From a virus, in the IMG/VR virus record IMGVR_UViG_3300045963_000139: a stretch of DNA of 60,289 nucleotides. The stretch is one strand, 5' to 3'. The first letter of the stretch is position 1. Each line of letters starts with the position of its first letter. The notes under the pieces are model-generated. The model had not been told where the DNA came from. It worked only from the letters and a program-made list of their open reading frames with translations, and did no database searches. Shown one piece after another: positions 1 through 60,289 of the stretch. The translations under genes were made by a program, and so were the position numbers.

Positions 1-127
1 AACCAGTTGAACCACGTTTTTAGCGTCGTGTCCCGAAGCTGCTGGCTGGTGTTTCGGATGACGGCCCAGCGACTGCGGCGCAGCCCGTCCTTGCATTTGG
101 GCATCTCTGCGCAGCGGCGAAACATCT
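1..127. repeat. Terminal direct repeat copy 1, identical to 60163-60289
   Basis: Read directly: the window starts aaccagttgaaccacg... and the same 127-nt string (...gcagcggcgaaacatct) ends it. The repeat lies inside the terL reading frame, so it is a circular-closure overlap. Confidence 0.95.
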
Positions 128-242
128 CCATGATGCATGTGACCGATTTGCCCGAGCCCACCGGCCCCATAAGCAAGCGAACCAGCGCGCTGGACTGCAT
201 AAACACGGCACCCGTGGGGGGTGCGACGTAGTTGACTTTCAT
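1..242 (-). CDS. terL: Terminase large subunit, N-terminal segment. Same gene as 58980-60289 once the 127-bp overlap is collapsed.
   Basis: Reverse translation from ATG at 242 gives MKVNYVAPPTGAVFMQSSALVRLLMGPVGSGKSVTCIMEMFRRCAEMPK..., with Walker A GPVGSGKS. It joins in frame to the MFRRCAEMPK start of ORF 58980-60287. The ATGA overlaps the stop of the upstream gene at 239-242. Confidence 0.88.
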   Translation of the reverse strand, partial: MKVNYVAPPTGAVFMQSSALVRLLMGPVGSGKSVTCIMEMFRRCAEMPKCKDGLRRSRWAVIRNTSQQLRDTTLKTWFNW

Positions 243-820
243 TCGGCTTGATTTTCTGCCATCTCGGCAAACAGTGTGGGGTCGATGAGGGGTGCAATCA
301 CGTAACCGCTTGTTTTATGGCCGGTATCTTCCATGTTGAACGTATTTTTGTCTGAAACGCCGGTTGTTTGGCCAGAAACGGTGGTCTGGTTGCCGTTCAT
401 GTTGATCGTCACGCTGAAACCCTCGCCCGCGTTGACCGATTTTTCCTCTTTGGGCTCCAATCCGGCCACGCGTGTGAAGAACTGGGTGGCTTGGAACTGC
501 TGGGCGAACGTGGCGTCGGGCCCCATAGCTCTCACGAAGGTCTTTTCGGCCAATTCCTCGGCCATGAACTTGGCTTTGATGCGGAATGTGTAGCCGGTTG
601 CGGCCAATTCGGTGCGGTGGGCTTCCACAGCGGCCAAAAACGGGGGCCAATTTTTGAGTTTTTCCCAGTTTTTCGGACTGATGTTGTGCTTTGCAGCCGC
701 TTCATCGGGGTCGACCAAGCCTTGGGCAAGGGTTACGACCAATTCGGGTGGGATTTGGAACTGGGTGGTGGGGACGTAGCCAATATCGATGGGCTCGTCT
801 TGGAAGTCTGGTAAATCCAT
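239..820 (-). CDS. Putative terminase small subunit
   Basis: ORF 239-868 trimmed to ATG 820 (MDLPDFQ...). It sits immediately upstream of terL and is translationally coupled to it (ATGA). The segment AAKHNISPKNWEKLKNWPPFLAAVEAHRTEL resembles the HTH region typical of small terminases. Assignment rests mainly on position. Confidence 0.55.
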   Translation of the reverse strand: MDLPDFQDEPIDIGYVPTTQFQIPPELVVTLAQGLVDPDEAAAKHNISPKNWEKLKNWPPFLAAVEAHRTELAATGYTFRIKAKFMAEELAEKTFVRAMGPDATFAQQFQATQFFTRVAGLEPKEEKSVNAGEGFSVTINMNGNQTTVSGQTTGVSDKNTFNMEDTGHKTSGYVIAPLIDPTLFAEMAENQAE

Positions 821-1538
821 GCTCAGTGTCCTTGGGCTATGAGATGGGGGGAGTGTAACCCGGTACATCGCCTTTCGGCGAGCACCGCTTTGCAGGTCCT
901 TTTTTATTCTGAAAAATTTTGAAAGATGTTTTGAGGGGGCGGGGGTGATTTTTCACTGAGTAGATTTACTCACGGCATAGCGCGGCGGGAATACTTGACT
1001 AATTTAGTCGGGTATTGGTTTTTAGGGACGGTGTGTGTGAGGGGGGTAAATACATCGCGAGGGGGCCCCCCTTGGCCATGTGGGTGGGGGTACTCTCGTT
1101 TTGCCATAGGTGGAAGGGGCATGGAATACAGCTAAGTCCCCGACCCGTTCGAGTATGGTGGTACGGCCGCGCTAAGCATAGGTGCGTCTGTTTGTAGCCG
1201 AGGAACGTCTGCACGGGGAGGGTGGCATTAGTCATCGAAGCGTGTGGTATCAAGGGTGCATAGGTCGGCCGGTAGTGCGACAGTGCCTGTACCCTGAGAG
1301 TGCACGGAAAACCCCTATGTGCATGAAGGCCCAGCGAAGTGTGACAGGCTAGCTGGCCGTGGACTGCAACGTAACGCAGTGGACGATCTGGGTCCGAATA
1401 GCGCAGGTATAGGTGCACCAAAGGGCGTGCATAACGGGGACCGTGGACCATAACACCCAAAAGCGAAAATTCCGATAGTACATTGCATGCAGTGTGCTAT
1501 CTGAGCATGTCGCTCGATAACTTTTAAAGGTGATTCAA
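821..1538. promoter_or_regulatory. ORF-free divergent control region between the leftward packaging arm and the rightward early arm
   Basis: No ORF with an RBS or plausible composition. The plus strand is G-rich with G-runs. There is a GGGGGCCCCC palindrome at 1061-1070 and four ATAGGT(G/C) copies at 1106, 1178, 1260 and 1409. Confidence 0.6.
952..964. repeat. 13-bp inverted-repeat motif copy (ttcact g agtaga), consensus TTCACT-N-AGTGAA
   Basis: Read directly. The left arm is perfect and the right arm matches 4 of 6. Confidence 0.5.
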
Positions 1539-2072
1539 ATGGAAAAAACACAAATACTCAAGGCCATCGGTTCGATTGGCAAAGCCAGCGCTAAGCTGAC
1601 CAAAGACGTGCAAGCGTGCGCCGTCGAATGCGTCATTCATGCGGTGTTGCATGGTGATGTGACACTGGCTGACCAGTTGGTTGATGCACTGGGCAAGCAG
1701 GGCCGTAAATCGAGTTTGCGGGCTTGGTTCGAGATCAACGGTTGCATGTTCATTGCAAAGGGCAAGAACGTGTTTTCATTCGACAAGACACATAAGCTGG
1801 GCAAGCAGGATACTCCTGAGCTGCGTGAGCGTCTAATGGCAAAGCCATGGGAAGATGCAATCCCCGAACCCGCTGCGATCAGCGTGCTTGAGATCAGCGC
1901 GAAGTTCGACAAGTTCATGGATACGCTGACCAAGCAGGCAACGGAGGTTGCGAATGCGGGCGGTGTGGTGCACGGCAAGGCCTTGCTTGAACACATGGCC
2001 AAAGCAGCGGCTGAGTTTCACGCTCGGGCTATCCTGAGCGAAAAGTTCGATCTGGTCGAAGAGAAGGAATAA
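1539..2072 (+). CDS. Hypothetical early protein, first gene of the rightward arm
   Basis: ORF 1530-2072. ATG 1539 lies 8 nt after AAGG and is preferred over GTG 1530. A strong terminator follows immediately. Confidence 0.8.
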   Translation: MEKTQILKAIGSIGKASAKLTKDVQACAVECVIHAVLHGDVTLADQLVDALGKQGRKSSLRAWFEINGCMFIAKGKNVFSFDKTHKLGKQDTPELRERLMAKPWEDAIPEPAAISVLEISAKFDKFMDTLTKQATEVANAGGVVHGKALLEHMAKAAAEFHARAILSEKFDLVEEKE

Positions 2073-2100
2073 GAGAAAGGGCTTCGGCCCTTTTCTTTTC
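2073..2100 (+). terminator. Rho-independent terminator
   Basis: aaagggc-ttcg-gcccttt hairpin (2076-2093) followed by tcttttc. Confidence 0.8.
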
Positions 2101-2135
2101 CGCGCAGCACTGGTCAACCCTGACAGACGCAACTT

Positions 2136-2372
2136 ATGTCATACCCAATCAACCGTGGCACAAAGCTGCCACCTAAGCGCGTTCACTCAGTGAATGTCGG
2201 CAACGCCAACCCATCCAACCTTGAGGCTATCTACGCGGGCGGTGACCCATGGGAAGCCGGTCGTACGTTCGGATGCGGTAACCCCAAGACTACAGGCAGC
2301 ACCGCAGGTGCTCGGGTCATAGTGTCGCGCCGCAATGTGTCCAAATTCACGGTCGCGGGGACTGCGAAGTAG
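2136..2372 (+). CDS. Hypothetical protein, weak call
   Basis: 78-aa ORF with no clear RBS and low-complexity G/N/A-rich sequence. It contains a perfect copy of the 13-bp IR motif. Confidence 0.35.
   Translation: MSYPINRGTKLPPKRVHSVNVGNANPSNLEAIYAGGDPWEAGRTFGCGNPKTTGSTAGARVIVSRRNVSKFTVAGTAK
2182..2194. repeat. 13-bp inverted-repeat motif, perfect copy ttcact c agtgaa
   Basis: Read directly. The 6-bp arms are exact reverse complements around one central base. Confidence 0.7.
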
Positions 2373-2373
2373 C

Positions 2374-2439
2374 TCGCTAAGTGACTTTTCAGGTTCACTC
2401 AGTGAGTTACTGAGTGACTTGGTTTACTCACTGAGTGAA
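2374..2439. repeat. Cluster of four 13-bp IR motif copies (2374-2386, 2394-2406, 2406-2418, 2427-2439)
   Basis: Sequence reads ctcgctaagtgac / ttcactcagtgag / gttactgagtgac / ctcactgagtgaa. Copies 2 and 3 abut and share one base. Confidence 0.7.
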
Positions 2440-2499
2440 TCCTATAGTCACTAGACGATTTTTGGGTGCCTTCTCGCGAGTCCAATCACTCCAAACCCA

Positions 2500-2560
2500 A
2501 TGAAATCAAGGCTTTGTTCTATATTGAGTACAAATATACAATAAGTAGTAGTAAAAAGCC
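2500..2560. other. Most AT-rich segment noticed by eye, candidate DNA-unwinding element
   Basis: Sequence tgaaatcaaggctttgttctatattgagtacaaatatacaataagtagtagtaaaaagcc, flanked by ctcgcgag and tctcgcgaga palindromes (2473-2480, 2564-2573) and by IR motif copies. Confidence 0.4.
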
Positions 2561-2609
2561 TCCTCTCGCGAGAGCGTGTTCGTGTGTTGGCGTACGTGGC
2601 GCGCGTGAA

Positions 2610-2622
2610 GTCACTAAGTAAC
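2610..2622. repeat. 13-bp IR motif copy gtcact a agtaac
   Basis: Read directly. It abuts the candidate -35 of the promoter below. Confidence 0.55.
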
Positions 2623-2623
2623 T

Positions 2624-2654
2624 TTATACGCAAAAAAAAACACACGCGTATAAT
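2624..2654 (+). promoter_or_regulatory. Candidate sigma70-type promoter for the 2763 operon
   Basis: Perfect TATAAT at 2649-2654. The best -35 is ttatac at 2624-2629 with a long 19-nt spacer. About 110 nt upstream of the 2763 start. Confidence 0.3.
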
Positions 2655-2762
2655 CCCTCACGATTCCCCCCTGAGCCTCCGGCATACCATCTAGTTGTCT
2701 TGATACCCGGAAACCCGCATGGATGCTCAGTTCTATTAAGCTCAACATAAGAGAGGATTTCT

Positions 2763-3209
2763 ATGGCCCTTACCATTTCATGCCCTGTGTCAGCCCAAAT
2801 GGTGCTGCGCGACCTCATATCCACACATCCGCCTCACTCAGTGGAAGCCTTGACTCGCACGTTTTTGGCAGACATACACATCACTGAGCAGAAAGTGCGC
2901 GAGCTTGCGCACACAAAGCGCATCACGTTGAGTGCAGTTGTGCGTGGTCTGATGTGCAACAAGTACCCGGAACTGAAGCAACATTGGCCACTCAGTAAGC
3001 AAACGCCTGCACAAATTGAAGGTATTGCCAAGCGTAGTCGCAGCCCGGACGGCGCAGAACTCAAGCGCGCATTGGAGTTACTGAGTGGGTTACTGAGTGA
3101 CCGGCACAACATGCGTACACACAACGCAGCACGTACATTTTTGGCCAAGCATGGCATCGCTGCGCCCGACTGGCGCGAAGAGTATTACAAGCAACCTAAA
3201 GGAGAATGA
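2763..3209 (+). CDS. Hypothetical protein, candidate DNA-binding or initiator protein
   Basis: 148-aa ORF with RBS gagagga 6 nt upstream. An HTH-like stretch reads ITEQKVRELAHTKRITLSAVVRGL. Its own coding sequence carries five IR motif copies. Confidence 0.6.
   Translation: MALTISCPVSAQMVLRDLISTHPPHSVEALTRTFLADIHITEQKVRELAHTKRITLSAVVRGLMCNKYPELKQHWPLSKQTPAQIEGIAKRSRSPDGAELKRALELLSGLLSDRHNMRTHNAARTFLAKHGIAAPDWREEYYKQPKGE
2833..2845. repeat. 13-bp IR motif copy ctcact c agtgga
   Basis: Read directly. Confidence 0.5.
2987..2999. repeat. 13-bp IR motif copy gccact c agtaag
   Basis: Read directly. Degenerate copy. Confidence 0.4.
3077..3101. repeat. Two abutting 13-bp IR motif copies (gttact g agtggg, gttact g agtgac)
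   Basis: Read directly. Same head-to-tail arrangement with a 12-bp step as at 2394-2418. Confidence 0.65.
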
Positions 3210-3211
3210 GC

Positions 3212-3376
3212 ATGTTCAATTGCTACAAGGTATTCGTTAATGGTCGTCTGTACGCCATCGTACACACCGAGAGCGCAGCGAAAGGACTGTCCTTTATGCT
3301 GTTCGAGAGCGATGGTGGTCAACGCGAAGAAGTGCGCATCGAAGGCGCATATATCCCCGGTGGCGTGGGGTTCTAG
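3212..3376 (+). CDS. Hypothetical small protein (54 aa), not in the ORF track
   Basis: Hand translation: MFNCYKVFVNGRLYAIVHTESAAKGLSFMLFESDGGQREEVRIEGAYIPGGVGF*. RBS aaaggaga lies 6 nt upstream. More protein-like than the overlapping S/R-rich 3240-3479 ORF. Confidence 0.5.
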   Translation: MFNCYKVFVNGRLYAIVHTESAAKGLSFMLFESDGGQREEVRIEGAYIPGGVGF

Positions 3377-3459
3377 CACGCGCAGCACTAGTCAGCCATC
3401 GCGTACGCAAAAAAACGGGGAGCCTGACCCCCTTAACAGGCGCAACTCAAGGAGCTACC

Positions 3460-3639
3460 ATGAGCCACGAATGGCCTGAAACTGTATTCATTGGAGACAC
3501 CATGAAGAAACCCACCCGACTGCCCACTCTGAAGCAAGCCCAGACCCGCGACGGACTGCGCACGGTGTTCTACTGGGCGCTGCTCTACATCATCGCAGTG
3601 GCCGTTGTGTTGGCGGACTGCATCGTATGGCGTCCGTAG
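3460..3639 (+). CDS. Hypothetical small membrane protein (59 aa), not in the ORF track
   Basis: Hand translation: MSHEWPETVFIGDTMKKPTRLPTLKQAQTRDGLRTVFYWALLYIIAVAVVLADCIVWRP*. RBS caaggag. C-terminal hydrophobic helix. Confidence 0.5.
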   Translation: MSHEWPETVFIGDTMKKPTRLPTLKQAQTRDGLRTVFYWALLYIIAVAVVLADCIVWRP

Positions 3640-3932
3640 CATCCGCAGTAGTCGGCTCTACGTTCAGGCTCACGGTTGGCAACATAGCAGTCGACCTGTT
3701 GGCTGTGACATCGTTCGATCGTTCACCACACGAAAACGTACGCGCAGAGTATGGTGGCTGCGAAGGGTGCATTGGACACACGGTACTGCACAACATACCG
3801 CCCGGACTGCGCCACTCTAGCATCTGCGCCCGCTTACCCCAAGGGTGCACATCAAATAACTCCATAATCATACGGGCCGAAGACTACGGCATTTACCTAT
3901 CCACATTCGCCTTGGGAGTAACAGATGATTAA
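3627..3932 (+). CDS. Hypothetical protein, weak call
   Basis: 101-aa ORF that fills the gap to the next gene. Weak RBS and unremarkable composition. Confidence 0.35.
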   Translation: MASVASAVVGSTFRLTVGNIAVDLLAVTSFDRSPHENVRAEYGGCEGCIGHTVLHNIPPGLRHSSICARLPQGCTSNNSIIIRAEDYGIYLSTFALGVTDD

Positions 3933-4173
3933 CAAAGAACTGCTCATGCGCTACCGCGCGTTGCACCAGCAGATCGACGGCATGGGCAAGGACTTGCTCA
4001 AGCTCATGCGCCACCCGGACAGCACACAGGAACAGATACTGCGTGGCCGGGACGCATACTTCCACTCATATGCCATGTGGGTGGAGGCGCGCATGATACT
4101 GCAGGAGAAACACCCACCACACCGCCGCTTCCTGCAGCCTGAGTTACCTTGGAACAAACCGGAGGACCTATGA
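3925..4173 (+). CDS. Hypothetical protein
   Basis: 82-aa ORF with RBS gggag 6 nt upstream. Confidence 0.7.
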   Translation: MINKELLMRYRALHQQIDGMGKDLLKLMRHPDSTQEQILRGRDAYFHSYAMWVEARMILQEKHPPHRRFLQPELPWNKPEDL

Positions 4174-4415
4174 ACATGCGCAAGGTGCGCCGCCTGCGGT
4201 CGCGGCGTTGGGACAGCGTGCACAAGAGCTGGAATGCCGTGCTGGATGGTGGGTCCATGTGGCCTATCCGTCACACCAAACCGTGCAAGTCGTATAGCGC
4301 ATGGTGCAGTGACTGCAACGCAGTCAGGTTCATATCGGACCACAACCGATTCCCTCACAACGTGGATGAGTTCTACGCGTTCGAGGATTACGTTCAAATA
4401 GGAGAGCAACCATGA
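4170..4415 (+). CDS. Hypothetical protein (Cys-containing)
   Basis: ORF 4149-4415 trimmed to ATG 4170. RBS ggagga and ATGA overlap with the upstream stop. Contains CKSYSAWCSDC. Confidence 0.7.
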   Translation: MNMRKVRRLRSRRWDSVHKSWNAVLDGGSMWPIRHTKPCKSYSAWCSDCNAVRFISDHNRFPHNVDEFYAFEDYVQIGEQP

Positions 4416-4654
4416 ACATCACAATGGAATCACCCGAAGAGCGCGAAGCGTTCGAGTCCATGCCAGCACACATGGAAGTCAAGCTCGAAGTGCGCGACCA
4501 GTACGGACGACAGACATACCACCCGGCCAACCAGAACGCTGACCTGTTTGCATCCCTTGCCGGGACCAAGACACTCACGCACCACGCCATCTCGGTCATC
4601 ATGCACCTTGGCTACACTGTGACGTACGTGCACAAAGCAGTGGGGATACCGTGA
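4412..4654 (+). CDS. Hypothetical protein
   Basis: ATGA overlap and RBS aggagag. Confidence 0.7.
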   Translation: MNITMESPEEREAFESMPAHMEVKLEVRDQYGRQTYHPANQNADLFASLAGTKTLTHHAISVIMHLGYTVTYVHKAVGIP

Positions 4655-4866
4655 GCACCCTCAAGTCGTGGACGCGTAGCACCACACACCCACACGCGGT
4701 GTTCGTGCTTCGTGAAGACCATGAGATCATTAATAGCGAATACGATGCCAAGGGATGCGCGCTGTGCGTATTCAGTGTTCGAGACAGCGGTTGCGCAACG
4801 CATAAATGTTCCGGTGGTGTGTGGCTCGATGAGACGCAAGCAGTCGTCCTGCGTTTGGAGTCATAG
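4651..4866 (+). CDS. Small Cys4 protein, paralogue family member 1
   Basis: GTGA overlap start. Motifs CALC...CATHKC..VWLDE...LRLES. Confidence 0.65.
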   Translation: MSTLKSWTRSTTHPHAVFVLREDHEIINSEYDAKGCALCVFSVRDSGCATHKCSGGVWLDETQAVVLRLES

Positions 4867-4867
4867 C

Positions 4868-5158
4868 ATGTGGCGGCGCATCACTGTCGATGACAAAGAG
4901 TACGCGCTTGTACCCACGACGCTGTTCATACACCACGAAGACTATGAGCTGGAGTGGGGTAGCCCGTGCCACCTGTGCCCGCACTTCGTGTTCAACCCGC
5001 AAACAAAGCACAGCAACTGCGCCTACCTGATACGTCCACTAATAAAAGACTTCAGTGACGCGCCGTGCCATGCAGACAATCGCCTCGTAGATAAACGCTC
5101 GGCTGTGTTCGTGCCTCTGCGACTAGCCGTCGAGCTGCGACTGGGGGGTGCACCATGA
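4868..5158 (+). CDS. Small Cys-rich protein, divergent family member 2
   Basis: ORF 4712-5158 trimmed to ATG 4868, after ggag. Motifs CHLC...C...C...LRLAVELRLGG. Confidence 0.6.
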   Translation: MWRRITVDDKEYALVPTTLFIHHEDYELEWGSPCHLCPHFVFNPQTKHSNCAYLIRPLIKDFSDAPCHADNRLVDKRSAVFVPLRLAVELRLGGAP

Positions 5159-5361
5159 ACCACGGCGACAAAGCACTGGTCAACGGTGAACCGTGCGTTC
5201 GAGTGGGTTTGCGATCGACCCGCGATTACGACTGGAATAACCCTTGCATAGAATGCCCACACTACGCAAGCGAAGCAGACGGTTGCAATTCGAGCTGCGG
5301 TAACTCATACGTGTGGGTGCGTGAGCATGTGTGGATAGCAATTCTGTTGGAGACACCATGA
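5155..5361 (+). CDS. Small Cys4 protein, family member 3
   Basis: ATGA overlap. Motifs EPCVRV, CIEC...CNSSC..YVWVRE...ILLE. Confidence 0.7.
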   Translation: MNHGDKALVNGEPCVRVGLRSTRDYDWNNPCIECPHYASEADGCNSSCGNSYVWVREHVWIAILLETP

Positions 5362-5573
5362 TCGAGCGACTACTTGTAAAGGACGAGCCATGCGTTCGTG
5401 CGAAGATGGGCAAAGGGTTTGCGACTGGAATCGGCTGCAACCACTGCCCGCTATATCAGCCAGTCATGGCTGGTAAGTCGTGCCACAACGCATGCGGCAC
5501 CGGATACCTGTTCATAAGGGAGCAAGCATACATCGAAGCACTGTTAGAAGAAGGCAACGACGCCAGCCTGTAA
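5358..5573 (+). CDS. Small Cys4 protein, family member 4
   Basis: ORF 5331-5573 trimmed to ATG 5358 (ATGA overlap, RBS ggaga). Motifs EPCVRA, CNHC...CHNAC..YLFIRE...ALLE. Confidence 0.7.
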   Translation: MIERLLVKDEPCVRAKMGKGFATGIGCNHCPLYQPVMAGKSCHNACGTGYLFIREQAYIEALLEEGNDASL

Positions 5574-5601
5574 TGGCGTCATATCACCCAAGGAAATCAA
5601 G

Positions 5602-6618
5602 ATGAAATACTCAGAAGTTAAACAATCGGTCGTCGCCCAGTTCAGCCAAGATCGCCCCGACGCCAACCAGACCGTGTTCGCTATCATGGGCCAGCCCGGT
5701 GGCGGCAAGTCAGCGTGTGCCCGTGACGCATTCAACGAGCTGGGCTTTATCCAAGGCGAGACACTGTTCGAGCTGACACTGTCCTCGCGTGACCCGGTCG
5801 ATCTGCTGGGCACACCTAACAACATCGGCGACTTCACCCGCTGGGTGCCGCCTGAGATGTTCTGGAAGATGCGCAAGGGCACAGGACGCGTAGCACTCTT
5901 GCTCGAAGAGTTCAGCGATGCACAACTGCCCATGTTCAACGCGGCATGCCGCATCATCTACGACCGCTTTGCCGGTGACATGGCTCTGTCCGACCATCTC
6001 CACATCGTGGCCACTGGCAACCGCACCGAAGACAAGTCTGGTGCCATGCGTGTTCCATCCAAGTTCGCAGGGCGCACGCGTCGTCTGGACTACACCGAGA
6101 ATCTGGACGAGTGGATTGCGTATGCACAGGACATGGACTTTCCCATCGAGCTGATTCAGTACCATCGCTTCATGAAGGGCGCAGCACTGGTCGACTTTGA
6201 CCCGAACCGCTACGCCAACGCAACGCCGCGTACATGGGAAGATGTTGCACGCATGCCGCGCACACTGCCAAAGCATATCGAGCGTGACAACGTGGCAGGC
6301 TCTGTTGGCCAAGGCCGTGCCATCGAGTACTGTACGTTCAAGGACCTGTTCGATGACTTGCCTAACATCGACACACTCATCGCCAACCCCACGACAGCGG
6401 CTATTCCCGCCAAGCTCGATGTGCGCTTTGCAGTCCTCGGAGCCCTTGCCCGGGCATCCACGGCGGACAACTTCGAGGCGGTGTGCACATACACCAACCG
6501 CTTCCAGCCTGAGATGCGCGTCATGTGCATCAAGGACGCGATCAAGGTCGAGCCCAAGATCAAGCGTACCCGTGCGTTCCAGACGTGGGCTGCCGAGAAT
6601 GCAGACGTTCTCATATAG
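5602..6618 (+). CDS. MoxR/CbbQ-type AAA+ ATPase
   Basis: Walker A GQPGGGKS, Walker B ALLLEEF, sensor-like VATGN. 338 aa. RBS aaggaa. Confidence 0.85.
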   Translation: MKYSEVKQSVVAQFSQDRPDANQTVFAIMGQPGGGKSACARDAFNELGFIQGETLFELTLSSRDPVDLLGTPNNIGDFTRWVPPEMFWKMRKGTGRVALLLEEFSDAQLPMFNAACRIIYDRFAGDMALSDHLHIVATGNRTEDKSGAMRVPSKFAGRTRRLDYTENLDEWIAYAQDMDFPIELIQYHRFMKGAALVDFDPNRYANATPRTWEDVARMPRTLPKHIERDNVAGSVGQGRAIEYCTFKDLFDDLPNIDTLIANPTTAAIPAKLDVRFAVLGALARASTADNFEAVCTYTNRFQPEMRVMCIKDAIKVEPKIKRTRAFQTWAAENADVLI

Positions 6619-6637
6619 AGGCAGGGCATACAAGCGT

Positions 6638-6856
6638 ATGCCTGAGCCCATCGCCTACACCAACGGCGACGATAACGAAGGGGAATTGATGTGCATGGGT
6701 TGCAGCTTCCGCAACGGCCACGAGACTATGCGCAGCCCGGGTTGTGCCGCCATCAAGGAAGCACTTGATGGTGACTGGTGTGGCTCGACCATCTGGATAC
6801 CTGACACCCCCGAAGGCTTGGCTGAATACATCGCACTCAAGCTGGAAGCATCATGA
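6638..6856 (+). CDS. Small Cys4 protein, family member 5
   Basis: ORF 6197-6856 trimmed to ATG 6638 after the ATPase stop. Motifs CMGC...C...WCGSTIWIPD...IALKLEAS. Confidence 0.6.
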   Translation: MPEPIAYTNGDDNEGELMCMGCSFRNGHETMRSPGCAAIKEALDGDWCGSTIWIPDTPEGLAEYIALKLEAS

Positions 6857-7062
6857 CCACATACATCCGCGTGCCAGAGATACACGACTGCGACGGGTGC
6901 GCAGTCAACCACAACGCCCAGACCGAGGGCGAAACATTCGAGGACCAGCGCTGCACCCAACTGAGCGACGCAATAGGAGGATGCTATACACACAAATGCA
7001 TTTGGATAGAAGACCACGAAGCCTCACGGCTTGCTTACATCACTCTGAAACTGGAGAACTGA
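6853..7062 (+). CDS. Small Cys4 protein, family member 6
   Basis: ATGA overlap. Motifs CDGC...CYTHKCIWIED...ITLKLEN. Confidence 0.7.
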   Translation: MTTYIRVPEIHDCDGCAVNHNAQTEGETFEDQRCTQLSDAIGGCYTHKCIWIEDHEASRLAYITLKLEN

Positions 7063-7063
7063 A

Positions 7064-7966
7064 ATGACAATGAACTGGACAAGCATCGACACATCCGTCG
7101 AACCCAAGATCGCGAAACTCAGCGACAAGGCCATCGAAGCCAAGCTGGTTATCCGCAGGACAACACTGGTCAAGCGCGACAACACGGCTACGGCCCTGCT
7201 GCGCAACTCAGACGCATCGGCCACCGCTTTTACCAAGCTGTTCCGCAAGGAAGGCACGCCGGTCTGGAAGCTCATGAAGGCAGTGTCTGAGGTATACGCC
7301 TACCACTGCGACAACACCGAGCGCTGCGGCGACAAGCGGCTGGTGCGCGGCGATAACATCTTCGAGTACACCAACGGGTTGCGCCAGTTGATCGCTGTGG
7401 TGGATACACACAAGACCCACGTACTGCCGGTTTACGACCAGTTGGTACTCGATGACATCGCCTACCGCAACTACGGCAAGGTGCACGGTGCAGCCGACCC
7501 GAGTCAGTATCCAAGCGCCATCGAGTTCGGCCAGCGCATCAGCTTTGACTTCCGCATGGTGCCACTGCCCAACGAGTCCCACCCGCTCTTTGACATGGAC
7601 GACGCCGATAAGGAAGCTGTGCGTGCCCAGTTCAGCGAGATGCTGGCGGATACCAACAACGCAACCATCGAGCGCATGTTGAAGCCCCTTGAGTACCTGA
7701 CCACACGGCTTGGCACCTACAAGGGCGAGAAGGGTGAGCGCTTCCATGCAAGCGTGCTGGAGAACGTGCTGGATGGATGCAAGCTGGCCCGCAAGCTGGC
7801 GATCGATGCCTCACCTGCCCTGCTGACTGAAATCGCTGAGATCGAGCGTATGGTCAAGGGCTACACGTTCAGCATCGACAGCATCAAGGGCGACGAAGAT
7901 GTGCGTGCAACGGCCAAGGCGAATCTGGAGGCGGCAACGAAGAAGTTGGCCGACTACTTTTCGTGA
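7064..7966 (+). CDS. Hypothetical 300-aa protein between the AAA ATPase and VWA genes
   Basis: Long clean ORF with the RBS ggagaa inside the upstream gene end. From memory, its length and context resemble the uncharacterised partner proteins of CobS/CobT-like pairs. Not verifiable here. Confidence 0.75.
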   Translation: MTMNWTSIDTSVEPKIAKLSDKAIEAKLVIRRTTLVKRDNTATALLRNSDASATAFTKLFRKEGTPVWKLMKAVSEVYAYHCDNTERCGDKRLVRGDNIFEYTNGLRQLIAVVDTHKTHVLPVYDQLVLDDIAYRNYGKVHGAADPSQYPSAIEFGQRISFDFRMVPLPNESHPLFDMDDADKEAVRAQFSEMLADTNNATIERMLKPLEYLTTRLGTYKGEKGERFHASVLENVLDGCKLARKLAIDASPALLTEIAEIERMVKGYTFSIDSIKGDEDVRATAKANLEAATKKLADYFS

Positions 7967-8154
7967 ATTGGGTGAAGTGCCCCAATGGCTGGCTACTGCG
8001 CGGTGACAAAGGCGGCACCATGGGCATGGTATTTCGGCACAGTAAGCGCGTCTGGATATGGGCTGCCGAGGGCTCACAACACCGCGTGCGTTACTGCAAG
8101 GACGCCAAAGCAGCACTGGTCGCACACTGGGTGGCAATCAAACTGGAGGCATGA
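7963..8154 (+). CDS. Hypothetical protein
   Basis: GTGA overlap start. 63 aa ending WVAIKLEA. Confidence 0.55.
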   Translation: MNWVKCPNGWLLRGDKGGTMGMVFRHSKRVWIWAAEGSQHRVRYCKDAKAALVAHWVAIKLEA

Positions 8155-8411
8155 TGATCTTTACCTGCGAGGAAGCACCCAACCCGTGGCTTAGCCACAC
8201 ACCGCGCCACCAGTACATCAAGGATGACAAGGGGTACATCATCGGCTCCGTGTACCCCGAGCCCCAAGGTGGGTGGACGTGGCAGAGCTGCCTGACCAAC
8301 GGACCCAAGGGCAACAGCGACTGGAGCAACCCGAGCATCAACCCGGAAGCTAACCGGATGGATGCCATCAACGCGGCGATAGCCGATTACATTGCAAGGA
8401 GAATGGAATGA
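8151..8411 (+). CDS. Hypothetical protein
   Basis: ORF 8058-8411 trimmed to ATG 8151 (RBS ggagg, ATGA overlap). Confidence 0.65.
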   Translation: MMIFTCEEAPNPWLSHTPRHQYIKDDKGYIIGSVYPEPQGGWTWQSCLTNGPKGNSDWSNPSINPEANRMDAINAAIADYIARRME

Positions 8412-8524
8412 GGGTCTACCTTAAACGACGACTCATCGTTGTCGAAACCAACGTGGGCTGGGCGCTGCCCTACTGGGTAAAGCGCCGTCGTTTCAACAAA
8501 GACATTACATGGGAGTTCACATGA
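8408..8524 (+). CDS. Micro-ORF (38 aa), basic, not in the ORF track
   Basis: Hand translation: MRVYLKRRLIVVETNVGWALPYWVKRRRFNKDITWEFT*. ATGA overlaps at both ends bridge the only apparent gap in this operon. Confidence 0.45.
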   Translation: MRVYLKRRLIVVETNVGWALPYWVKRRRFNKDITWEFT

Positions 8525-8730
8525 AACCTGAAGCATACGTTCAATTCGAGGGCACGTTCATGCTGCCCCTGCGCTTGGCCGAGGCCATAGCCGAGCTTGT
8601 GCCGCTGAAGGCTACCTACGAGTCGGGCCCGGGGTATGTCTACACGCTGGCACCCGACCAGAAGGTGTCGGTCAGCATGCTCAACAAGGACTACGTGGCG
8701 GGCATGATCGCCCAAGAGAAGATGAAGTGA
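8521..8730 (+). CDS. Hypothetical protein
   Basis: ORF 8509-8730 trimmed to ATG 8521 (RBS gggag). Confidence 0.6.
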   Translation: MKPEAYVQFEGTFMLPLRLAEAIAELVPLKATYESGPGYVYTLAPDQKVSVSMLNKDYVAGMIAQEKMK

Positions 8731-8975
8731 AACGCAAGCACCGACTGCAGCAAACCCGCAAGGATAGACGGCTGCGCTATGCAGGGCTCAAGGCTGAGTT
8801 TCTGCTGGCCGGTGGCCACAAGGATTGGTTGGTCCCGTTCAACCACGCATGGCTCAAAGAGCTAAGCGCCCAGATTCGCTCTATCGAAGAGGGCGACCCC
8901 CACTTTACTAAACCGAGGTATTACCGTGACCCAAGTCCTGCCAACCCACTCAACCAACGTACTCACCGCAAGTGA
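8727..8975 (+). CDS. Hypothetical basic protein
   Basis: GTGA overlap start. 82 aa. The 3' end overlaps the next gene by 50 nt. Confidence 0.45.
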   Translation: MKRKHRLQQTRKDRRLRYAGLKAEFLLAGGHKDWLVPFNHAWLKELSAQIRSIEEGDPHFTKPRYYRDPSPANPLNQRTHRK

Positions 8976-10083
8976 ACTCAAGGTCTTTGACTTCAACGTC
9001 AGCAAGGCCAAGACGCAGATCGTTCTGCAGCATCCGTTCTGGGCGGTCATCCTGCTCAAGCGCGAAGTCATATACGACTACAACGTGCCCACAGCCAGCA
9101 TCAACCGGCAAGGCCAGATCAAAGTCAACCCACGCTGGGCCAAAGACTTTACTGTGGGTAACCTGCAGTTTCTGCTGTGCCATGAGGTCGGTCACGAACT
9201 CTTCGACCACATCAACCGGCGCGGCCACCGCAAACCCGGGCGCTGGAATCGTGCAGGTGATGCAGTCATCAACGACACACTGATTCAATGCAAGGTCGGC
9301 GACTTTATCGACGGTGGCATCAACATGCCCGGGTCCATGGACCAGACCGCTGACCATATATACGACGGCTTCGGTGACGATGACGACGATAACCCGGGCG
9401 GTATCGGCGGTGACATCGACGAGTCCGGTGAGCCTCTGACTCCCGAGCAGATCGAAGAGCATACCCATGAGCTGCAGAACGAGATCGCTCAAGCAGCGCA
9501 GGCAGCCAAGATGCAGGGCAAGATGCCCAGTGTGCTGGAGAAGCTGGTGGCCCAGATACTTGCGGTCAAGACGCCATGGTATGAAATCCTTGAGCGCCAC
9601 ATGGTCAAGTTCATCCAGTCAGGCTACACGTGGGCTCGGCCGAACCGTCGCTACAGCGGCGCGGGTACTTACCTGCCCAGCACTGGTCAGGCGCAAACCA
9701 TGGGCACCATCGTGCTGGAAGTCGATGTGTCGGGCTCAGTGACCAAGAAGGAGATGAGCTACTACGCGGGCCACTTCGCGCGTATCGTGGAGATGTGCAA
9801 CCCCGAGCGCGTGCACGTCATCTACGTGGATACACGGGTGCAGAAGCACGTTGTGTTCGAGCAGGGCGAAGAGGTATCGCTGGAGTATGACGGCTGCGGC
9901 GGCACGGACATGACAGCGGGCTTTCGCTGGTGCGCGGCTGAGAACATCACCCCCGAGGTATTTGTCTGCCTGACCGATGGATACACCGGCTTTGGCACCG
10001 ACCCGGGCTACCCGGTTGTGTGGTGCATCAGCTCCGACAAAGTTGCATCGCACGGAGAGACAATTCACTTTGATATGGAATAA
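8926..10083 (+). CDS. Protein with an N-terminal putative metallopeptidase domain and a C-terminal VWA domain
   Basis: HExxH motif LLCHEVGHELFDH, acidic linker GDDDDDNPGGIGGDIDESGE, MIDAS-type motif VLEVDVSGSV. GTG start with RBS gaggt. Confidence 0.8.
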   Translation: MTQVLPTHSTNVLTASELKVFDFNVSKAKTQIVLQHPFWAVILLKREVIYDYNVPTASINRQGQIKVNPRWAKDFTVGNLQFLLCHEVGHELFDHINRRGHRKPGRWNRAGDAVINDTLIQCKVGDFIDGGINMPGSMDQTADHIYDGFGDDDDDNPGGIGGDIDESGEPLTPEQIEEHTHELQNEIAQAAQAAKMQGKMPSVLEKLVAQILAVKTPWYEILERHMVKFIQSGYTWARPNRRYSGAGTYLPSTGQAQTMGTIVLEVDVSGSVTKKEMSYYAGHFARIVEMCNPERVHVIYVDTRVQKHVVFEQGEEVSLEYDGCGGTDMTAGFRWCAAENITPEVFVCLTDGYTGFGTDPGYPVVWCISSDKVASHGETIHFDME

Positions 10084-10245
10084 CTGAGCCAAGGCGTCAT
10101 CTGAGCCCGCTCTTGATGGGTGCGTCTATGAGAGAGCGGGCCTTGCACCGTGGCCTTGGCAAGTGACTTTGCACGGGCAAGACCTGATACCACGCGGTGG
10201 GCGTGGAACGCATACCCCACCACATTTAACTCAAGGAGATATGAC

Positions 10246-10401
10246 ATGCAAACACTTGCATACGTAGGCATTTTTATTATGTACATAGTAATCGGCAATC
10301 TGTTGGGCGATCAAGCCACAGTACGCGAATGCCAGAAATACGGCAGCGCCGGTATGGTTGGCGGCGGTCGTATCGAGTGCAAAATCGTGGAGCCTAAGTA
10401 A
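10246..10401 (+). CDS. Small membrane protein (51 aa)
   Basis: ORF 10150-10401 trimmed to ATG 10246 behind a strong RBS, aaggaga. N-terminal hydrophobic helix LAYVGIFIMYIVIGNLL. Confidence 0.6.
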   Translation: MQTLAYVGIFIMYIVIGNLLGDQATVRECQKYGSAGMVGGGRIECKIVEPK

Positions 10402-10402
10402 C

Positions 10403-11137
10403 ATGGCATTCGGACTACAAACACGACACGCAAAGTACGCACGCAACTACGAAGAGTGCGCAGCGTTCTTTGACAAACCTCTAGGCACCCGGGCTAAGGC
10501 GTGGTACGAAAACATGCGCCCACTCGACAACCTGCGTAAGCCCCACATGTATGTTCTGCGCGGCAAGGATTACTATGACGTGGTGCTGTACTCCACATCG
10601 ATGGCACGCTACTACAAACCCGAGCAAATCGGCACCAGCGAGCAGCGTGAGGTCTGGTACAACGTGCATGGCAGCCAGAGTTCATCGAGCTTCCAGTGGG
10701 ATGTACTGGGCTTTGGTGCAGCCAACTACACCCGCAAGACTACCCACGGCAAAGAAGTTCTGATCGGCATGAACCCGGAGAAATCCGGCTTGGTGTTTCC
10801 GGTACAGCTACGCTTGGTAGACAACCTGTTGTATGTAGCCAAGTCACGCGACTGCCCAGCACGGTTAGGCGATATCACATCGCCCCAGCGTAAGGCCGAT
10901 CGCAAGGCATTCAAGCTGTGGCTGCGCCCGTTCGAGGCTATGTCCAAGGTCATGGAGCCCGGGGCTGTATATGTGAACTGGGACACTATACGCAACGCAT
11001 ATATAACTAATGAGTTGTTTGACCCGACCGGGTTGGCCTGCTATATTAAACAAAACGGCGCGAAGGCCGCAGTGGATAAGGTATATCCACTCGGTGACGT
11101 TCCTCAATATAACGAATCATTCAAGGAAATGCCATGA
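10403..11137 (+). CDS. Hypothetical protein (244 aa)
   Basis: ORF 10358-11137 trimmed to ATG 10403, just after the upstream stop. Confidence 0.7.
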   Translation: MAFGLQTRHAKYARNYEECAAFFDKPLGTRAKAWYENMRPLDNLRKPHMYVLRGKDYYDVVLYSTSMARYYKPEQIGTSEQREVWYNVHGSQSSSSFQWDVLGFGAANYTRKTTHGKEVLIGMNPEKSGLVFPVQLRLVDNLLYVAKSRDCPARLGDITSPQRKADRKAFKLWLRPFEAMSKVMEPGAVYVNWDTIRNAYITNELFDPTGLACYIKQNGAKAAVDKVYPLGDVPQYNESFKEMP

Positions 11138-11286
11138 AGTACTTACTCATCGTGCTCATGCTTGCTGGCTGCAGCACTGGTCAACCGGTCGCGCGGCTTC
11201 GCATCAAAGACTACATCGTAATGCAAGAGTTCACGGTGTGCTCAGCCGCTGACGAAACCAAGACGATTGTGTGGAGTTGCAAATGA
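11134..11286 (+). CDS. Small predicted lipoprotein (50 aa), not in the ORF track
   Basis: Hand translation: MKYLLIVLMLAGCSTGQPVARLRIKDYIVMQEFTVCSAADETKTIVWSCK*. Signal peptide plus canonical lipobox LAGC. ATGA overlaps at both ends. Confidence 0.6.
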   Translation: MKYLLIVLMLAGCSTGQPVARLRIKDYIVMQEFTVCSAADETKTIVWSCK

Positions 11287-11477
11287 AGTCATACACATTC
11301 GACGTGCGACTGACAGGCTATGAGCAGATAACCGTCAAAGCCAAAAACATCGACAAGGCGCGTGAGAAAGCACTACAACGCTTTGAAGATATTTACATCG
11401 CTACACCCGCGTGGGACTTGCGCAGCAAGGCTATCGAGTTGGAACCGCTGAGCGGCAACGCACAGGAGGAATCGTGA
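11283..11477 (+). CDS. Hypothetical protein
   Basis: ORF 11271-11477 trimmed to ATG 11283 (ATGA overlap). Confidence 0.65.
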   Translation: MKSYTFDVRLTGYEQITVKAKNIDKAREKALQRFEDIYIATPAWDLRSKAIELEPLSGNAQEES

Positions 11478-11698
11478 AAAAATTCGAGCGGGATGATTGC
11501 CTAAAAAGCATCGAGTGTCATCAGTGGCACTACCAGTACTTCATGGAAGCTGGTGCACCCAAGTGTGCCGCTGTCTATGAACGTGCGATTGCACGCCTTG
11601 AGCACTTCATGTGGCAACCGCGCATCGCAGTGTATGCACCCAAGCAAGTGTACCAACCAACCAAACGGGGGCACTACGCCCCAAGGAAGCAAGCATGA
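11474..11698 (+). CDS. Hypothetical protein
   Basis: GTG 11474 behind RBS aggagga. GTGA overlap. Confidence 0.6.
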   Translation: MKKFERDDCLKSIECHQWHYQYFMEAGAPKCAAVYERAIARLEHFMWQPRIAVYAPKQVYQPTKRGHYAPRKQA

Positions 11699-12018
11699 AA
11701 ACATCTGAATTGACAGGCGCTGCCCTTGACTGGGCGGTGAGCGAAGCACTGGGGCTGGACTGGTATCAGCCTGAGTACGGCGAGGCTCAAGCAGCCTATT
11801 CAACAGACTGGGCGCAGGGAGGCCCGATCATTGAGCGGGAGAAGATGACCGTTGGCAAGCAGGTTCACAAGAGCGATTGGTCTGCCGAATCCTTCAACGG
11901 AGAAGGCATCGACGTTGCACACATTGGCTTTGGCCCTACCCCACTCATCGCAGCCATGCGCTGTTACGTAGCGTCCAAGCTGGGCGACGAGGTAGAGATA
12001 CCGGAGGAACTGAAATGA
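11695..12018 (+). CDS. NinX-like (DUF2591-type) protein
   Basis: ATGA overlap start. The N-terminus MKTSELTGAALDWAVSEALG matches the hallmark start of this family as I recall it. Confidence 0.65.
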   Translation: MKTSELTGAALDWAVSEALGLDWYQPEYGEAQAAYSTDWAQGGPIIEREKMTVGKQVHKSDWSAESFNGEGIDVAHIGFGPTPLIAAMRCYVASKLGDEVEIPEELK

Positions 12019-12347
12019 ACGATCTTGAAATATCAAAGGCGCTGGCCTTGGCGATTGGGTGGAAGCTGGTAACTATCACCAGAGGAATTGACCCGCTTGC
12101 CGTTGTACACACAGGCAACCCCCGTGACAACGTGAAGTCTGGTGGTCTGTGGTTTTACGGCTATCGAATCTTCGACTACCGTGACTGGGCCGTAGCTGGC
12201 CCGATTGCGGAGAAGTACGAATGCTTTCCCGGCAAGAACGGCACAGCAGGCTGGTGGATGGCAAACACGCCTAACGGGTGGAGTCACGGCAGTGGCGACA
12301 CACCACAGAAAGCCATTGCGCTGGCGGTGATCGGGAGTGTGAAATGA
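12015..12347 (+). CDS. Second NinX-like paralogue
   Basis: ATGA overlap start. Motifs ISKALALAIGW..., DWAVAGPIAEKY, TPQKAIALAV. Confidence 0.55.
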   Translation: MNDLEISKALALAIGWKLVTITRGIDPLAVVHTGNPRDNVKSGGLWFYGYRIFDYRDWAVAGPIAEKYECFPGKNGTAGWWMANTPNGWSHGSGDTPQKAIALAVIGSVK

Positions 12348-12679
12348 GCCTAAAAGAAACCGTACTGCCGCTGATTGATAAGCTGATTGACGTAGCTGCA
12401 ACACACCAAGTCCACGCCAAGGGACGAGCCGCCCTGTGCGCTGCACTCGATGCCGCTGATGCAGCCCGAGAGTATCTGGCAGCACCGGAGCAGTCGGAGC
12501 CTATTGCAAAGCTATTTGGGACGTTGCCGGTTTTCGCTTCACCACAGCCCACCGAACTGACGGACGAGCAGATAAATGAGATTGGTGTGCGGTGTGCAGT
12601 TGTTGGTGAAGCGTTCTGGTCAGAGTCGCATATCGAATTCGCCCGAGCCATCCTCGCGGCACAGAAAGCAAAAGTATGA
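12344..12679 (+). CDS. Hypothetical protein
   Basis: ORF 12278-12679 trimmed to ATG 12344 (ATGA overlap). Confidence 0.65.
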   Translation: MSLKETVLPLIDKLIDVAATHQVHAKGRAALCAALDAADAAREYLAAPEQSEPIAKLFGTLPVFASPQPTELTDEQINEIGVRCAVVGEAFWSESHIEFARAILAAQKAKV

Positions 12680-13125
12680 CCACCGCACAAACCGCCGAGC
12701 AGTTGGCAGCAGAGATTGAAGAAACGTATCCCGACACTTACGCCTTTACGGACATTAAACACCCTGTTCACCAAGCAGCAGCAATGCTCAGGTCGCAGGC
12801 AGCGGAGATTGATGCACTGAGGACAGAGAATAAAGCACAGCTATCCGAGCTTGAGGCAATTAGTAGTTCTCTTGGAACCCGTGAGGGTCATAGCTCTGTG
12901 GTGCATATTGAGGCTATGAAAGCAGAGTACGACCTACTTGCCAAGAACATACGAGACGATGACAACTTGCGTGTCGATGCTGAACGGTATCGCGCAGTAC
13001 GCAAAGCAACGATCACTGAGGACGATGCATTCCTTGACGAGCTTGATAACCATGAATCGCCCAAAACAGAAGCAGAGTTTGACGCGATATTTGACGCTGC
13101 CCGTGCAGCATTGGAGAATCCATGA
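12676..13125 (+). CDS. Hypothetical coiled-coil protein
   Basis: ATGA overlap. 149 aa, E/A/L-rich. Confidence 0.7.
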   Translation: MTTAQTAEQLAAEIEETYPDTYAFTDIKHPVHQAAAMLRSQAAEIDALRTENKAQLSELEAISSSLGTREGHSSVVHIEAMKAEYDLLAKNIRDDDNLRVDAERYRAVRKATITEDDAFLDELDNHESPKTEAEFDAIFDAARAALENP

Positions 13126-13949
13126 TCAAAAATGTATTCGATCATCCAGAACATAACTGGAAGTGGACGCATCTTGAGATGGCGTTCATCAACAACCGGA
13201 CGCAAGCGCACCATGACTACACCCGCGCAGTTATCAGTGAGCGTGATGCGCTGAAGGCTGAATTGAAATCTCACTGCGCTTGCAAGTTTGATGGCGACAC
13301 CAACACCGAGCAATGCAAGCTGCACGGCGCATGGTGCGACACCTTGCATGAACAAGCGGACTATCGTAGGGAGCGTGACCTTGCTATTCAGCTTGGCAAA
13401 TCATTGGAAGAACAGCGTGACTCGCTACGCAAAGAACTCGCAGAACTAAAAGAAGCGGCATCCATGCAACAGAACAACGGTGCTGAACTCTTGGCACTAC
13501 GCAAAGAACTTGCAGAACTGCGGGAGGCCGAGCAAGTGGGGTTCATCACACCGCTCATGGAGCAGCAGATGTTCGATGACTGGTGCCCATACAAGGGCAG
13601 TCCAGACCCGCGAACTGTTTGGGCCGCAGCAATTGATTCTGTCAATGGACTGTTGCTTGATGCGGAGCCAAAGTCCGAGCCAGTGCAGGAGCCTGTGGCT
13701 TGGATGGGGTACTCGCCAACTAAAGGCAATGGCTACAAGGTGTTTCTGAATAAGCACTTGGCAGATGCTTACTCTATGGACGTAACCCCACTCTACGCCG
13801 CACCCCAAGACGGTCTACGCAAGGCAGCACAGATGGCGCTGGAGGCTATTGAGTTTGTACTGTCGGCTCATGGTGAACAGTTAACCAGTGCGTTTGAGGG
13901 TTGCCAAAACGCGATCTTGGAACTACGCAAGGAGTTAGGCCATGGTTAA
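13122..13949 (+). CDS. Hypothetical coiled-coil protein
   Basis: ATGA overlap. Internal duplicated LRKELAEL(K/R)EA. Confidence 0.7.
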   Translation: MIKNVFDHPEHNWKWTHLEMAFINNRTQAHHDYTRAVISERDALKAELKSHCACKFDGDTNTEQCKLHGAWCDTLHEQADYRRERDLAIQLGKSLEEQRDSLRKELAELKEAASMQQNNGAELLALRKELAELREAEQVGFITPLMEQQMFDDWCPYKGSPDPRTVWAAAIDSVNGLLLDAEPKSEPVQEPVAWMGYSPTKGNGYKVFLNKHLADAYSMDVTPLYAAPQDGLRKAAQMALEAIEFVLSAHGEQLTSAFEGCQNAILELRKELGHG

Positions 13950-14217
13950 GGCTGCGATCTCGCTTGAGCGGTATACCAAATGCGTGCGTGCGGTGTTTGA
14001 CACACTGTCCGCGTCCGACGATGGCATGACCGCGTACGACATTGCCAAGATTACAGGGTATCCACGTAGTACGGTGAACATCGTGGTGGAGGATAATCTG
14101 CTGTTCTACGTTGACCGCTGGAAACGCTCACGCGTTGGCGTACCCACCCGTATCTTCATGGCATCCAAGATAGAGCGTTTTGAAGATTGCCCACGACCGG
14201 ATGATATGAAAATATGA
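13942..14217 (+). CDS. Putative winged-helix DNA-binding protein
   Basis: HTH-like MTAYDIAKITGYPRSTVNIVV. 91 aa. Confidence 0.5.
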   Translation: MVKAAISLERYTKCVRAVFDTLSASDDGMTAYDIAKITGYPRSTVNIVVEDNLLFYVDRWKRSRVGVPTRIFMASKIERFEDCPRPDDMKI

Positions 14218-14429
14218 CGCACACTCTCAACACGGATAAGTCCGTCGCTGTGGCCGTCGATACGTTCTGGCTACCCATCGGCCCGGACACACCGCGCGGC
14301 GTGAAGATACAACTGCTTGGCCAAGGTGGTGTGGCTACCTACGGACACTACGACGGCAAGAACAATTTCTGGGTGTCATGGGCACCCTTACCTAAGAAAC
14401 CAACCCCACCAACCGAAAGGACAGTATGA
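14214..14429 (+). CDS. Hypothetical protein
   Basis: ATGA overlap. 71 aa. Confidence 0.65.
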   Translation: MTHTLNTDKSVAVAVDTFWLPIGPDTPRGVKIQLLGQGGVATYGHYDGKNNFWVSWAPLPKKPTPPTERTV

Positions 14430-14803
14430 GTACCGCAGATGAACAAAGCCTAAAAAACGCAGCGATGCGCCAGCAAATAGAAAATATGGCGATACGTGCA
14501 AACCCGCCGTTTGTTGATAAGCTGATGGCGCAAGACAAGTATGAATTTGCTGCAGCCACGCAGGGTACGTACGTTGGCCAGAACGGCGCAACAATTAGCG
14601 CAGGTGATGTCTGGGGCGGGCAAACCAAGTTGGCCAACATTGTCGGAGGGTTTCCAACGCGCCAAGTCATTCATATCGTCGTGAGTGAAGTGGAAAACGG
14701 TCGCACTGTTGCAGTGGGTGGGCGCATGTACGTCGTGCCGACCGGCACGTCATTACTTGAAACCATAGGCCAAGCACTGGTCGAAGCAAAACTGGAGAAC
14801 TAA
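14426..14803 (+). CDS. Hypothetical protein
   Basis: ATGA overlap and RBS aaagga. 125 aa. Confidence 0.7.
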   Translation: MSTADEQSLKNAAMRQQIENMAIRANPPFVDKLMAQDKYEFAAATQGTYVGQNGATISAGDVWGGQTKLANIVGGFPTRQVIHIVVSEVENGRTVAVGGRMYVVPTGTSLLETIGQALVEAKLEN

Positions 14804-15022
14804 ATGCGAGCAGACGACATGCAAGTGGGCGGTGACCATTACCGCTCAAAGAAAGTAACACCGTGGCAGACGATGGAATCTTGTCTGTCCAAGGAAGAGT
14901 TCGTGGGTTTTTTGCGCGGCAACGTCATCAAGTACACCATGCGCTGTAACGACAAAGGCGGCATTGAAGACCTGAAGAAAGCGCAGCACTACATGAGCAA
15001 GCTCTTGGAGGTACTGGCATGA
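14804..15022 (+). CDS. DUF3310-type phage protein
   Basis: QVGGDHY...GNVIKYTMRC...IEDLKKAQHY matches the family signature as I recall it. Confidence 0.75.
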   Translation: MRADDMQVGGDHYRSKKVTPWQTMESCLSKEEFVGFLRGNVIKYTMRCNDKGGIEDLKKAQHYMSKLLEVLA

Positions 15023-15297
15023 AAAACTGGATACTGCGCTGGCTGGGGCTAGGCCCTAAAGGCATCGATGCCCCTGTTGCAAGTTTTGTCGGCGGCGGTA
15101 ACCGGCTCATCGAAACGAAACGTCGCAACTTCTTCGAGATCATCGACGCAGTCAACGGCAAGATCGTTGTGTACACACGCAACGAGTACAACCAAAATGG
15201 ACCGGACAAGAACGACATGGAGGTATACCTTGTGCATGACGGCGACAACCTGATGGACACAATCACCACGGCGATTGTTTCTGCGGGGCTCAAGTAA
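15019..15297 (+). CDS. Hypothetical protein
   Basis: ATGA overlap. 92 aa. Confidence 0.65.
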   Translation: MKNWILRWLGLGPKGIDAPVASFVGGGNRLIETKRRNFFEIIDAVNGKIVVYTRNEYNQNGPDKNDMEVYLVHDGDNLMDTITTAIVSAGLK

Positions 15298-15545
15298 TGG
15301 CCAGCCCTTACACTCCCAACGTCGACCCCTACGAACGAATGGCGCAATCGGTACCGCGTATCGGCATCCCCATGACGTGCTCAGTAGTTATTAGCATAGG
15401 AAACGTCGAAGGTGGCTTTGTGTTGTGTGTCAACGCGCAGGGTGAACAGCTCGGCCACCCACGACTCTGCTTCGGTGCAGAGGCAATCGAACAAGGTGTG
15501 CAAGCCGTTATTACGCACCTTGTAACTCAAGGACTTGAAAAATGA
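15297..15545 (+). CDS. Hypothetical protein
   Basis: TAATG overlap. 82 aa. Confidence 0.6.
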   Translation: MASPYTPNVDPYERMAQSVPRIGIPMTCSVVISIGNVEGGFVLCVNAQGEQLGHPRLCFGAEAIEQGVQAVITHLVTQGLEK

Positions 15546-17509
15546 AAATCACACCGGTCTACATAGACTTTGAAACTTTCTGGAGCGTGACCCACACACT
15601 CTCGAAGATGACCAACATCGAGTACGTGATGCACCCGGAAACGGAAATCATCTCGATGTGCATGAAGGTCGGCATCAACGGCGCTGCCATGGTCTACTTC
15701 GGCGAGGATGAGATTCGCAAAGCGTTGGCCAGCGTTGCATGGGACAAGGGCATGGCCATTGGCCACAACATGTCGGGCTTCGATGCGCTCATCCTCGCGT
15801 GGCGCTTTGGCATCACACCAAAGATGTGGGGTTGCACGCTGGCTATGGCACGCTCCAAGTACAACGCGGACGTGGGCGGCTCACTGTCCAAGCTGGTCGC
15901 GCACTTCAAGTCTGAACTGGAAGCCATGGGCATCAGTGGCGTGAAGGACCAGTCAGCGCTCATCAACACCAAGGGGCGTCACTTGAAGGACTTCACCAAG
16001 GAAGAGATCAAGGCCATGGCGGTCTACAACAAGGACGACACCGAGCAATGCTGTGGGCTGTTCAAGTTACTGGCGCGCGACTTCCCATCCAAGGAGCTGC
16101 TGCAGATCGACCTGACCACGCGCATGCTGACGGAGCCCCAGTTCCTTGTTGACGGCGACCTTCTACGCAGCACCCTGCTGTCTGTTCAGGAAGAGAAGCT
16201 GCGCTCACTCAAGGAGCTTACAGACTTGCTGATGTCCAAGGTAGAACAGGTGGTCCACGTGCTGGAAACCGGCACGCAGCTTGCTGAGTTCACGCGCATG
16301 CAGCTCATGTCTGCGGCGAAGTTCGGTGAAATACTGACCAAGCGCGGCGTGCCTATCCCGATGAAGGCGTCTCCCACCAACCCGAACAAGCAGATACCGG
16401 CGCTGTCCAAGACAGATGAGGCCTTCCTTGCACTGGAAGAACACGACGACCCCGTAGTGGCCATGGCAGTGACCGCGCGGCTGGAGGCCAAGAGCACCCT
16501 GCTGGAAACGCGCATTGCCAAGTTCCTCGAAGCCTCGGGCCGCTTGAAGGGTAAGCTGCCCATGCCGTTGCGCTACGCAGGTGCGGCCACCACTGGTCGC
16601 TGGAGCGGTGAGATTTTCAACCCGCAGAACCTGCCACGCATCGACCCGACCAAACCGAAGCTCTCCGACTGCTTGCGTAACTCACTGATCGCACCCAGCG
16701 GCTACATGGTTGTGACTTCTGACCTTAGCGGTATCGAGCTGCGCATCAACCACTTCTTGTGGCAAGTGCGCTCCAGCATGAAGCTCTTTCATGCAAGCCC
16801 TGACAAGGCTGACCTGTACCGTGAGTTCGCGGCCAACCTGTACACGGTGCCCAGCGTAGCCGACGTGACCAAGAACCAGCGGCAGATCGGCAAGATCGCT
16901 CACTTGGGGCTGGGCTTCGGTGCGGGGGCTGCGACATTCCAGCGCATCGCCAAGATGATGGGCGGCGTGGACATCACGCTCGATGAAGCGCAAGAGATCA
17001 CGGACAAGTGGCGTGAAGAGTACAGCGAGATTTACGAGGGCTGGCGTACCTGCCACAACGCGCTGACCGACATCTACAACGGCAACGACGGAGCGATCGA
17101 CCCGTGGGGCTTGTGCAGGACCGGCAAGGACCACATCGCACTGCCAAGCGGACGCAAGATTTGGTACCCCGGGCTGCATCAGGAAATCGGCGACAAGGGC
17201 AAGAAGGAATGGTGGTATGGCACCGGCCGCAACCGGGCGCGCATCTACGCCGGGAAAGTCGACGAGAACATTGTCCAAGCGCTGGCAGCCGATGTGCTGC
17301 GCGATGTTGTGCGGGCTATGTACACACGCCACGGTATCAAGCCAGCGTTGCTGGTCCATGACGAATACGTTTGCATCGTGAAACTGCATGAGGCCGAGGC
17401 AGTACGCGACAAGCTGGATGCCATCATGCGTGAACCGACCACATGGTGGCCAGCGCTTATTAAATGGTCTGAATCAGGAATGGGGTACAGCTATGGTGAA
17501 GCCCACTAA
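15542..17509 (+). CDS. polA: Family A DNA polymerase with a 3'-5' exonuclease domain
   Basis: Exo I YIDFETFW, Exo II HNMSGFDALIL, motif A SDLSGIELRI, motif B RQIGKIAHLGLGFGAG, motif C LVHDEYV. Confidence 0.9.
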   Translation: MKITPVYIDFETFWSVTHTLSKMTNIEYVMHPETEIISMCMKVGINGAAMVYFGEDEIRKALASVAWDKGMAIGHNMSGFDALILAWRFGITPKMWGCTLAMARSKYNADVGGSLSKLVAHFKSELEAMGISGVKDQSALINTKGRHLKDFTKEEIKAMAVYNKDDTEQCCGLFKLLARDFPSKELLQIDLTTRMLTEPQFLVDGDLLRSTLLSVQEEKLRSLKELTDLLMSKVEQVVHVLETGTQLAEFTRMQLMSAAKFGEILTKRGVPIPMKASPTNPNKQIPALSKTDEAFLALEEHDDPVVAMAVTARLEAKSTLLETRIAKFLEASGRLKGKLPMPLRYAGAATTGRWSGEIFNPQNLPRIDPTKPKLSDCLRNSLIAPSGYMVVTSDLSGIELRINHFLWQVRSSMKLFHASPDKADLYREFAANLYTVPSVADVTKNQRQIGKIAHLGLGFGAGAATFQRIAKMMGGVDITLDEAQEITDKWREEYSEIYEGWRTCHNALTDIYNGNDGAIDPWGLCRTGKDHIALPSGRKIWYPGLHQEIGDKGKKEWWYGTGRNRARIYAGKVDENIVQALAADVLRDVVRAMYTRHGIKPALLVHDEYVCIVKLHEAEAVRDKLDAIMREPTTWWPALIKWSESGMGYSYGEAH

Positions 17510-17717
17510 CTTTACGGAGCAAGGGACGTTGGACGATTGCGCACTTACCCTGCGCGACGTTCTTCGTGATTACAAGTCGGAGCTTGTTGACATGCGTAGG
17601 CGAGGGAGCCTACCGAATCCGTCGGGATTTAACATCCTGAATCACGCTGGAGTGGAGCTGCATATATCCCAGCGTTTAATTAACCTCTTCCTAGTCGAAG
17701 AAGCACTGGAAAAATGA
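17493..17717 (+). CDS. Hypothetical protein
   Basis: ORF 17388-17717 trimmed to ATG 17493. 17-nt overlap with the polymerase end. Confidence 0.5.
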   Translation: MVKPTNFTEQGTLDDCALTLRDVLRDYKSELVDMRRRGSLPNPSGFNILNHAGVELHISQRLINLFLVEEALEK

Positions 17718-17944
17718 ACCGCACTGAGAACCTTGGGCACTACCACATAGCTACGGTGGGGCAGCTTAACGAACTGCCCTCCCAAGTAGTTCACATGCTT
17801 AGCATGGTAAAAAATGTAGTCCGCATCAAAGTGGAAGCGCACAAACCCGGCGACACAGTGGATTGCAATATGTGGGGGCAACCCGTAACAATGACGTATG
17901 AAGTAGCGCGGCATCTCGCCACCCTTCATGCACTGGAGAACTAA
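17714..17944 (+). CDS. Hypothetical protein
   Basis: ATGA overlap. 76 aa. Confidence 0.65.
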   Translation: MNRTENLGHYHIATVGQLNELPSQVVHMLSMVKNVVRIKVEAHKPGDTVDCNMWGQPVTMTYEVARHLATLHALEN

Positions 17945-18250
17945 ATGATTGGATACAAACTTTTTCGCAAGCGCAAGGACGGCAGCTACGGCCCCTTGTT
18001 TATTAACCGCAGACTGCGGCTGGAGAAGGGCATCAGCTACCCTGCAGAAGATCACCCAACCAAGGGCTACGCGCATCGCCCCGGCTGGCATGTGTGCAAT
18101 GAACCTCTGGCACCCCATCTGCGCCAAGGTGGGGACCGTGTGTGGTGCAAGGTGTCTATCAAGGTACTCGACGCCATTCACCGCCCGGCATCCCAAGGTG
18201 GCCTCTGGTATCTGGGTAGCAGCATGATGATTTTGGAAGAACTCTCATGA
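17945..18250 (+). CDS. Hypothetical protein
   Basis: RBS ggagaa inside the upstream gene end. 101 aa, MIGYKLFRKRKDGSYGPLFI... Confidence 0.7.
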   Translation: MIGYKLFRKRKDGSYGPLFINRRLRLEKGISYPAEDHPTKGYAHRPGWHVCNEPLAPHLRQGGDRVWCKVSIKVLDAIHRPASQGGLWYLGSSMMILEELS

Positions 18251-18903
18251 AAAAAATGAGTAGCTGGACATACTCGCGACTGTCTGCCTTCGAGACGTGC
18301 GCCAAGCAGTTCTACCACACCAAAGTGCTCAAGGACATAGTCGAGGGCGATACGGCTGCAACACTGTGGGGCAAGAAGGTGCACACCGCATTTGAGAACG
18401 TGATGATTCACAACGAGCCCTTACCCGAGGGCATGCAACACTGGCAAAGCATCGCAGATAAGTTTGCGCGGCTGCCCGGTGAGAAGCTGGTGGAGTACAA
18501 GTTTGCTATCGACAAGAACTTTGAGCCCGCACCGTGGGATGCATCATGGAGTCGCGGCATCGCTGACTTGGTTGTGCGCCACAAGAAACGCGTGCTCATC
18601 GCTGACTGGAAGACAGGCAAGAAGAAACCCACTGAGCAGTTGGACCTGTACGCTGGCTACATCATGGCGCAGTGGCCTGACACCGAAGTCATCCAGACAG
18701 CATTCGTGTGGCTTAAAGAATCCAAGATGACCAAGAAGACGATGGGTGCGGATGCTGTGCCAGTTATCTGGCAACAGTTTGTGCCCCGGGTGCGCCGCAT
18801 GGAGCGCGCCTACGAGCAGGACTCATGGCCTGCTAAACCATCGGGCCTATGCCGAGGCTGGTGCCCCTGTAAAACCTGCCAACACTACAAGGAGAAAACG
18901 TAA
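18247..18903 (+). CDS. Cas4/RecB-like PD-(D/E)XK nuclease with a Cys cluster
   Basis: N-terminal Cys (FETCAKQFYH), core GIADLV...ADWKTGK, C-terminal CRGWCPCKTC consistent with an Fe-S cluster. Confidence 0.8.
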   Translation: MKKMSSWTYSRLSAFETCAKQFYHTKVLKDIVEGDTAATLWGKKVHTAFENVMIHNEPLPEGMQHWQSIADKFARLPGEKLVEYKFAIDKNFEPAPWDASWSRGIADLVVRHKKRVLIADWKTGKKKPTEQLDLYAGYIMAQWPDTEVIQTAFVWLKESKMTKKTMGADAVPVIWQQFVPRVRRMERAYEQDSWPAKPSGLCRGWCPCKTCQHYKEKT

Positions 18904-19154
18904 TGCTTACCATTGACGTAAAGATTGACCCTGCAAGTATGAAAAAGTATGTTGAAGATTACGTGGCCAAGGAGTGCCTGAAAACCATCAAAGTTACCGT
19001 CGACTACTACACAGGCAAAGAACTGCGGCTCTACATCGAGCATGAGGTCAAGGCCGCAATGAAAAGCGAAAAGTTTGTCGCTAACCTGCAAGCCATAGTA
19101 GGTGCCCAAGTCGTAGACCGTTTGGGCAAAAAGATCGCAAAGGAGAAAACGTAA
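18903..19154 (+). CDS. Hypothetical protein
   Basis: TAATG overlap behind aaggagaaaacg. 83 aa. Confidence 0.65.
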   Translation: MLTIDVKIDPASMKKYVEDYVAKECLKTIKVTVDYYTGKELRLYIEHEVKAAMKSEKFVANLQAIVGAQVVDRLGKKIAKEKT

Positions 19155-19390
19155 TGGACGAAGCAGTCGTAATCAACAAGCCACAATTGGTGGCAGCCAT
19201 CAAAGCCGGTGCGCAAGCATCGTTTGAACTGGCCAAGCAACACCCCTTCAAGGTAACGCTTGGCACCCTGACACTCACCTTCAAGGAGGGACTGCATGAA
19301 CGAAGAGCCAAAGTCATCGTTAGGAATATCCATAGAACACCTGCTTCTGCATTTAATACGGGCGAAGCAAGGGGGTTACTTGGTGCGTAG
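19154..19390 (+). CDS. Hypothetical protein
   Basis: TAATG overlap behind the same aaggagaaaacg junction. The last 95 nt overlap the next ORF. Confidence 0.5.
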   Translation: MDEAVVINKPQLVAAIKAGAQASFELAKQHPFKVTLGTLTLTFKEGLHERRAKVIVRNIHRTPASAFNTGEARGLLGA

Positions 19391-19538
19391 TCAACTCGAT
19401 TATGTAACTACGCTACTTAAGATCGGCGTGCCGGAAGAGCAAGTAGTTGTTCTCAACAGCTTGTGGTTGCGCATGGGGTTAACGCATGTAGTTATTGCAG
19501 GGCGCAGTCATCAACTTCGTGAAATGGAGCCATCGTGA
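19296..19538 (+). CDS. Hypothetical protein
   Basis: Strong RBS aaggaggg 5 nt upstream of ATG. The end is GTGA-coupled to the VRR-NUC gene. Confidence 0.6.
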   Translation: MNEEPKSSLGISIEHLLLHLIRAKQGGYLVRSQLDYVTTLLKIGVPEEQVVVLNSLWLRMGLTHVVIAGRSHQLREMEPS

Positions 19539-19828
19539 CACCTGAAGGAAAGGTCAAAGAAAAAGTCAAGGCCATACTTAAAAGCGAGGGCTGGTGGTTC
19601 TACATTGCAGTAGCTGGCCCCTTTTCAACGCACGGCATACCTGACATAATGTGCTGCAAGAACGGCCAGCTTCTTGGTGTGGAAGTGAAGGCAAAAGGTA
19701 AGCGAAACAACACCACCGCAAATCAAGATCGTGTCATACGAGAGATGGTTGCGGCCGGGGCTTGGGCTATCGTCGTTGACGACGCTCAGCAATTGATGGA
19801 CTTTTTATTGGAGAAAGAACTTGGCTAA
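19535..19828 (+). CDS. VRR-NUC domain nuclease
   Basis: Motifs HGIPDIMC...LLGVEVKAKG. 97 aa. Confidence 0.75.
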   Translation: MTPEGKVKEKVKAILKSEGWWFYIAVAGPFSTHGIPDIMCCKNGQLLGVEVKAKGKRNNTTANQDRVIREMVAAGAWAIVVDDAQQLMDFLLEKELG

Positions 19829-20108
19829 ATCAACTGCAGAAAAGCTGGCCTACCAAAAGGCCTATAACTCGCAACCCGCCCAGAAAGAAGCTGGTGTCGA
19901 ACGTCGCCGCGAACGTCGCCATGAGATCGCTGCGGGCAAGGTAGCAATTGGCGATGGCAAAGATATTGCCCACGTCAAACCCCTGTCAGGTGGTGGCAAG
20001 ACGGTGGCCAGTAACCTGAAGGTCGAGCCCGCTACCAAGAACCGTGGATGGCGCGAAGGCGAAGCTGGATACAAGGTGCCGGTGGACAAGAAAGGTGGTT
20101 CCAAATGA
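19821..20108 (+). CDS. Hypothetical basic protein with a weak HNH-like pattern
   Basis: TTG start behind ggagaaag. DIAHVKPLSGGG...SNLKV...KNRG resembles a degenerate HNH core. Confidence 0.5.
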   Translation: MAKSTAEKLAYQKAYNSQPAQKEAGVERRRERRHEIAAGKVAIGDGKDIAHVKPLSGGGKTVASNLKVEPATKNRGWREGEAGYKVPVDKKGGSK

Positions 20109-20422
20109 AGTTCGCTAAAATTGAGGACGGGGACCTGCAGTGCCCATGCTGCCCCGGAAATAACCTTCATCAAATATCGGTTACCGCATTCTTCCGTGCA
20201 GAAGACGCTGAACGGGGTGTTGCTGGGATGATCTCAGACGAAGGTGGCGGCGTTTTTACAAAAGCCACCATGGAAGATAACCCGAGCGCGCGCAGAGATG
20301 GACTTTCTATTGCGTTTACTTGTGAAAACTGCCACGGTGACCCTACCGAAACAGACAGGATTCCCCACGTCCTTAACGTCGTTCAGCATAAAGGTTTTAC
20401 CCTGATGTACTGGGTAGAGTAA
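20105..20422 (+). CDS. Hypothetical zinc-ribbon-like protein
   Basis: ORF 20048-20422 trimmed to ATG 20105 (ATGA overlap). Motifs CPCC...CENC. Confidence 0.65.
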   Translation: MKFAKIEDGDLQCPCCPGNNLHQISVTAFFRAEDAERGVAGMISDEGGGVFTKATMEDNPSARRDGLSIAFTCENCHGDPTETDRIPHVLNVVQHKGFTLMYWVE

Positions 20423-20423
20423 C

Positions 20424-21992
20424 GTGTACATCCACAAAAGAAAAAAAGCCGTGGTCTTGAAGCTGCGGCACCCCTCAAGGATAACGTCGGTGATACCCAC
20501 AGCGCGCATGGTGAACAGCCATGTGGTAGCTCTACCTCACCGGCCCGACGAGACGCGGGTGCTGCGCAACTTGGGGTTCGACATACCGGACCCGATGCCA
20601 CTGCACTACGACTATCCGTTGGCCAACGGACGGTTCAATCCGTTTGAAGTGCAACGCACGACGGCTAGTTTTCTTTCCATGAGCAGGCGTGCTTTTTGTC
20701 TCAACGACATGGGCACTGGGAAAACCAACTCAGCGCTGTGGGCCTATGACTACCTAAGAACAGTCAAGCAGGCCAAACGCATGCTGGTTGTGTGCCCGCT
20801 GTCTACCATGGAGCGCACGTGGGGGGACGCGGTGTTCTCCACGTTCCCGCATCTGGATGCCGTCGTACTCTATGGCTCCCGCGAACGTCGACTAAAACTG
20901 CTGGACCAGAAAGCCGACATATACATCATCAACATTGATGGCATCAGCATCATCAAAAAGGAGTTAGCCAAACGCCCGGACATCGATCTTGTTGTGGTGG
21001 ATGAACTAGCTATGGCCCGCAACGCACAGACCGACCGATGGACAATACTCAACGAAATATGCAACAAGCAAGCGCCCCGGCGCGTGTGGGGAATGACTGG
21101 CTCACCTACGCCCAACTCCCCTACCGACGCGTGGGCTCAGTGCCGCCTTATCACACCAGACAACCCGGAAGTGCCTCGGTACTTCGGCCGCTTCAAAGAT
21201 TCCGTGATGCGGCAATTGACGCCCTTCAAGTGGATTGCGCGACCGACTGCGAATGACACCGTGTTCAAGTGCATGCAGCCAGCCATCCGGTATGCGCTGG
21301 ACGACTGTGTCGATCTGCCAGAACAGATCGTGCTCTCCCGGGAAGTGGAACTAACCAAGGAGCAAGACAAGGCCTACAAAGACATGATGACCCGCCTGTC
21401 GACGGAAGCCGCAGGTGGCCAAATACTCGCTGTCAACGAAGCTGTCAAGGCCAATAAACTGATACAAATTGCATGTGGCGTTGCGTACGGAACGAATGGC
21501 GAAAACATAATTATTCCATCTAAGCCGAGGGTTGATTTAGTCAAAGAAATCATTGAAGAGTCGGAAGGAAAGGTGATAGTATTTGTCCCCTTGACCGGGG
21601 CGTTGAACGCAATCAAGACAGAATTAGACAAGGACACAACAGTGGAAGTAGTCAATGGCGAGACTAGCAAGTCTGAGCGTGATCGCATTTTTGGTGAGTT
21701 CCAAAACCAAGTCGAACCGCGCGTCTTGTTGGCCAATGCGCAGACCATGAGCCACGGGCTTACCCTAACTGCTGCCACGACGATTGTCTGGTACGCTCCG
21801 GTTCACTCGAACGAAATTTATGAGCAAGCGTGTGCTCGGGTTCGTCGCCCGGGGCAGACAAAGAAAACTGTAATTGTGCATATTGCAGGCACAGCTATGG
21901 AGCGAACGATATATAAAAGACTGGCAGCCAAGCAGTCTATGCAAGGCGTTCTTCTGGACATGGTCAAGGAGAACAATGGTGTTGAAGCGTAA
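20424..21992 (+). CDS. SNF2-family helicase
   Basis: Motif I DMGTGKT, motif II VVVDELAMARN, motif VI ARVRRPGQTK. 522 aa. Confidence 0.85.
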   Translation: MYIHKRKKAVVLKLRHPSRITSVIPTARMVNSHVVALPHRPDETRVLRNLGFDIPDPMPLHYDYPLANGRFNPFEVQRTTASFLSMSRRAFCLNDMGTGKTNSALWAYDYLRTVKQAKRMLVVCPLSTMERTWGDAVFSTFPHLDAVVLYGSRERRLKLLDQKADIYIINIDGISIIKKELAKRPDIDLVVVDELAMARNAQTDRWTILNEICNKQAPRRVWGMTGSPTPNSPTDAWAQCRLITPDNPEVPRYFGRFKDSVMRQLTPFKWIARPTANDTVFKCMQPAIRYALDDCVDLPEQIVLSREVELTKEQDKAYKDMMTRLSTEAAGGQILAVNEAVKANKLIQIACGVAYGTNGENIIIPSKPRVDLVKEIIEESEGKVIVFVPLTGALNAIKTELDKDTTVEVVNGETSKSERDRIFGEFQNQVEPRVLLANAQTMSHGLTLTAATTIVWYAPVHSNEIYEQACARVRRPGQTKKTVIVHIAGTAMERTIYKRLAAKQSMQGVLLDMVKENNGVEA

Positions 21993-22007
21993 CTCAAGGA
22001 ATCCAAA

Positions 22008-22391
22008 ATGAAGCTCTCTGAAGCAGTGGAAATCTACATCGCCATGCGCGATAAAAAGGCTGAGATCGACAAGGCCCGCAAAGCCGAGATCGCAGTCATC
22101 CAAGACAAAATGGACAAGCTCGAAGGCCAGCTCATGGTGGCTCTCGACAAGCTCGGTGGGGAGGGAATGCGTACCGCTGCCGGTACTGCGTACATCAGCT
22201 CTCGCACCAGCGCAACGATCGCCGACAAGGATGCCTTCATGGGCCACGTCAAATCTAATTTGGCATGGGACCTCATGGAAGTCCGAGTCAGCAAACTCGC
22301 AGTGGATGCCTATGCTGCTGAGCACGGTGATGTGCCACCGGGTGTGAACTATCGCACCGAACGCACAGTGTCAATTCGTCGTAACGCTTAA
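22008..22391 (+). CDS. Hypothetical protein with an N-terminal coiled coil
   Basis: RBS aaggaa. 127 aa. Precedes the SSB-like gene. Confidence 0.7.
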   Translation: MKLSEAVEIYIAMRDKKAEIDKARKAEIAVIQDKMDKLEGQLMVALDKLGGEGMRTAAGTAYISSRTSATIADKDAFMGHVKSNLAWDLMEVRVSKLAVDAYAAEHGDVPPGVNYRTERTVSIRRNA

Positions 22392-22410
22392 TCTCAAGGA
22401 AAAGCAAATC

Positions 22411-23367
22411 ATGGCTACATCTCTCATTCCGTTTGAATCCGCCCAACTACCCGCCCACTTGGCTGGCATCGATGTCAAGGCATTTAACTCTGACCTGACT
22501 GCCCACGCAGGTGCGGGCTTTCCTGTCATCTCCATCAAGGGCAAGGTCTTTGCTGTGGTGCGTGACGGCGAACGTGTGGTTCTGCCCAACCCCAAGGACC
22601 CGGATTCTCCTGCCACCAGCATCGAGGTCGTTCTGGTTAAGGCCAACAAGGACAAGTCCAAGGTCTACTACATCGAGAAGTACGACCCCAACTCCAGCGA
22701 CAAGGCCAAGAAGCCCGACTGCTACTCTGCCAACGGTACGCACCCAGCGGCCGACTCCGAGCACAAGCAAGCTACAAGCTGCGCGGTGTGCAAGTGGAAC
22801 GCATGGGGCTCAGCCGTCAACGAGAAGGGCGTGGCCACCAAGGGCAAGGCTTGCCAAGACTCCGTGCGTATTGCCGTGGTGCCCAACGGCACACTGAACG
22901 ACCCGCATCTGATTCGCGTTCCCCCGGCGTCGATCGCAGCCCTTGGCGAGTACGGCCAGATGTTGGCCAAACGCGGTGTGGCGTACAACATGGTGGTCAC
23001 TAAGATCGTCTTCGATCAGGAAGCCGAGAGCCCCAAGCTGATGTTTAAGCCCATGGGTTTCCTGTCGGCCGAAGACTACGCGATCGTCAAAGAGACGCTG
23101 GAATCCAAGACCGTTGAGTCCATCATCGGTGTGGCCGGTCTGTACGATGGCGCTGACGCTGAGGCACCTGCTCAAGAAACGCCAAAACCTGTGCAAGAGA
23201 CACCCCCACCTGCTCAAGAACCTGAGAAACCTAAAGCCGAGAAGCCCAAGGCAGTCAAGCCCAAGGCCGAACCCAAACCCGAGCCGGTCCCAGAACCTGT
23301 TAAGGTAGTGCCGGTTGTGGATGAAGACCCTGACCTCGACATCGACGGCATCGACTTCGACGACTAA
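22411..23367 (+). CDS. Putative ssDNA-binding protein
   Basis: Cys cluster C-x(20)-C-x2-C-x(21)-C, a long P/E/K linker and an acidic tail DEDPDLDIDGIDFDD typical of SSB C-termini. The function is inferred. Confidence 0.5.
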   Translation: MATSLIPFESAQLPAHLAGIDVKAFNSDLTAHAGAGFPVISIKGKVFAVVRDGERVVLPNPKDPDSPATSIEVVLVKANKDKSKVYYIEKYDPNSSDKAKKPDCYSANGTHPAADSEHKQATSCAVCKWNAWGSAVNEKGVATKGKACQDSVRIAVVPNGTLNDPHLIRVPPASIAALGEYGQMLAKRGVAYNMVVTKIVFDQEAESPKLMFKPMGFLSAEDYAIVKETLESKTVESIIGVAGLYDGADAEAPAQETPKPVQETPPPAQEPEKPKAEKPKAVKPKAEPKPEPVPEPVKVVPVVDEDPDLDIDGIDFDD

Positions 23368-23477
23368 ACCCCCCGGAATCGGACGGGTCATGCCCGTCGC
23401 CGGAACCGTAACCGGCACATCCAATAAAACTTTTTTCTTACCGGGGGCGGTATGCAAGTATCTCAAGGGGGTGTCAC

Positions 23478-26456
23478 GTGGACACCCTGACATTTCTCCA
23501 GACGATTCTGCCCGAGTCAGGATTCAAATTCGTGGTGCTGTTCAAGACCACGTTTCCTTACCCCATACACCGCAGCTTCCAAGACTTGGAAGATATGGTC
23601 GAGGCTATAGCCAACTACAACCGTGACCCGCAGGTTACTGCTGTGTACCACGCATGTTCCAGCTACAAGCTCCCATACGTCGAAGTGGAAAAGGGCGGCA
23701 GGCTCAAGAAGCAGTACCGCAAACCTAACAACTGGCGCTCGGCCAAGTCCTTCTGGCTTGACCTTGACTGCGGCCAAGAGAAGTTCGATGCGGGACAAGG
23801 CTACCTGACCAAGAAAGACGCTGCCGTGGCAGTGTCCAAGTTCGCCGTGGCTGTGGGCTGGCCTCTACCCATGCTGGTATCGAGCGGCAACGGCTTGCAC
23901 GCTTATTGGCCCCTTGTCAGTGCGGTGAACCACACAAGCTGGACCAAGTGCGCTGAACTGCTCAAGGCTGCTGCCAACCTGTATGGCTTGATCGCGGACC
24001 CCACGCGCACGGCAGACTTTGCATCCATCCTGCGACCGGCCGGTACAAGCAACCGCAAGGACCCATCAAACCCGCTCAAGGTCAAGGTCATCCGCGAGTG
24101 CGCGGCCCAAGACGCCAAGACCCTGTACACGGCCATCAAACTGTACGCAGAGACGCACGATGTGGTGATGCCCAAGGCCTCCACGGACGCGCTCGGCGAC
24201 ATGCCAGATTACCTTAAGGGCGAAGCGGTTTCCACTGATCTAGCTGCGCATGCTCCATACGCGAACGCACCTGTGGATGCTGACATCATGGCGAACAAGT
24301 GCCGCCAAGTCGGTGCGGTGCGTAACACAGCCGGGGACGTACCCTACGATCACTGGCGTTATGTAGTCGGGCTACTGACGTTCTGCGAAGATGGGCGCTC
24401 CAAGGCTCAAGACTGGTCCAGCGAACGCGCCAGCACTGGTCACGACAACACCGACTGGGAAACGCGCTACGACTCATGGGAGGGCGGCCCATCCCTGTGC
24501 ACGTCCATCGCCAAATGCAGCCCCAACGGTTGCGTAGGCTGTGAGTTCAAGGACAAGGTAAACACGCCTCTGGTACTTGGTCGCGTCATTCCCATCACAG
24601 TGGAACAGGAAGTCGAAGTGGCCACGGCCACCGAGGCGGTCGAAGTTGTCACTATACCGGCGTACCCACCGGGCTATCAATGGAACAACGGCCTGCTCTC
24701 GCGCATCCTCCCAGACAAGGACGGCATCAACCAAGTCCACAGCTTCACGCCCCACCAGTTCTACCCCACCATGCGTATTCGCGGCGAAGATGGGGCCTAC
24801 AAAATCGGTCTGCGCATGCACCTGCATAACAACCGAATCCGCGATTTTCAAATGCCTTTCGAGGCCATGGCGTCATCCACTGACATCCTTAAATCTTTGG
24901 CGAAATATGAACTCATGCAAACAAATCACCCCAATGCAGGGACGCACCTTACTGCGTACCTTCGAGACTCACTGGAACAGCTTAAGCGGCGTGTTGAAGA
25001 AACAAATACGCTCACGTCTTTCGGTTGGAAGGACGAGATGCGCGGCTTCCTCATCGGTGACCGCTATTACGCAACTGATGGCTCAGTCAAACGAGTTTTA
25101 CTGGGAGGTTACGCGGCACAAAAGCAAGCTGCTCTTACCGCTCCACAGGGCACCTTGGCTGGATACGCAAAGCCGCTCAATTACGTCTATGCCCGCGATG
25201 GCATGGAAAGCCTACAGTACGCTATTTGCTCGGGCTGGGGCTCAATCCTCAACCCCTTCTGTGAAGAGCTGTACTGCGGGCTCCTGCTGGCAATCACGGG
25301 CGGCGATTCCGGCAAGGGTAAGTCGACGGTCGCTTACGCCTCGGTTTACGCGTTTGGAGACTCCAATGCCATGGCGCTCAAGTCGGATGATGCAGGCACA
25401 CGTAACGCGCTTTGGGCGACGGTGGGTGCTTTCAACAATCTCCCGCTCATATTCGATGAGCTTACGGGAGTTGAGGCTGAATGGTTCTCCAACTTCACGT
25501 ACACCCTTTCGCTCGGCGAAGAGCGCGCACGGCTTCAGTCGACTGGCTCGGGTGTAAAGTTTGCCAACCAATCCACGTGGCGCATGAGTCCCTTCGGCAC
25601 GGCCAACAAGGACTTGCACGGGGTGCTGGCAGCCACACAGGCTAACTCCCAAGCGGAAGCCGTTCGCATGGTCCAGATTCACGTGGACAGCTACCCAATC
25701 CCCAAGCTGGAAGAAACCGAAGTCCAGACAGCGCTGGCCCAGATGAAAGCCAATCGCGGTACAGCAGGCGCGGCGTTAATTCAGTACGCTGTCACACATA
25801 CCGAGCAGATTTTTCAGCGTATTCAGGCCAAGGTATCCGAGTTTGTGAAGCACGTGCCGGGGACCAAGTACCGCTTCTACCGCAGCCATGCCGCATGTAC
25901 GCTGGTCGCCGCCGAGATCGCCTTCGAGCTTGGGTTCTCCGAGTTCAGCGTGGAAAAGCTCAACGAGTTTGCGATCGGCCTTATGCAAAAACTAGCTAAA
26001 GAAATCACAGTTAATAACACAGTGTCATCAGACGACGCGTTCAACCGGCTGGTGGCATCGCTCACTGGCGGCATCGTGGTCACGTCAGAGTACCGGGATT
26101 CGCGCAGCTTGTCTGGGGTGGAGAGCCCACGCAACACCCTCAAGGGACCAATTGTTGGGCGCTACGTGCTTGGTACCAAGCATGAGCCAGCGTTCGCCGG
26201 TCGGCTGTTTCTCTGCCAGAAGGCAATGCGTGAATGGTGCATGAAGAACCGCACGGACTTCCAGAACGTGCTGGACCATCTGAGACAGGCAGGTGCCCTT
26301 ATAACGGAAGACGAGCGGGTTACGTTGACGCGCGGTACGGACCTTCCACGGGTGCAACAACGCTGCGTGGTGATCGATCTGCCACAGCTTGAAGCCCATG
26401 GGCCGGTGCTGGTCGTCGACAACACGGCTTTGCCGGGAGCCCAGACTGGTGTATAG
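23478..26456 (+). CDS. Primase-polymerase (AEP) fused to an SF3-type helicase
   Basis: AEP motifs FWLDLDCG and SSGNGLHAYW. Walker A GGDSGKGKST, Walker B LPLIFDELTG. 992 aa. GTG start behind aaggggg. Confidence 0.85.
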   Translation: MDTLTFLQTILPESGFKFVVLFKTTFPYPIHRSFQDLEDMVEAIANYNRDPQVTAVYHACSSYKLPYVEVEKGGRLKKQYRKPNNWRSAKSFWLDLDCGQEKFDAGQGYLTKKDAAVAVSKFAVAVGWPLPMLVSSGNGLHAYWPLVSAVNHTSWTKCAELLKAAANLYGLIADPTRTADFASILRPAGTSNRKDPSNPLKVKVIRECAAQDAKTLYTAIKLYAETHDVVMPKASTDALGDMPDYLKGEAVSTDLAAHAPYANAPVDADIMANKCRQVGAVRNTAGDVPYDHWRYVVGLLTFCEDGRSKAQDWSSERASTGHDNTDWETRYDSWEGGPSLCTSIAKCSPNGCVGCEFKDKVNTPLVLGRVIPITVEQEVEVATATEAVEVVTIPAYPPGYQWNNGLLSRILPDKDGINQVHSFTPHQFYPTMRIRGEDGAYKIGLRMHLHNNRIRDFQMPFEAMASSTDILKSLAKYELMQTNHPNAGTHLTAYLRDSLEQLKRRVEETNTLTSFGWKDEMRGFLIGDRYYATDGSVKRVLLGGYAAQKQAALTAPQGTLAGYAKPLNYVYARDGMESLQYAICSGWGSILNPFCEELYCGLLLAITGGDSGKGKSTVAYASVYAFGDSNAMALKSDDAGTRNALWATVGAFNNLPLIFDELTGVEAEWFSNFTYTLSLGEERARLQSTGSGVKFANQSTWRMSPFGTANKDLHGVLAATQANSQAEAVRMVQIHVDSYPIPKLEETEVQTALAQMKANRGTAGAALIQYAVTHTEQIFQRIQAKVSEFVKHVPGTKYRFYRSHAACTLVAAEIAFELGFSEFSVEKLNEFAIGLMQKLAKEITVNNTVSSDDAFNRLVASLTGGIVVTSEYRDSRSLSGVESPRNTLKGPIVGRYVLGTKHEPAFAGRLFLCQKAMREWCMKNRTDFQNVLDHLRQAGALITEDERVTLTRGTDLPRVQQRCVVIDLPQLEAHGPVLVVDNTALPGAQTGV

Positions 26457-26505
26457 TGCGCGCTGACAGGTGCCTCCCTCCTGTCTCCTTGAGTGATAGC
26501 GATTC

Positions 26506-26533
26506 GCCCCCGGCTTACCCCGGGGGCTTTTTT
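26506..26533 (+). terminator. Rho-independent terminator at the convergence point of the two arms
   Basis: gcccccgg-(cttacc)-ccgggggc hairpin followed by ttttttc. The T-tract overlaps the stop codon of the leftward giant gene. Confidence 0.8.
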
Positions 26534-29500
26534 CATTTTGGAAGCTGATCGATCGCGCGACCGGTTTGCTTTGGCTGGTACTGCACACCGCCCGGGGTCG
26601 TGAACATCTGACGCTTGAGCTGTTCTATCGGCGTCTTCAGGATGTCGGCCAGAGGGGTCGGCCGGTAGCCGCGCTCGACCATTTCCTTGCGTAGATCGTT
26701 CATCTCCTTGATCGCCGTGGACGTGCCCGCTGAACCGCTGCGCGCGTCGTTGTTGTAGCGCTCCTTCAGAATCTCCAGACGGTTCTTGAAGTCTTCCGTG
26801 GACTTAATCATGGCACCGGTTTCCGACTGCATCATGGCCTTGCTGGATGGCTCGAACCCGAAGGCTTCCAGCAGCGCTTCGCCAGCGTTGATGTCCATCA
26901 GCTTGTCGTTCTTGGTGTTGGTTACACCGCCAAGTGTTGGGGCAAAGCCGCCTTCACGCGCACCCTTCATGATGTTGGCAATACCTTGGGGCATCAACCC
27001 TTCGAGGCCCTTGTAATAGTTGCCCACGAACATGTGGTGCAGCGACTGCGCCGCGCGGCCAACGAGCCCGCCGAACGGGCCTGCGGTAACTTGGCCAATG
27101 GCATCTTGCACGCTCTTGCGATCTGTCGGGTCCACGTCGGTGTAAGGCGCAATACCCAGCATGTCGCCGTAGCCGACCTTCTTGGACAGGTCCACACCCA
27201 GCAGTCCGGGCACGCCGCGAAGCAGCAGTTGCGCAATGTGGCGATCACCAACGGCCTTTTCGATCTTGGTTTCCCAGTCTTGGCCATCCACGCCGGTCAG
27301 CCACTTCTGCAGGGTCTGAGACGCGGCGCTGAACGTACCGAACCCGGGCATTCCCAGCGCGCCGCCCAGCACACCGACGTGGGCCAAGGTGTACACCAAG
27401 TGGCGTACAGCGATCGAGCGCTCGGCCGGGTCAGCGTTCTTCAGGTTGCCCATCATTTTGACCATCTGAGTGAGCTGCACCAACTGGAACTTGCGGAACT
27501 GCAATGCCACCTTGCCAAAGCCGTTGTTGAACACCCGGGGCGCATTGGCGCGGCTGTGGTCACCGTGAGTCTCAGCCACCACGTCACCCGCGTAGTGCAG
27601 AGCGCGCTCAGCATCTCCATGCTTGGCAAACTCCAGCCGGTAAGCGGCTGCAGCGCTGGCCAACCGGTTCAAAGATTCCATCTTCAACGAGGCTTGGGCA
27701 ACGCGATCGGCTGCCGCTTGCGCTGCGCGAGTCGCCATGTTCTTGGGCCGCAGCTCCATGGAGCCGTACTCAGTGTTCATGCCGATGTCCAGACGACCCA
27801 GCTCCAGCAAACGCTGCATGGGTGCCCGCACGTCAGCAGGCATGTCTGACACCTTCAGGGTGTCGAGCAAACCAGTTTTGCCAAGGATGTCACCGATCTC
27901 TTTGTATGCCTTGAAGAACTCACTGGTTGCCTTACCGTACCCATGGTGCGCTTGCAAGTAGGGCAGCGTCATCGTCCACGGCTGCATCAAGTTGCCAATG
28001 AAGTGCGCTGGGCTTGTTGCGATCTGCCAGAGGGCAGTTGCCTTGGTGATCTTGTTGGCCCAAGGGGTTGGCACCGCGTTGACACTACCTTCGTGGCGTA
28101 GCATGAACTCGTCGTATATGTGCAACTTTGTCGTGCGATCTTCACCCTCACCGCTGTCAGCCTGCTTGTAGGCCTTCTTCAACTGGGTAAGCATGGCATC
28201 GTTGTGCGTGATGCCAGCGATAAAGTGCGCGTCACCCTTGGCTTGCTGCTTGAACGAGCCCACCATATCCATGGTGCCGTGAACACCCATGCGGCGCATC
28301 TCGGCTTTGCGGGACGACGACTGACTCAGCGCATCCAACCACATATTGGTCAGCAAGCGGGCCGAGGTTTTGTACTTCATCCGGTCAGCTTCAGCCGGGG
28401 CTTCTTGGCTTAGCTTTTCCAGTTGGTGACGCAGCCGCGACATACCGGCCAGCACACCCTTGCCGCCGTTCAGTTCGGTTTGCCAGTCTTCCTTTGGCTT
28501 GTAGTAGGTGTGGTCCTTCGTGGCGGGAAAGCCCGCATCGCGCATGTTCTGACGCAACGCCTTGGACTCTTGCTCACTCTGGGCTTCCGACACAAGGTAG
28601 TGCTGCGGGTCCGTCACCAGATCGTACAGCGCCTTCTTGTCTTCGCGGGTTGCGCCGTCGCGGCTTGCACGCTCTTCAGCACGCAGGTAAGCGTCCGACT
28701 TGCCCACGACAACCCAGTCACCGTGGCGGCGCGCGGGCACGTAGGGTTTACCCTCGCCAATCTGCATGAGGGTGTTGTACTTCTTCATGAAGCCGTTCTT
28801 CTCGGCCAGAATCTCTTCGCGCTCTGCGCCGGTCGTACCCTTGAGCATGTCGTCGTACAGCTCGGCAGCCTTTTTCTCGATGACGGCTTTCTTCTCTTTG
28901 AGAATTTCATCGCCGTGGGCGAACATGGCCTTGGCCACCGACTGGGCTCGATCGGATAGCTGGTCGAACATCACCTTGGCTTTGCCGGTCGCCTTGGGTC
29001 CGTAGCCCCACTCACCGTTCAGGGTGCTGTGCTGCAGGAACGCGCTCAAACCCGTCTTCTCTTCCTGTGTGAACTTGCGCACCGGCTCGATCGCATTGAA
29101 CGCCATCTTCTGGAAGTGACCGGCCAGCGCATCACGGGCTTCGCGTAGCGTGTCGTAGTGCTCCAGTGCAGTGAGCCCCTTGGCCACGCCTCGCGCCACC
29201 AGATCGCGGGTAAATACCACGTGGTTCAGCGCATCCCCGGCCCAGCGGTTCAGACGGTCGGTGATCGTGCGCGCGGGCTCTTGCAGATGGTCGGGCAGCC
29301 GGGAGATGTTAGCGGCAACGGTTTTGCCAAACTTCACGCCATGCAAGTCTTGCTCGACGTCGCCGCCCGGATGGGATGCAACACGCAGGATGTTCCTGTC
29401 ATTGAAAATGATGGTGTTGTGCGTACGCTCGCGCTTGACTATTTGGTAATCGCTCGGCTTAGCTTGGTTAAGCTCTTCCAAACGCATTCTTGCGTCAGAG

Positions 29501-32500
29501 ACCGAAGCGCTATTGGGGCCGTCAGATGCCTCCAGATGTTTTATGTCTTTGCGCAGCCCGGCCATTGCAATCTTGCGAGCGGGTTCAAACTGGATACCGC
29601 TCATTAGTCGCTGCATGAGAAAATAGTCCGGGCGGTCATTACCCACATAATTCACCGCCGAAATATCCGGCCCACGACTTTGGCTGTCGTAGAACTTGGT
29701 GCCCTTCACGCCCAGCGAGTTCAGATATTCAGCAGCGGCTCGTTTGGCGTGCCCATGGTCAGGGGCGTCGTCAAATATGCCGTCTTCGATAGCGCGAGCC
29801 AGCAGCCCGTCTTTACCAAAGTGCGAGTCTGGGCTACCAACAAAATCGTGGCCAGTGATTTCATCACGGTCAATGTTTGCTTGGTCCAGCATGTCGTCAA
29901 GGTAAGACGTCACTTCCCCGGGTAGCTTCTTGTCCATCTTGTCCAGCAACTCATTCAGCACATTGCGCACGTGCTCATGCTGCTTGGCTACGGGCAAGTC
30001 TGACATCATCATGGCGTTGTCGGGGACCGTGTGGTCTACGCGCATCAAATTGCCAATGCTGCGCTGATTGAAATTCAGCCGTTCAATTTCCCCGGTGTCG
30101 TGGTTCACGACGTCGATGTAATCAACTCCGGCTTCCAGCAGTTTCTTTGCGAGTTTGCCGGGGTTAAAGTCACCCAACTGCGCGTCTTTTGGAATCAACT
30201 CTGAGCGGTTTACGGGGTGCAAGATTTCATCCTTGGGGTACCAGTCGGCGTATTTTTCCAACTGGTCAGTGACGGATTTTTTCCACTTGGCCATCACGTC
30301 GCGCACGTGGTAATCCGAGCCGATGCCTTGGCGCTTTGCTATGTACGCCGCGCCCCAGCCGTAGGCTTGCGCACCCTCGCCGGTACCAACAAACTTACTG
30401 TTGAACTTGCGAAAAGCTGCAGCGGTGCCATGCCAGTTGCCTGCCACTTCCAGCCGCGCTGCGCCGTAGGCCATATTGACCATATCCTCGGCGGTCAACT
30501 TGTTGATGTCCTTGCCCCGCATAACCCGGCGGATGGCATCTTTGAACGCTGCGTAAATCTGGCGAATGAGGCTGGCAAACCGGCCGTCGTACCCTTTAAG
30601 TGCAGTCGGTTCCACACCGCGCTTCAACGCTACTTGTACAAAATACGCTACTGCTTCGTTGGCTTCTTGGTGGGGCTTTGTCCCCGCCATAAACACGTGG
30701 GATAGGGCTTCCCGCGCGATTTCTGACTCTTTGGAGCCATCAGTCCGAGCTGCCCACTCCTTGATAGCTTCATGGATGCGGTCAATCTTCTCTTTGCCCA
30801 GAATGCGGTCCAGCCCCAAGTGAGAGCCTACTTCGTGGAGAAATGCCCCCTTGCCGTCACCCCGAGAAATGCGGTCGGCAATCATAACGACACGGCCATC
30901 TTTGGCCCACCCAAACGGGCTGCCCTTGCTAAACGCGTAGCCAAGGTCTTGCAAATCTGTCAGGTCGGTGGCGGTGTCCACGATCTTGATGTGGCGTGGA
31001 AGTTCCTCAACGTTCATCCATGCGGCTATCTCGTCGTGCAGTTCTTTACCAGACTTGTATGGGTCCGTGACCGCATCGCCTTTGCCGTACGCAACGTCAT
31101 CCGAGTTACCGGCCAACTTATCGTCGCGAACAAGTGCTTCACCGTCGTCAGGCGCATCCAGACCGTCACGCTTGTCGTACAGGGCTTGGCGCTCGGCTTC
31201 CAGCTTGGTAACTTGCTTGGCGTTACCTGCCTCTTCGGCATCGTTGATCTTGTCGTTCAGAGCTTCGATCTGGTCGTCGATTGAAACTTCATCGGCGGCT
31301 TCCTTTTCTTTCTGCTCTTTGTCCGCGTCCTTCTTGACGGACTCATCCAGACGCTTCTTGTACACGCGCTCCAACGCATGTATCTGGTCGGTCAGCTCGT
31401 CGAATAGCTTGGTGTTGCCAGCTTTCTGAGCCTTGTTGCGCTCCATTTCAAGGCGGCTGCCTTCTTTCAGGATTTCCAAATCTGTCGAGTGGATGTCGAT
31501 GCCGCGCGTCTCGGCGCGACCTTGTTTCTTGGCCTTCTCTTCGGCGTCCTTCTTTTCAGCCGCAGCGGCGTCGGCGGCGATCGCCTTGGATTGCTGGCCT
31601 TCCGCTTCGGCTTCAGCTTTGGTCTTGACGCCCATGTTGTCCGCGCCATGCACTTGCATGCCACCACCGGCCATCAGTTCCTGCTTTTCACCAGCCGACA
31701 AGTTGTCATCCATGGCAGACGACACGCCACCGTCTTGGGCGATGGCCGCTTCGGTCTTGCGCTGCACCGCTTTACCTTGGGCAATGTCCAAGGCTTCCTT
31801 CATGGCACGGGCTTCGTCGGGTGTGATCTTGCCATCGTTCATCGCAGCGTCGATGCGTTCGGCCTTGATCTTGTTGATGTACTTCTGCGGCGTGGTGTGG
31901 TGCACACCCTCACGTGTGGCCATAGCTTGCCAGTTTTCACCATTCGCGGCTGCATGCAGGCGTGTACCGGCCAGCTCACCGAGGGCGGCGATGAAGCGCT
32001 CCACAGGTGGAATCTTGGTTGTCTCAGCGGCCGTCTGCTTCGCTTCGGCAGCACGCTGTTCAGGGGTCTTGGCAGCTTCGGCAGCGGCTTCTTCCTCTTG
32101 GCGTTTGCGCGACTTCTTGGCGTCTTCAGCCGTTTCGATGACCGGGGCCGCGTGTTCACCTACCTGCTCGATGGGTACGCCTTGGTTGACCGCAGCCTGC
32201 GCCGGGGCCAGTTCTTCGGCTTTCACTACGCGCTTCGGAGCTTCGCCGGTCTTGGGTAGCTCACCACGTGCGCCCATGGGGAACAGGTGCTTCTGGCCCG
32301 TCTCTTTGCCAAGGTTCGGGCGCATGTTGTCCGTCTGCTCGGGCGCGGCGGGCTCTTCCGGCAGGTGCCACTCAGGATGTGGAACACCGCTTGGGTGTTC
32401 CAAGTGGAAGTCGGGGCGCGGCGCTTCGGGCGGGCGCACGGGTGCCGTGGGTATCGGGGCAACGGCCGGTTTCTGGCCGACCTCGACAGGGGCGAGCTTG

Positions 32501-34554
32501 CCCGTGTTTTCGTGGCCGGTCGCAGTGCGCGAAGCTACTGGAGCCTTGGGAACACCGGCATTTCCGCCAGCCACAGGCGGCTGCACGCTGGGTGCAGGCT
32601 CTCCGGTGCCAGTACGAACTCCCCCGGATTCGCCAGAGACAGGTACTCCAGCTCCCACGCTTCCTGCTGGCTTATTACCCCCAGCTCCACCCACTCCTGC
32701 ATTTCCGGCTGCAGCCAATCCAGATGTGCCGTCATTTGAGCCTTTCAGTCGGTCAATTTCCAGTTGTGCTGCGCCTAGTTTACCGGACTTAAGCGCTTTA
32801 ACTAAAGTCTCGGCTTCCGCACTTTCGAGGTCAATACCGGCAGCAACAGCTTGCTCAGCCAGCGGGCGCACTGAGGCTTGCTTTTTCTTGCCGATACCGA
32901 TCGCTTTGAGAGTGTCGTCCAACTTCAGACCTGACAGCTCTTGCTCGGGCGTTACGACCGGCGCAACGGGAGGCGGTGGGGGCGGTGTCTCGACCGCAGG
33001 AGGCGGTGCAGTTTCTGCTGCACGCTGAGCCAAGAAACGCTGCTGGTTCGCATCTCCCAGCAACTTGTCGGAACGGACTTGCTGCCCTTCCATCCACTTT
33101 TGCGCGGGTGCGGCACCAACCAATGCGCCAACTTCTGGTTGCACAGCTTTGGCAGCGTCTTCCATTTGCGTTGCGCGTAGCAAATCAACTGGCTGAGTAG
33201 GGTCGCTCAAGTGTCGGCCCAGTTGCGCGCGACGGCCCGAGTCCTGCAACTGGTGGTAACCAGCAAGCGGAGCCATCATGGCACCCATGTACAAACCGGC
33301 TTGCGCACCGCCCAGAGCGGCGTCGCCCACATCTTCTGGAGCTCCACCGGCCGCGTTATTGTTGGCTGCAGACAGCGCGCCTTGAGCGGCCATACCTGTG
33401 GCTTGCGTTGCTTGGTTGACGCCTTCGTTGGTCGCAAAGCGCTTCATGAACTGCGGGTTCGTAACCATCTGGGCAGCTTGGTCGGCCGTCAGCTCTCCAC
33501 CGGACACTGCTTGGCGCAAACGTTGAATACCGGCGTAGGCACCCCCGTTCGCCATAATGCGACCACCGGCAAAGCCGAGGGCGGCTTGCGTGCCGCCGCT
33601 GATAAAGAACTGCCGCCAGCCAGCTTGATTGGCTTGGTCCTGTGGAACGCCTTGCTTAATCAGGGACTCGTACGTGTTCTGTGCGTCAGACGCGCCAAAT
33701 AAGGGAGCCACGACGCCCACATCCATGGCAGCGGCGACTTCCGGCATACCGGCTGCGGTGAGCCCCACGTTGGCAGCGGCGATCGGAACGGCAAGTCCAG
33801 CGGAACGCGCGTTGTTGATAAATCCAGACGCAACGGTACCGTGGCCGAGGGTGTCGGCTGGCTGGTCAGTACCGAGAAACCGGTCTGCTGCGCCGCCAGC
33901 ATTTTGCAAAGACTGACCAATCCCGGGAGCACCGGCCCACGTTGCTGCTTTACCGAGGGTATCGAGCCCACCACCGGCTACGCCGCCGAGGAACTGTTTG
34001 CCGGTTTCGTACGCCGCATGGCCCGCGCCACGGTCAATACTTGACAGGTACTGCTGCACATCAGACGCGTTGACCATCCGAAAACCGGGTTTTAGGTTTG
34101 TCGGCGAAACACTCTGGTGCCCGTTGGTTTGCAATAGGTTGGCAGCCATCGTGGGGTTATCCCCCATCGGCACAACCGTGTCGCCCACTTGAAGCTCGTT
34201 ATTCGGCCCGATGCCGTAGGTCGGCTGCGTGGATGGCGTTGTCGGCTGCTGCCCATACTGGGCTTGCATCTGCTGCAGCATCTGTGCATTGTGCTGAGCG
34301 ATCTGTGTTGCGTAGTCAGGCGGCGCGTCGGCTGTCGGGCCGGGAGTGCCGGGGCTCACCGTATTCCAGAACTGAGGCCCCATGGCTTGGTTGTTCTGCT
34401 GCGCCAGCGGAGTGAGGCCAGCGCTGGTAGGCTGCGGGCCGCGAGGTATCGAAGGGTTCTGCGGAACGCCAAGGATGGCGTTGTTTGCACTCCCGCCACT
34501 CAGGTTACTGGATGCGAAAGCGTTTGAATCCTTCGCGGCGGGGTTCATGGCCAT
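26533..34554 (-). CDS. Giant multidomain virion-associated (polyvalent-type) protein, 2673 aa
   Basis: Uninterrupted 8-kb ORF, the last gene of the structural arm, with RBS aaggac. Carries low-complexity G/A/Q, poly-Pro and K/E coiled-coil segments, an HEVGSH motif (30820-30837), the module NWHGTAAAFRKFNSKFVGTGEGAQAYGWG...FYDSQSRG...IIFNDRNILRV (about 29395-30438), and a helical C-terminal region. Confidence 0.85.
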   Translation of the reverse strand: MAMNPAAKDSNAFASSNLSGGSANNAILGVPQNPSIPRGPQPTSAGLTPLAQQNNQAMGPQFWNTVSPGTPGPTADAPPDYATQIAQHNAQMLQQMQAQYGQQPTTPSTQPTYGIGPNNELQVGDTVVPMGDNPTMAANLLQTNGHQSVSPTNLKPGFRMVNASDVQQYLSSIDRGAGHAAYETGKQFLGGVAGGGLDTLGKAATWAGAPGIGQSLQNAGGAADRFLGTDQPADTLGHGTVASGFINNARSAGLAVPIAAANVGLTAAGMPEVAAAMDVGVVAPLFGASDAQNTYESLIKQGVPQDQANQAGWRQFFISGGTQAALGFAGGRIMANGGAYAGIQRLRQAVSGGELTADQAAQMVTNPQFMKRFATNEGVNQATQATGMAAQGALSAANNNAAGGAPEDVGDAALGGAQAGLYMGAMMAPLAGYHQLQDSGRRAQLGRHLSDPTQPVDLLRATQMEDAAKAVQPEVGALVGAAPAQKWMEGQQVRSDKLLGDANQQRFLAQRAAETAPPPAVETPPPPPPVAPVVTPEQELSGLKLDDTLKAIGIGKKKQASVRPLAEQAVAAGIDLESAEAETLVKALKSGKLGAAQLEIDRLKGSNDGTSGLAAAGNAGVGGAGGNKPAGSVGAGVPVSGESGGVRTGTGEPAPSVQPPVAGGNAGVPKAPVASRTATGHENTGKLAPVEVGQKPAVAPIPTAPVRPPEAPRPDFHLEHPSGVPHPEWHLPEEPAAPEQTDNMRPNLGKETGQKHLFPMGARGELPKTGEAPKRVVKAEELAPAQAAVNQGVPIEQVGEHAAPVIETAEDAKKSRKRQEEEAAAEAAKTPEQRAAEAKQTAAETTKIPPVERFIAALGELAGTRLHAAANGENWQAMATREGVHHTTPQKYINKIKAERIDAAMNDGKITPDEARAMKEALDIAQGKAVQRKTEAAIAQDGGVSSAMDDNLSAGEKQELMAGGGMQVHGADNMGVKTKAEAEAEGQQSKAIAADAAAAEKKDAEEKAKKQGRAETRGIDIHSTDLEILKEGSRLEMERNKAQKAGNTKLFDELTDQIHALERVYKKRLDESVKKDADKEQKEKEAADEVSIDDQIEALNDKINDAEEAGNAKQVTKLEAERQALYDKRDGLDAPDDGEALVRDDKLAGNSDDVAYGKGDAVTDPYKSGKELHDEIAAWMNVEELPRHIKIVDTATDLTDLQDLGYAFSKGSPFGWAKDGRVVMIADRISRGDGKGAFLHEVGSHLGLDRILGKEKIDRIHEAIKEWAARTDGSKESEIAREALSHVFMAGTKPHQEANEAVAYFVQVALKRGVEPTALKGYDGRFASLIRQIYAAFKDAIRRVMRGKDINKLTAEDMVNMAYGAARLEVAGNWHGTAAAFRKFNSKFVGTGEGAQAYGWGAAYIAKRQGIGSDYHVRDVMAKWKKSVTDQLEKYADWYPKDEILHPVNRSELIPKDAQLGDFNPGKLAKKLLEAGVDYIDVVNHDTGEIERLNFNQRSIGNLMRVDHTVPDNAMMMSDLPVAKQHEHVRNVLNELLDKMDKKLPGEVTSYLDDMLDQANIDRDEITGHDFVGSPDSHFGKDGLLARAIEDGIFDDAPDHGHAKRAAAEYLNSLGVKGTKFYDSQSRGPDISAVNYVGNDRPDYFLMQRLMSGIQFEPARKIAMAGLRKDIKHLEASDGPNSASVSDARMRLEELNQAKPSDYQIVKRERTHNTIIFNDRNILRVASHPGGDVEQDLHGVKFGKTVAANISRLPDHLQEPARTITDRLNRWAGDALNHVVFTRDLVARGVAKGLTALEHYDTLREARDALAGHFQKMAFNAIEPVRKFTQEEKTGLSAFLQHSTLNGEWGYGPKATGKAKVMFDQLSDRAQSVAKAMFAHGDEILKEKKAVIEKKAAELYDDMLKGTTGAEREEILAEKNGFMKKYNTLMQIGEGKPYVPARRHGDWVVVGKSDAYLRAEERASRDGATREDKKALYDLVTDPQHYLVSEAQSEQESKALRQNMRDAGFPATKDHTYYKPKEDWQTELNGGKGVLAGMSRLRHQLEKLSQEAPAEADRMKYKTSARLLTNMWLDALSQSSSRKAEMRRMGVHGTMDMVGSFKQQAKGDAHFIAGITHNDAMLTQLKKAYKQADSGEGEDRTTKLHIYDEFMLRHEGSVNAVPTPWANKITKATALWQIATSPAHFIGNLMQPWTMTLPYLQAHHGYGKATSEFFKAYKEIGDILGKTGLLDTLKVSDMPADVRAPMQRLLELGRLDIGMNTEYGSMELRPKNMATRAAQAAADRVAQASLKMESLNRLASAAAAYRLEFAKHGDAERALHYAGDVVAETHGDHSRANAPRVFNNGFGKVALQFRKFQLVQLTQMVKMMGNLKNADPAERSIAVRHLVYTLAHVGVLGGALGMPGFGTFSAASQTLQKWLTGVDGQDWETKIEKAVGDRHIAQLLLRGVPGLLGVDLSKKVGYGDMLGIAPYTDVDPTDRKSVQDAIGQVTAGPFGGLVGRAAQSLHHMFVGNYYKGLEGLMPQGIANIMKGAREGGFAPTLGGVTNTKNDKLMDINAGEALLEAFGFEPSSKAMMQSETGAMIKSTEDFKNRLEILKERYNNDARSGSAGTSTAIKEMNDLRKEMVERGYRPTPLADILKTPIEQLKRQMFTTPGGVQYQPKQTGRAIDQLPK

Positions 34555-34563
34555 ATCAAGTCC

Positions 34564-36246
34564 TTATTGGGGAATCCCTTGCTTGGGTATCGATTTGAAG
34601 TCTAACCCAACTTGAGGCTTGCCGCCCGCATTTGTGGGGATGAACATCATGGTGGAGCGATCGGGCGAGTAGACATACATGCCAGTGCCCATCGGGTCGG
34701 AAACGGCTTTGAGGCCGTGCTGTTCGAGCGTTGCCTTCATGAGTTCCATGTTGCTTGACACCAGCGCTTTGCTGATCTCACCTTGGATTTCCATGTTCTT
34801 CAGGCGCTCGGCTGGGCCCGCCTTGGCATTTGCTTCGGCTGCAGCAGCTTGGAACGCTTGGTTGTACGCCATGGCATTCTTCATAGTCAAGTCGCGACCG
34901 GCCGGTGCTACCTTGGCATACAGCATGTGTGCAAGATCGACAGGCGTGCCGGGTTGGGCCACCATCTGCCCTTGGGGTGTGTACAGAGCGTACTGCCCGT
35001 TGCCTACAGTGTGGATGACCAGTGGTGTTTGAGTGTTCTGGGCCATGGACTGAACCATCTGGCCAAGGGCTCCCATGTTGCCGTTTTCCACGGCGCGCGT
35101 AGCCTGCAGCATGTTGTTGCTGAAAATCTGCTGGTGCACTTGCTGGCCGGTGGATTGAACTTGTTGCAGTTGAGCAAAGGCTTGGTCGCGCTCTTGTGGC
35201 GTAGCTGCGTTGTTGGCCTTGAACTGCAGCAGCTTGTACTGTTGCTGGAGTTGCAGCAGTTGCAGATGCGCCGCGTCCGAGTCGAAGTTGTAGTCCGCAC
35301 CTTGGGTGCCGTCAAACGTTTGGCCCGGTCCTTGCGGGGTGACGGGCGCTGGCTGGGGTGCCGCAGCTTGTTGGGGCGCAGCGCCTTGTGGAACGGAGGC
35401 AGCTTGTGGTGTTTGCGCAGTTTGTGACGTGCCAGATGTGGAAGCGCCGCCCGCAGCAGCCAAGCGCGCCTGAATGTTCTTCATCTCGCTGTTAAGGATT
35501 AACAGTTGGTCCGCTTTGGCTTTGCTATCCGGCGACTTGTTTGCGCGCGCTATTTCTCGCTGAATGCCTTCAAGGTCGCCTTGCAGACGAGTTACGTCTG
35601 AGTTTCCCGCTGCCGGTTGAGATGGAGCAGAAGCAGTTGCCTCGGGGCCAACAACGGATGGGTTATTCGCAGCGTTTTTATCGGCTTGCCCGCGTACGGA
35701 CGCAGATTGGTCGCTACGAAGCGCCGCGAGGCGTTTTGCCGATGCAGCTAAAGCAGCACTCCCGACACGGGGTGACGATTTGAGTTTGTCGTAGACAGCT
35801 TGCTCGGCCGCTACTTTTGCGTTCCATTTATCAGCAGGCTGGGCAGTGCTTCCAGCCCACGCGCCATTGGGGTTCGGGGGTTTAACTTCTTGGTCACCTT
35901 GAGCACCACCGCTGCGTCCACCCCATGTGGGTGTAGCAGGCTGGGCAGGAACTCCGTTGACGGGGTCACCGGGACCGGCCAAGGTTTGACGCCCGCTGGT
36001 GGGTTCCGCTGGTGCACTAGCTCCACTACCGCTTGTTGCATCAGAAGTGGGGGACGCATCAAGGCCAGCAGAAGATGCTGGCGGCAGATCGGTATTCGCC
36101 GTGGGGAAGCCGCTGGCCGTGCGGTCTTGCATGTTCGAGGCGCGGTCAGCAAGGTACTGACGCTGTTGGTCATCCAGCGTTTTCAGGTTCTGCATGCCCT
36201 TGGTGAAGGCATCGCTCGAAGACTGGTTGGCGTATTGAAGGTCCAT
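34564..36246 (-). CDS. Low-complexity Q/A/P/G-rich virion protein, putative internal or ejection protein
   Basis: 560-aa ORF with tight spacing to its neighbours. Function inferred from position. Confidence 0.6.
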   Translation of the reverse strand: MDLQYANQSSSDAFTKGMQNLKTLDDQQRQYLADRASNMQDRTASGFPTANTDLPPASSAGLDASPTSDATSGSGASAPAEPTSGRQTLAGPGDPVNGVPAQPATPTWGGRSGGAQGDQEVKPPNPNGAWAGSTAQPADKWNAKVAAEQAVYDKLKSSPRVGSAALAASAKRLAALRSDQSASVRGQADKNAANNPSVVGPEATASAPSQPAAGNSDVTRLQGDLEGIQREIARANKSPDSKAKADQLLILNSEMKNIQARLAAAGGASTSGTSQTAQTPQAASVPQGAAPQQAAAPQPAPVTPQGPGQTFDGTQGADYNFDSDAAHLQLLQLQQQYKLLQFKANNAATPQERDQAFAQLQQVQSTGQQVHQQIFSNNMLQATRAVENGNMGALGQMVQSMAQNTQTPLVIHTVGNGQYALYTPQGQMVAQPGTPVDLAHMLYAKVAPAGRDLTMKNAMAYNQAFQAAAAEANAKAGPAERLKNMEIQGEISKALVSSNMELMKATLEQHGLKAVSDPMGTGMYVYSPDRSTMMFIPTNAGGKPQVGLDFKSIPKQGIPQ

Positions 36247-36254
36247 GGTCAGTC

Positions 36255-37169
36255 CTAAGCAGGTGCGTTGGCTGGTTGTTTCGTGCCCGACCAGATGTCA
36301 AAAGCCTTGGTCGCAGCGCTTCCCAGATCGGCGTTCGTCTGATTGTCGGAAGTCTGTTTGGCGTTCTGGTCACTGCCGAGGGAGTCATACGCATCCAAGT
36401 TTTTCGGGGTGAGTAGTCCAGCGCCAAGGCCTTCTTGGCTTGCCATCTGACCTTGACCGGCAGCATAAGCTGTCGTCTCGGCGTTGCGGTTGCCAAAGCT
36501 CTGCTGTTGCATGGCCGAGTCGTACATCGGGTCGCCGGGTTTGTAGCCTTGCTGCTGAAGTGTCTGTTGCAAGTGCGACGTGGCATTGGCGCTGGCACCC
36601 TTGGCTGCCGCCTCGGCGTTGTTGGCAAGGAACGGAGCTTGGTTAATCAGCGAGTTACCCACAGCCGCGTTACCGGCGTTTCCTGCGACGGCCGCGTTGT
36701 ATCCGGCCGACTTGGCAGCCGAAGGCGCATTTTGCTTGGTGAGGGCGAGCCCTGCTTGCACCATGGGGTTAATAAACGACGGGTTTTTCTTAAGGTAGTC
36801 CGCACCTTGGCTTAGCAAACCTGCACCGCCCGAGTCAGCCGCGCCAGAGCCCACCGCAGAGCCGATACTGGCCCCATTCGTTAACCCGCCATAGTCGCTA
36901 CCAAGCCCTGCAGATGCAGCGTTGATACCATCCAGCGAAGTCGTGGACATCGGCATGAGCCCCGCGCTTGCTTGGTTGACGCCGTCCAGCGTAGTCGTGT
37001 TGAACGGTATTCCGCCAGAGTAGGACGCCAGCCCGGGCGAGCTACCGTCACCAGTAAACAAACTGCCAAGGGCAGAACCGGCGTTGCTTGCCGTTTGCCC
37101 AAGCACATCCCCAACACTTGAACCGGAGTCGCCTGTAAACCAATCAACAAAAGGGTCCCACCAAGACAT
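36255..37169 (-). CDS. Low-complexity G/A/S/N-rich virion protein
   Basis: 304-aa ORF with RBS aaggaaa. Confidence 0.6.
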   Translation of the reverse strand: MSWWDPFVDWFTGDSGSSVGDVLGQTASNAGSALGSLFTGDGSSPGLASYSGGIPFNTTTLDGVNQASAGLMPMSTTSLDGINAASAGLGSDYGGLTNGASIGSAVGSGAADSGGAGLLSQGADYLKKNPSFINPMVQAGLALTKQNAPSAAKSAGYNAAVAGNAGNAAVGNSLINQAPFLANNAEAAAKGASANATSHLQQTLQQQGYKPGDPMYDSAMQQQSFGNRNAETTAYAAGQGQMASQEGLGAGLLTPKNLDAYDSLGSDQNAKQTSDNQTNADLGSAATKAFDIWSGTKQPANAPA

Positions 37170-37178
37170 AATTTTTCC

Positions 37179-39014
37179 TTATCGCTGCATGGCAGCAGGC
37201 GTGTGATATTTGCGCACGATGTTGTCGAAAAACTCTTTGCCTTTCGTGGCCACCACATCGGCAGGGATGACGTACTCGCCGTTGCTGACGTTTACTGGCT
37301 GCCCATTGCTGGAGTTCTTGGTGTGGATAGAGTCGCTGGTTCCGGTGCCCGGGCCATGCAACATGCCGCCGTTGGCAAACGCGCCCGGGCGATCGCCGTG
37401 CTGAGAGGCTTGAGCCGCACCCATGAGAGCCATGCAGATGCGCTGATCGAATTGCATCGGCAACTGCTGCGCATCCGGCAGGTTGGCTTGGATAGCGAAC
37501 TGGCGCAACTTGGGCCAGAGTTCGGGGTGCTGCATAGCCGACTGCGCAAGTTGACCCATCATCTGGAGCTGCTGCGGATTGAGTTGCCCGGACTGGATGG
37601 CTTGGGTTATGTGCGCCTGCATGGCCTGCATCACTTGCGGGTTTGCCATAGTGTTCTGGACGTGGAGCTGCGCAAGGGCGGGGTGCATGGGTGTAGGTGC
37701 TTGTGCCATAGGTTGTCCTTGCGGAAGTTGGAGCCCCGGGGCTTGTGAGAAACCTTGATCGGTAGCCATGCCGCCGTCGGCTGCTGAAGCGGACGAGCCG
37801 AAACCGCCCGTGGACTGGTCGCCACCAGAAGTTGTTTCGGTGTGCTGCATCTGCGAGTTGTTTGAGCTACCGCCAAAGCTCCCACCGCTACTTCCGCCAG
37901 AGGTACCAAAAGTAGGTGACTCAGAATAGTACCCCCCCTGCGGCTGGTAATACTGCCCAGTTGGGTTGTGGTTCATATCGTACGCAGCGCCGGTAGCAGT
38001 GTCGTAGTAACCTTCAATTCTTTGCCCGTTTCGGCCACCGACTTCAATGTTTGCGAAGTTAACCGGCGTAGGCGCGGGAGTAGGCGCGGGAGTAGGCGCG
38101 GGAGTCGGGGCAACGGTCGGAGCTTGCGTGATGGCGGCAGCCTGTTGCGCTTGGGCTGGGTCCGTCGACATCGGGTTTGCCGCGATGCTGGCACCAGTCG
38201 GAGTTGTAGTAGGAGCGCCCGGGTCTGTGTTTCCTGCGTTGTAGCCACCACCGAACAGGCCTGCAGCGCCGGGAGTGTCCAGCGTCTTCTGCATGGTAGT
38301 TTTCGACGGGCCTCGGTCAGAGCCGTCAGGGGCTGTATTGCTCAGTCCTTGGTATGCGTTCGACGCTTCGGTAGGTGTGTCGTACCCGCTTGTGGGGCCG
38401 TTGATAATACCTTGTGCTTGCGCGTTGTTGATCGCGTTATTAAGAAGCCCATACCCTACCGCACCTAAAAGCCCCTTGGGGTTCCAATTTAGCGGGTTTT
38501 GCGCGGCATTTTCTAACGAATCCGTGATCGAGGGCACTAAATTTGCATCGGTCACCGGGCCCGCCATTGTGTCAACGTACCCGCCTTGGGGGGAAAGGTT
38601 TTCGCCAACGTCCGTTCCGCTGTACTGAGGGTTGCCGTTGGCATCAGTTCCGTTTTTCTGGATGTCGAGCGGCGCGCCGGTCGTCGGGCTCATACCGAAC
38701 TGGTCTTTGGCAGGGCCGACGTTATTGCTAGAAGGTGGTGGTGAAATATCAGGAGCTTGTATGATGGAGCCCATCTGAGCACCAAAATTCATCGGGCCAA
38801 GGTTGACGCCACGCAACCAGTCGTCGCGGTAGGTGGTCGTGTTGGGGTCTACGTCAGCGCTCCATATACTTTTTGCCTGTCGGTCAGAGGCTTGAGAATC
38901 AACCCCGTCGCGCGCTTCTCGGATGTTGCCGCCGTCAGCGTATGAAAGCCCGAGCACGGGACCGCCGTCAGCGTACCGACGTGATGCATTGGTGTTTTGT
39001 TGGGTACGTGCCAT
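37179..39014 (-). CDS. Low-complexity virion protein with a conserved-looking C-terminal motif
   Basis: 611-aa ORF with RBS ggag. (PTPA)n run. C-terminus reads GPGTGTSDSIHTKNSSNGQPVNVSNGEYVIPADVV. Confidence 0.6.
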   Translation of the reverse strand: MARTQQNTNASRRYADGGPVLGLSYADGGNIREARDGVDSQASDRQAKSIWSADVDPNTTTYRDDWLRGVNLGPMNFGAQMGSIIQAPDISPPPSSNNVGPAKDQFGMSPTTGAPLDIQKNGTDANGNPQYSGTDVGENLSPQGGYVDTMAGPVTDANLVPSITDSLENAAQNPLNWNPKGLLGAVGYGLLNNAINNAQAQGIINGPTSGYDTPTEASNAYQGLSNTAPDGSDRGPSKTTMQKTLDTPGAAGLFGGGYNAGNTDPGAPTTTPTGASIAANPMSTDPAQAQQAAAITQAPTVAPTPAPTPAPTPAPTPVNFANIEVGGRNGQRIEGYYDTATGAAYDMNHNPTGQYYQPQGGYYSESPTFGTSGGSSGGSFGGSSNNSQMQHTETTSGGDQSTGGFGSSASAADGGMATDQGFSQAPGLQLPQGQPMAQAPTPMHPALAQLHVQNTMANPQVMQAMQAHITQAIQSGQLNPQQLQMMGQLAQSAMQHPELWPKLRQFAIQANLPDAQQLPMQFDQRICMALMGAAQASQHGDRPGAFANGGMLHGPGTGTSDSIHTKNSSNGQPVNVSNGEYVIPADVVATKGKEFFDNIVRKYHTPAAMQR

Positions 39015-39015
39015 G

Positions 39016-39381
39016 TTAGCTCCGTAGCTGCTGCAGAAGTGAGTTTACAACATTCTGCAGTCTCGCCAAGTCATTCATGACGTTCTGCACGTCCGAAACG
39101 AGAGCGGCATAGTCCGTAGCGCTCACAATGACAAGAGGGTAGACGACAGAAGCGGAGTTTGGATAGGAAGTAGCATAGCCGGTAGCGCCTGCGTTTGTGC
39201 GTTTGGCTTGCTGAACGTCGCTTGGTACGACGGTGATTGAGTCGTTGGTCAGCGCTCGGATGCCGCTGATACGCGCGCCCGACAGAATTTCTACGTTCTC
39301 TTTGAGCGCGCGGAACAACCCGGACTCAGCAAGGTTGAGCCCTTCCATGGGTACGTCGGGTACGGGCGAAAATGACGGCAT
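39016..39381 (-). CDS. Hypothetical virion protein
   Basis: 121-aa ORF directly abutting both neighbours. Confidence 0.65.
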   Translation of the reverse strand: MPSFSPVPDVPMEGLNLAESGLFRALKENVEILSGARISGIRALTNDSITVVPSDVQQAKRTNAGATGYATSYPNSASVVYPLVIVSATDYAALVSDVQNVMNDLARLQNVVNSLLQQLRS

Positions 39382-41718
39382 TTAGACCTTCTTTAGACCT
39401 TGCATAGTCTCAGCGAGTTGAATAGCGCGCACGGGCGCATTGCCAGTGATGCGGACCTCGAACTTGTCCGTGCGGTAGCCGGTGGGCAGCCGAAAGGCAG
39501 AGTCATCCGTCACCGTGTGGGTCGCAGCCAGCGTCCCGTTGGTGTACAGGTAGAAGTAAAGCGCCACGTTGGAAGTAAGCAGCGGTTTTAGTCTGCTGCC
39601 TGCTACACGTACTCCAGCCAGCGCGCCGCCGATGTCAAGTTGGGTATTGGTCGGGCTCGGGCCAAACCGATTTCCGTTGCCCGCGATCGGACCCCCCGTT
39701 AGTCGCCCGCTCATAAGCGTGGAGTTGGTGGCGGTGATCGCTGCGTTGGTGTTGGTGATATTTGACACGCTGCTGAAGTCAGCGATCACCCGGGCCGCGC
39801 CAAAGTTTTGAAACTCTTCGGTGCGGATAACACGCGATTTCCACTCGAAGTTCTGATACGGGTAGCCGCTGTCATCCCAGAGGTACAACGTAGCGATCGT
39901 GTTGACTGCATAGTACAGCTTGGCCGTGTTCGGGTTGTAGTAAACCGCCGTGAAACTTTGGTTTGTTTCGGTCAGGAAACCGCCTGTGTGCTGGTCTTTC
40001 TCGAAGATGAAGTTACCCACCGAGTGGCTGGCCATGTACTTGTTGTTGTACCGGGTCGCTGTAATCGTTGTGGGGTCCACCTGCGTGCGAAAGTTGTCCC
40101 AGTCGTACACGTAGTTGGTCACCAGCGATGCGCCTTGCAGCAGCGAGAACACAGCAATACCGCCGCGTGTGGGGAAGTACAGGCCATCGTCCATGTTGAC
40201 CATGCCGCGCTTGGATACACAAGGCATGTTGGAGTCCATGCGGACTTTCTGCATGGCGGTCGGCGTGTTGCCCTGAATAATCCACGGGTTAGCGTCGGTC
40301 AGCACGATAACGGTGGTGCCCACAGAGCCCACGGCCACAACAGTGCGTCCGATTTCTTGATAATACTTGGTTGGCCAGCTATGCGGTTGCCCGGGCTCTG
40401 AGAAACAGACGGTCGTGCCGGTGAAGCCCACCAGCATGTTGTTGTGGATGGCGCGGATACCTGTCAGGCCGACCGGTGGCGGAAACCACGTGGCGCTGGG
40501 CAAAGTAGTAGTCAGACTGGTCAGCGGCTGGGTGTCGACAAAACCCGTTACGGTGAGAGCCCCGACACCAGAAGTGGTGCTCGAAACAGCGTCGGTGATG
40601 ACAAACACGTTGGCATTCGTCACGGAAGTTACCGTGTAGGCTCCCGGCGTGGCCGTTCCCAAGGTCACAGTGATACTTATCGACTGCCCCGCGACAAGCC
40701 CGTGGTTGTTGAGTGTTATGGTATTGGCCGTTCCGACTTTGGAATAAGTGTAGTTGCGCGTGCCAAGCGGCACCTGACCGGCAAGGTAATACGTGGTGCC
40801 TGTAGTGGATGTAACCGTGCGGTACACGTTCACCAGCATGCCGGTCGTTTGGTACACACCACCAGCGTACGCGCCGGTCGTTGGAAACGTGGGGATGCCG
40901 GTAATGGTTGCTGTCGTTCCTTCATACAGATAAACCGAATTAGAAACAGGCGAGGGTGCAGACTCTTCTCCCCATGCGGTGAGCCACGTGTAAACGTAGG
41001 TGCGCGCGAGTTGCAAACCGGTCAGGTCCAGCGTCATGGACGTGAATGTCGGGGCCGGTGAAGCAGTGCCATTGGCAAAATATGTGAACATCGTGGTGCT
41101 TGTAACCGTGATCTGCGCATTGGTGACGTTGAACGCGGTGTTGACCGTGACCCCAGAAATGGTGATGTACGCGCCGGTATTGAGCCCGTGTGGATTCGCA
41201 GTCGTCACCGTGACCGTGCTGCCCGAGACGTAGGCTAGATTGGTAATGACCGTCGCGATGCCCGGGTTTACCAAACGCAGGGCGGCACCGGCAGTCACGG
41301 TTGATGCGGTCAAAGGTGCGGGAAGCCCTAGCGTGTAGTAGGTGTAGGGGTACGCCGTGCTGGCACCGGTTGTGGCCAGCGAGTATGTGGTCGCCTTGGG
41401 TTCTCCGTTACCGGCAGTGTCGCCTGTGTAGTAAACCCGCTGAGTGGAAGCATTGTTGGGTACCGGCGCGCGCACCACGTCGACATCGGAGGCCCAGTGC
41501 AGCCACTTGAAACCACCCACGCCGTCGTCCATGGGGTAAATCGTCTGAATAGGTCCTGTTTTAACCAGATTAGCTTGGTATGACGACGCGTTGTAGGGAA
41601 GGAGGTTGCCCGAGTACAGCTTGACGTTCGTGGCAATCTGAGCCGCGCTGGTCGGCAGTAGTTCCGGGGAGAGCTTCGGAGCTTCCCCAAGGAACTTGTT
41701 GATCTGGATTGCGGGCAT
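39382..41718 (-). CDS. Putative tail (nozzle/tubular-B-like) protein
   Basis: 778-aa T/G/Y-rich beta-type protein. TAATG coupling. Function inferred from size and position. Confidence 0.5.
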   Translation of the reverse strand: MPAIQINKFLGEAPKLSPELLPTSAAQIATNVKLYSGNLLPYNASSYQANLVKTGPIQTIYPMDDGVGGFKWLHWASDVDVVRAPVPNNASTQRVYYTGDTAGNGEPKATTYSLATTGASTAYPYTYYTLGLPAPLTASTVTAGAALRLVNPGIATVITNLAYVSGSTVTVTTANPHGLNTGAYITISGVTVNTAFNVTNAQITVTSTTMFTYFANGTASPAPTFTSMTLDLTGLQLARTYVYTWLTAWGEESAPSPVSNSVYLYEGTTATITGIPTFPTTGAYAGGVYQTTGMLVNVYRTVTSTTGTTYYLAGQVPLGTRNYTYSKVGTANTITLNNHGLVAGQSISITVTLGTATPGAYTVTSVTNANVFVITDAVSSTTSGVGALTVTGFVDTQPLTSLTTTLPSATWFPPPVGLTGIRAIHNNMLVGFTGTTVCFSEPGQPHSWPTKYYQEIGRTVVAVGSVGTTVIVLTDANPWIIQGNTPTAMQKVRMDSNMPCVSKRGMVNMDDGLYFPTRGGIAVFSLLQGASLVTNYVYDWDNFRTQVDPTTITATRYNNKYMASHSVGNFIFEKDQHTGGFLTETNQSFTAVYYNPNTAKLYYAVNTIATLYLWDDSGYPYQNFEWKSRVIRTEEFQNFGAARVIADFSSVSNITNTNAAITATNSTLMSGRLTGGPIAGNGNRFGPSPTNTQLDIGGALAGVRVAGSRLKPLLTSNVALYFYLYTNGTLAATHTVTDDSAFRLPTGYRTDKFEVRITGNAPVRAIQLAETMQGLKKV

Positions 41719-42188
41719 TATTTAGGCCAAGCGCTCATTAAGGTTTGCTCGTCGGTAGCGTGTCCGTCAGCGTTTTTCGCCATTTCTCGATAAGCGCTTG
41801 TGCACTCAGTGAGTACGGTTGCGAGGGCAGCGGTGTACTTGCGATTGGCATCGACGGAATCACTGCCGCTTCGGGCAAGGATGGTTTCGATGGTGGACTG
41901 CAGCACGCGCCCAGACTGAGTAGCACTGGCAGCAGCAGCAGCAGATACTTGAGCGGATTTGGCAGCTTGGGCAATGGCATCGTCTTTCTCCTTCTGGAAC
42001 TGAATCTCACGTTGACGTTGGGCGTCCTTCGCTAAGATGACTGCTTTGTCCCACTGGTCTTGGACTCTGGCAGCTCCGATGTCTTGCTGGTACGCATTGT
42101 ACTTGTGGACTCCAAAAGCGGCAATGCCGACCAGAGCGGCAATAACCAGAAAATCCACCACATATTTATACGGTCCTAAAAGGTTCAT
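41718..42188 (-). CDS. Rz-like inner-membrane spanin subunit
   Basis: N-terminal TM helix VVDFLVIAALVGIAAFGV followed by a coiled coil. Contains an embedded lipoprotein ORF. Last gene of the lysis cassette. Confidence 0.75.
   Translation of the reverse strand: MNLLGPYKYVVDFLVIAALVGIAAFGVHKYNAYQQDIGAARVQDQWDKAVILAKDAQRQREIQFQKEKDDAIAQAAKSAQVSAAAAASATQSGRVLQSTIETILARSGSDSVDANRKYTAALATVLTECTSAYREMAKNADGHATDEQTLMSAWPK
41738..41980 (-). CDS. Rz1-like outer-membrane lipoprotein spanin subunit, fully embedded in the Rz-like gene
   Basis: ORF 41738-42010 trimmed to ATG 41980 behind a strong RBS, aaggaga. MPLPKLPNPLKYLLLLLPVLLSLGAC gives a lipobox Cys followed by a Pro-rich mature part. Confidence 0.7.
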   Translation of the reverse strand: MPLPKLPNPLKYLLLLLPVLLSLGACCSPPSKPSLPEAAVIPSMPIASTPLPSQPYSLSAQALIEKWRKTLTDTLPTSKP

Positions 42189-42403
42189 TTTGGCTCCGTG
42201 TTGGCCTTAAGACCGAGGGATGCACCATGCGTTAGCACTACGCCAGAGATGGCGGTGCCAAATGCAATGAGGTCAATTGGGCCGTGCCACGCTGAATGAA
42301 GCCCTGCGGCTATCACCGCGCCAAGGCTCACCGCCCAGCTAACACGGCCAATGTCATAAGTTACGCCATCAGCGCAAGTGAAGATGTGCCGAATGAAATT
42401 CAT
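42185..42403 (-). CDS. Putative holin (two hydrophobic helices)
   Basis: 72 aa. Segments WAVSLGAVIAAGL and LIAFGTAISGVVL. ATGA coupling on both sides. Confidence 0.5.
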   Translation of the reverse strand: MNFIRHIFTCADGVTYDIGRVSWAVSLGAVIAAGLHSAWHGPIDLIAFGTAISGVVLTHGASLGLKANTEPK

Positions 42404-42615
42404 AGTTCACCCCATCCTGTATCTATATCTGACTGCTCCATAAACGACTGCCACATAATGCGAACGATCGAGCGCGCGCCCTGCGCTTCTTTGACTTGAC
42501 CCTTGGCAACATAGTGTTCCACCTTGTTCTTACCGAGGGCTAGAGCTACGCTCTGACTCTTGATTAGTGAGGGGTGGAAGGGGTCAATGTCATTGAGGTC
42601 AATACCATGGCTCAT
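42400..42615 (-). CDS. Hypothetical protein in the lysis cassette
   Basis: 71 aa. TAATG and ATGA coupling. Confidence 0.6.
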   Translation of the reverse strand: MSHGIDLNDIDPFHPSLIKSQSVALALGKNKVEHYVAKGQVKEAQGARSIVRIMWQSFMEQSDIDTGWGEL

Positions 42616-43016
42616 TAGATGTACTCAATGGTGACTTCTTCACCCGCGTCGAGGGCATCCCGTATTTTGGGGAAGAGGGCGTCGAAGGCGAGTCTTGATC
42701 GGGCGATGGAATCGTCTGATCGCTCATGCCCCACAAGTAGACACCCTTCTGTATCGGCGGCGGTGTTTCCGGGGTGTATGCGAACGCCTTCAAAGTTAGG
42801 TACACCACCAAGCAAAGGCAGATCACGGTCAAAATGAGGACTATGAGTAATGGTGACATCGTAGACTCCGTAGGGAATTGCGGTTTGGCCAAAAACTTTT
42901 TCACCGTCAAGACGCACTTCGTCTTCAAGCGTGAAGCACTCGAACTCGTCATTGACGTACAGCTTACCCAGCGTGCAGTCTTCTTTCAGACCATCGCGTA
43001 CAACTTTGAGTTTCAT
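42615..43016 (-). CDS. DUF5675-type protein, candidate non-canonical endolysin
   Basis: GTLxxxxFxCxTLED...AIPxGxYxV...SPxF...VPxFxGVRIHPGNTAADTEGCLLVG matches the family pattern as recalled. The H...GC arrangement resembles YkuD-type catalytic sites. Sits in the lysis cassette. Confidence 0.55.
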   Translation of the reverse strand: MKLKVVRDGLKEDCTLGKLYVNDEFECFTLEDEVRLDGEKVFGQTAIPYGVYDVTITHSPHFDRDLPLLGGVPNFEGVRIHPGNTAADTEGCLLVGHERSDDSIARSRLAFDALFPKIRDALDAGEEVTIEYI

Positions 43017-43348
43017 TTCACGGTCCTTTCTATAAGGCGGTCCAGCTTGGCATCAAGGAGCCGGTACTGGTCGGTAAAATTTTTTACAACGTTGTTGAGC
43101 GAATCAATGTTTTGGCTATCCCGCACGTGCAGCGCGGCGGCATCTTGCTTCAATAGCTCTACGTCTTTTTTGAGGTCGGCAAAAAACCAAATGACGCTAA
43201 CTGTTTGGACGATTAACGCAAAGATAAAACCGATGGGTACTTTCTTGTCCAAATGCCAGCTCTCTGGTTGTGGTGGTTGAATTTGATTGACGGCGCGACG
43301 CTCGCCACCGCGTCGGTCAAAACCAGAAGGACGAAACTCATCGCTCAT
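43013..43348 (-). CDS. Membrane protein with a coiled coil, possible holin or lysis regulator
   Basis: ORF 43013-43369 trimmed to ATG 43348 (ATGA overlap). TM helix VPIGFIFALIVQTVSVIWFFA. Confidence 0.55.
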   Translation of the reverse strand: MSDEFRPSGFDRRGGERRAVNQIQPPQPESWHLDKKVPIGFIFALIVQTVSVIWFFADLKKDVELLKQDAAALHVRDSQNIDSLNNVVKNFTDQYRLLDAKLDRLIERTVK

Positions 43349-44334
43349 GCCACACCCACTTTCTTCCATGCGCCGTTGTAGGCGTAGAGCCGGTTATTTG
43401 TTGTGTCGAAGTATAGGGGAACTTGCCCCGTAACTGCAGTTGGAACGCCAGTTGGTGGACCGCCGCTTGCGGGTATTCGGATGAAACCGTCAACCATCGA
43501 AGTCGTACCGGCTGCGGTGGTCAGATTGCCAGTACGCGTGAAAGAACCGTCAGCGTTCAGGATATTGACGCCGTCGCTAAACTGGTTGCCGAGGGGAGTT
43601 GCCCCCAGACCACTGCGACCGTCTGCGTAAATGCGCCAGTGTTCGGATGAGTCGTTGTACAGCCGGATATTATCGTTGTGACTGCTGGCTGAACTTTGCG
43701 TAGTAATAGTAGTAAAGTTGGCAGAAAAACTTACGCCAAAACCACCAGCACGTGTGAACAATCCACCGGCGTAACTGCCACCTGTGTACAGGTACCAAGC
43801 AGCGCCGGTCCAGCCATCAGCCCCTACAGCTTTGTTATACGCTAAATTAAAGTTTATGGAGTTGGAAGTAACTGGGTTTGTCACTAAGCCCGTTTTTATG
43901 TTCCACACACCGTTGACTTTTAACGCAGTAGTCGTGGCAGCAGTTGGTACAAAACTTCCCGTACTAGGAAACGTAGCGCCAATCGGGGTGTTGTTGATCG
44001 AACCCCCTACCGTTACCAGCGCAGGCAGCACAGACAAATCAGAAAGACCTTCGGCTGTCAATCGAAGGTCTATCGATGCCCCTGATACGAAGGCCCGAGC
44101 TGTGTATCCTCCGATACCGCGAACAACAGTCCACACAGTGCCGACAATGTTTGTGACTTTGACAATTTCTGTGTTGGCAAAAGTGTCTTGCAAGCATGCG
44201 TAGAACCAGTTACTGCCCGTCAAAACAGGCGGAAAGCCGAGGGATGATGTAACCGTAAGTGTGGTGTCGGCAGCGCTACAGCCAACAGACAGCGTCGTTG
44301 CCGCGTTGTTTGTAAACTGAACGCGGCTGCTCAT
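43345..44334 (-). CDS. Tail fibre/spike protein, paralogue B
   Basis: ORF trimmed to ATG 44334 (ATGA overlap). N-terminus NWFYACLQD..EIVKVT and C-terminus LYAYNGAWKKV are shared with paralogue A. Confidence 0.7.
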   Translation of the reverse strand: MSSRVQFTNNAATTLSVGCSAADTTLTVTSSLGFPPVLTGSNWFYACLQDTFANTEIVKVTNIVGTVWTVVRGIGGYTARAFVSGASIDLRLTAEGLSDLSVLPALVTVGGSINNTPIGATFPSTGSFVPTAATTTALKVNGVWNIKTGLVTNPVTSNSINFNLAYNKAVGADGWTGAAWYLYTGGSYAGGLFTRAGGFGVSFSANFTTITTQSSASSHNDNIRLYNDSSEHWRIYADGRSGLGATPLGNQFSDGVNILNADGSFTRTGNLTTAAGTTSMVDGFIRIPASGGPPTGVPTAVTGQVPLYFDTTNNRLYAYNGAWKKVGVA

Positions 44335-45290
44335 GTCAGCGTCACTTTCTTCCAAGCGCCGTTGTATGCGTAGAAGTTATTCGTGGCTGTATCGTAGTAG
44401 AGCGCCACGTGCCCAGCCAACGACGATGGAACACCTGTGGGCGCTCCAGACGCGGACGAAATATACAGAAAGCCGGAAGTCATGCTGGTCGTACCGGCTG
44501 GGCCAGTCAGATTGCCGGAAATAGTCACAGGTCCGTTGGCCTGCAAAATGTTGACGCCGTCATCCGCAAGCGAACCTCCCAGCACCAGATTGCCAGTCGC
44601 GGACAACCGAACGTGCTCGACGTTTGCATTGTAAAAACCGATGGTGTTGTCGAGCCCCGCACCCAGCCCGGTGCCGCGAGTAACGACTTTCGTGCCGGTG
44701 GACGACGACATCGTAACGGAGTAGGCATTCGCATCCGCCTGAAAAAACCCGGCAAACGTCCCGTTGTTGTAAAAATTCAAGCGACCGCCTGAGTCGGAAT
44801 TGATGCCGACAGCGTTTGCTGCGTTGAGGTTAATGTCGTCAGAGATCGACGGTGTGGTAACTGTACCGACCGTTACAAGCGTGTACCCGTTAACCGTCAA
44901 TGTACTAAATACCCCCGAGCTTGGGGTTGTGGCACCGATCGGGGTGTTGTCAATCGAGCCGCCAGTAATTGTTTGCCCGGGCACCGTCAAGATGTCGGAG
45001 ATCGTCTCGGCCGTGACCCGCAGTTCAACCACTGAGCCCGACGCAAACGCTTGCGCCGTAGTGCCTCCGACCGCACGGGTGATAGTCCACGTGGTGCCGG
45101 TCACATCCGTTACCTTAACAATTTCCAGATTGCCGGAAACGTCTTGGAAGCATGCGTAAAACCAGTTGGTGGAAGCGGTAGTTACCGCAGGAAACGCGGC
45201 CGATGACGTAACCGATACAGTCGTGGCAATAGCCGTGCAACCAGTGGCCAGTGTGGTGTACGCGTTGTTGGCGAGTTTTACTTGTCCCAT
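44331..45290 (-). CDS. Tail fibre/spike protein, paralogue A
   Basis: RBS aaggaa. N-terminus NWFYACFQD..EIVKVT, C-terminus FYAYNGAWKKV. Confidence 0.7.
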   Translation of the reverse strand: MGQVKLANNAYTTLATGCTAIATTVSVTSSAAFPAVTTASTNWFYACFQDVSGNLEIVKVTDVTGTTWTITRAVGGTTAQAFASGSVVELRVTAETISDILTVPGQTITGGSIDNTPIGATTPSSGVFSTLTVNGYTLVTVGTVTTPSISDDINLNAANAVGINSDSGGRLNFYNNGTFAGFFQADANAYSVTMSSSTGTKVVTRGTGLGAGLDNTIGFYNANVEHVRLSATGNLVLGGSLADDGVNILQANGPVTISGNLTGPAGTTSMTSGFLYISSASGAPTGVPSSLAGHVALYYDTATNNFYAYNGAWKKVTLT

Positions 45291-45299
45291 GTCATTCCT

Positions 45300-46004
45300 T
45301 TACGCCCACGGCGATGGCACCACAGATATGTTGGCGCGGCTGAAACTCTTGTTTGCGCGGGCCCGGGCCAGATTGACCATGTATTCCCACTGCTTGCCGT
45401 GGTACTGCGCGCGTTTTTCATCGGTCCATGGGCGCTTGGGCATAGACATCAGTTCGTGCAGCGTGCCGTGGTAAATTGCGCGCCGGTTGGACTCGTAAAC
45501 GATAGGGTCCACAAATGTCGAGCTCACCGTTGGACGTATCGCCACGAAGAGGTACAGCGTAAACGTGTCCGCGTTGCTGACTGCGGGGACAATCGAGATG
45601 TACTGTTCGTCTTTTTGCGTAACGGCCGAAGGTTGTCCGGGGTTGAGGTAGTTTGGCCAGTCAGGCTGAGTGGCAAAAATCTGCTCAGTGGTAAGACTGG
45701 GTATGTCGTACCATTTCTGCGCATTTGTCATGTAAATCTTGGCAGACAAAATAGCCGAGATGGTGCAGTATGCTTGGGGCAGTATCGGCGCATAGTCGAT
45801 TTGCCCAAGCGCGGTCGGCGCGCCGTTTACATAGGTGCAAGGTACGAGTGAAACTGGCAGCGCTGACACCCGAGCGACTTTGGCGCGATCACATAAGTCG
45901 ATCATCACCTTGTTCATATAGAACCCAAGAACAGCGTCTGGGACACCCGGCACGTTAGGCGAAATATCGCCAAAGTAGGTAGCGTAGGGGACAGGAAAAG
46001 ACAT
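45300..46004 (-). CDS. Hypothetical virion protein, connector/adaptor region
   Basis: 234 aa. TAATG coupling. Function inferred from position only. Confidence 0.6.
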   Translation of the reverse strand: MSFPVPYATYFGDISPNVPGVPDAVLGFYMNKVMIDLCDRAKVARVSALPVSLVPCTYVNGAPTALGQIDYAPILPQAYCTISAILSAKIYMTNAQKWYDIPSLTTEQIFATQPDWPNYLNPGQPSAVTQKDEQYISIVPAVSNADTFTLYLFVAIRPTVSSTFVDPIVYESNRRAIYHGTLHELMSMPKRPWTDEKRAQYHGKQWEYMVNLARARANKSFSRANISVVPSPWA

Positions 46005-46669
46005 TACACAACTCCCGGGTTAGTTCCGGGCGGCATGCCCGCGCCTTCGCCGTCGGTAGTTGCGCGCGAATCGGCGCTACTCTTCAGCAACGACGTAAAG
46101 TTGTCGTAGCAGAGCTTGGCTCGACCGTCGTTAACCGCTTCGTTGTCTGTCATCTCCAGCAATGCAACAGTGCCGTCAAGCAAGACGGGGTAGTACGCAT
46201 CCGGCAATAAGGCCGGTGACTGGTTCAGCGCGTACCGAGCAGGTGATTGCACGTACTCTATCTGCAGAGAAATGCCAGCAGTCGCTGGCGGGTAGACAAA
46301 AAAGTTATTAGCGTTGCGCGGGTGGCGCATCCAGTTGGTCGGGCTGCTGGGGGTACCGATCTGCCACGTTGACACCATCAGATCGAGGGCTTCCCGGTTG
46401 ATCTCATTGAGATTCTGTACGCCAACGACGGTCAGTGCTTCCATGAAACGCATGCTGTCTGCAGGTGCTGTTTGCAAGGCACCGGCTGCCGTTGGCATGG
46501 TTGTAATAAGTGCAAACAAGTCGGGGCGAATGAGCGCCATGCGCTTGAGCGTTTGGTTGGCAAACGACAGGTACTGAGCGTCAGTAAAACGCTGAGCAGT
46601 CAGTACACCTAAGTCCTGAACGGCCAACCGCGCATCCGCGACAACGTCGGACATCAGGAAGGTGGCCAT
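46004..46669 (-). CDS. Hypothetical virion protein, connector/adaptor region
   Basis: 221 aa. TAATG coupling. Confidence 0.6.
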   Translation of the reverse strand: MATFLMSDVVADARLAVQDLGVLTAQRFTDAQYLSFANQTLKRMALIRPDLFALITTMPTAAGALQTAPADSMRFMEALTVVGVQNLNEINREALDLMVSTWQIGTPSSPTNWMRHPRNANNFFVYPPATAGISLQIEYVQSPARYALNQSPALLPDAYYPVLLDGTVALLEMTDNEAVNDGRAKLCYDNFTSLLKSSADSRATTDGEGAGMPPGTNPGVV

Positions 46670-46905
46670 TACAGTCCTTGGGCGGCAAGGCCGCGTGAAG
46701 CATCAGCCGACAAAGCGGCGTCATCCACGGGCGCGTCGGCGTTTTTCTTGCGGCGCGCGGGTGCGGGGTTGACGATAGCTTCGGGGTCGGGAAGGGGGTC
46801 GCCTGCTGGATTGGCAACTTCCACGAAGTCCTCATGCCCAATCCATGGGGGTGCGTAGATGAACACTTGGCCGGATGGGATGTGCTTGGTATAACGATCT
46901 GCCAT
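46669..46905 (-). CDS. Hypothetical protein
   Basis: 78 aa. RBS aggag. Confidence 0.6.
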   Translation of the reverse strand: MADRYTKHIPSGQVFIYAPPWIGHEDFVEVANPAGDPLPDPEAIVNPAPARRKKNADAPVDDAALSADASRGLAAQGL

Positions 46906-46938
46906 TGCGCGTTACTCCTGAAGTCGAGTGAATATAAC

Positions 46939-46966
46939 AGAAAAAAGGCCCCGTAAGGGGCCTTCC
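46939..46966 (-). terminator. Rho-independent terminator after the capsid gene pair
   Basis: On the minus strand: aaggcccc-ttac-ggggcctt followed by ttttttctg. Confidence 0.8.
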
Positions 46967-46982
46967 GTACAGACGTGGTCGG

Positions 46983-47618
46983 TTAGACCGCGTATGCAAT
47001 GCCGCCGACGCGGATGCGGAACTTACCAGCCTTGATGCCGGTAGACGAGCCGCCCGTCAGCGCAGCGATTGCCACGCGCAGGACGTACACAGCAGGCAAC
47101 GTGGTCAGGGAACCAGATGCTGCAGGTGTTGCCCATGGCAGGAACGCTGTTGCAGTCGTGTAAGTCAGCGCCGAAGCGTTGGAAAACACGGTTTGGCCAG
47201 AGGCAAACACGGTGGCCGATGGTGTGAAACCAGAGATGGTTGCCACGGTCGAACGGTCAGAGGTCAGCACAGCTTGGTGGCCGATGTTAACGGTCAAGTT
47301 GGTCAGGCCGGTCAAGTTACCTGCGGGCACCACGTCCGGGGTCGGAGCATTGGTATCCACAATTACTTGGACGGACTGGACTTGGAAGTTGTACGGCAGG
47401 GTAGCCACGTCGATCGTGTCAGTCGCGATCACGCCAACACCGGCATTGGGAAAACCGGACTGCACGCCGAGGGCGGTCAGACTGGTACCCGTGCCGATCT
47501 GGGACAGATCAACGGTGACTTCGATGACTTCTTGGCCACCGATAGAAGCATCGCCACGGTATGCAGGAAACACCGTGGAGAGCAGACGACCCTTTTGGTC
47601 GGTGATGTAATTTGCCAT
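46983..47618 (-). CDS. Abundant-looking virion protein downstream of coat, possible decoration protein
   Basis: 211-aa T/G/A/V-rich beta-type protein with RBS aggag. Lies between the coat gene and a strong terminator. Confidence 0.5.
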   Translation of the reverse strand: MANYITDQKGRLLSTVFPAYRGDASIGGQEVIEVTVDLSQIGTGTSLTALGVQSGFPNAGVGVIATDTIDVATLPYNFQVQSVQVIVDTNAPTPDVVPAGNLTGLTNLTVNIGHQAVLTSDRSTVATISGFTPSATVFASGQTVFSNASALTYTTATAFLPWATPAASGSLTTLPAVYVLRVAIAALTGGSSTGIKAGKFRIRVGGIAYAV

Positions 47619-47644
47619 TTCAGATTACTCCTTTTTCGGCGGGT

Positions 47645-48562
47645 TTATTGACGCACGTACAAACGGGCCAGAGCTTCGGGTTTCACAACCGCGTAGCCGT
47701 AGACCTGCAAGCCGCGAACGATGCTGCCGAAAGTGGACTCAGCACGAATGGACTCCATGTTGGTCATCTGGGTAGCGAAAGTCAGGCCCATCTTGTGTCC
47801 AGCAAGGATGCTGAAGCACTGGTTACCGGAGTCAATCACGCGGTTCAAGTTGTGGCTGACATACACGGTATAGCGGTCGATGGTGCCGAGGCGACCATTG
47901 CGCAGAGGGGTTTGGCTGTCACCGGTCAAGCTGGCGTCTTTCACGTCAGATTTCTTAATCATGGCAGCGACCCATGCGGGAATCACGATGAAGCGATCGG
48001 ACTCAGGAGCGTTGGCTTCGTCCAGAACCGCGCCAGAGTCAACGATGTAGTCGATGACGTTGGTCTTGGTCAACTGAACGGGTGCACCGGTTGCGCCCAA
48101 GTTGATGTTGCCCGAGATACGGCCAGCAGCAGCACCAGAGTTCAGCGCCGAAATGCTGGGGATGATACCGGTCAGCACTTTGGCGTCGATCTTGATCTTC
48201 ATCTTTTCAGACGCGTCACGGGTCCACGCGTCCATCAGGTTCACGTCGGCCTGAATGCGGTCCACGTCATCTTCCACGGCAGCGAAGTAGTCGCCTTGGT
48301 CGATATTCAGTGTCAGCTTCGGTTTGTCCGGGCGTTCCACCTGCAGTTGCATACCCTTCTGATAATCACGGATGGTGAGTTCAGGGGTTGTGCGGATGTT
48401 GACTTTGTCGCCAAAGCCTGTGATTTCACCGTTGTAGTCGGTATTGGCGATGGCCGCGCAAACGGTTGCATCGTAAAAATTGGCGATCAGCTTGCTAGAC
48501 CAGATTTCAGGGATGAAATTGCCGGTGTAGTTTGCGCCGCCGCCTGCGACTGGAAATGCCAT
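47645..48562 (-). CDS. Major capsid protein (P22-coat-like)
   Basis: N-terminal NFIPEIWS motif as recalled for this coat family. 305 aa. Strong RBS taggag. Immediately follows the scaffold-like gene. Confidence 0.8.
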   Translation of the reverse strand: MAFPVAGGGANYTGNFIPEIWSSKLIANFYDATVCAAIANTDYNGEITGFGDKVNIRTTPELTIRDYQKGMQLQVERPDKPKLTLNIDQGDYFAAVEDDVDRIQADVNLMDAWTRDASEKMKIKIDAKVLTGIIPSISALNSGAAAGRISGNINLGATGAPVQLTKTNVIDYIVDSGAVLDEANAPESDRFIVIPAWVAAMIKKSDVKDASLTGDSQTPLRNGRLGTIDRYTVYVSHNLNRVIDSGNQCFSILAGHKMGLTFATQMTNMESIRAESTFGSIVRGLQVYGYAVVKPEALARLYVRQ

Positions 48563-48588
48563 AGTAGTGCTCCTAAAGAATCAAAAGT

Positions 48589-49566
48589 TTATGCAGCCTT
48601 GCGAACAATGCGTCCGTCTTGCTGCGCCTTGAAAATGTCTTGCTCAAGCGCCTTAAACTCGGCTTCCTTACCAGCATACTTGCCACGACGTTTATCTTCG
48701 TAGAGAGCAGTAATCTCGCGGGGGTCCCAGATACGTCCGGTGCTATCCGTTGGTGTGACTGAGAGGTTTCGCCCGGGGGCTTGCTGCCGTTCAAGTTCTT
48801 GCTTGGCAGAGGAACGAGCGTTCGTCTGACCTTGAGTTCCAGAGAGAGATTTCCAAGTGTTAAAGATGGTTGCCACGCGTCCTGCGTCACCTGCACGCTG
48901 CGCATCGACCAAATATGTCTGACGAAGAATGCCAGTCATGGGGTCGGGCGTCAGCAGCCATTGATGGAACTGCGCGTTTGCGTTAACCTGCTCATAGTCC
49001 GGTACAGCGGTTCCCAGTGCAGCAAAGAATTTCTCCTGCGCCGACTGCTGGTTGTCTTGCGTCAAACGCTGGACTGCTGGCACGACCTGACGCAAAGCGT
49101 CAACGTCCTGCTTGACGGCACCGATGGCACCGGCAAAGTCCTTGAGTTCTTCACGCGCCGCGCGCCGCATCACATCCACCATGTCAGAACCATAGTCCGT
49201 CGTATCCTGATCGGTCAGGAACTGGGCTGTGGCCATCTTGGCGACTGGAGCGGTCTGCAACGTAGACACAAGCTGCTGCAAATGCTGGACCTGAGCCTCC
49301 AACTGTGAACTGCGCTGCTTTTCAGAGTTCACGATACCCTGCAAAGAGCGCCACCGTTGGGCGTAGGTTAAGCTATTTTCATCTTCCTCTTGGCTGTTCC
49401 CCTGCGCTTTGACAGGCGCTACAACTTCTTTGGCGGGTTTCGGTTCCACGTCAGTCACGTTGGACTCTGTACTTGGTTCGGCGGGTTTGCCGGTACCGTA
49501 CTGAGCGTCAACTAACGACTGCGCAGCTTCAATCTGCTTACGAATTTGCTCTGGGATGTTTGCCAT
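48589..49566 (-). CDS. Putative scaffolding protein
   Basis: ORF trimmed to ATG 49566 behind aaggcaaggaa. Q/E/A-rich helical 325-aa protein directly upstream of the coat gene. Confidence 0.6.
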   Translation of the reverse strand: MANIPEQIRKQIEAAQSLVDAQYGTGKPAEPSTESNVTDVEPKPAKEVVAPVKAQGNSQEEDENSLTYAQRWRSLQGIVNSEKQRSSQLEAQVQHLQQLVSTLQTAPVAKMATAQFLTDQDTTDYGSDMVDVMRRAAREELKDFAGAIGAVKQDVDALRQVVPAVQRLTQDNQQSAQEKFFAALGTAVPDYEQVNANAQFHQWLLTPDPMTGILRQTYLVDAQRAGDAGRVATIFNTWKSLSGTQGQTNARSSAKQELERQQAPGRNLSVTPTDSTGRIWDPREITALYEDKRRGKYAGKEAEFKALEQDIFKAQQDGRIVRKAA

Positions 49567-49584
49567 TTCCTTGCCTTTCAATTG

Positions 49585-49794
49585 CTAAGGAGAAATACCA
49601 CGGCCAAAAAGTCCCTGCGAAAGTTCCGTCAGGGTCTGGACGCGACCGCGAAGTACGTCCAAATTCTCTTTCGTGGCGTGCACCATAGCTTCAAGCTCTT
49701 GTTGCCGCCACTCGCGCAAAAACTCCCCAAACTCAGGATACTGCCGTGAGAGCGTGTCAAACGACTGTTTCTGTTCCGGGGAGAACTTGCGCAT
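49585..49794 (-). CDS. Hypothetical protein
   Basis: 69 aa, helical and charged. Confidence 0.55.
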   Translation of the reverse strand: MRKFSPEQKQSFDTLSRQYPEFGEFLREWRQQELEAMVHATKENLDVLRGRVQTLTELSQGLFGRGISP

Positions 49795-49795
49795 G

Positions 49796-50149
49796 TTACT
49801 GGGTCTTGATAATCAAGAACGTGTACGCGCCAGAAGTCGGGGTGCCACCGGTTGCGTTGGACGCAAAAGTGATGGCCAGTGAGTTCGTGGCGTTGGGAGT
49901 GCACTTGGTAATCCAAGTGTTGACGTTGGTCGGATAGCGCACAGCGATCACGATGTCGTTCAACTCGACACCCGGGATACCGGTCAGCGTCTGGTCCACG
50001 TTGGACGACGCGGCGACAGCGGCGGGAGTCAAAGTAACGGTCACCAGCGAGCTGGGGGCTTTTTCAGTTGCCGCAAAGCGACCGGCTGCGGGTACGCCTC
50101 GGCCTTCGCCGATACGCAAGAGGTTGGTGCTGAAGTCTTCGTAACGCAT
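49796..50149 (-). CDS. Hypothetical small beta-rich protein
   Basis: 117 aa. RBS aaaggaaa. Confidence 0.6.
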   Translation of the reverse strand: MRYEDFSTNLLRIGEGRGVPAAGRFAATEKAPSSLVTVTLTPAAVAASSNVDQTLTGIPGVELNDIVIAVRYPTNVNTWITKCTPNATNSLAITFASNATGGTPTSGAYTFLIIKTQ

Positions 50150-50218
50150 GATGTTTCCTTTTGACGGTGACTGGCTTGCGGTTTGCTACCAGAATACGCC
50201 GACATCCGATTTATACCA

Positions 50219-50548
50219 CTAACCCACCGTGTCACCAAGGCCCAGCGTGACGTAAACGTCCGTGGCTGCGCCTGAAGCGATCATGCTGAGCTGAGTGGAG
50301 TTGCCTTTTTCCAGCAAAAGTGGAATCGAGCCTGCGCCGCCAGCCAGTGGCATGGAGCCTGAAGCACCGTTGGCAACAGGAACAGTCGCTACCGCGCCAC
50401 CGATCTCGATGTACACGATGTTGGCTGGGGTCGCGTTGAAAATGCGAATCGTGCCCGGGCGCGCGGGCAGCGTAATTGCCGTAGCTGCGACACCGATGGT
50501 GTACCGCAGCGTGCCGGTGTTGTTTTGAAGTGGGGAAAAGGCAGCCAT
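50219..50548 (-). CDS. Hypothetical small beta-rich protein
   Basis: 109 aa. RBS aaggaag. Confidence 0.6.
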   Translation of the reverse strand: MAAFSPLQNNTGTLRYTIGVAATAITLPARPGTIRIFNATPANIVYIEIGGAVATVPVANGASGSMPLAGGAGSIPLLLEKGNSTQLSMIASGAATDVYVTLGLGDTVG

Positions 50549-50557
50549 GGTTCTTCC

Positions 50558-50755
50558 TTACAGGTTAAACAGAGCGCGCATTTCTTCCAGAAGCTGGTGC
50601 AGTCGGCCGGTGGCGTAGCCTCCGATTGCTTCGATCTCGGCGGTAAGAGCCGCGTGCAGGGGATGGTCTGCAAAATCGGCCTTTGCGGGAGCGGCAACAG
50701 GTGCCTCTGCCATCACAACGCCATCGGGGTTCTCAGGGTTAACGTCATCGGTCAT
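50558..50755 (-). CDS. Hypothetical acidic protein
   Basis: 65 aa. RBS ggagaa. Confidence 0.55.
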   Translation of the reverse strand: MTDDVNPENPDGVVMAEAPVAAPAKADFADHPLHAALTAEIEAIGGYATGRLHQLLEEMRALFNL

Positions 50756-50766
50756 GGTTTTCTCCG

Positions 50767-53028
50767 TTAGTCGATAAGCTCAAGCATTGTAGCCCACAAG
50801 TCTTCGTCGTCGTCAACTTGTTCAGCCCACACATCGTCTGGTTCGTGCACTTGCATGGTGAGTCGCAGGTGCGGAGCCCGCGTCTGAATACCGGCAGTTG
50901 TCGTCACTGAGCGCGTCTCCGGGGCCGGGGCTACTGCGCGCGGTCGTATCGAAGCGCATGCGCTGGCACTGACTGCAACGCACCGGGCTTGTAACGCTGA
51001 GCGGGCTTGTCCGAGGGTAGCGCGCGCCGGAATTTCCGGCTCAACGTACGGCACTTCCACAACCACCGGGGCGACAAACAATTCCAAAATGTCATGCAGC
51101 GCGGGAGGCGGTTCGGGGTTTGTGACACGTGCAACCAGTGGGCGGGCCAAAGTCTGGACGCTGCGCCCGGGAGCGATCGCGCGCTCGTCGCGGATGAACC
51201 GGAGGTTTTGCTTCTGGTTGCGGCGCGGCCGGATGGTAACCACTTCTTCCGGCACCACGATGACATCGGGGCCTTCATACGAATCACCGCCAAGTGATAC
51301 CGCAAAGCCGATCACTGTCCCTGATGCGTCCGAGAGGTCCTGTCCATCTGTAGTTGCTGAAGTGAATGCAGCAAGGACATCGCCAGCAGCCAAGCTGCGG
51401 TCAGCTCCGTCAGTTGCGGATGACTGCGCCGCTATGGTCGAGGTCCCGGCAGCCGCGCTAATGTCTGCGCCGTCAGCCGCGTCGGCGGTAACCGCTATCG
51501 GATTTGCGATAACGGCGCTGCTTGCATCCGGGCCGTCCGTTGCTGCGCTGGTTGCTGTCGAAGCATTGACCGTGCTGCCGGAAGCCACACTGATGTCCTG
51601 CCCGTCAGCAACCGCAGACGTTGCTGCGGATACCGCGTCGAGGGTAGTGGCTGCCGTGTCTTGTCCGTCTGTTGTCGCGCCGGTCAGCGCCAGAACAGAA
51701 GCAACCGTTGCGCTGGAGAGGTCCGCACCGTCAGTTGTCGAAGCCGTAGCGGCCGATACCACGGAAACTGCTGCCGTAGAAGTGTCGGCACCGTCAGTTG
51801 TCGAAGCCGTACTGGCGGTTATCGCGGCAAGGGTGGCAGTGCTAGTGTCTTGGTCATCCGTCGTTGCACTGCTGGCGGTAGACACGTTGCCCACACTGAC
51901 AGCGAAGTTTGCTATATCCTGACCGTCTGTCGCCGCAGAGGTTGTGGCGTTGATGACAGAGACGCTGGCCGCACTAACATCCTGACCATCTGTAGCAGAT
52001 GACGTGCTTGCTACGGTCGTAGCTATTGTGGCAACACCTGTGTCTTGCCCGTCTGTCGTTGCGCTACTTGCGGCCGAAATGGCTGCTAGGGTAGCCGCAC
52101 TCGTATCCTGACCGTCCGTCGTGGCGGCGCTGACCGAAGTTCCACCACTGAGTGAGGCAGCTCCGATGTCTTGGCCATCCGTGGTAGCCGATGTACTCGA
52201 CACAACTGGCGCAACGGCGGCGCTGGATAGGTCTTGCCCATCCGTAGATGTTGAAGATGCTGCGACTACGACAGATACTGTCGCACTGCTTACATCACTG
52301 CCGTCAGTCGTCGCAGAGGACGCATTTGAAACGTTTGTGAGCGAGAGCGACGCAACACTTAAATCCTGACCGTCTGTAGTGGCCGAAGAGCCCGCAGCGA
52401 TTGCAGCGACCGAAGCCGCGCTTAAATCCTGACCGTCTGTAGTGGCCGAAGAGCCCGCAGCGATTGCAGCGACCGAAGCCGCGCTTAAATCCTGACCGTC
52501 CGTAGTGGCCGAAGAGCCCGCAGCGATTGCAGCGACCGAAGCCGCACTTAGGTCCTGACCGTCTGTAGTGGCCGAAGAGCCCGCAGCGATTGCAGCGACC
52601 GAAGCCGCGCTTAAATCCTGACCGTCCGTAGTGGTCGAAGAGCCCGCAGCGATTGCAGCGACCGAAGCCGCACTTAGGTCCTTACCGTCCGTAGTGGTCG
52701 AAGAGCCCGCAGTGATTGCAGCGACCGAAGCCGCGCTTAGGTCCTGACCGTCCGTAGTGGTCGAAGAGCCCGCAGTGATTGCAGCGACCGAAGCCGCGCT
52801 TAGGTCCTGACCGTCCGTAGGGGCCGAAGAGCCCGCAGCGATTGCAGCGACCGAAGCCGCGCTTAAATCCTGACCGTCCGTAGTGGCCGAAGAGCCCGCA
52901 GCGATTGCAGCGACCGAAGCCGCGCTTAGGTCCTGACCGTCCGTTGTACCGGATGAAGCGTTAGAAGACGAAACTACTAACGGGCTATCTGCAATAGACC
53001 CATCTGCAATTGCGCCAAAGCCGAGCAT
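50767..53028 (-). CDS. Repeat protein with 26 copies of a roughly 21-aa TDGxD unit and a unique 230-aa C-terminal domain
   Basis: 753-aa ORF. Unit SSATTDGQDLSAASVAAIAAG is repeated, near-identical in the first 9-10 copies and diverging afterwards. Confidence 0.8.
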   Translation of the reverse strand: MLGFGAIADGSIADSPLVVSSSNASSGTTDGQDLSAASVAAIAAGSSATTDGQDLSAASVAAIAAGSSAPTDGQDLSAASVAAITAGSSTTTDGQDLSAASVAAITAGSSTTTDGKDLSAASVAAIAAGSSTTTDGQDLSAASVAAIAAGSSATTDGQDLSAASVAAIAAGSSATTDGQDLSAASVAAIAAGSSATTDGQDLSAASVAAIAAGSSATTDGQDLSVASLSLTNVSNASSATTDGSDVSSATVSVVVAASSTSTDGQDLSSAAVAPVVSSTSATTDGQDIGAASLSGGTSVSAATTDGQDTSAATLAAISAASSATTDGQDTGVATIATTVASTSSATDGQDVSAASVSVINATTSAATDGQDIANFAVSVGNVSTASSATTDDQDTSTATLAAITASTASTTDGADTSTAAVSVVSAATASTTDGADLSSATVASVLALTGATTDGQDTAATTLDAVSAATSAVADGQDISVASGSTVNASTATSAATDGPDASSAVIANPIAVTADAADGADISAAAGTSTIAAQSSATDGADRSLAAGDVLAAFTSATTDGQDLSDASGTVIGFAVSLGGDSYEGPDVIVVPEEVVTIRPRRNQKQNLRFIRDERAIAPGRSVQTLARPLVARVTNPEPPPALHDILELFVAPVVVEVPYVEPEIPARATLGQARSALQARCVAVSASACASIRPRAVAPAPETRSVTTTAGIQTRAPHLRLTMQVHEPDDVWAEQVDDDEDLWATMLELID
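52358..52945. repeat. Nine near-identical 63-bp tandem repeats plus a partial tenth
   Basis: Unit cttaaatcctgaccgtctgtagtggccgaagagcccgcagcgattgcagcgaccgaagccgcg starts at 52358, 52421, 52484, 52547, 52610, 52673, 52736, 52799 and 52862, with a partial unit at 52925. Only a few substitutions per unit. Confidence 0.95.
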
Positions 53029-53035
53029 TGTTTAC

Positions 53036-53938
53036 TTACCAACAAGCAACTATAACAAACCCAGGACCTCCTAGACCACCAACCCCTGGAGTTTGACCCG
53101 TTACCGCCCCGCCACCGCCACCGCCACCGCTACCCGGTGCCCCACGACCCCCATTACCGCCAGCGGACGCTGTAGCTGTTGGGAACCCTGAGCCTCCACC
53201 GCCACCACCTATGGATAGGTACAGGTAGGTTGTGGGAAAACTTCCGTTTGCACCAGCGCCGCCAGCTACACCTGACGTACCTGCCGCACCCCCAACAGAC
53301 GCTGTTATATTTGCTCCAGAAAAAACTGACGCAGAATTGCCGCCAGCTGTACTTGCTGCTGCTGACATACCGCCGCCGCCGCCGCCGCCTTGGGTGATTA
53401 TCCCCGATGTTGTTAGACCTGGGGAGCCGCCTGCAGTTGGTGTAACGGCACCACCCGTACCGCCAGCCACGCCGGATATATATGTAGCCACCCCTCGACC
53501 GGCAATTAAATTATTGCCTACACTACCTACCGTACCTGGGGTGGTGGCATTACCAATTGCACCTGGAGCCGACAGTATTATATCACCCACTGCTGGCGCT
53601 AAATTAGAACCAGACCTAGCCGCAAACATACTAGCAACTGCAGTCCCAGTTCCCCCACCACCTCCCCCAACGTAGCATACATCTGGTAGGAACATTGCCG
53701 GTATAAGGAGTGTTGCCTGAGAGCCGCTTCCCCCACCACCTCCCCCAGCAGACGTAGCCCCTGCCACTGCATCAACACCTTTGCCACCCTGCCCAACGGC
53801 AAGTATGTAAACCATGGTAATACCCCGTGGCTTTATCCACGTTTGATGTAGCCCACCTACAGCTGTCATATCACCGTAGAAAATCTGGATATCGCCAGCG
53901 CCAGCAAAAGGTTTAGGCAGATGGTTGAGGTCAAGCAT
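53036..53938 (-). CDS. Glycine-rich protein with poly-Gly runs
   Basis: ORF trimmed to ATG 53938 (TAATG overlap). Five runs of 5-7 consecutive Gly separated by G/A/T/S segments. Ends GPGFVIVACW. Confidence 0.7.
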   Translation of the reverse strand: MLDLNHLPKPFAGAGDIQIFYGDMTAVGGLHQTWIKPRGITMVYILAVGQGGKGVDAVAGATSAGGGGGGSGSQATLLIPAMFLPDVCYVGGGGGGTGTAVASMFAARSGSNLAPAVGDIILSAPGAIGNATTPGTVGSVGNNLIAGRGVATYISGVAGGTGGAVTPTAGGSPGLTTSGIITQGGGGGGGMSAAASTAGGNSASVFSGANITASVGGAAGTSGVAGGAGANGSFPTTYLYLSIGGGGGGSGFPTATASAGGNGGRGAPGSGGGGGGGAVTGQTPGVGGLGGPGFVIVACW

Positions 53939-54402
53939 TAGTATTTGCCCCCTATTGCTACAACTGCCCAACCAGTGGTACCAGCGCCCGTACTTGTACC
54001 AAAAGATACACTTATACGATAACCCGGAGGTAGAGCCATACTAAGGGGTACATCTATATGTACCGCAGCGGTAAGCTGAGACACTGTTACAGCATTTAAC
54101 GTGACCTCGGCTATCTTCCAAGTATTCAATGATGTATTACTTACAAGCGCACCCGAAGTAACTGTAGGCACAGTGTTGGATACATACACCCGCATCACTG
54201 TTAAGACTGGTGATGAGATACTCTCGCACGACAACCTTTGAATATACCCACCGTTGGTCGCATCAGCAGTGAAGATTGGGTAAATCGTACCAGTACCATC
54301 TTGTGCGGTATTAGCAGTTGGGCCAAGCAATGTTGCCGCTGCAAGCGTGGTGCTTTGGATGTCGCCAACTTTGCTGTAGATTGGGTCGTTATTTCCAGCC
54401 AT
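53938..54402 (-). CDS. Hypothetical beta-rich protein
   Basis: 154 aa. RBS aaggaa. Confidence 0.65.
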   Translation of the reverse strand: MAGNNDPIYSKVGDIQSTTLAAATLLGPTANTAQDGTGTIYPIFTADATNGGYIQRLSCESISSPVLTVMRVYVSNTVPTVTSGALVSNTSLNTWKIAEVTLNAVTVSQLTAAVHIDVPLSMALPPGYRISVSFGTSTGAGTTGWAVVAIGGKY

Positions 54403-54411
54403 GATCGTTCC

Positions 54412-54762
54412 TTATGGCATAGCCAAGCCGCGACTCATCGCAACTTGCATACCGACGTTTGCATTATCCAAAAGTTCTGCCGCTGCAGTGCAGAACACGT
54501 TACTGGTGCCGCTCAGGGTTATCAGCGCACCACCGGCGCTACTTGAGCGCACAAAGTCGCGTGTGAGTCCTGTGGTACCATTGAACGTGCCTTTGCCTAC
54601 TTCCCATGCCGAACCGCTAACGATTAGGTACTGGACGATCAACGAGGCACTGCCAAATGCCGTGGCAAAGCTCTGATACCCCGCCACCGCGCCAGCAAGA
54701 GTAACCGCCCCAGTGCCGGTGGTGGCGGTAGTCTCCTGAACACGGTCTGCGATGTACGGCAT
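54412..54762 (-). CDS. Hypothetical protein
   Basis: 116 aa. TAATG coupling. Confidence 0.65.
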   Translation of the reverse strand: MPYIADRVQETTATTGTGAVTLAGAVAGYQSFATAFGSASLIVQYLIVSGSAWEVGKGTFNGTTGLTRDFVRSSSAGGALITLSGTSNVFCTAAAELLDNANVGMQVAMSRGLAMP

Positions 54763-55364
54763 TAAGCACCGTAAGCGGTGATCGTCTGCGAAGTAAAGTT
54801 AACTGTCTGACCGGACACGATGCTGGTGTTGGTCAAGTTCATGTCGCCGCCGAACGTGATGGTCACGCCAGAACCGACACCAGCGGTAGATGACAGACTC
54901 AGCGTTACTGTGGTGCCTGTCGTGGCAATAACGGTTGTACCAGTGAGGATACCGGTGCCGGATACGGTCTGACCCACCGAGATGCCGGATACGGCCGCAA
55001 AGGTCAGCACATTGCTATTAGCCGCTGAAGTAGCGCTGGTTACTATCGTAGACGACTGGAACACGGTGCCTTGAATAACGGCATTGGTCGTGGTGGCCGC
55101 AGCAGGATACCAGCGGAAGTAACCCGCCGTGCCGGTGCCTGCCGCAGTAACGCCAGTGATCGCGTTAAGCGTGTAAACACCGGTAGTGGCAGAACCGAAC
55201 GTCGCATTACCTGCAAATGTCGCCAGTAGTGTGCCGGTATCGGCCGTGGCGCACGTGGCAGGGGCCGCACCGGTAAAGATTTTGCATACGCCGGTAGCGC
55301 CGACATCAGTGGTCAGAGTGCCAATGGCATTTGTACGGTGGGTAACAGAATACTGAAGTGCCAT
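54762..55364 (-). CDS. Hypothetical T/G/A-rich beta-type protein
   Basis: 200 aa. RBS aggag. Confidence 0.65.
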   Translation of the reverse strand: MALQYSVTHRTNAIGTLTTDVGATGVCKIFTGAAPATCATADTGTLLATFAGNATFGSATTGVYTLNAITGVTAAGTGTAGYFRWYPAAATTTNAVIQGTVFQSSTIVTSATSAANSNVLTFAAVSGISVGQTVSGTGILTGTTVIATTGTTVTLSLSSTAGVGSGVTITFGGDMNLTNTSIVSGQTVNFTSQTITAYGA

Positions 55365-55373
55365 GGTGGGCTC

Positions 55374-55787
55374 CTATACGATAACAACGAAGGCGCTGTT
55401 GGGGGTTGGTAGGGGAAATTCTAGCTCGAATAGACCGTTTGATGGTCGTTTGATCGCATCGAACTCAAAAGTAGCCAATACGGCACCGTTGCGGGATGCG
55501 TTGTACACCATTGCACCCGACGCCTCAAACGAGCAACGCTCTACCTTCACGTCGTTAAACGCAAGGCACGCTACACCATCGATTAAGATTGCGCGACGGT
55601 TCACCAGATGAAAGCCGCCCTTGACATATCCGGGGCCGGAAACTTCATTCTTGGTGGAGTACTTGGTTGTCTTGGGGCCGAGATCGGCCTGCTCCGTAAA
55701 AAGGGCAAGGCGATAGTCATCCCCGGGCTGGTGCACGCCGTTCATCATGTCCAGCTTGGCTTGTTCGCAGATGGCTGTGACGATCAT
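55374..55787 (-). CDS. Hypothetical protein coupled to portal
   Basis: 137 aa. ATGA overlap with the portal stop. Confidence 0.65.
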   Translation of the reverse strand: MIVTAICEQAKLDMMNGVHQPGDDYRLALFTEQADLGPKTTKYSTKNEVSGPGYVKGGFHLVNRRAILIDGVACLAFNDVKVERCSFEASGAMVYNASRNGAVLATFEFDAIKRPSNGLFELEFPLPTPNSAFVVIV

Positions 55788-57898
55788 GCTGCTTTCCCTG
55801 TGGTTTGGTTGCTGACGGTGTTAGCGTCCTGCCCGCCTTTCGGAGCCCCACCGGGAAACGTCGGGGCGGGTGCTGGTGCGCCGGGTGCGCCACCTTTGGA
55901 GATCACCACGTTGCGCGGGGCATTAGCTTGCTGCTGCGCTTGCATCTGGGCCTGCTGCTGAGCTTCTTGCTGCGCCTTTTGCTCTTCCTGCATCTGTTCC
56001 AGCTTTTCTTTGCTAGGGATGATGTCGTCCACCGGCATGTTGAGCCCCTTGGCCACTTCGCGCAAGATTGCCGCGCGCCCGGGGATGCCAACGATCTGCA
56101 TGTCGGCCGGATTCGCTGTGGCTTGCAGAAACTCCATGCGGCGCACGTTTTCCTGTTCCTTGGTGGCCAACTGGATGGCACCCTTGGGCTCGACTTGCGA
56201 GTCGCCCTTGATGGTGTCGTCATCCACATAGCGCATGTTCCAGTCGTACTGGGCGCGCACGGCCTTGCCGATCACATCCATGTCCAGATGCATGATGACT
56301 TGGCGGATACCCTTACCGGCTGAGCCCATCAGCATGGACAGGCCCGACGCGGTGCGACCGGCACCAGCCACGTTCATGTCGCCGTAGACGTACGCCGGAA
56401 TGCCTGACTGGTCGTCGGCGAGCTTGGTGAAGTGGGTGTACACCATCATCAGCTCTTGCGCATTGCTTTGCGGCTGGTTAAAGCGGATGGCGGGCTGGCC
56501 AGAGCCCAGCGGGTCGTTGGTGACTTGGAAAATGCGCCACGGGGTGAGCGTGGTAATTTCTTCGTCCTGTGGCATGCGGTCGATGTTGATTTCCACCATG
56601 GGGCCAGAGGCCAGTCCCATGTTGTTGACCAACGAGCGGGCTGCCGCGTTGCACATATTCTGGATGTCTTCGATCAGCTCGGGGATACCGGTGCCCCAGA
56701 ACGCGCCGGGGCGCTTGACGAACGAAGACGTGTAGTAGTTGTTGCGACCCAGCGGGTCGTAGTTCATAGTGGCCTTGATGACCCAGCGGTCGATCAGCCA
56801 CGCATTGCAGTCGTATTCTTTGTCCGGGTCAGGCACTTCATCTGAAGTCATGCCCCACTCAATTAGTTTGCTGCCGGGGACCTTGCCGGTGAACTCCAGA
56901 GCATCCACACTGGCCGTGGGCCGGTCCCAGATGTTGTACTTCTGCTCCAGCGTGGACTTCATCTGCTCGTTCGGATTGAGCCATGTGCCAGCGCTGCTGG
57001 CGGGCATGTTCTCCAAGACGTGGCTGATGGCGGCATCGTCGTACCCGGGCAGGCCTTTGAGGGCTGCAAGGTCTGGGCGGCTGAGCCGGTGGTGCTCAAA
57101 CATGAAGCCTTCGTTGATGTCGGTGACACCCGGCTCCGGGTAGATGCGGTACGGGTCCACGCGGGTGTACGTCGGTACCAGTTCTTCGGTCACATCAGGC
57201 GCGTACTTGCCGTCAGGCCCCTGCACCCACGCCATGCGGCGTTGCTTGCGTACGGTGGGTCCTTTGAGGAAGGCGTTGGGGTATGTGGCCAAGTCGGAAA
57301 TAAACGCGTTGAAGCCCTCGATCATGCCGCCTTCGGCAAACTGGTCTTCGATCTTGGTCTGCATGTTGCCCGCAGTCTCTTGGGCTTCTTCCATGACCTC
57401 GTTGCGAATTTCCTGCTTCGCAAGGTCCTTCATGTCGTCCTGCGTGTCCGGGTCCAGCGGCTGGCCCGACTGCATGGCTTGCATCACCTTCTGGCCGAAC
57501 CGCTCAGTGATTTGCTGCTGCAGGTCCGGGTTGATGCTGGGCTGGGGTGTGGGTGACACCAGAAACGGAATTTTGCCGTCTTCCAGCAGGATGTCGCGTA
57601 GCCATGACTCAGCGCCACGGCATTTTGTCTCGGTGACCATCATGTACACCTGAGAGCCGCCTTGGGCTGCGATGGCCTTGGCGATGTCTGTCTCGTACTC
57701 GCCGTTGCGCTGGCGCAAGGCTTTGAACATTTTGCGCTCTATGGGCAGCTTGGCGCGTTTAGCGGGCTCCCATAGAGCTTTCAGGTGGGCTGCCAGCCCG
57801 AGAATGAGAGGGTCGTTCTGACGCTCCTGCGCCGACTGCTCTGCCTGCTGGCGAGCGTCGAGCTGCGCATTGTTCTCGATGCGGACGAGCCCTGCCAT
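55784..57898 (-). CDS. Putative portal protein
   Basis: 704-aa ORF, the first large gene after terL. Q/E-rich C-terminal tail. Assignment by size and position. Confidence 0.7.
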   Translation of the reverse strand: MAGLVRIENNAQLDARQQAEQSAQERQNDPLILGLAAHLKALWEPAKRAKLPIERKMFKALRQRNGEYETDIAKAIAAQGGSQVYMMVTETKCRGAESWLRDILLEDGKIPFLVSPTPQPSINPDLQQQITERFGQKVMQAMQSGQPLDPDTQDDMKDLAKQEIRNEVMEEAQETAGNMQTKIEDQFAEGGMIEGFNAFISDLATYPNAFLKGPTVRKQRRMAWVQGPDGKYAPDVTEELVPTYTRVDPYRIYPEPGVTDINEGFMFEHHRLSRPDLAALKGLPGYDDAAISHVLENMPASSAGTWLNPNEQMKSTLEQKYNIWDRPTASVDALEFTGKVPGSKLIEWGMTSDEVPDPDKEYDCNAWLIDRWVIKATMNYDPLGRNNYYTSSFVKRPGAFWGTGIPELIEDIQNMCNAAARSLVNNMGLASGPMVEINIDRMPQDEEITTLTPWRIFQVTNDPLGSGQPAIRFNQPQSNAQELMMVYTHFTKLADDQSGIPAYVYGDMNVAGAGRTASGLSMLMGSAGKGIRQVIMHLDMDVIGKAVRAQYDWNMRYVDDDTIKGDSQVEPKGAIQLATKEQENVRRMEFLQATANPADMQIVGIPGRAAILREVAKGLNMPVDDIIPSKEKLEQMQEEQKAQQEAQQQAQMQAQQQANAPRNVVISKGGAPGAPAPAPTFPGGAPKGGQDANTVSNQTTGKAA

Positions 57899-58290
57899 TA
57901 TTTTGTCGTCGCAGCGTATTCGTCACCTTGGGCGTAACCAGAACCACCGGGAGCTTGGTCTGGACCACCGGGGAACGCGCCGTTGAGCGCGTTGCCGCCC
58001 TTTTTTACACCGCCCAAACCCACTGCTTTGCCATCACCGGCAGAAGCTGCGAACGAGTCGCCTTGGTTGTAGCCGCTCGCTGCGTTGGCTGCGCCGGTCG
58101 TGGGGCCAAAATGACCGCCTACCATGGCATTACCACCGGACTTGGGACTACCGGCCATCTGGGGGCTGGAGTCGCCGCGTGCGTGCACGCCAGCGATCTG
58201 GTTGCCTTGGTTGTAGCCGCCAGCGGTAGCTGTGCCGCCCATGCCGCCGACAGAACCGAGGGTCTTGTACTGTTGAGAGTTAGTTTCCAT
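57898..58290 (-). CDS. Gly-rich small protein with three GY(N/A)QG(N/D) repeats
   Basis: ORF trimmed to ATG 58290 behind ggaga. The stop overlaps the portal start (TAATG). Confidence 0.6.
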   Translation of the reverse strand: METNSQQYKTLGSVGGMGGTATAGGYNQGNQIAGVHARGDSSPQMAGSPKSGGNAMVGGHFGPTTGAANAASGYNQGDSFAASAGDGKAVGLGGVKKGGNALNGAFPGGPDQAPGGSGYAQGDEYAATTK

Positions 58291-58336
58291 AAATTTCTCC
58301 AAAAGACCCACGGCGGGTCGGTGACACTATACCAGA

Positions 58337-58957
58337 TCAGGATGGCATTGCGGGGGGTTTGCTACCGAACGGGTTGATGTGGGGGTTGGGCTTTTTCGGA
58401 AACGAGTTTGTCATACCTTTGGCCTGCATGGCGTCGTGCGCCTCTTCGCGCTTGGAGCCCTCGGCACCGAAGGGGTTGCCCGCTGGTTCTTTGTCTTTTG
58501 CAGAGTTCTCGAATCGGTTGGGCGCGCGACCAACAACACCGCCGGTGGCGTACCCGGTCTGCATGGAGTGTGGGCTGACATCAGCGGGATTCGACTGGCC
58601 ACGGTTGATGGATGTCACCATGGAACCGATGGGGTCCACGGATGAGTTTGCCCAGTCCACGGCGTCCTCCCGGCTTTTGCCGGTCAGGGCCTTACCAAAC
58701 TCGGCAGGGACCGGTGTGGTATCGCGGGGCATGGTGGATGGCTTACTGTATGGGGAGGGGGGAGGTGTAGAGTTACCGGTAGCGGATGGGTTAATTTTGC
58801 CGCGACCTCCGCCGATGCCCGGATAACCGCCGGATGATGTACTAGGAGCGGCAGGAGAGTCGTCTGCCTGCGCGGTGGTGTAACTCTTGCCGCCAAACTC
58901 AAAAGTTTTAACGCCGCTTGCGCGGGCTGCCTTAAATGCGTCTCCGAAAGCTGACAT
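58337..58957 (-). CDS. G/P/S-rich low-complexity protein
   Basis: ORF 58337-59050 trimmed to ATG 58957 (RBS ggag), 22 nt after the terL stop. N-terminus MSAFGDAFKAARASGVKTFEFGGKSYTT. Confidence 0.6.
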   Translation of the reverse strand: MSAFGDAFKAARASGVKTFEFGGKSYTTAQADDSPAAPSTSSGGYPGIGGGRGKINPSATGNSTPPPSPYSKPSTMPRDTTPVPAEFGKALTGKSREDAVDWANSSVDPIGSMVTSINRGQSNPADVSPHSMQTGYATGGVVGRAPNRFENSAKDKEPAGNPFGAEGSKREEAHDAMQAKGMTNSFPKKPNPHINPFGSKPPAMPS

Positions 58958-58979
58958 GGTGTGCTCCAAAAATGATAGT

Positions 58980-60289
58980 TTACGTCCAGCCGTAGGCGTT
59001 CGCAACCCGCACTTGGCGGCGCTTGGCTCCGAAGGCTGCCGCTGCTCCACCGGAGTTTATACACAAGCAGCCGTACTGTAAAGCGTCCGAACAGTGGCTC
59101 CATTCGTCCTTCAGGGGCTCGGTTTCGTAGGAGCCGTCTTTCTTGCGCCGGTACTTGTAGCCGCCGTACATCGCTTGGACCAGATGCTTCATGCCGTCGG
59201 ACGTTTCCGGTGCGCTAAAGAGTAGTGCCGCCCCGCCGTTGACTTGGGATGCCAGAAGCTGCTCGACGGCTGCGATGCGTTTAGTGGGGTCGTTTGTGGG
59301 TGCGCGTATCGAGCGCAGCCCCTCGGACTTGAACACGTCCTCGACGTTTTCCTCGCTGAGCTGGCTTTTAGCCCAACCGGCCGGGTCACCGCTGATGAGG
59401 AACTTATTAGCCGCGAATTTGCGGCTGAGCAGCGGTTTGACGTACTCCCGCAGGAATCCTTGCAGTCCGATATTTTCCACGTAGATCGCATCCAGCACCA
59501 GCACGCGCCCGCGCGCATCGCGCTGCAGGAACACCGCCGCTGGCGTGCGCCCGAAGTCCATGCCGATGATGATGGGGTACTGGTCGTACTCGATGTGGCG
59601 CAGCACCGTGGGGGCCACGTGGTATTCCCGCACGAAACTTTTCTCGTATACCGGTTTGCCAACGAGGGAGCGGCCGTATTCGCCGTGCACGTGCACGCGG
59701 ATAAAGTCTTCCGTGGCACCCTCCATCATGTCCTCGTAGTACGTCTCGCCCAGATTTTCCCGGTTCTCTGCCAGCGGCGAGAGGCCCGAGGGCTGCCGAA
59801 AGTGCGCCCACCCGGCCGGTTTAACGACCTCGAACTGCTCGTAGAGCCAACTGTCTTCGGAGGGCGGGTTCGTGTCCATGATGAGCCCGGACCAGTATTT
59901 AGCGGGCTTTCCCGTGCGGGGGTCATCGGCCAGCATGCTTTTTGACGGGTATCGCGTAAGGCGCGACCGCGCGGCAATTATCAGGTCCGGGTGGACTTCC
60001 CGGGCCTCGTTGATAAAAACTCCAGTCAACTCCAGCGACAGGAGTTTGCGCTGGTCGTCCGGGGTGTCCAAGGGCAGGAACAGGATTTCCGCGCGGATGT
60101 CTCCGACGTTTATCAGGAACACTTTGTCGCCCACGCGCCAGTCACCGGCCACACCGTCTGGAAACCAGTTGAACCACGTTTTTAGCGTCGTGTCCCGAAG
60201 CTGCTGGCTGGTGTTTCGGATGACGGCCCAGCGACTGCGGCGCAGCCCGTCCTTGCATTTGGGCATCTCTGCGCAGCGGCGAAACATCT
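58980..60289 (-). CDS. terL: Terminase large subunit, main part. The frame runs off the right window edge and resumes at 242-128.
   Basis: Walker-B-like GVFINEARE. Nuclease motifs IIIGMDFGRTPA, LISGDPAG, HCSDALQYG. The 5' end is open at the window edge. Confidence 0.88.
   Translation of the reverse strand, partial: MFRRCAEMPKCKDGLRRSRWAVIRNTSQQLRDTTLKTWFNWFPDGVAGDWRVGDKVFLINVGDIRAEILFLPLDTPDDQRKLLSLELTGVFINEAREVHPDLIIAARSRLTRYPSKSMLADDPRTGKPAKYWSGLIMDTNPPSEDSWLYEQFEVVKPAGWAHFRQPSGLSPLAENRENLGETYYEDMMEGATEDFIRVHVHGEYGRSLVGKPVYEKSFVREYHVAPTVLRHIEYDQYPIIIGMDFGRTPAAVFLQRDARGRVLVLDAIYVENIGLQGFLREYVKPLLSRKFAANKFLISGDPAGWAKSQLSEENVEDVFKSEGLRSIRAPTNDPTKRIAAVEQLLASQVNGGAALLFSAPETSDGMKHLVQAMYGGYKYRRKKDGSYETEPLKDEWSHCSDALQYGCLCINSGGAAAAFGAKRRQVRVANAYGWT
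60163..60289. repeat. Terminal direct repeat copy 2, identical to 1-127
   Basis: Same 127-nt string as the window start. Confidence 0.95.

Follow-up and report, generated by a model that had tools for sequence, protein, structure and literature searches.

A recently expanded 21-residue acidic repeat in a candidate fiber stalk protein of an uncultured phage

Here, we describe a phage gene in which a tandem repeat has recently grown in frame. The window analyzed is the whole 60,289-nt stretch of IMG/VR record IMGVR_UViG_3300045963_000139, and the gene lies on its minus strand (50767..53028), encoding a protein of 753 aa from an ATG start (calculated mass ~71.8 kDa; calculated pI ~4.05). We find that this protein has grown by recent in-frame duplication to roughly twice the length of any relative recovered, and that its 21-residue acidic unit, as judged by sequence, defines a rare, previously undescribed family. 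On balance, we favor a role as stalk subunit in an accessory virion fiber, the fiber being part of a modular cassette that is exchanged horizontally and lies between portal and scaffold genes.

The protein comprises a 23-aa N-terminal peptide (MLGFGAIADGSIADSPLVVSSSN, aa 1-23; 52960..53028, minus strand), an array of 26 units (aa 24-575; 51304..52959, minus strand), and a 178-aa C-terminal module. Units are 21 aa long, except for three of 23 aa. DGxD or DDxD motifs fall at residues 30, 51, and so on to 561, spaced by 21 aa in 22 cases and by 23 aa in three. ORF translation and motif spacing thus confirm the 26-copy, 21-aa TDGxD repeat that an earlier note had read from the DNA. Plus-strand ORFs within the array (e.g., 51089..51922) are by-products of the repeat. 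The array can be divided into a young block, units 1-10 (52324..52959, minus strand), and older, diverged units 11-26 (51304..52323, minus strand), for which the family consensus is xSSATTDGADVLAASVSPVVA.

Within the young block, TRF reports an array at 52358..52944 with a period of 63 nt, 9.3 copies, 95% matches, and no indels (score 1020). No other tandem repeat in the 60-kb window comes close; the runner-up (score 146) lies in the same gene. These head-to-tail, near-identical 63-bp units, of a length divisible by three, are VNTR-like, and bear out the earlier count of nine. Pairwise DNA identity among units 2-9 is 90-100%, with units 2 and 8 identical, and each of these units departs from the consensus at 2-3 of 63 nt. 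The earlier figure of more than 95% identity therefore holds against the consensus but not between pairs. The variable codons listed before were found again, and four synonymous sites also vary; the combination of the eight variable sites differs unit by unit. Unit 1 is 84-86% identical to the young units at the DNA level, unit 10 only ~70% because its second half has diverged, and units 11-26 show a mean identity of 49% (DNA) and 45% (amino acids). Because DNA identity within the block extends to synonymous sites, we conclude, as had been proposed, that the block expanded recently.

For the copy number of the young block, we rely on one short-read assembly. The two ends of the window overlap by 127 nt, as is typical of de Bruijn assembly at k=127. 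Even if the gene and its type of repeat are real, the figure of nine to ten near-identical units might be an artifact of assembly, through collapse, through expansion, or as the consensus of a population. L013, a second and independent assembly of this phage, is 100% identical over 12.4 kb and breaks off in unit 1, at window position 52915, and the sole other record of the window protein (P0022) begins past the array. However, exact repeats within the array reach at most 102 nt and every 127-mer there is unique, so the k=127 path is unambiguous, and each unit has its own combination of variable sites. Furthermore, the second assembly is from Logan, for which we assume a k of ~31; this short k would by itself explain a break at any such array. 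We therefore consider an artifactual copy number unlikely. In the two contigs with a companion protein 88-94% identical to that of the window (L036 and L037), the cassette is different or the contig ends too early for copy numbers to be compared. Short-k assemblies break at the array, and metagenomes therefore contain such genes in systematically shortened form.

Unit number varies among relatives, in line with the length variability suggested earlier: the window protein has 26 units, versus about eight in the orthologue of a related phage (L011) with a 95%-identical capsid protein. HMM-based unit counts in the family otherwise reach at most 13, and the 26 of the window protein is the highest. 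Phase variation, also raised in the earlier note, was rejected. The 63-bp unit is a multiple of three and preserves the reading frame whatever the number of units; copy-number change therefore affects length and not on/off expression. Immune evasion, another role suggested there, found no support.

No described family contains the unit, as had been suspected. Neither the whole protein nor units 11-26 alone matched any Pfam family in hmmscan at a cutoff as loose as E<=10. Searches of NCBIfam, PHROG, and PDB by sequence and profile likewise gave no real match; a phrog_118 match (E 0.009) was dismissed as noise. Searches against 50,697 phage records, by megablast with 46-58 kb of the window and by tblastn with the protein, returned nothing, although the low-complexity filter may mask repeat hits. 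Of 86 pattern matches to SSATTDG[AS]D in 185,579 reference genomes, none was a confirmed relative. The family consists of 185 clusters at E<=1e-3 among 1.84 billion representatives, all from metagenomes. Its N-terminal parts are variable, being globular domains of 200-350 aa in some members and short peptides in others. Across 232 distinct units, nine of 21 positions are strongly conserved (S2, S3, A4, T5, T6, D7, G8, D10, and A13/A14), D10 at 99%; Pro is frequent at position 18, and the 21-aa period is strict throughout the family.

The array has 57 Asp or Glu versus 2 Lys or Arg residues (net charge -55), is 59% Ala, Ser, and Thr, and contains three aromatic residues. Such a composition could indicate a disordered polyanionic brush, which might be glycosylated or carry other modifications and serve as a spacer or as an anti-adhesive or mucus-interacting coat. 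Consistent with this, an AF2 model of the full protein (monomer, 46-sequence alignment) has a mean pLDDT of 46.7, with most of the array below 50, and in two related cassettes (L035 and L036) a methyltransferase gene and an unassigned gene (243-245 aa) closely precede the repeat gene. However, disordered linkers seldom hold register and sequence as this family does, with its nine conserved positions and strict period. AF2 also predicts two strands per unit in a strand-turn-strand pattern (aa 169-358, pLDDT 60-78) that is regular wherever the alignment is deep, with disorder elsewhere in the model. The brush thus appears quite unlikely. The idea that the Asp-Gly turns bind Ca2+ is speculation, for which the sole argument is the 57 acidic versus 2 basic residues of the array.

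The C-terminal module (aa 576-753; 50770..51303, minus strand) contains a GGxSY motif, a basic stretch, a Pro/Ala/Val-rich spacer, and an acidic/hydrophobic tail. It had been described as a unique domain of about 230 aa. Both points need correction: the module is 178 aa long and is the most widely shared part of the protein, with matches to aa 552-752 in the orthologue P0023 (40% identity) and to aa 598-753 in P0100 (32% identity). The basic segment (RPRRNQKQNLRFIRDERAIAPGRSVQTLARPLVAR, aa 600-634; 51127..51231, minus strand) is kept in both, and a K/R-rich stretch (KPKKKRY) takes its place in other family members. The tail (PDDVWAEQVDDDEDLWATMLELID, aa 730-753; 50770..50841, minus strand) includes a predicted helix at 737-752, the most confident part of the AF2 model (pLDDT ~85). 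By a loose test for an acidic/hydrophobic end, a tail of this type (...DEEDIEMLLL) occurs in 58 of 157 family representatives. One and the same module is seen with different repeats and different N-termini, and it tracks the conserved downstream head genes.

This tail also bears on the suggestion that the protein is not part of the virion, being either an RTX-like Ca2+ protein with a type I-like C-terminal export signal or, through its C-terminal helix, a scaffold-like or internal procapsid protein. Some type I secretion substrates end in an acidic-then-hydrophobic motif, as this protein does after its tandem Asp-Gly repeats, and the gene adjoins the scaffold gene. Foldseek of the repeat-protein model (mean pLDDT 46.7) against PDB and BFVD gave only nonsignificant, beta-helix-like hits, the best being Ca2+-dependent beta-helix and RTX structures (3p4g_A: E 5.2, TM 0.12/0.22). 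Against this, the hits have E>5 and TM ~0.1-0.2, the period is 21 aa and not 9, and neither RTX (PF00353) nor any other Pfam family is matched at E<=10. The RTX/HemolysinCabind beta-roll was rejected on these grounds. Nor was a significant structural match to the RIV-type Ca2+ beta-helix of MpAFP obtained (best hit 3p4g_A), in a test limited by the low-confidence model. In addition, the conserved companions of the gene are fiber-type or virion proteins, and the internal-protein genes of this phage are located elsewhere, at 26.5-41.7 kb. We regard a nonvirion role as very improbable.

The gene, read earlier as a late gene, sits between portal (55784..57898) and scaffold/capsid (47645..49581) genes, and so is a late, structural gene. 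The cassette is bounded upstream by the SU10/HMO-2011-type portal gene (minus strand) and downstream by a putative scaffold gene (48589..49581, minus strand). We infer the latter role because the gene adjoins the capsid gene and is 76% identical to the gene at the same position in L011; its sole strong PHROG hit is phrog_13678, of unknown function. Four small conserved ORFs (50558..50755, 50219..50548, 49796..50149, and 49585..49794) precede the scaffold gene. At least 20 independent phage contigs encode repeat proteins with the same C-terminal helix between portal and scaffold genes. More than 20 loci share this gene order within the virion structural module; in L004 and L006 it runs terminase, P22-type portal, phrog_3758, repeat protein, scaffold, capsid, and in L005 the portal is SU10-type.

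Several companions of the repeat gene are of fiber or receptor-binding type. The constant companion is a 200-aa phrog_3758 "virion structural protein" (54762..55364, minus strand), whose gene lies one or two genes upstream of the repeat protein in 17 of 19 IMG/VR loci. The phrog_3758 profile matches PDB 44nx_B (E 1.3e-9 over the first 107 positions), which is gp07 of Pseudomonas phage KPP25, a modeled virion component deposited with gp06 and gp08. Unlike the window, KPP25 has no acidic-tailed repeat protein beside gp07, and the 137-aa protein of the window (55374..55787) shows no similarity to KPP25 gp08. An AF2 model of the 200-aa protein (pLDDT 86.5) gave weak Foldseek matches (E 5e-3 to 0.3), the best being tailspike N-terminal parts and a 139-aa chain of the phage 7-7-1 tail-fiber model (9rkv_A, E 4.9e-3), whose "garland" identity is taken from chain length only. 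The 116-aa protein (54412..54762, minus strand) has homologues in the tail-fiber clusters of Methylophilales phage Venkman (gp58) and MW202481. The 154-aa protein (53938..54402, minus strand) is followed by a Gly-rich protein (53036..53971, minus strand), as are its homologues in Rhodobacter siphophages, where the pair lies at a tail-fiber locus (RcOceanus gp22-gp23). In all, four neighboring genes have relatives in tail-fiber loci or in solved virion structures.

An alternative that carries some weight, though we hold it to be doubtful, is a capsid (head) fiber or decoration protein whose C-terminal module binds the shell while the stalk projects outwards. The place between portal and scaffold/capsid is usual for decoration genes and recurs in many other loci, the C-terminal module covaries with the head genes, and small beta-rich ORFs of decoration-protein size come after the gene. 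The polarity is also Hoc-like, with a conserved C-terminus and N-terminal domains that vary and include an Ig-like one (P0004); in T4 Hoc, the C-terminus anchors the protein and the N-terminal domains project. In contrast, the four neighboring genes point to tail-fiber loci and structures and not to capsids, no known decoration or head-fiber protein was matched in Pfam, PHROG, NCBIfam, or PDB, and the same repeat array also ends the tail modules of L002 and L003. We tentatively prefer neck or tail attachment to attachment at the capsid. As to placement, a position in the head block would suit a capsid fiber equally well. Separately, this phage already carries T7-type tail-fiber genes elsewhere, two conventional ones at 43345..45290, an observation that speaks against a fiber stalk.

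The two ends of the repeat protein are conserved and the parts between or beyond them are exchangeable. Directly upstream of the repeat gene is the Gly-rich protein ending in ...VIVACW, the true start of which is likely the ATG at 53938 (300 aa, as called on L013). The first 16-17 aa of the N-terminal peptide recur in stalk proteins that show no relationship in the remainder of their sequence; their genes, too, come after a Gly-rich "...CW" gene. One N-terminal peptide was found with three different repeat types, and in L007 and L008 it is kept while the repeats are entirely different. Conversely, the related phage with about eight units keeps the C-terminal module and has a different N-terminal peptide and different upstream genes. 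We find that the N-terminal peptide follows the upstream gene: Gly-rich proteins go with MLGF peptides (4/4 loci), ~218-aa proteins ending in ...AWAE..Y with MSLLLA (3/3 loci), and 490-586-aa proteins with MLLAL or MLLIQ (2/2 loci). The Gly-rich protein of L035 matches Pfam Gly_rich_2, while that of the window has no Pfam hit. A "Rosetta stone" comparison by BLAST and phmmer, in which separate upstream proteins were set against N-terminal domains from fused family members, gave no hits, so the case for docking is made by covariation alone. The fiber role put forward in the earlier note is thus plausible from context, given the tail-fiber-type neighbors, the phrog_3758 companion, and the covarying ends.

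For the fiber stalk that we favor, a simple arrangement can be proposed. The N-terminal peptide would dock the distal protein encoded upstream, which is probably receptor-binding. The array would fold into a long, highly acidic shaft rich in beta structure, in which each unit contributes two short strands joined by a tight T-D-G-x turn; the shaft is probably oligomeric, and cations may stabilize it. The C-terminal module would seat the fiber in the particle itself or in the phrog_3758 protein. About eight units may recently have been gained in frame, as 63-bp units slipped during replication or recombined unequally, which would have altered the reach of the fiber and left both ends untouched.

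A bolder version, offered tentatively and in our judgment unlikely, is an undescribed "plug-and-play" appendage that moves between unrelated podophages. It would combine a small, conserved phrog_3758 anchor, an exchangeable distal protein matched by a 12-17-aa N-terminal peptide, a universal acidic/hydrophobic C-terminal docking helix, and a new cation-stabilized beta-repeat rod, its length tuned per 21-aa unit by slippage. If the stalk interpretation is correct, many uncultured podophages would share a new repeat family and a recurring three-part cassette (anchor, distal protein, and stalk) whose genes have so far been annotated only as hypothetical. It would also provide a concrete case of fiber length evolving through in-frame unit duplication with the attachment ends fixed, and matching pairs of N-terminal peptide and partner could serve the engineering of receptor-binding modules.

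The protein can be compared with several known systems. RTX proteins (GGxGxDxUx) and MpAFP (19-aa xGTGND) share its regular Asp-Gly turns, acidic array, and acidic/hydrophobic C-terminal end, but their periods are 9/18 or 19 aa versus 21 here, and the 3p4g and 7rah Foldseek hits have E values of 5-9. Triple beta-spirals are built of 15-20-aa repeats with two strands, a tight Gly/Pro turn, and a second loop. The D-G turn of the TDG unit and its frequent Pro at position 18 may be akin to this fold, although the shafts of adenovirus fiber and reovirus sigma1 differ from the unit in length and consensus. SPP1 gp12 (collagen-like), the phi29 gp8.5 head fiber, and T4 Hoc resemble it in head-block position and fibrous or repeat build, but have no homology to it, and the neighbors here are of tail-fiber type. 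T4 fibritin (wac whiskers) and tail-fiber shafts differ in that there is no sequence or profile similarity and the predicted pattern is strand-turn-strand, not coiled coil. The repeat protein is also set apart from fibritin-type shafts by having its most widely conserved end at the C-terminus. In both, nevertheless, a structural-module gene encodes an array of short repeats between two ends, with conserved end modules, exchangeable parts, and a length that varies between relatives.

The strongly repetitive structural-module gene is real and its repeat family is undescribed. The gene (50767..53028, minus strand) is an ORF for a 753-aa repeat protein in which the DGxD motif recurs from aa 30 to aa 561, with 22 spacings of 21 aa and three of 23 aa. 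The array comprises 26 units (aa 24-575), with MLGFGAIADGSIADSPLVVSSSN before it and 178 aa after it. Tandem Repeats Finder places the strongest tandem repeat at 52358-52944 (9.3 copies of 63 bp, 95% matches, no indels, score 1020); the runner-up of the entire window, also within the repeat gene, scores only 146. Motif spacing and Tandem Repeats Finder thus agree with the 26 units and 63-bp tandem block described in an earlier note. A unit-by-unit DNA matrix, numbered from the N-terminus, gives 90-100% identity among units 2-9, with units 2 and 8 exactly alike. Unit 1 is ~85% and unit 10 ~70% identical to these, and units 11-26 have a mean identity of 49% (DNA) and 45% (amino acid). Among the young units, four non-synonymous and four synonymous variable sites are combined mosaically, a pattern that fits recent duplication with inter-unit exchange. 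The high identity and mosaic sites uphold the recent expansion proposed in the same note. Plus-strand ORFs also overlie the array (51089-51922 and others in 51000-52400, up to 277 aa); these arise incidentally from the repeat and its base composition and are not considered genes.

The window begins and ends with one and the same 127-nt sequence (1-127 and 60163-60289). An independent contig, L013, taken from the Logan assembly of SRR35489880, matches at 100% identity and spans both window ends. Given these identical ends and the bridging contig, the window represents a full phage genome that closes into a circle of 60,162 bp. The self-overlap itself points to assembly at k=127. Within the array, exact repeats reach at most 102 nt and every 127-mer occurs once; thus, the assembled path through the array is unambiguous. 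The Logan contig ends within unit 1, at window position 52915; the k used there, which we take to be much shorter (about 31), would break contigs at any such array. The exact unit count is provisional, as it rests on one assembly with the array interior covered once.

That the unit belongs to no described family, as previously suggested, is in keeping with searches of Pfam, NCBIfam, PHROGs, and the PDB. The repeat protein has no match in Pfam, even at E<=10, none in NCBIfam, and no real match in PHROGs, where the single hit is noise. PDB sequences yielded no match with either the single sequence or a four-unit profile. No relative was found among cultured-phage records or in one genome per species from 185,579 species. 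A word-indexed search recovered 21 relatives, and an exhaustive search of 1.84 billion representatives recovered 185 clusters at E<=1e-3, all metagenomic and none named. An HMM built from the units has the consensus xSSATTDGADVLAASVSPVVA, with D10 conserved at 99% and S2, S3, A4, T5, T6, D7, and G8 at 72-87% each. By the same HMM measure, the window protein has the most units in the family (26, followed by 13). Family members are either fused, with a globular N-domain of 200-350 aa preceding the array, or split, with a 12-24-aa peptide only; the window protein belongs to the latter. Under a loose test, 58 of the 157 representatives end in an acidic run and then 4-8 hydrophobic residues (e.g., ...DEEDIEMLLLSL). 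The window protein ends ...DDDEDLWATMLELID, and such a tail is absent from every other plausible gene of the window.

The AF2 monomer of the repeat protein has a mean pLDDT of 46.7, and structure searches with this model returned no significant match. In the stretch with deep alignment coverage (aa 169-358, pLDDT 60-78), the model is a regular succession of strand (xAAGSSAT), turn (TDGQ), strand (DLSAASV), and turn (AAI), the last often carrying Pro in the family. D-G is a classic tight-turn pair. The last 16 residues are a predicted helix (pLDDT ~85). Ala, Ser, and Thr make up 59% of the array, which contains 57 acidic, 2 basic, and 3 aromatic residues. Because this leaves an uncompensated charge of -55, counter-ion binding by the array is plausible. 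We conjecture a trimeric shaft (beta-spiral or beta-helix), which would account for both the strict register and the failed monomer modelling.

The phage is a podovirus with an SU10/HMO-2011-type portal; its nearest cultured relative is Rhizobium phage RHph_TM3_14A (35% portal identity). On the minus strand, the genes run from terminase, portal (55784..57898), a 137-aa protein, and a 200-aa protein of family phrog_3758, through a 116-aa protein, a 154-aa protein, a Gly-rich protein, and the repeat protein, to four small ORFs, scaffold, capsid, and two SU10-type adaptors. Two T7-type tail fibres and then internal proteins, including a 2673-aa ORF, come next on the same strand. Since portal and scaffold of the Rhizobium phage are separated by just three small ORFs, the 5-kb block is an inserted cassette. 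The arrangement recurs elsewhere beside unrelated portals: the order in loci L004 and L006 is terminase, P22-type portal, phrog_3758, (x), repeat protein, scaffold, capsid, and the portal of L005 is SU10-type. In 17 of the 19 IMG/VR loci from the four-unit profile search, the repeat-protein gene is preceded, at a distance of one or two genes, by a phrog_3758 gene encoding 131-135 aa with 54-78% identity to the copy in L004, used as reference; scaffold and capsid usually come next downstream. This unusually strong conservation across phages with portals from separate Pfam families (P22_portal, SU10_portal) suggests a mobile module. The window phrog_3758 protein (54762-55364, minus; 200 aa) has a ~66-aa insertion that the commoner 134-aa form lacks.

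The neighbouring tail-fibre genes at 43345-44355 and 44331-45290 (minus) are paralogues with a common N-terminal adaptor domain matching tail-fibre PHROG families, so conventional fibres are present besides the cassette. The 2673-aa ORF (26533-34554, minus) ends the structural block and has no Pfam match. Near it are "internal virion protein" matches (39382..41718) and a tape-measure-like segment (37179..39014), and its product may be an ejection or internal protein of giant size. Within the 611-aa ORF at 37179..39014, a 12-bp unit, GTAGGCGCGGGA, is perfectly repeated in tandem (3.2 copies, 38068-38105).

The two ends of the repeat protein vary with different partners. Three loci (L007 and L008 from IMG/VR, and contig L015) have a common block of a 116-aa-like gene, a gene for 154, 248, or 331 aa, and a Gly-rich gene (...CW), followed by a gene beginning MLGF.... 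The body of the MLGF protein consists of ~19-aa ESxAVADAY repeats in L007, ~22-aa YTLTALGGSY repeats with an acidic/hydrophobic tail in L008, and six TDG units with a tail in L015. L008 also carries two Gly-rich paralogues in tandem (6117-7992; 317 and 305 aa) before its MLGF-type stalk gene. Across the 24 loci compared, N-peptide class tracks upstream-gene class: Gly-rich genes accompany MLGF (4/4 loci), ~218-aa proteins ending ...AWAE..Y accompany MSLLLA (3/3), and 490-586-aa proteins accompany MLLAL or MLLIQ (2/2). Contig L011, from a closely related phage (95% identity in capsid protein, 76% in scaffold), has ~8 degenerate units, a different N-peptide (MLLALQNLINL...), and unrelated upstream genes. 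It retains the downstream genes and the C-module (aa 576-753 of the window protein; 40% identity), including the motifs RPRRNQKQxL..IRDER, ARVTNP, and DPDEVWG..DDD..ATML. In a further protein, P0100, a window-type C-module is joined to another repeat type. The C-terminal part, earlier put at about 230 aa and called unique, is shorter (~178 aa) and shared. Because the N-peptide co-varies with the upstream gene and the C-module with the downstream genes, we infer that the former would contact the upstream-encoded protein and the latter a conserved part of the particle. No fused or split homology was found between upstream proteins and N-domains of the family.

In Methylophilales phage Venkman and in MW202481, homologues of the 116-aa protein lie within tail-fibre clusters. 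Those of the 154-aa protein (53938-54402, minus) occur in Rhodobacter siphophages, where a Gly-rich protein is also next (RcOceanus gp22-gp23) and the pair sits between the GTA-type host-specificity protein and the lysis genes, that is, in the tail-fibre locus. The Gly-rich gene of this conserved pair (53036-53971, minus; product ending ...VIVACW) likely starts at the ATG at 53938, with a one-base overlap with the upstream stop. Its product has no Pfam match; a relative in L035 exceeds the Pfam Gly_rich_2 threshold. The family of the 200-aa protein is abundant (at least 535 matches), and its profile matches PDB chain 44nx_B (E 1.3e-9), gp07 of Pseudomonas phage KPP25, co-deposited with gp06 and gp08; further entries of that virion exist. 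For the 200-aa protein, AF2 gives a confident model (pLDDT 86.5, pTM 0.79) that matches no PDB structure at E<=1e-3. It comes closest to a chain of 139 aa in the tail-fibre model of phage 7-7-1 (E 4.9e-3, probability 1.0); judged from its size, this chain is probably the "garland" protein described for that phage (PMC12796354). Ranked after it are N-terminal portions of several tailspikes and endosialidases. Together, the neighbours favour a fibre/adhesin cassette over capsid cement, the site on the particle aside. In L035 (4618-5900) and L036 (7372-8645), the phrog_3758 and repeat-protein genes are separated by a methyltransferase gene (Pfam Methyltransf_11) and an unassigned gene for 243-245 aa, which hints at post-translational modification of the fibre.

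The best-supported reading is that the repeat protein is the putative stalk of a modular accessory fibre, its ends fixed by partners. In-frame duplication of 63-bp units would recently have about doubled the length of this stalk. The window protein is similar in kind to other repeat-built phage fibres.
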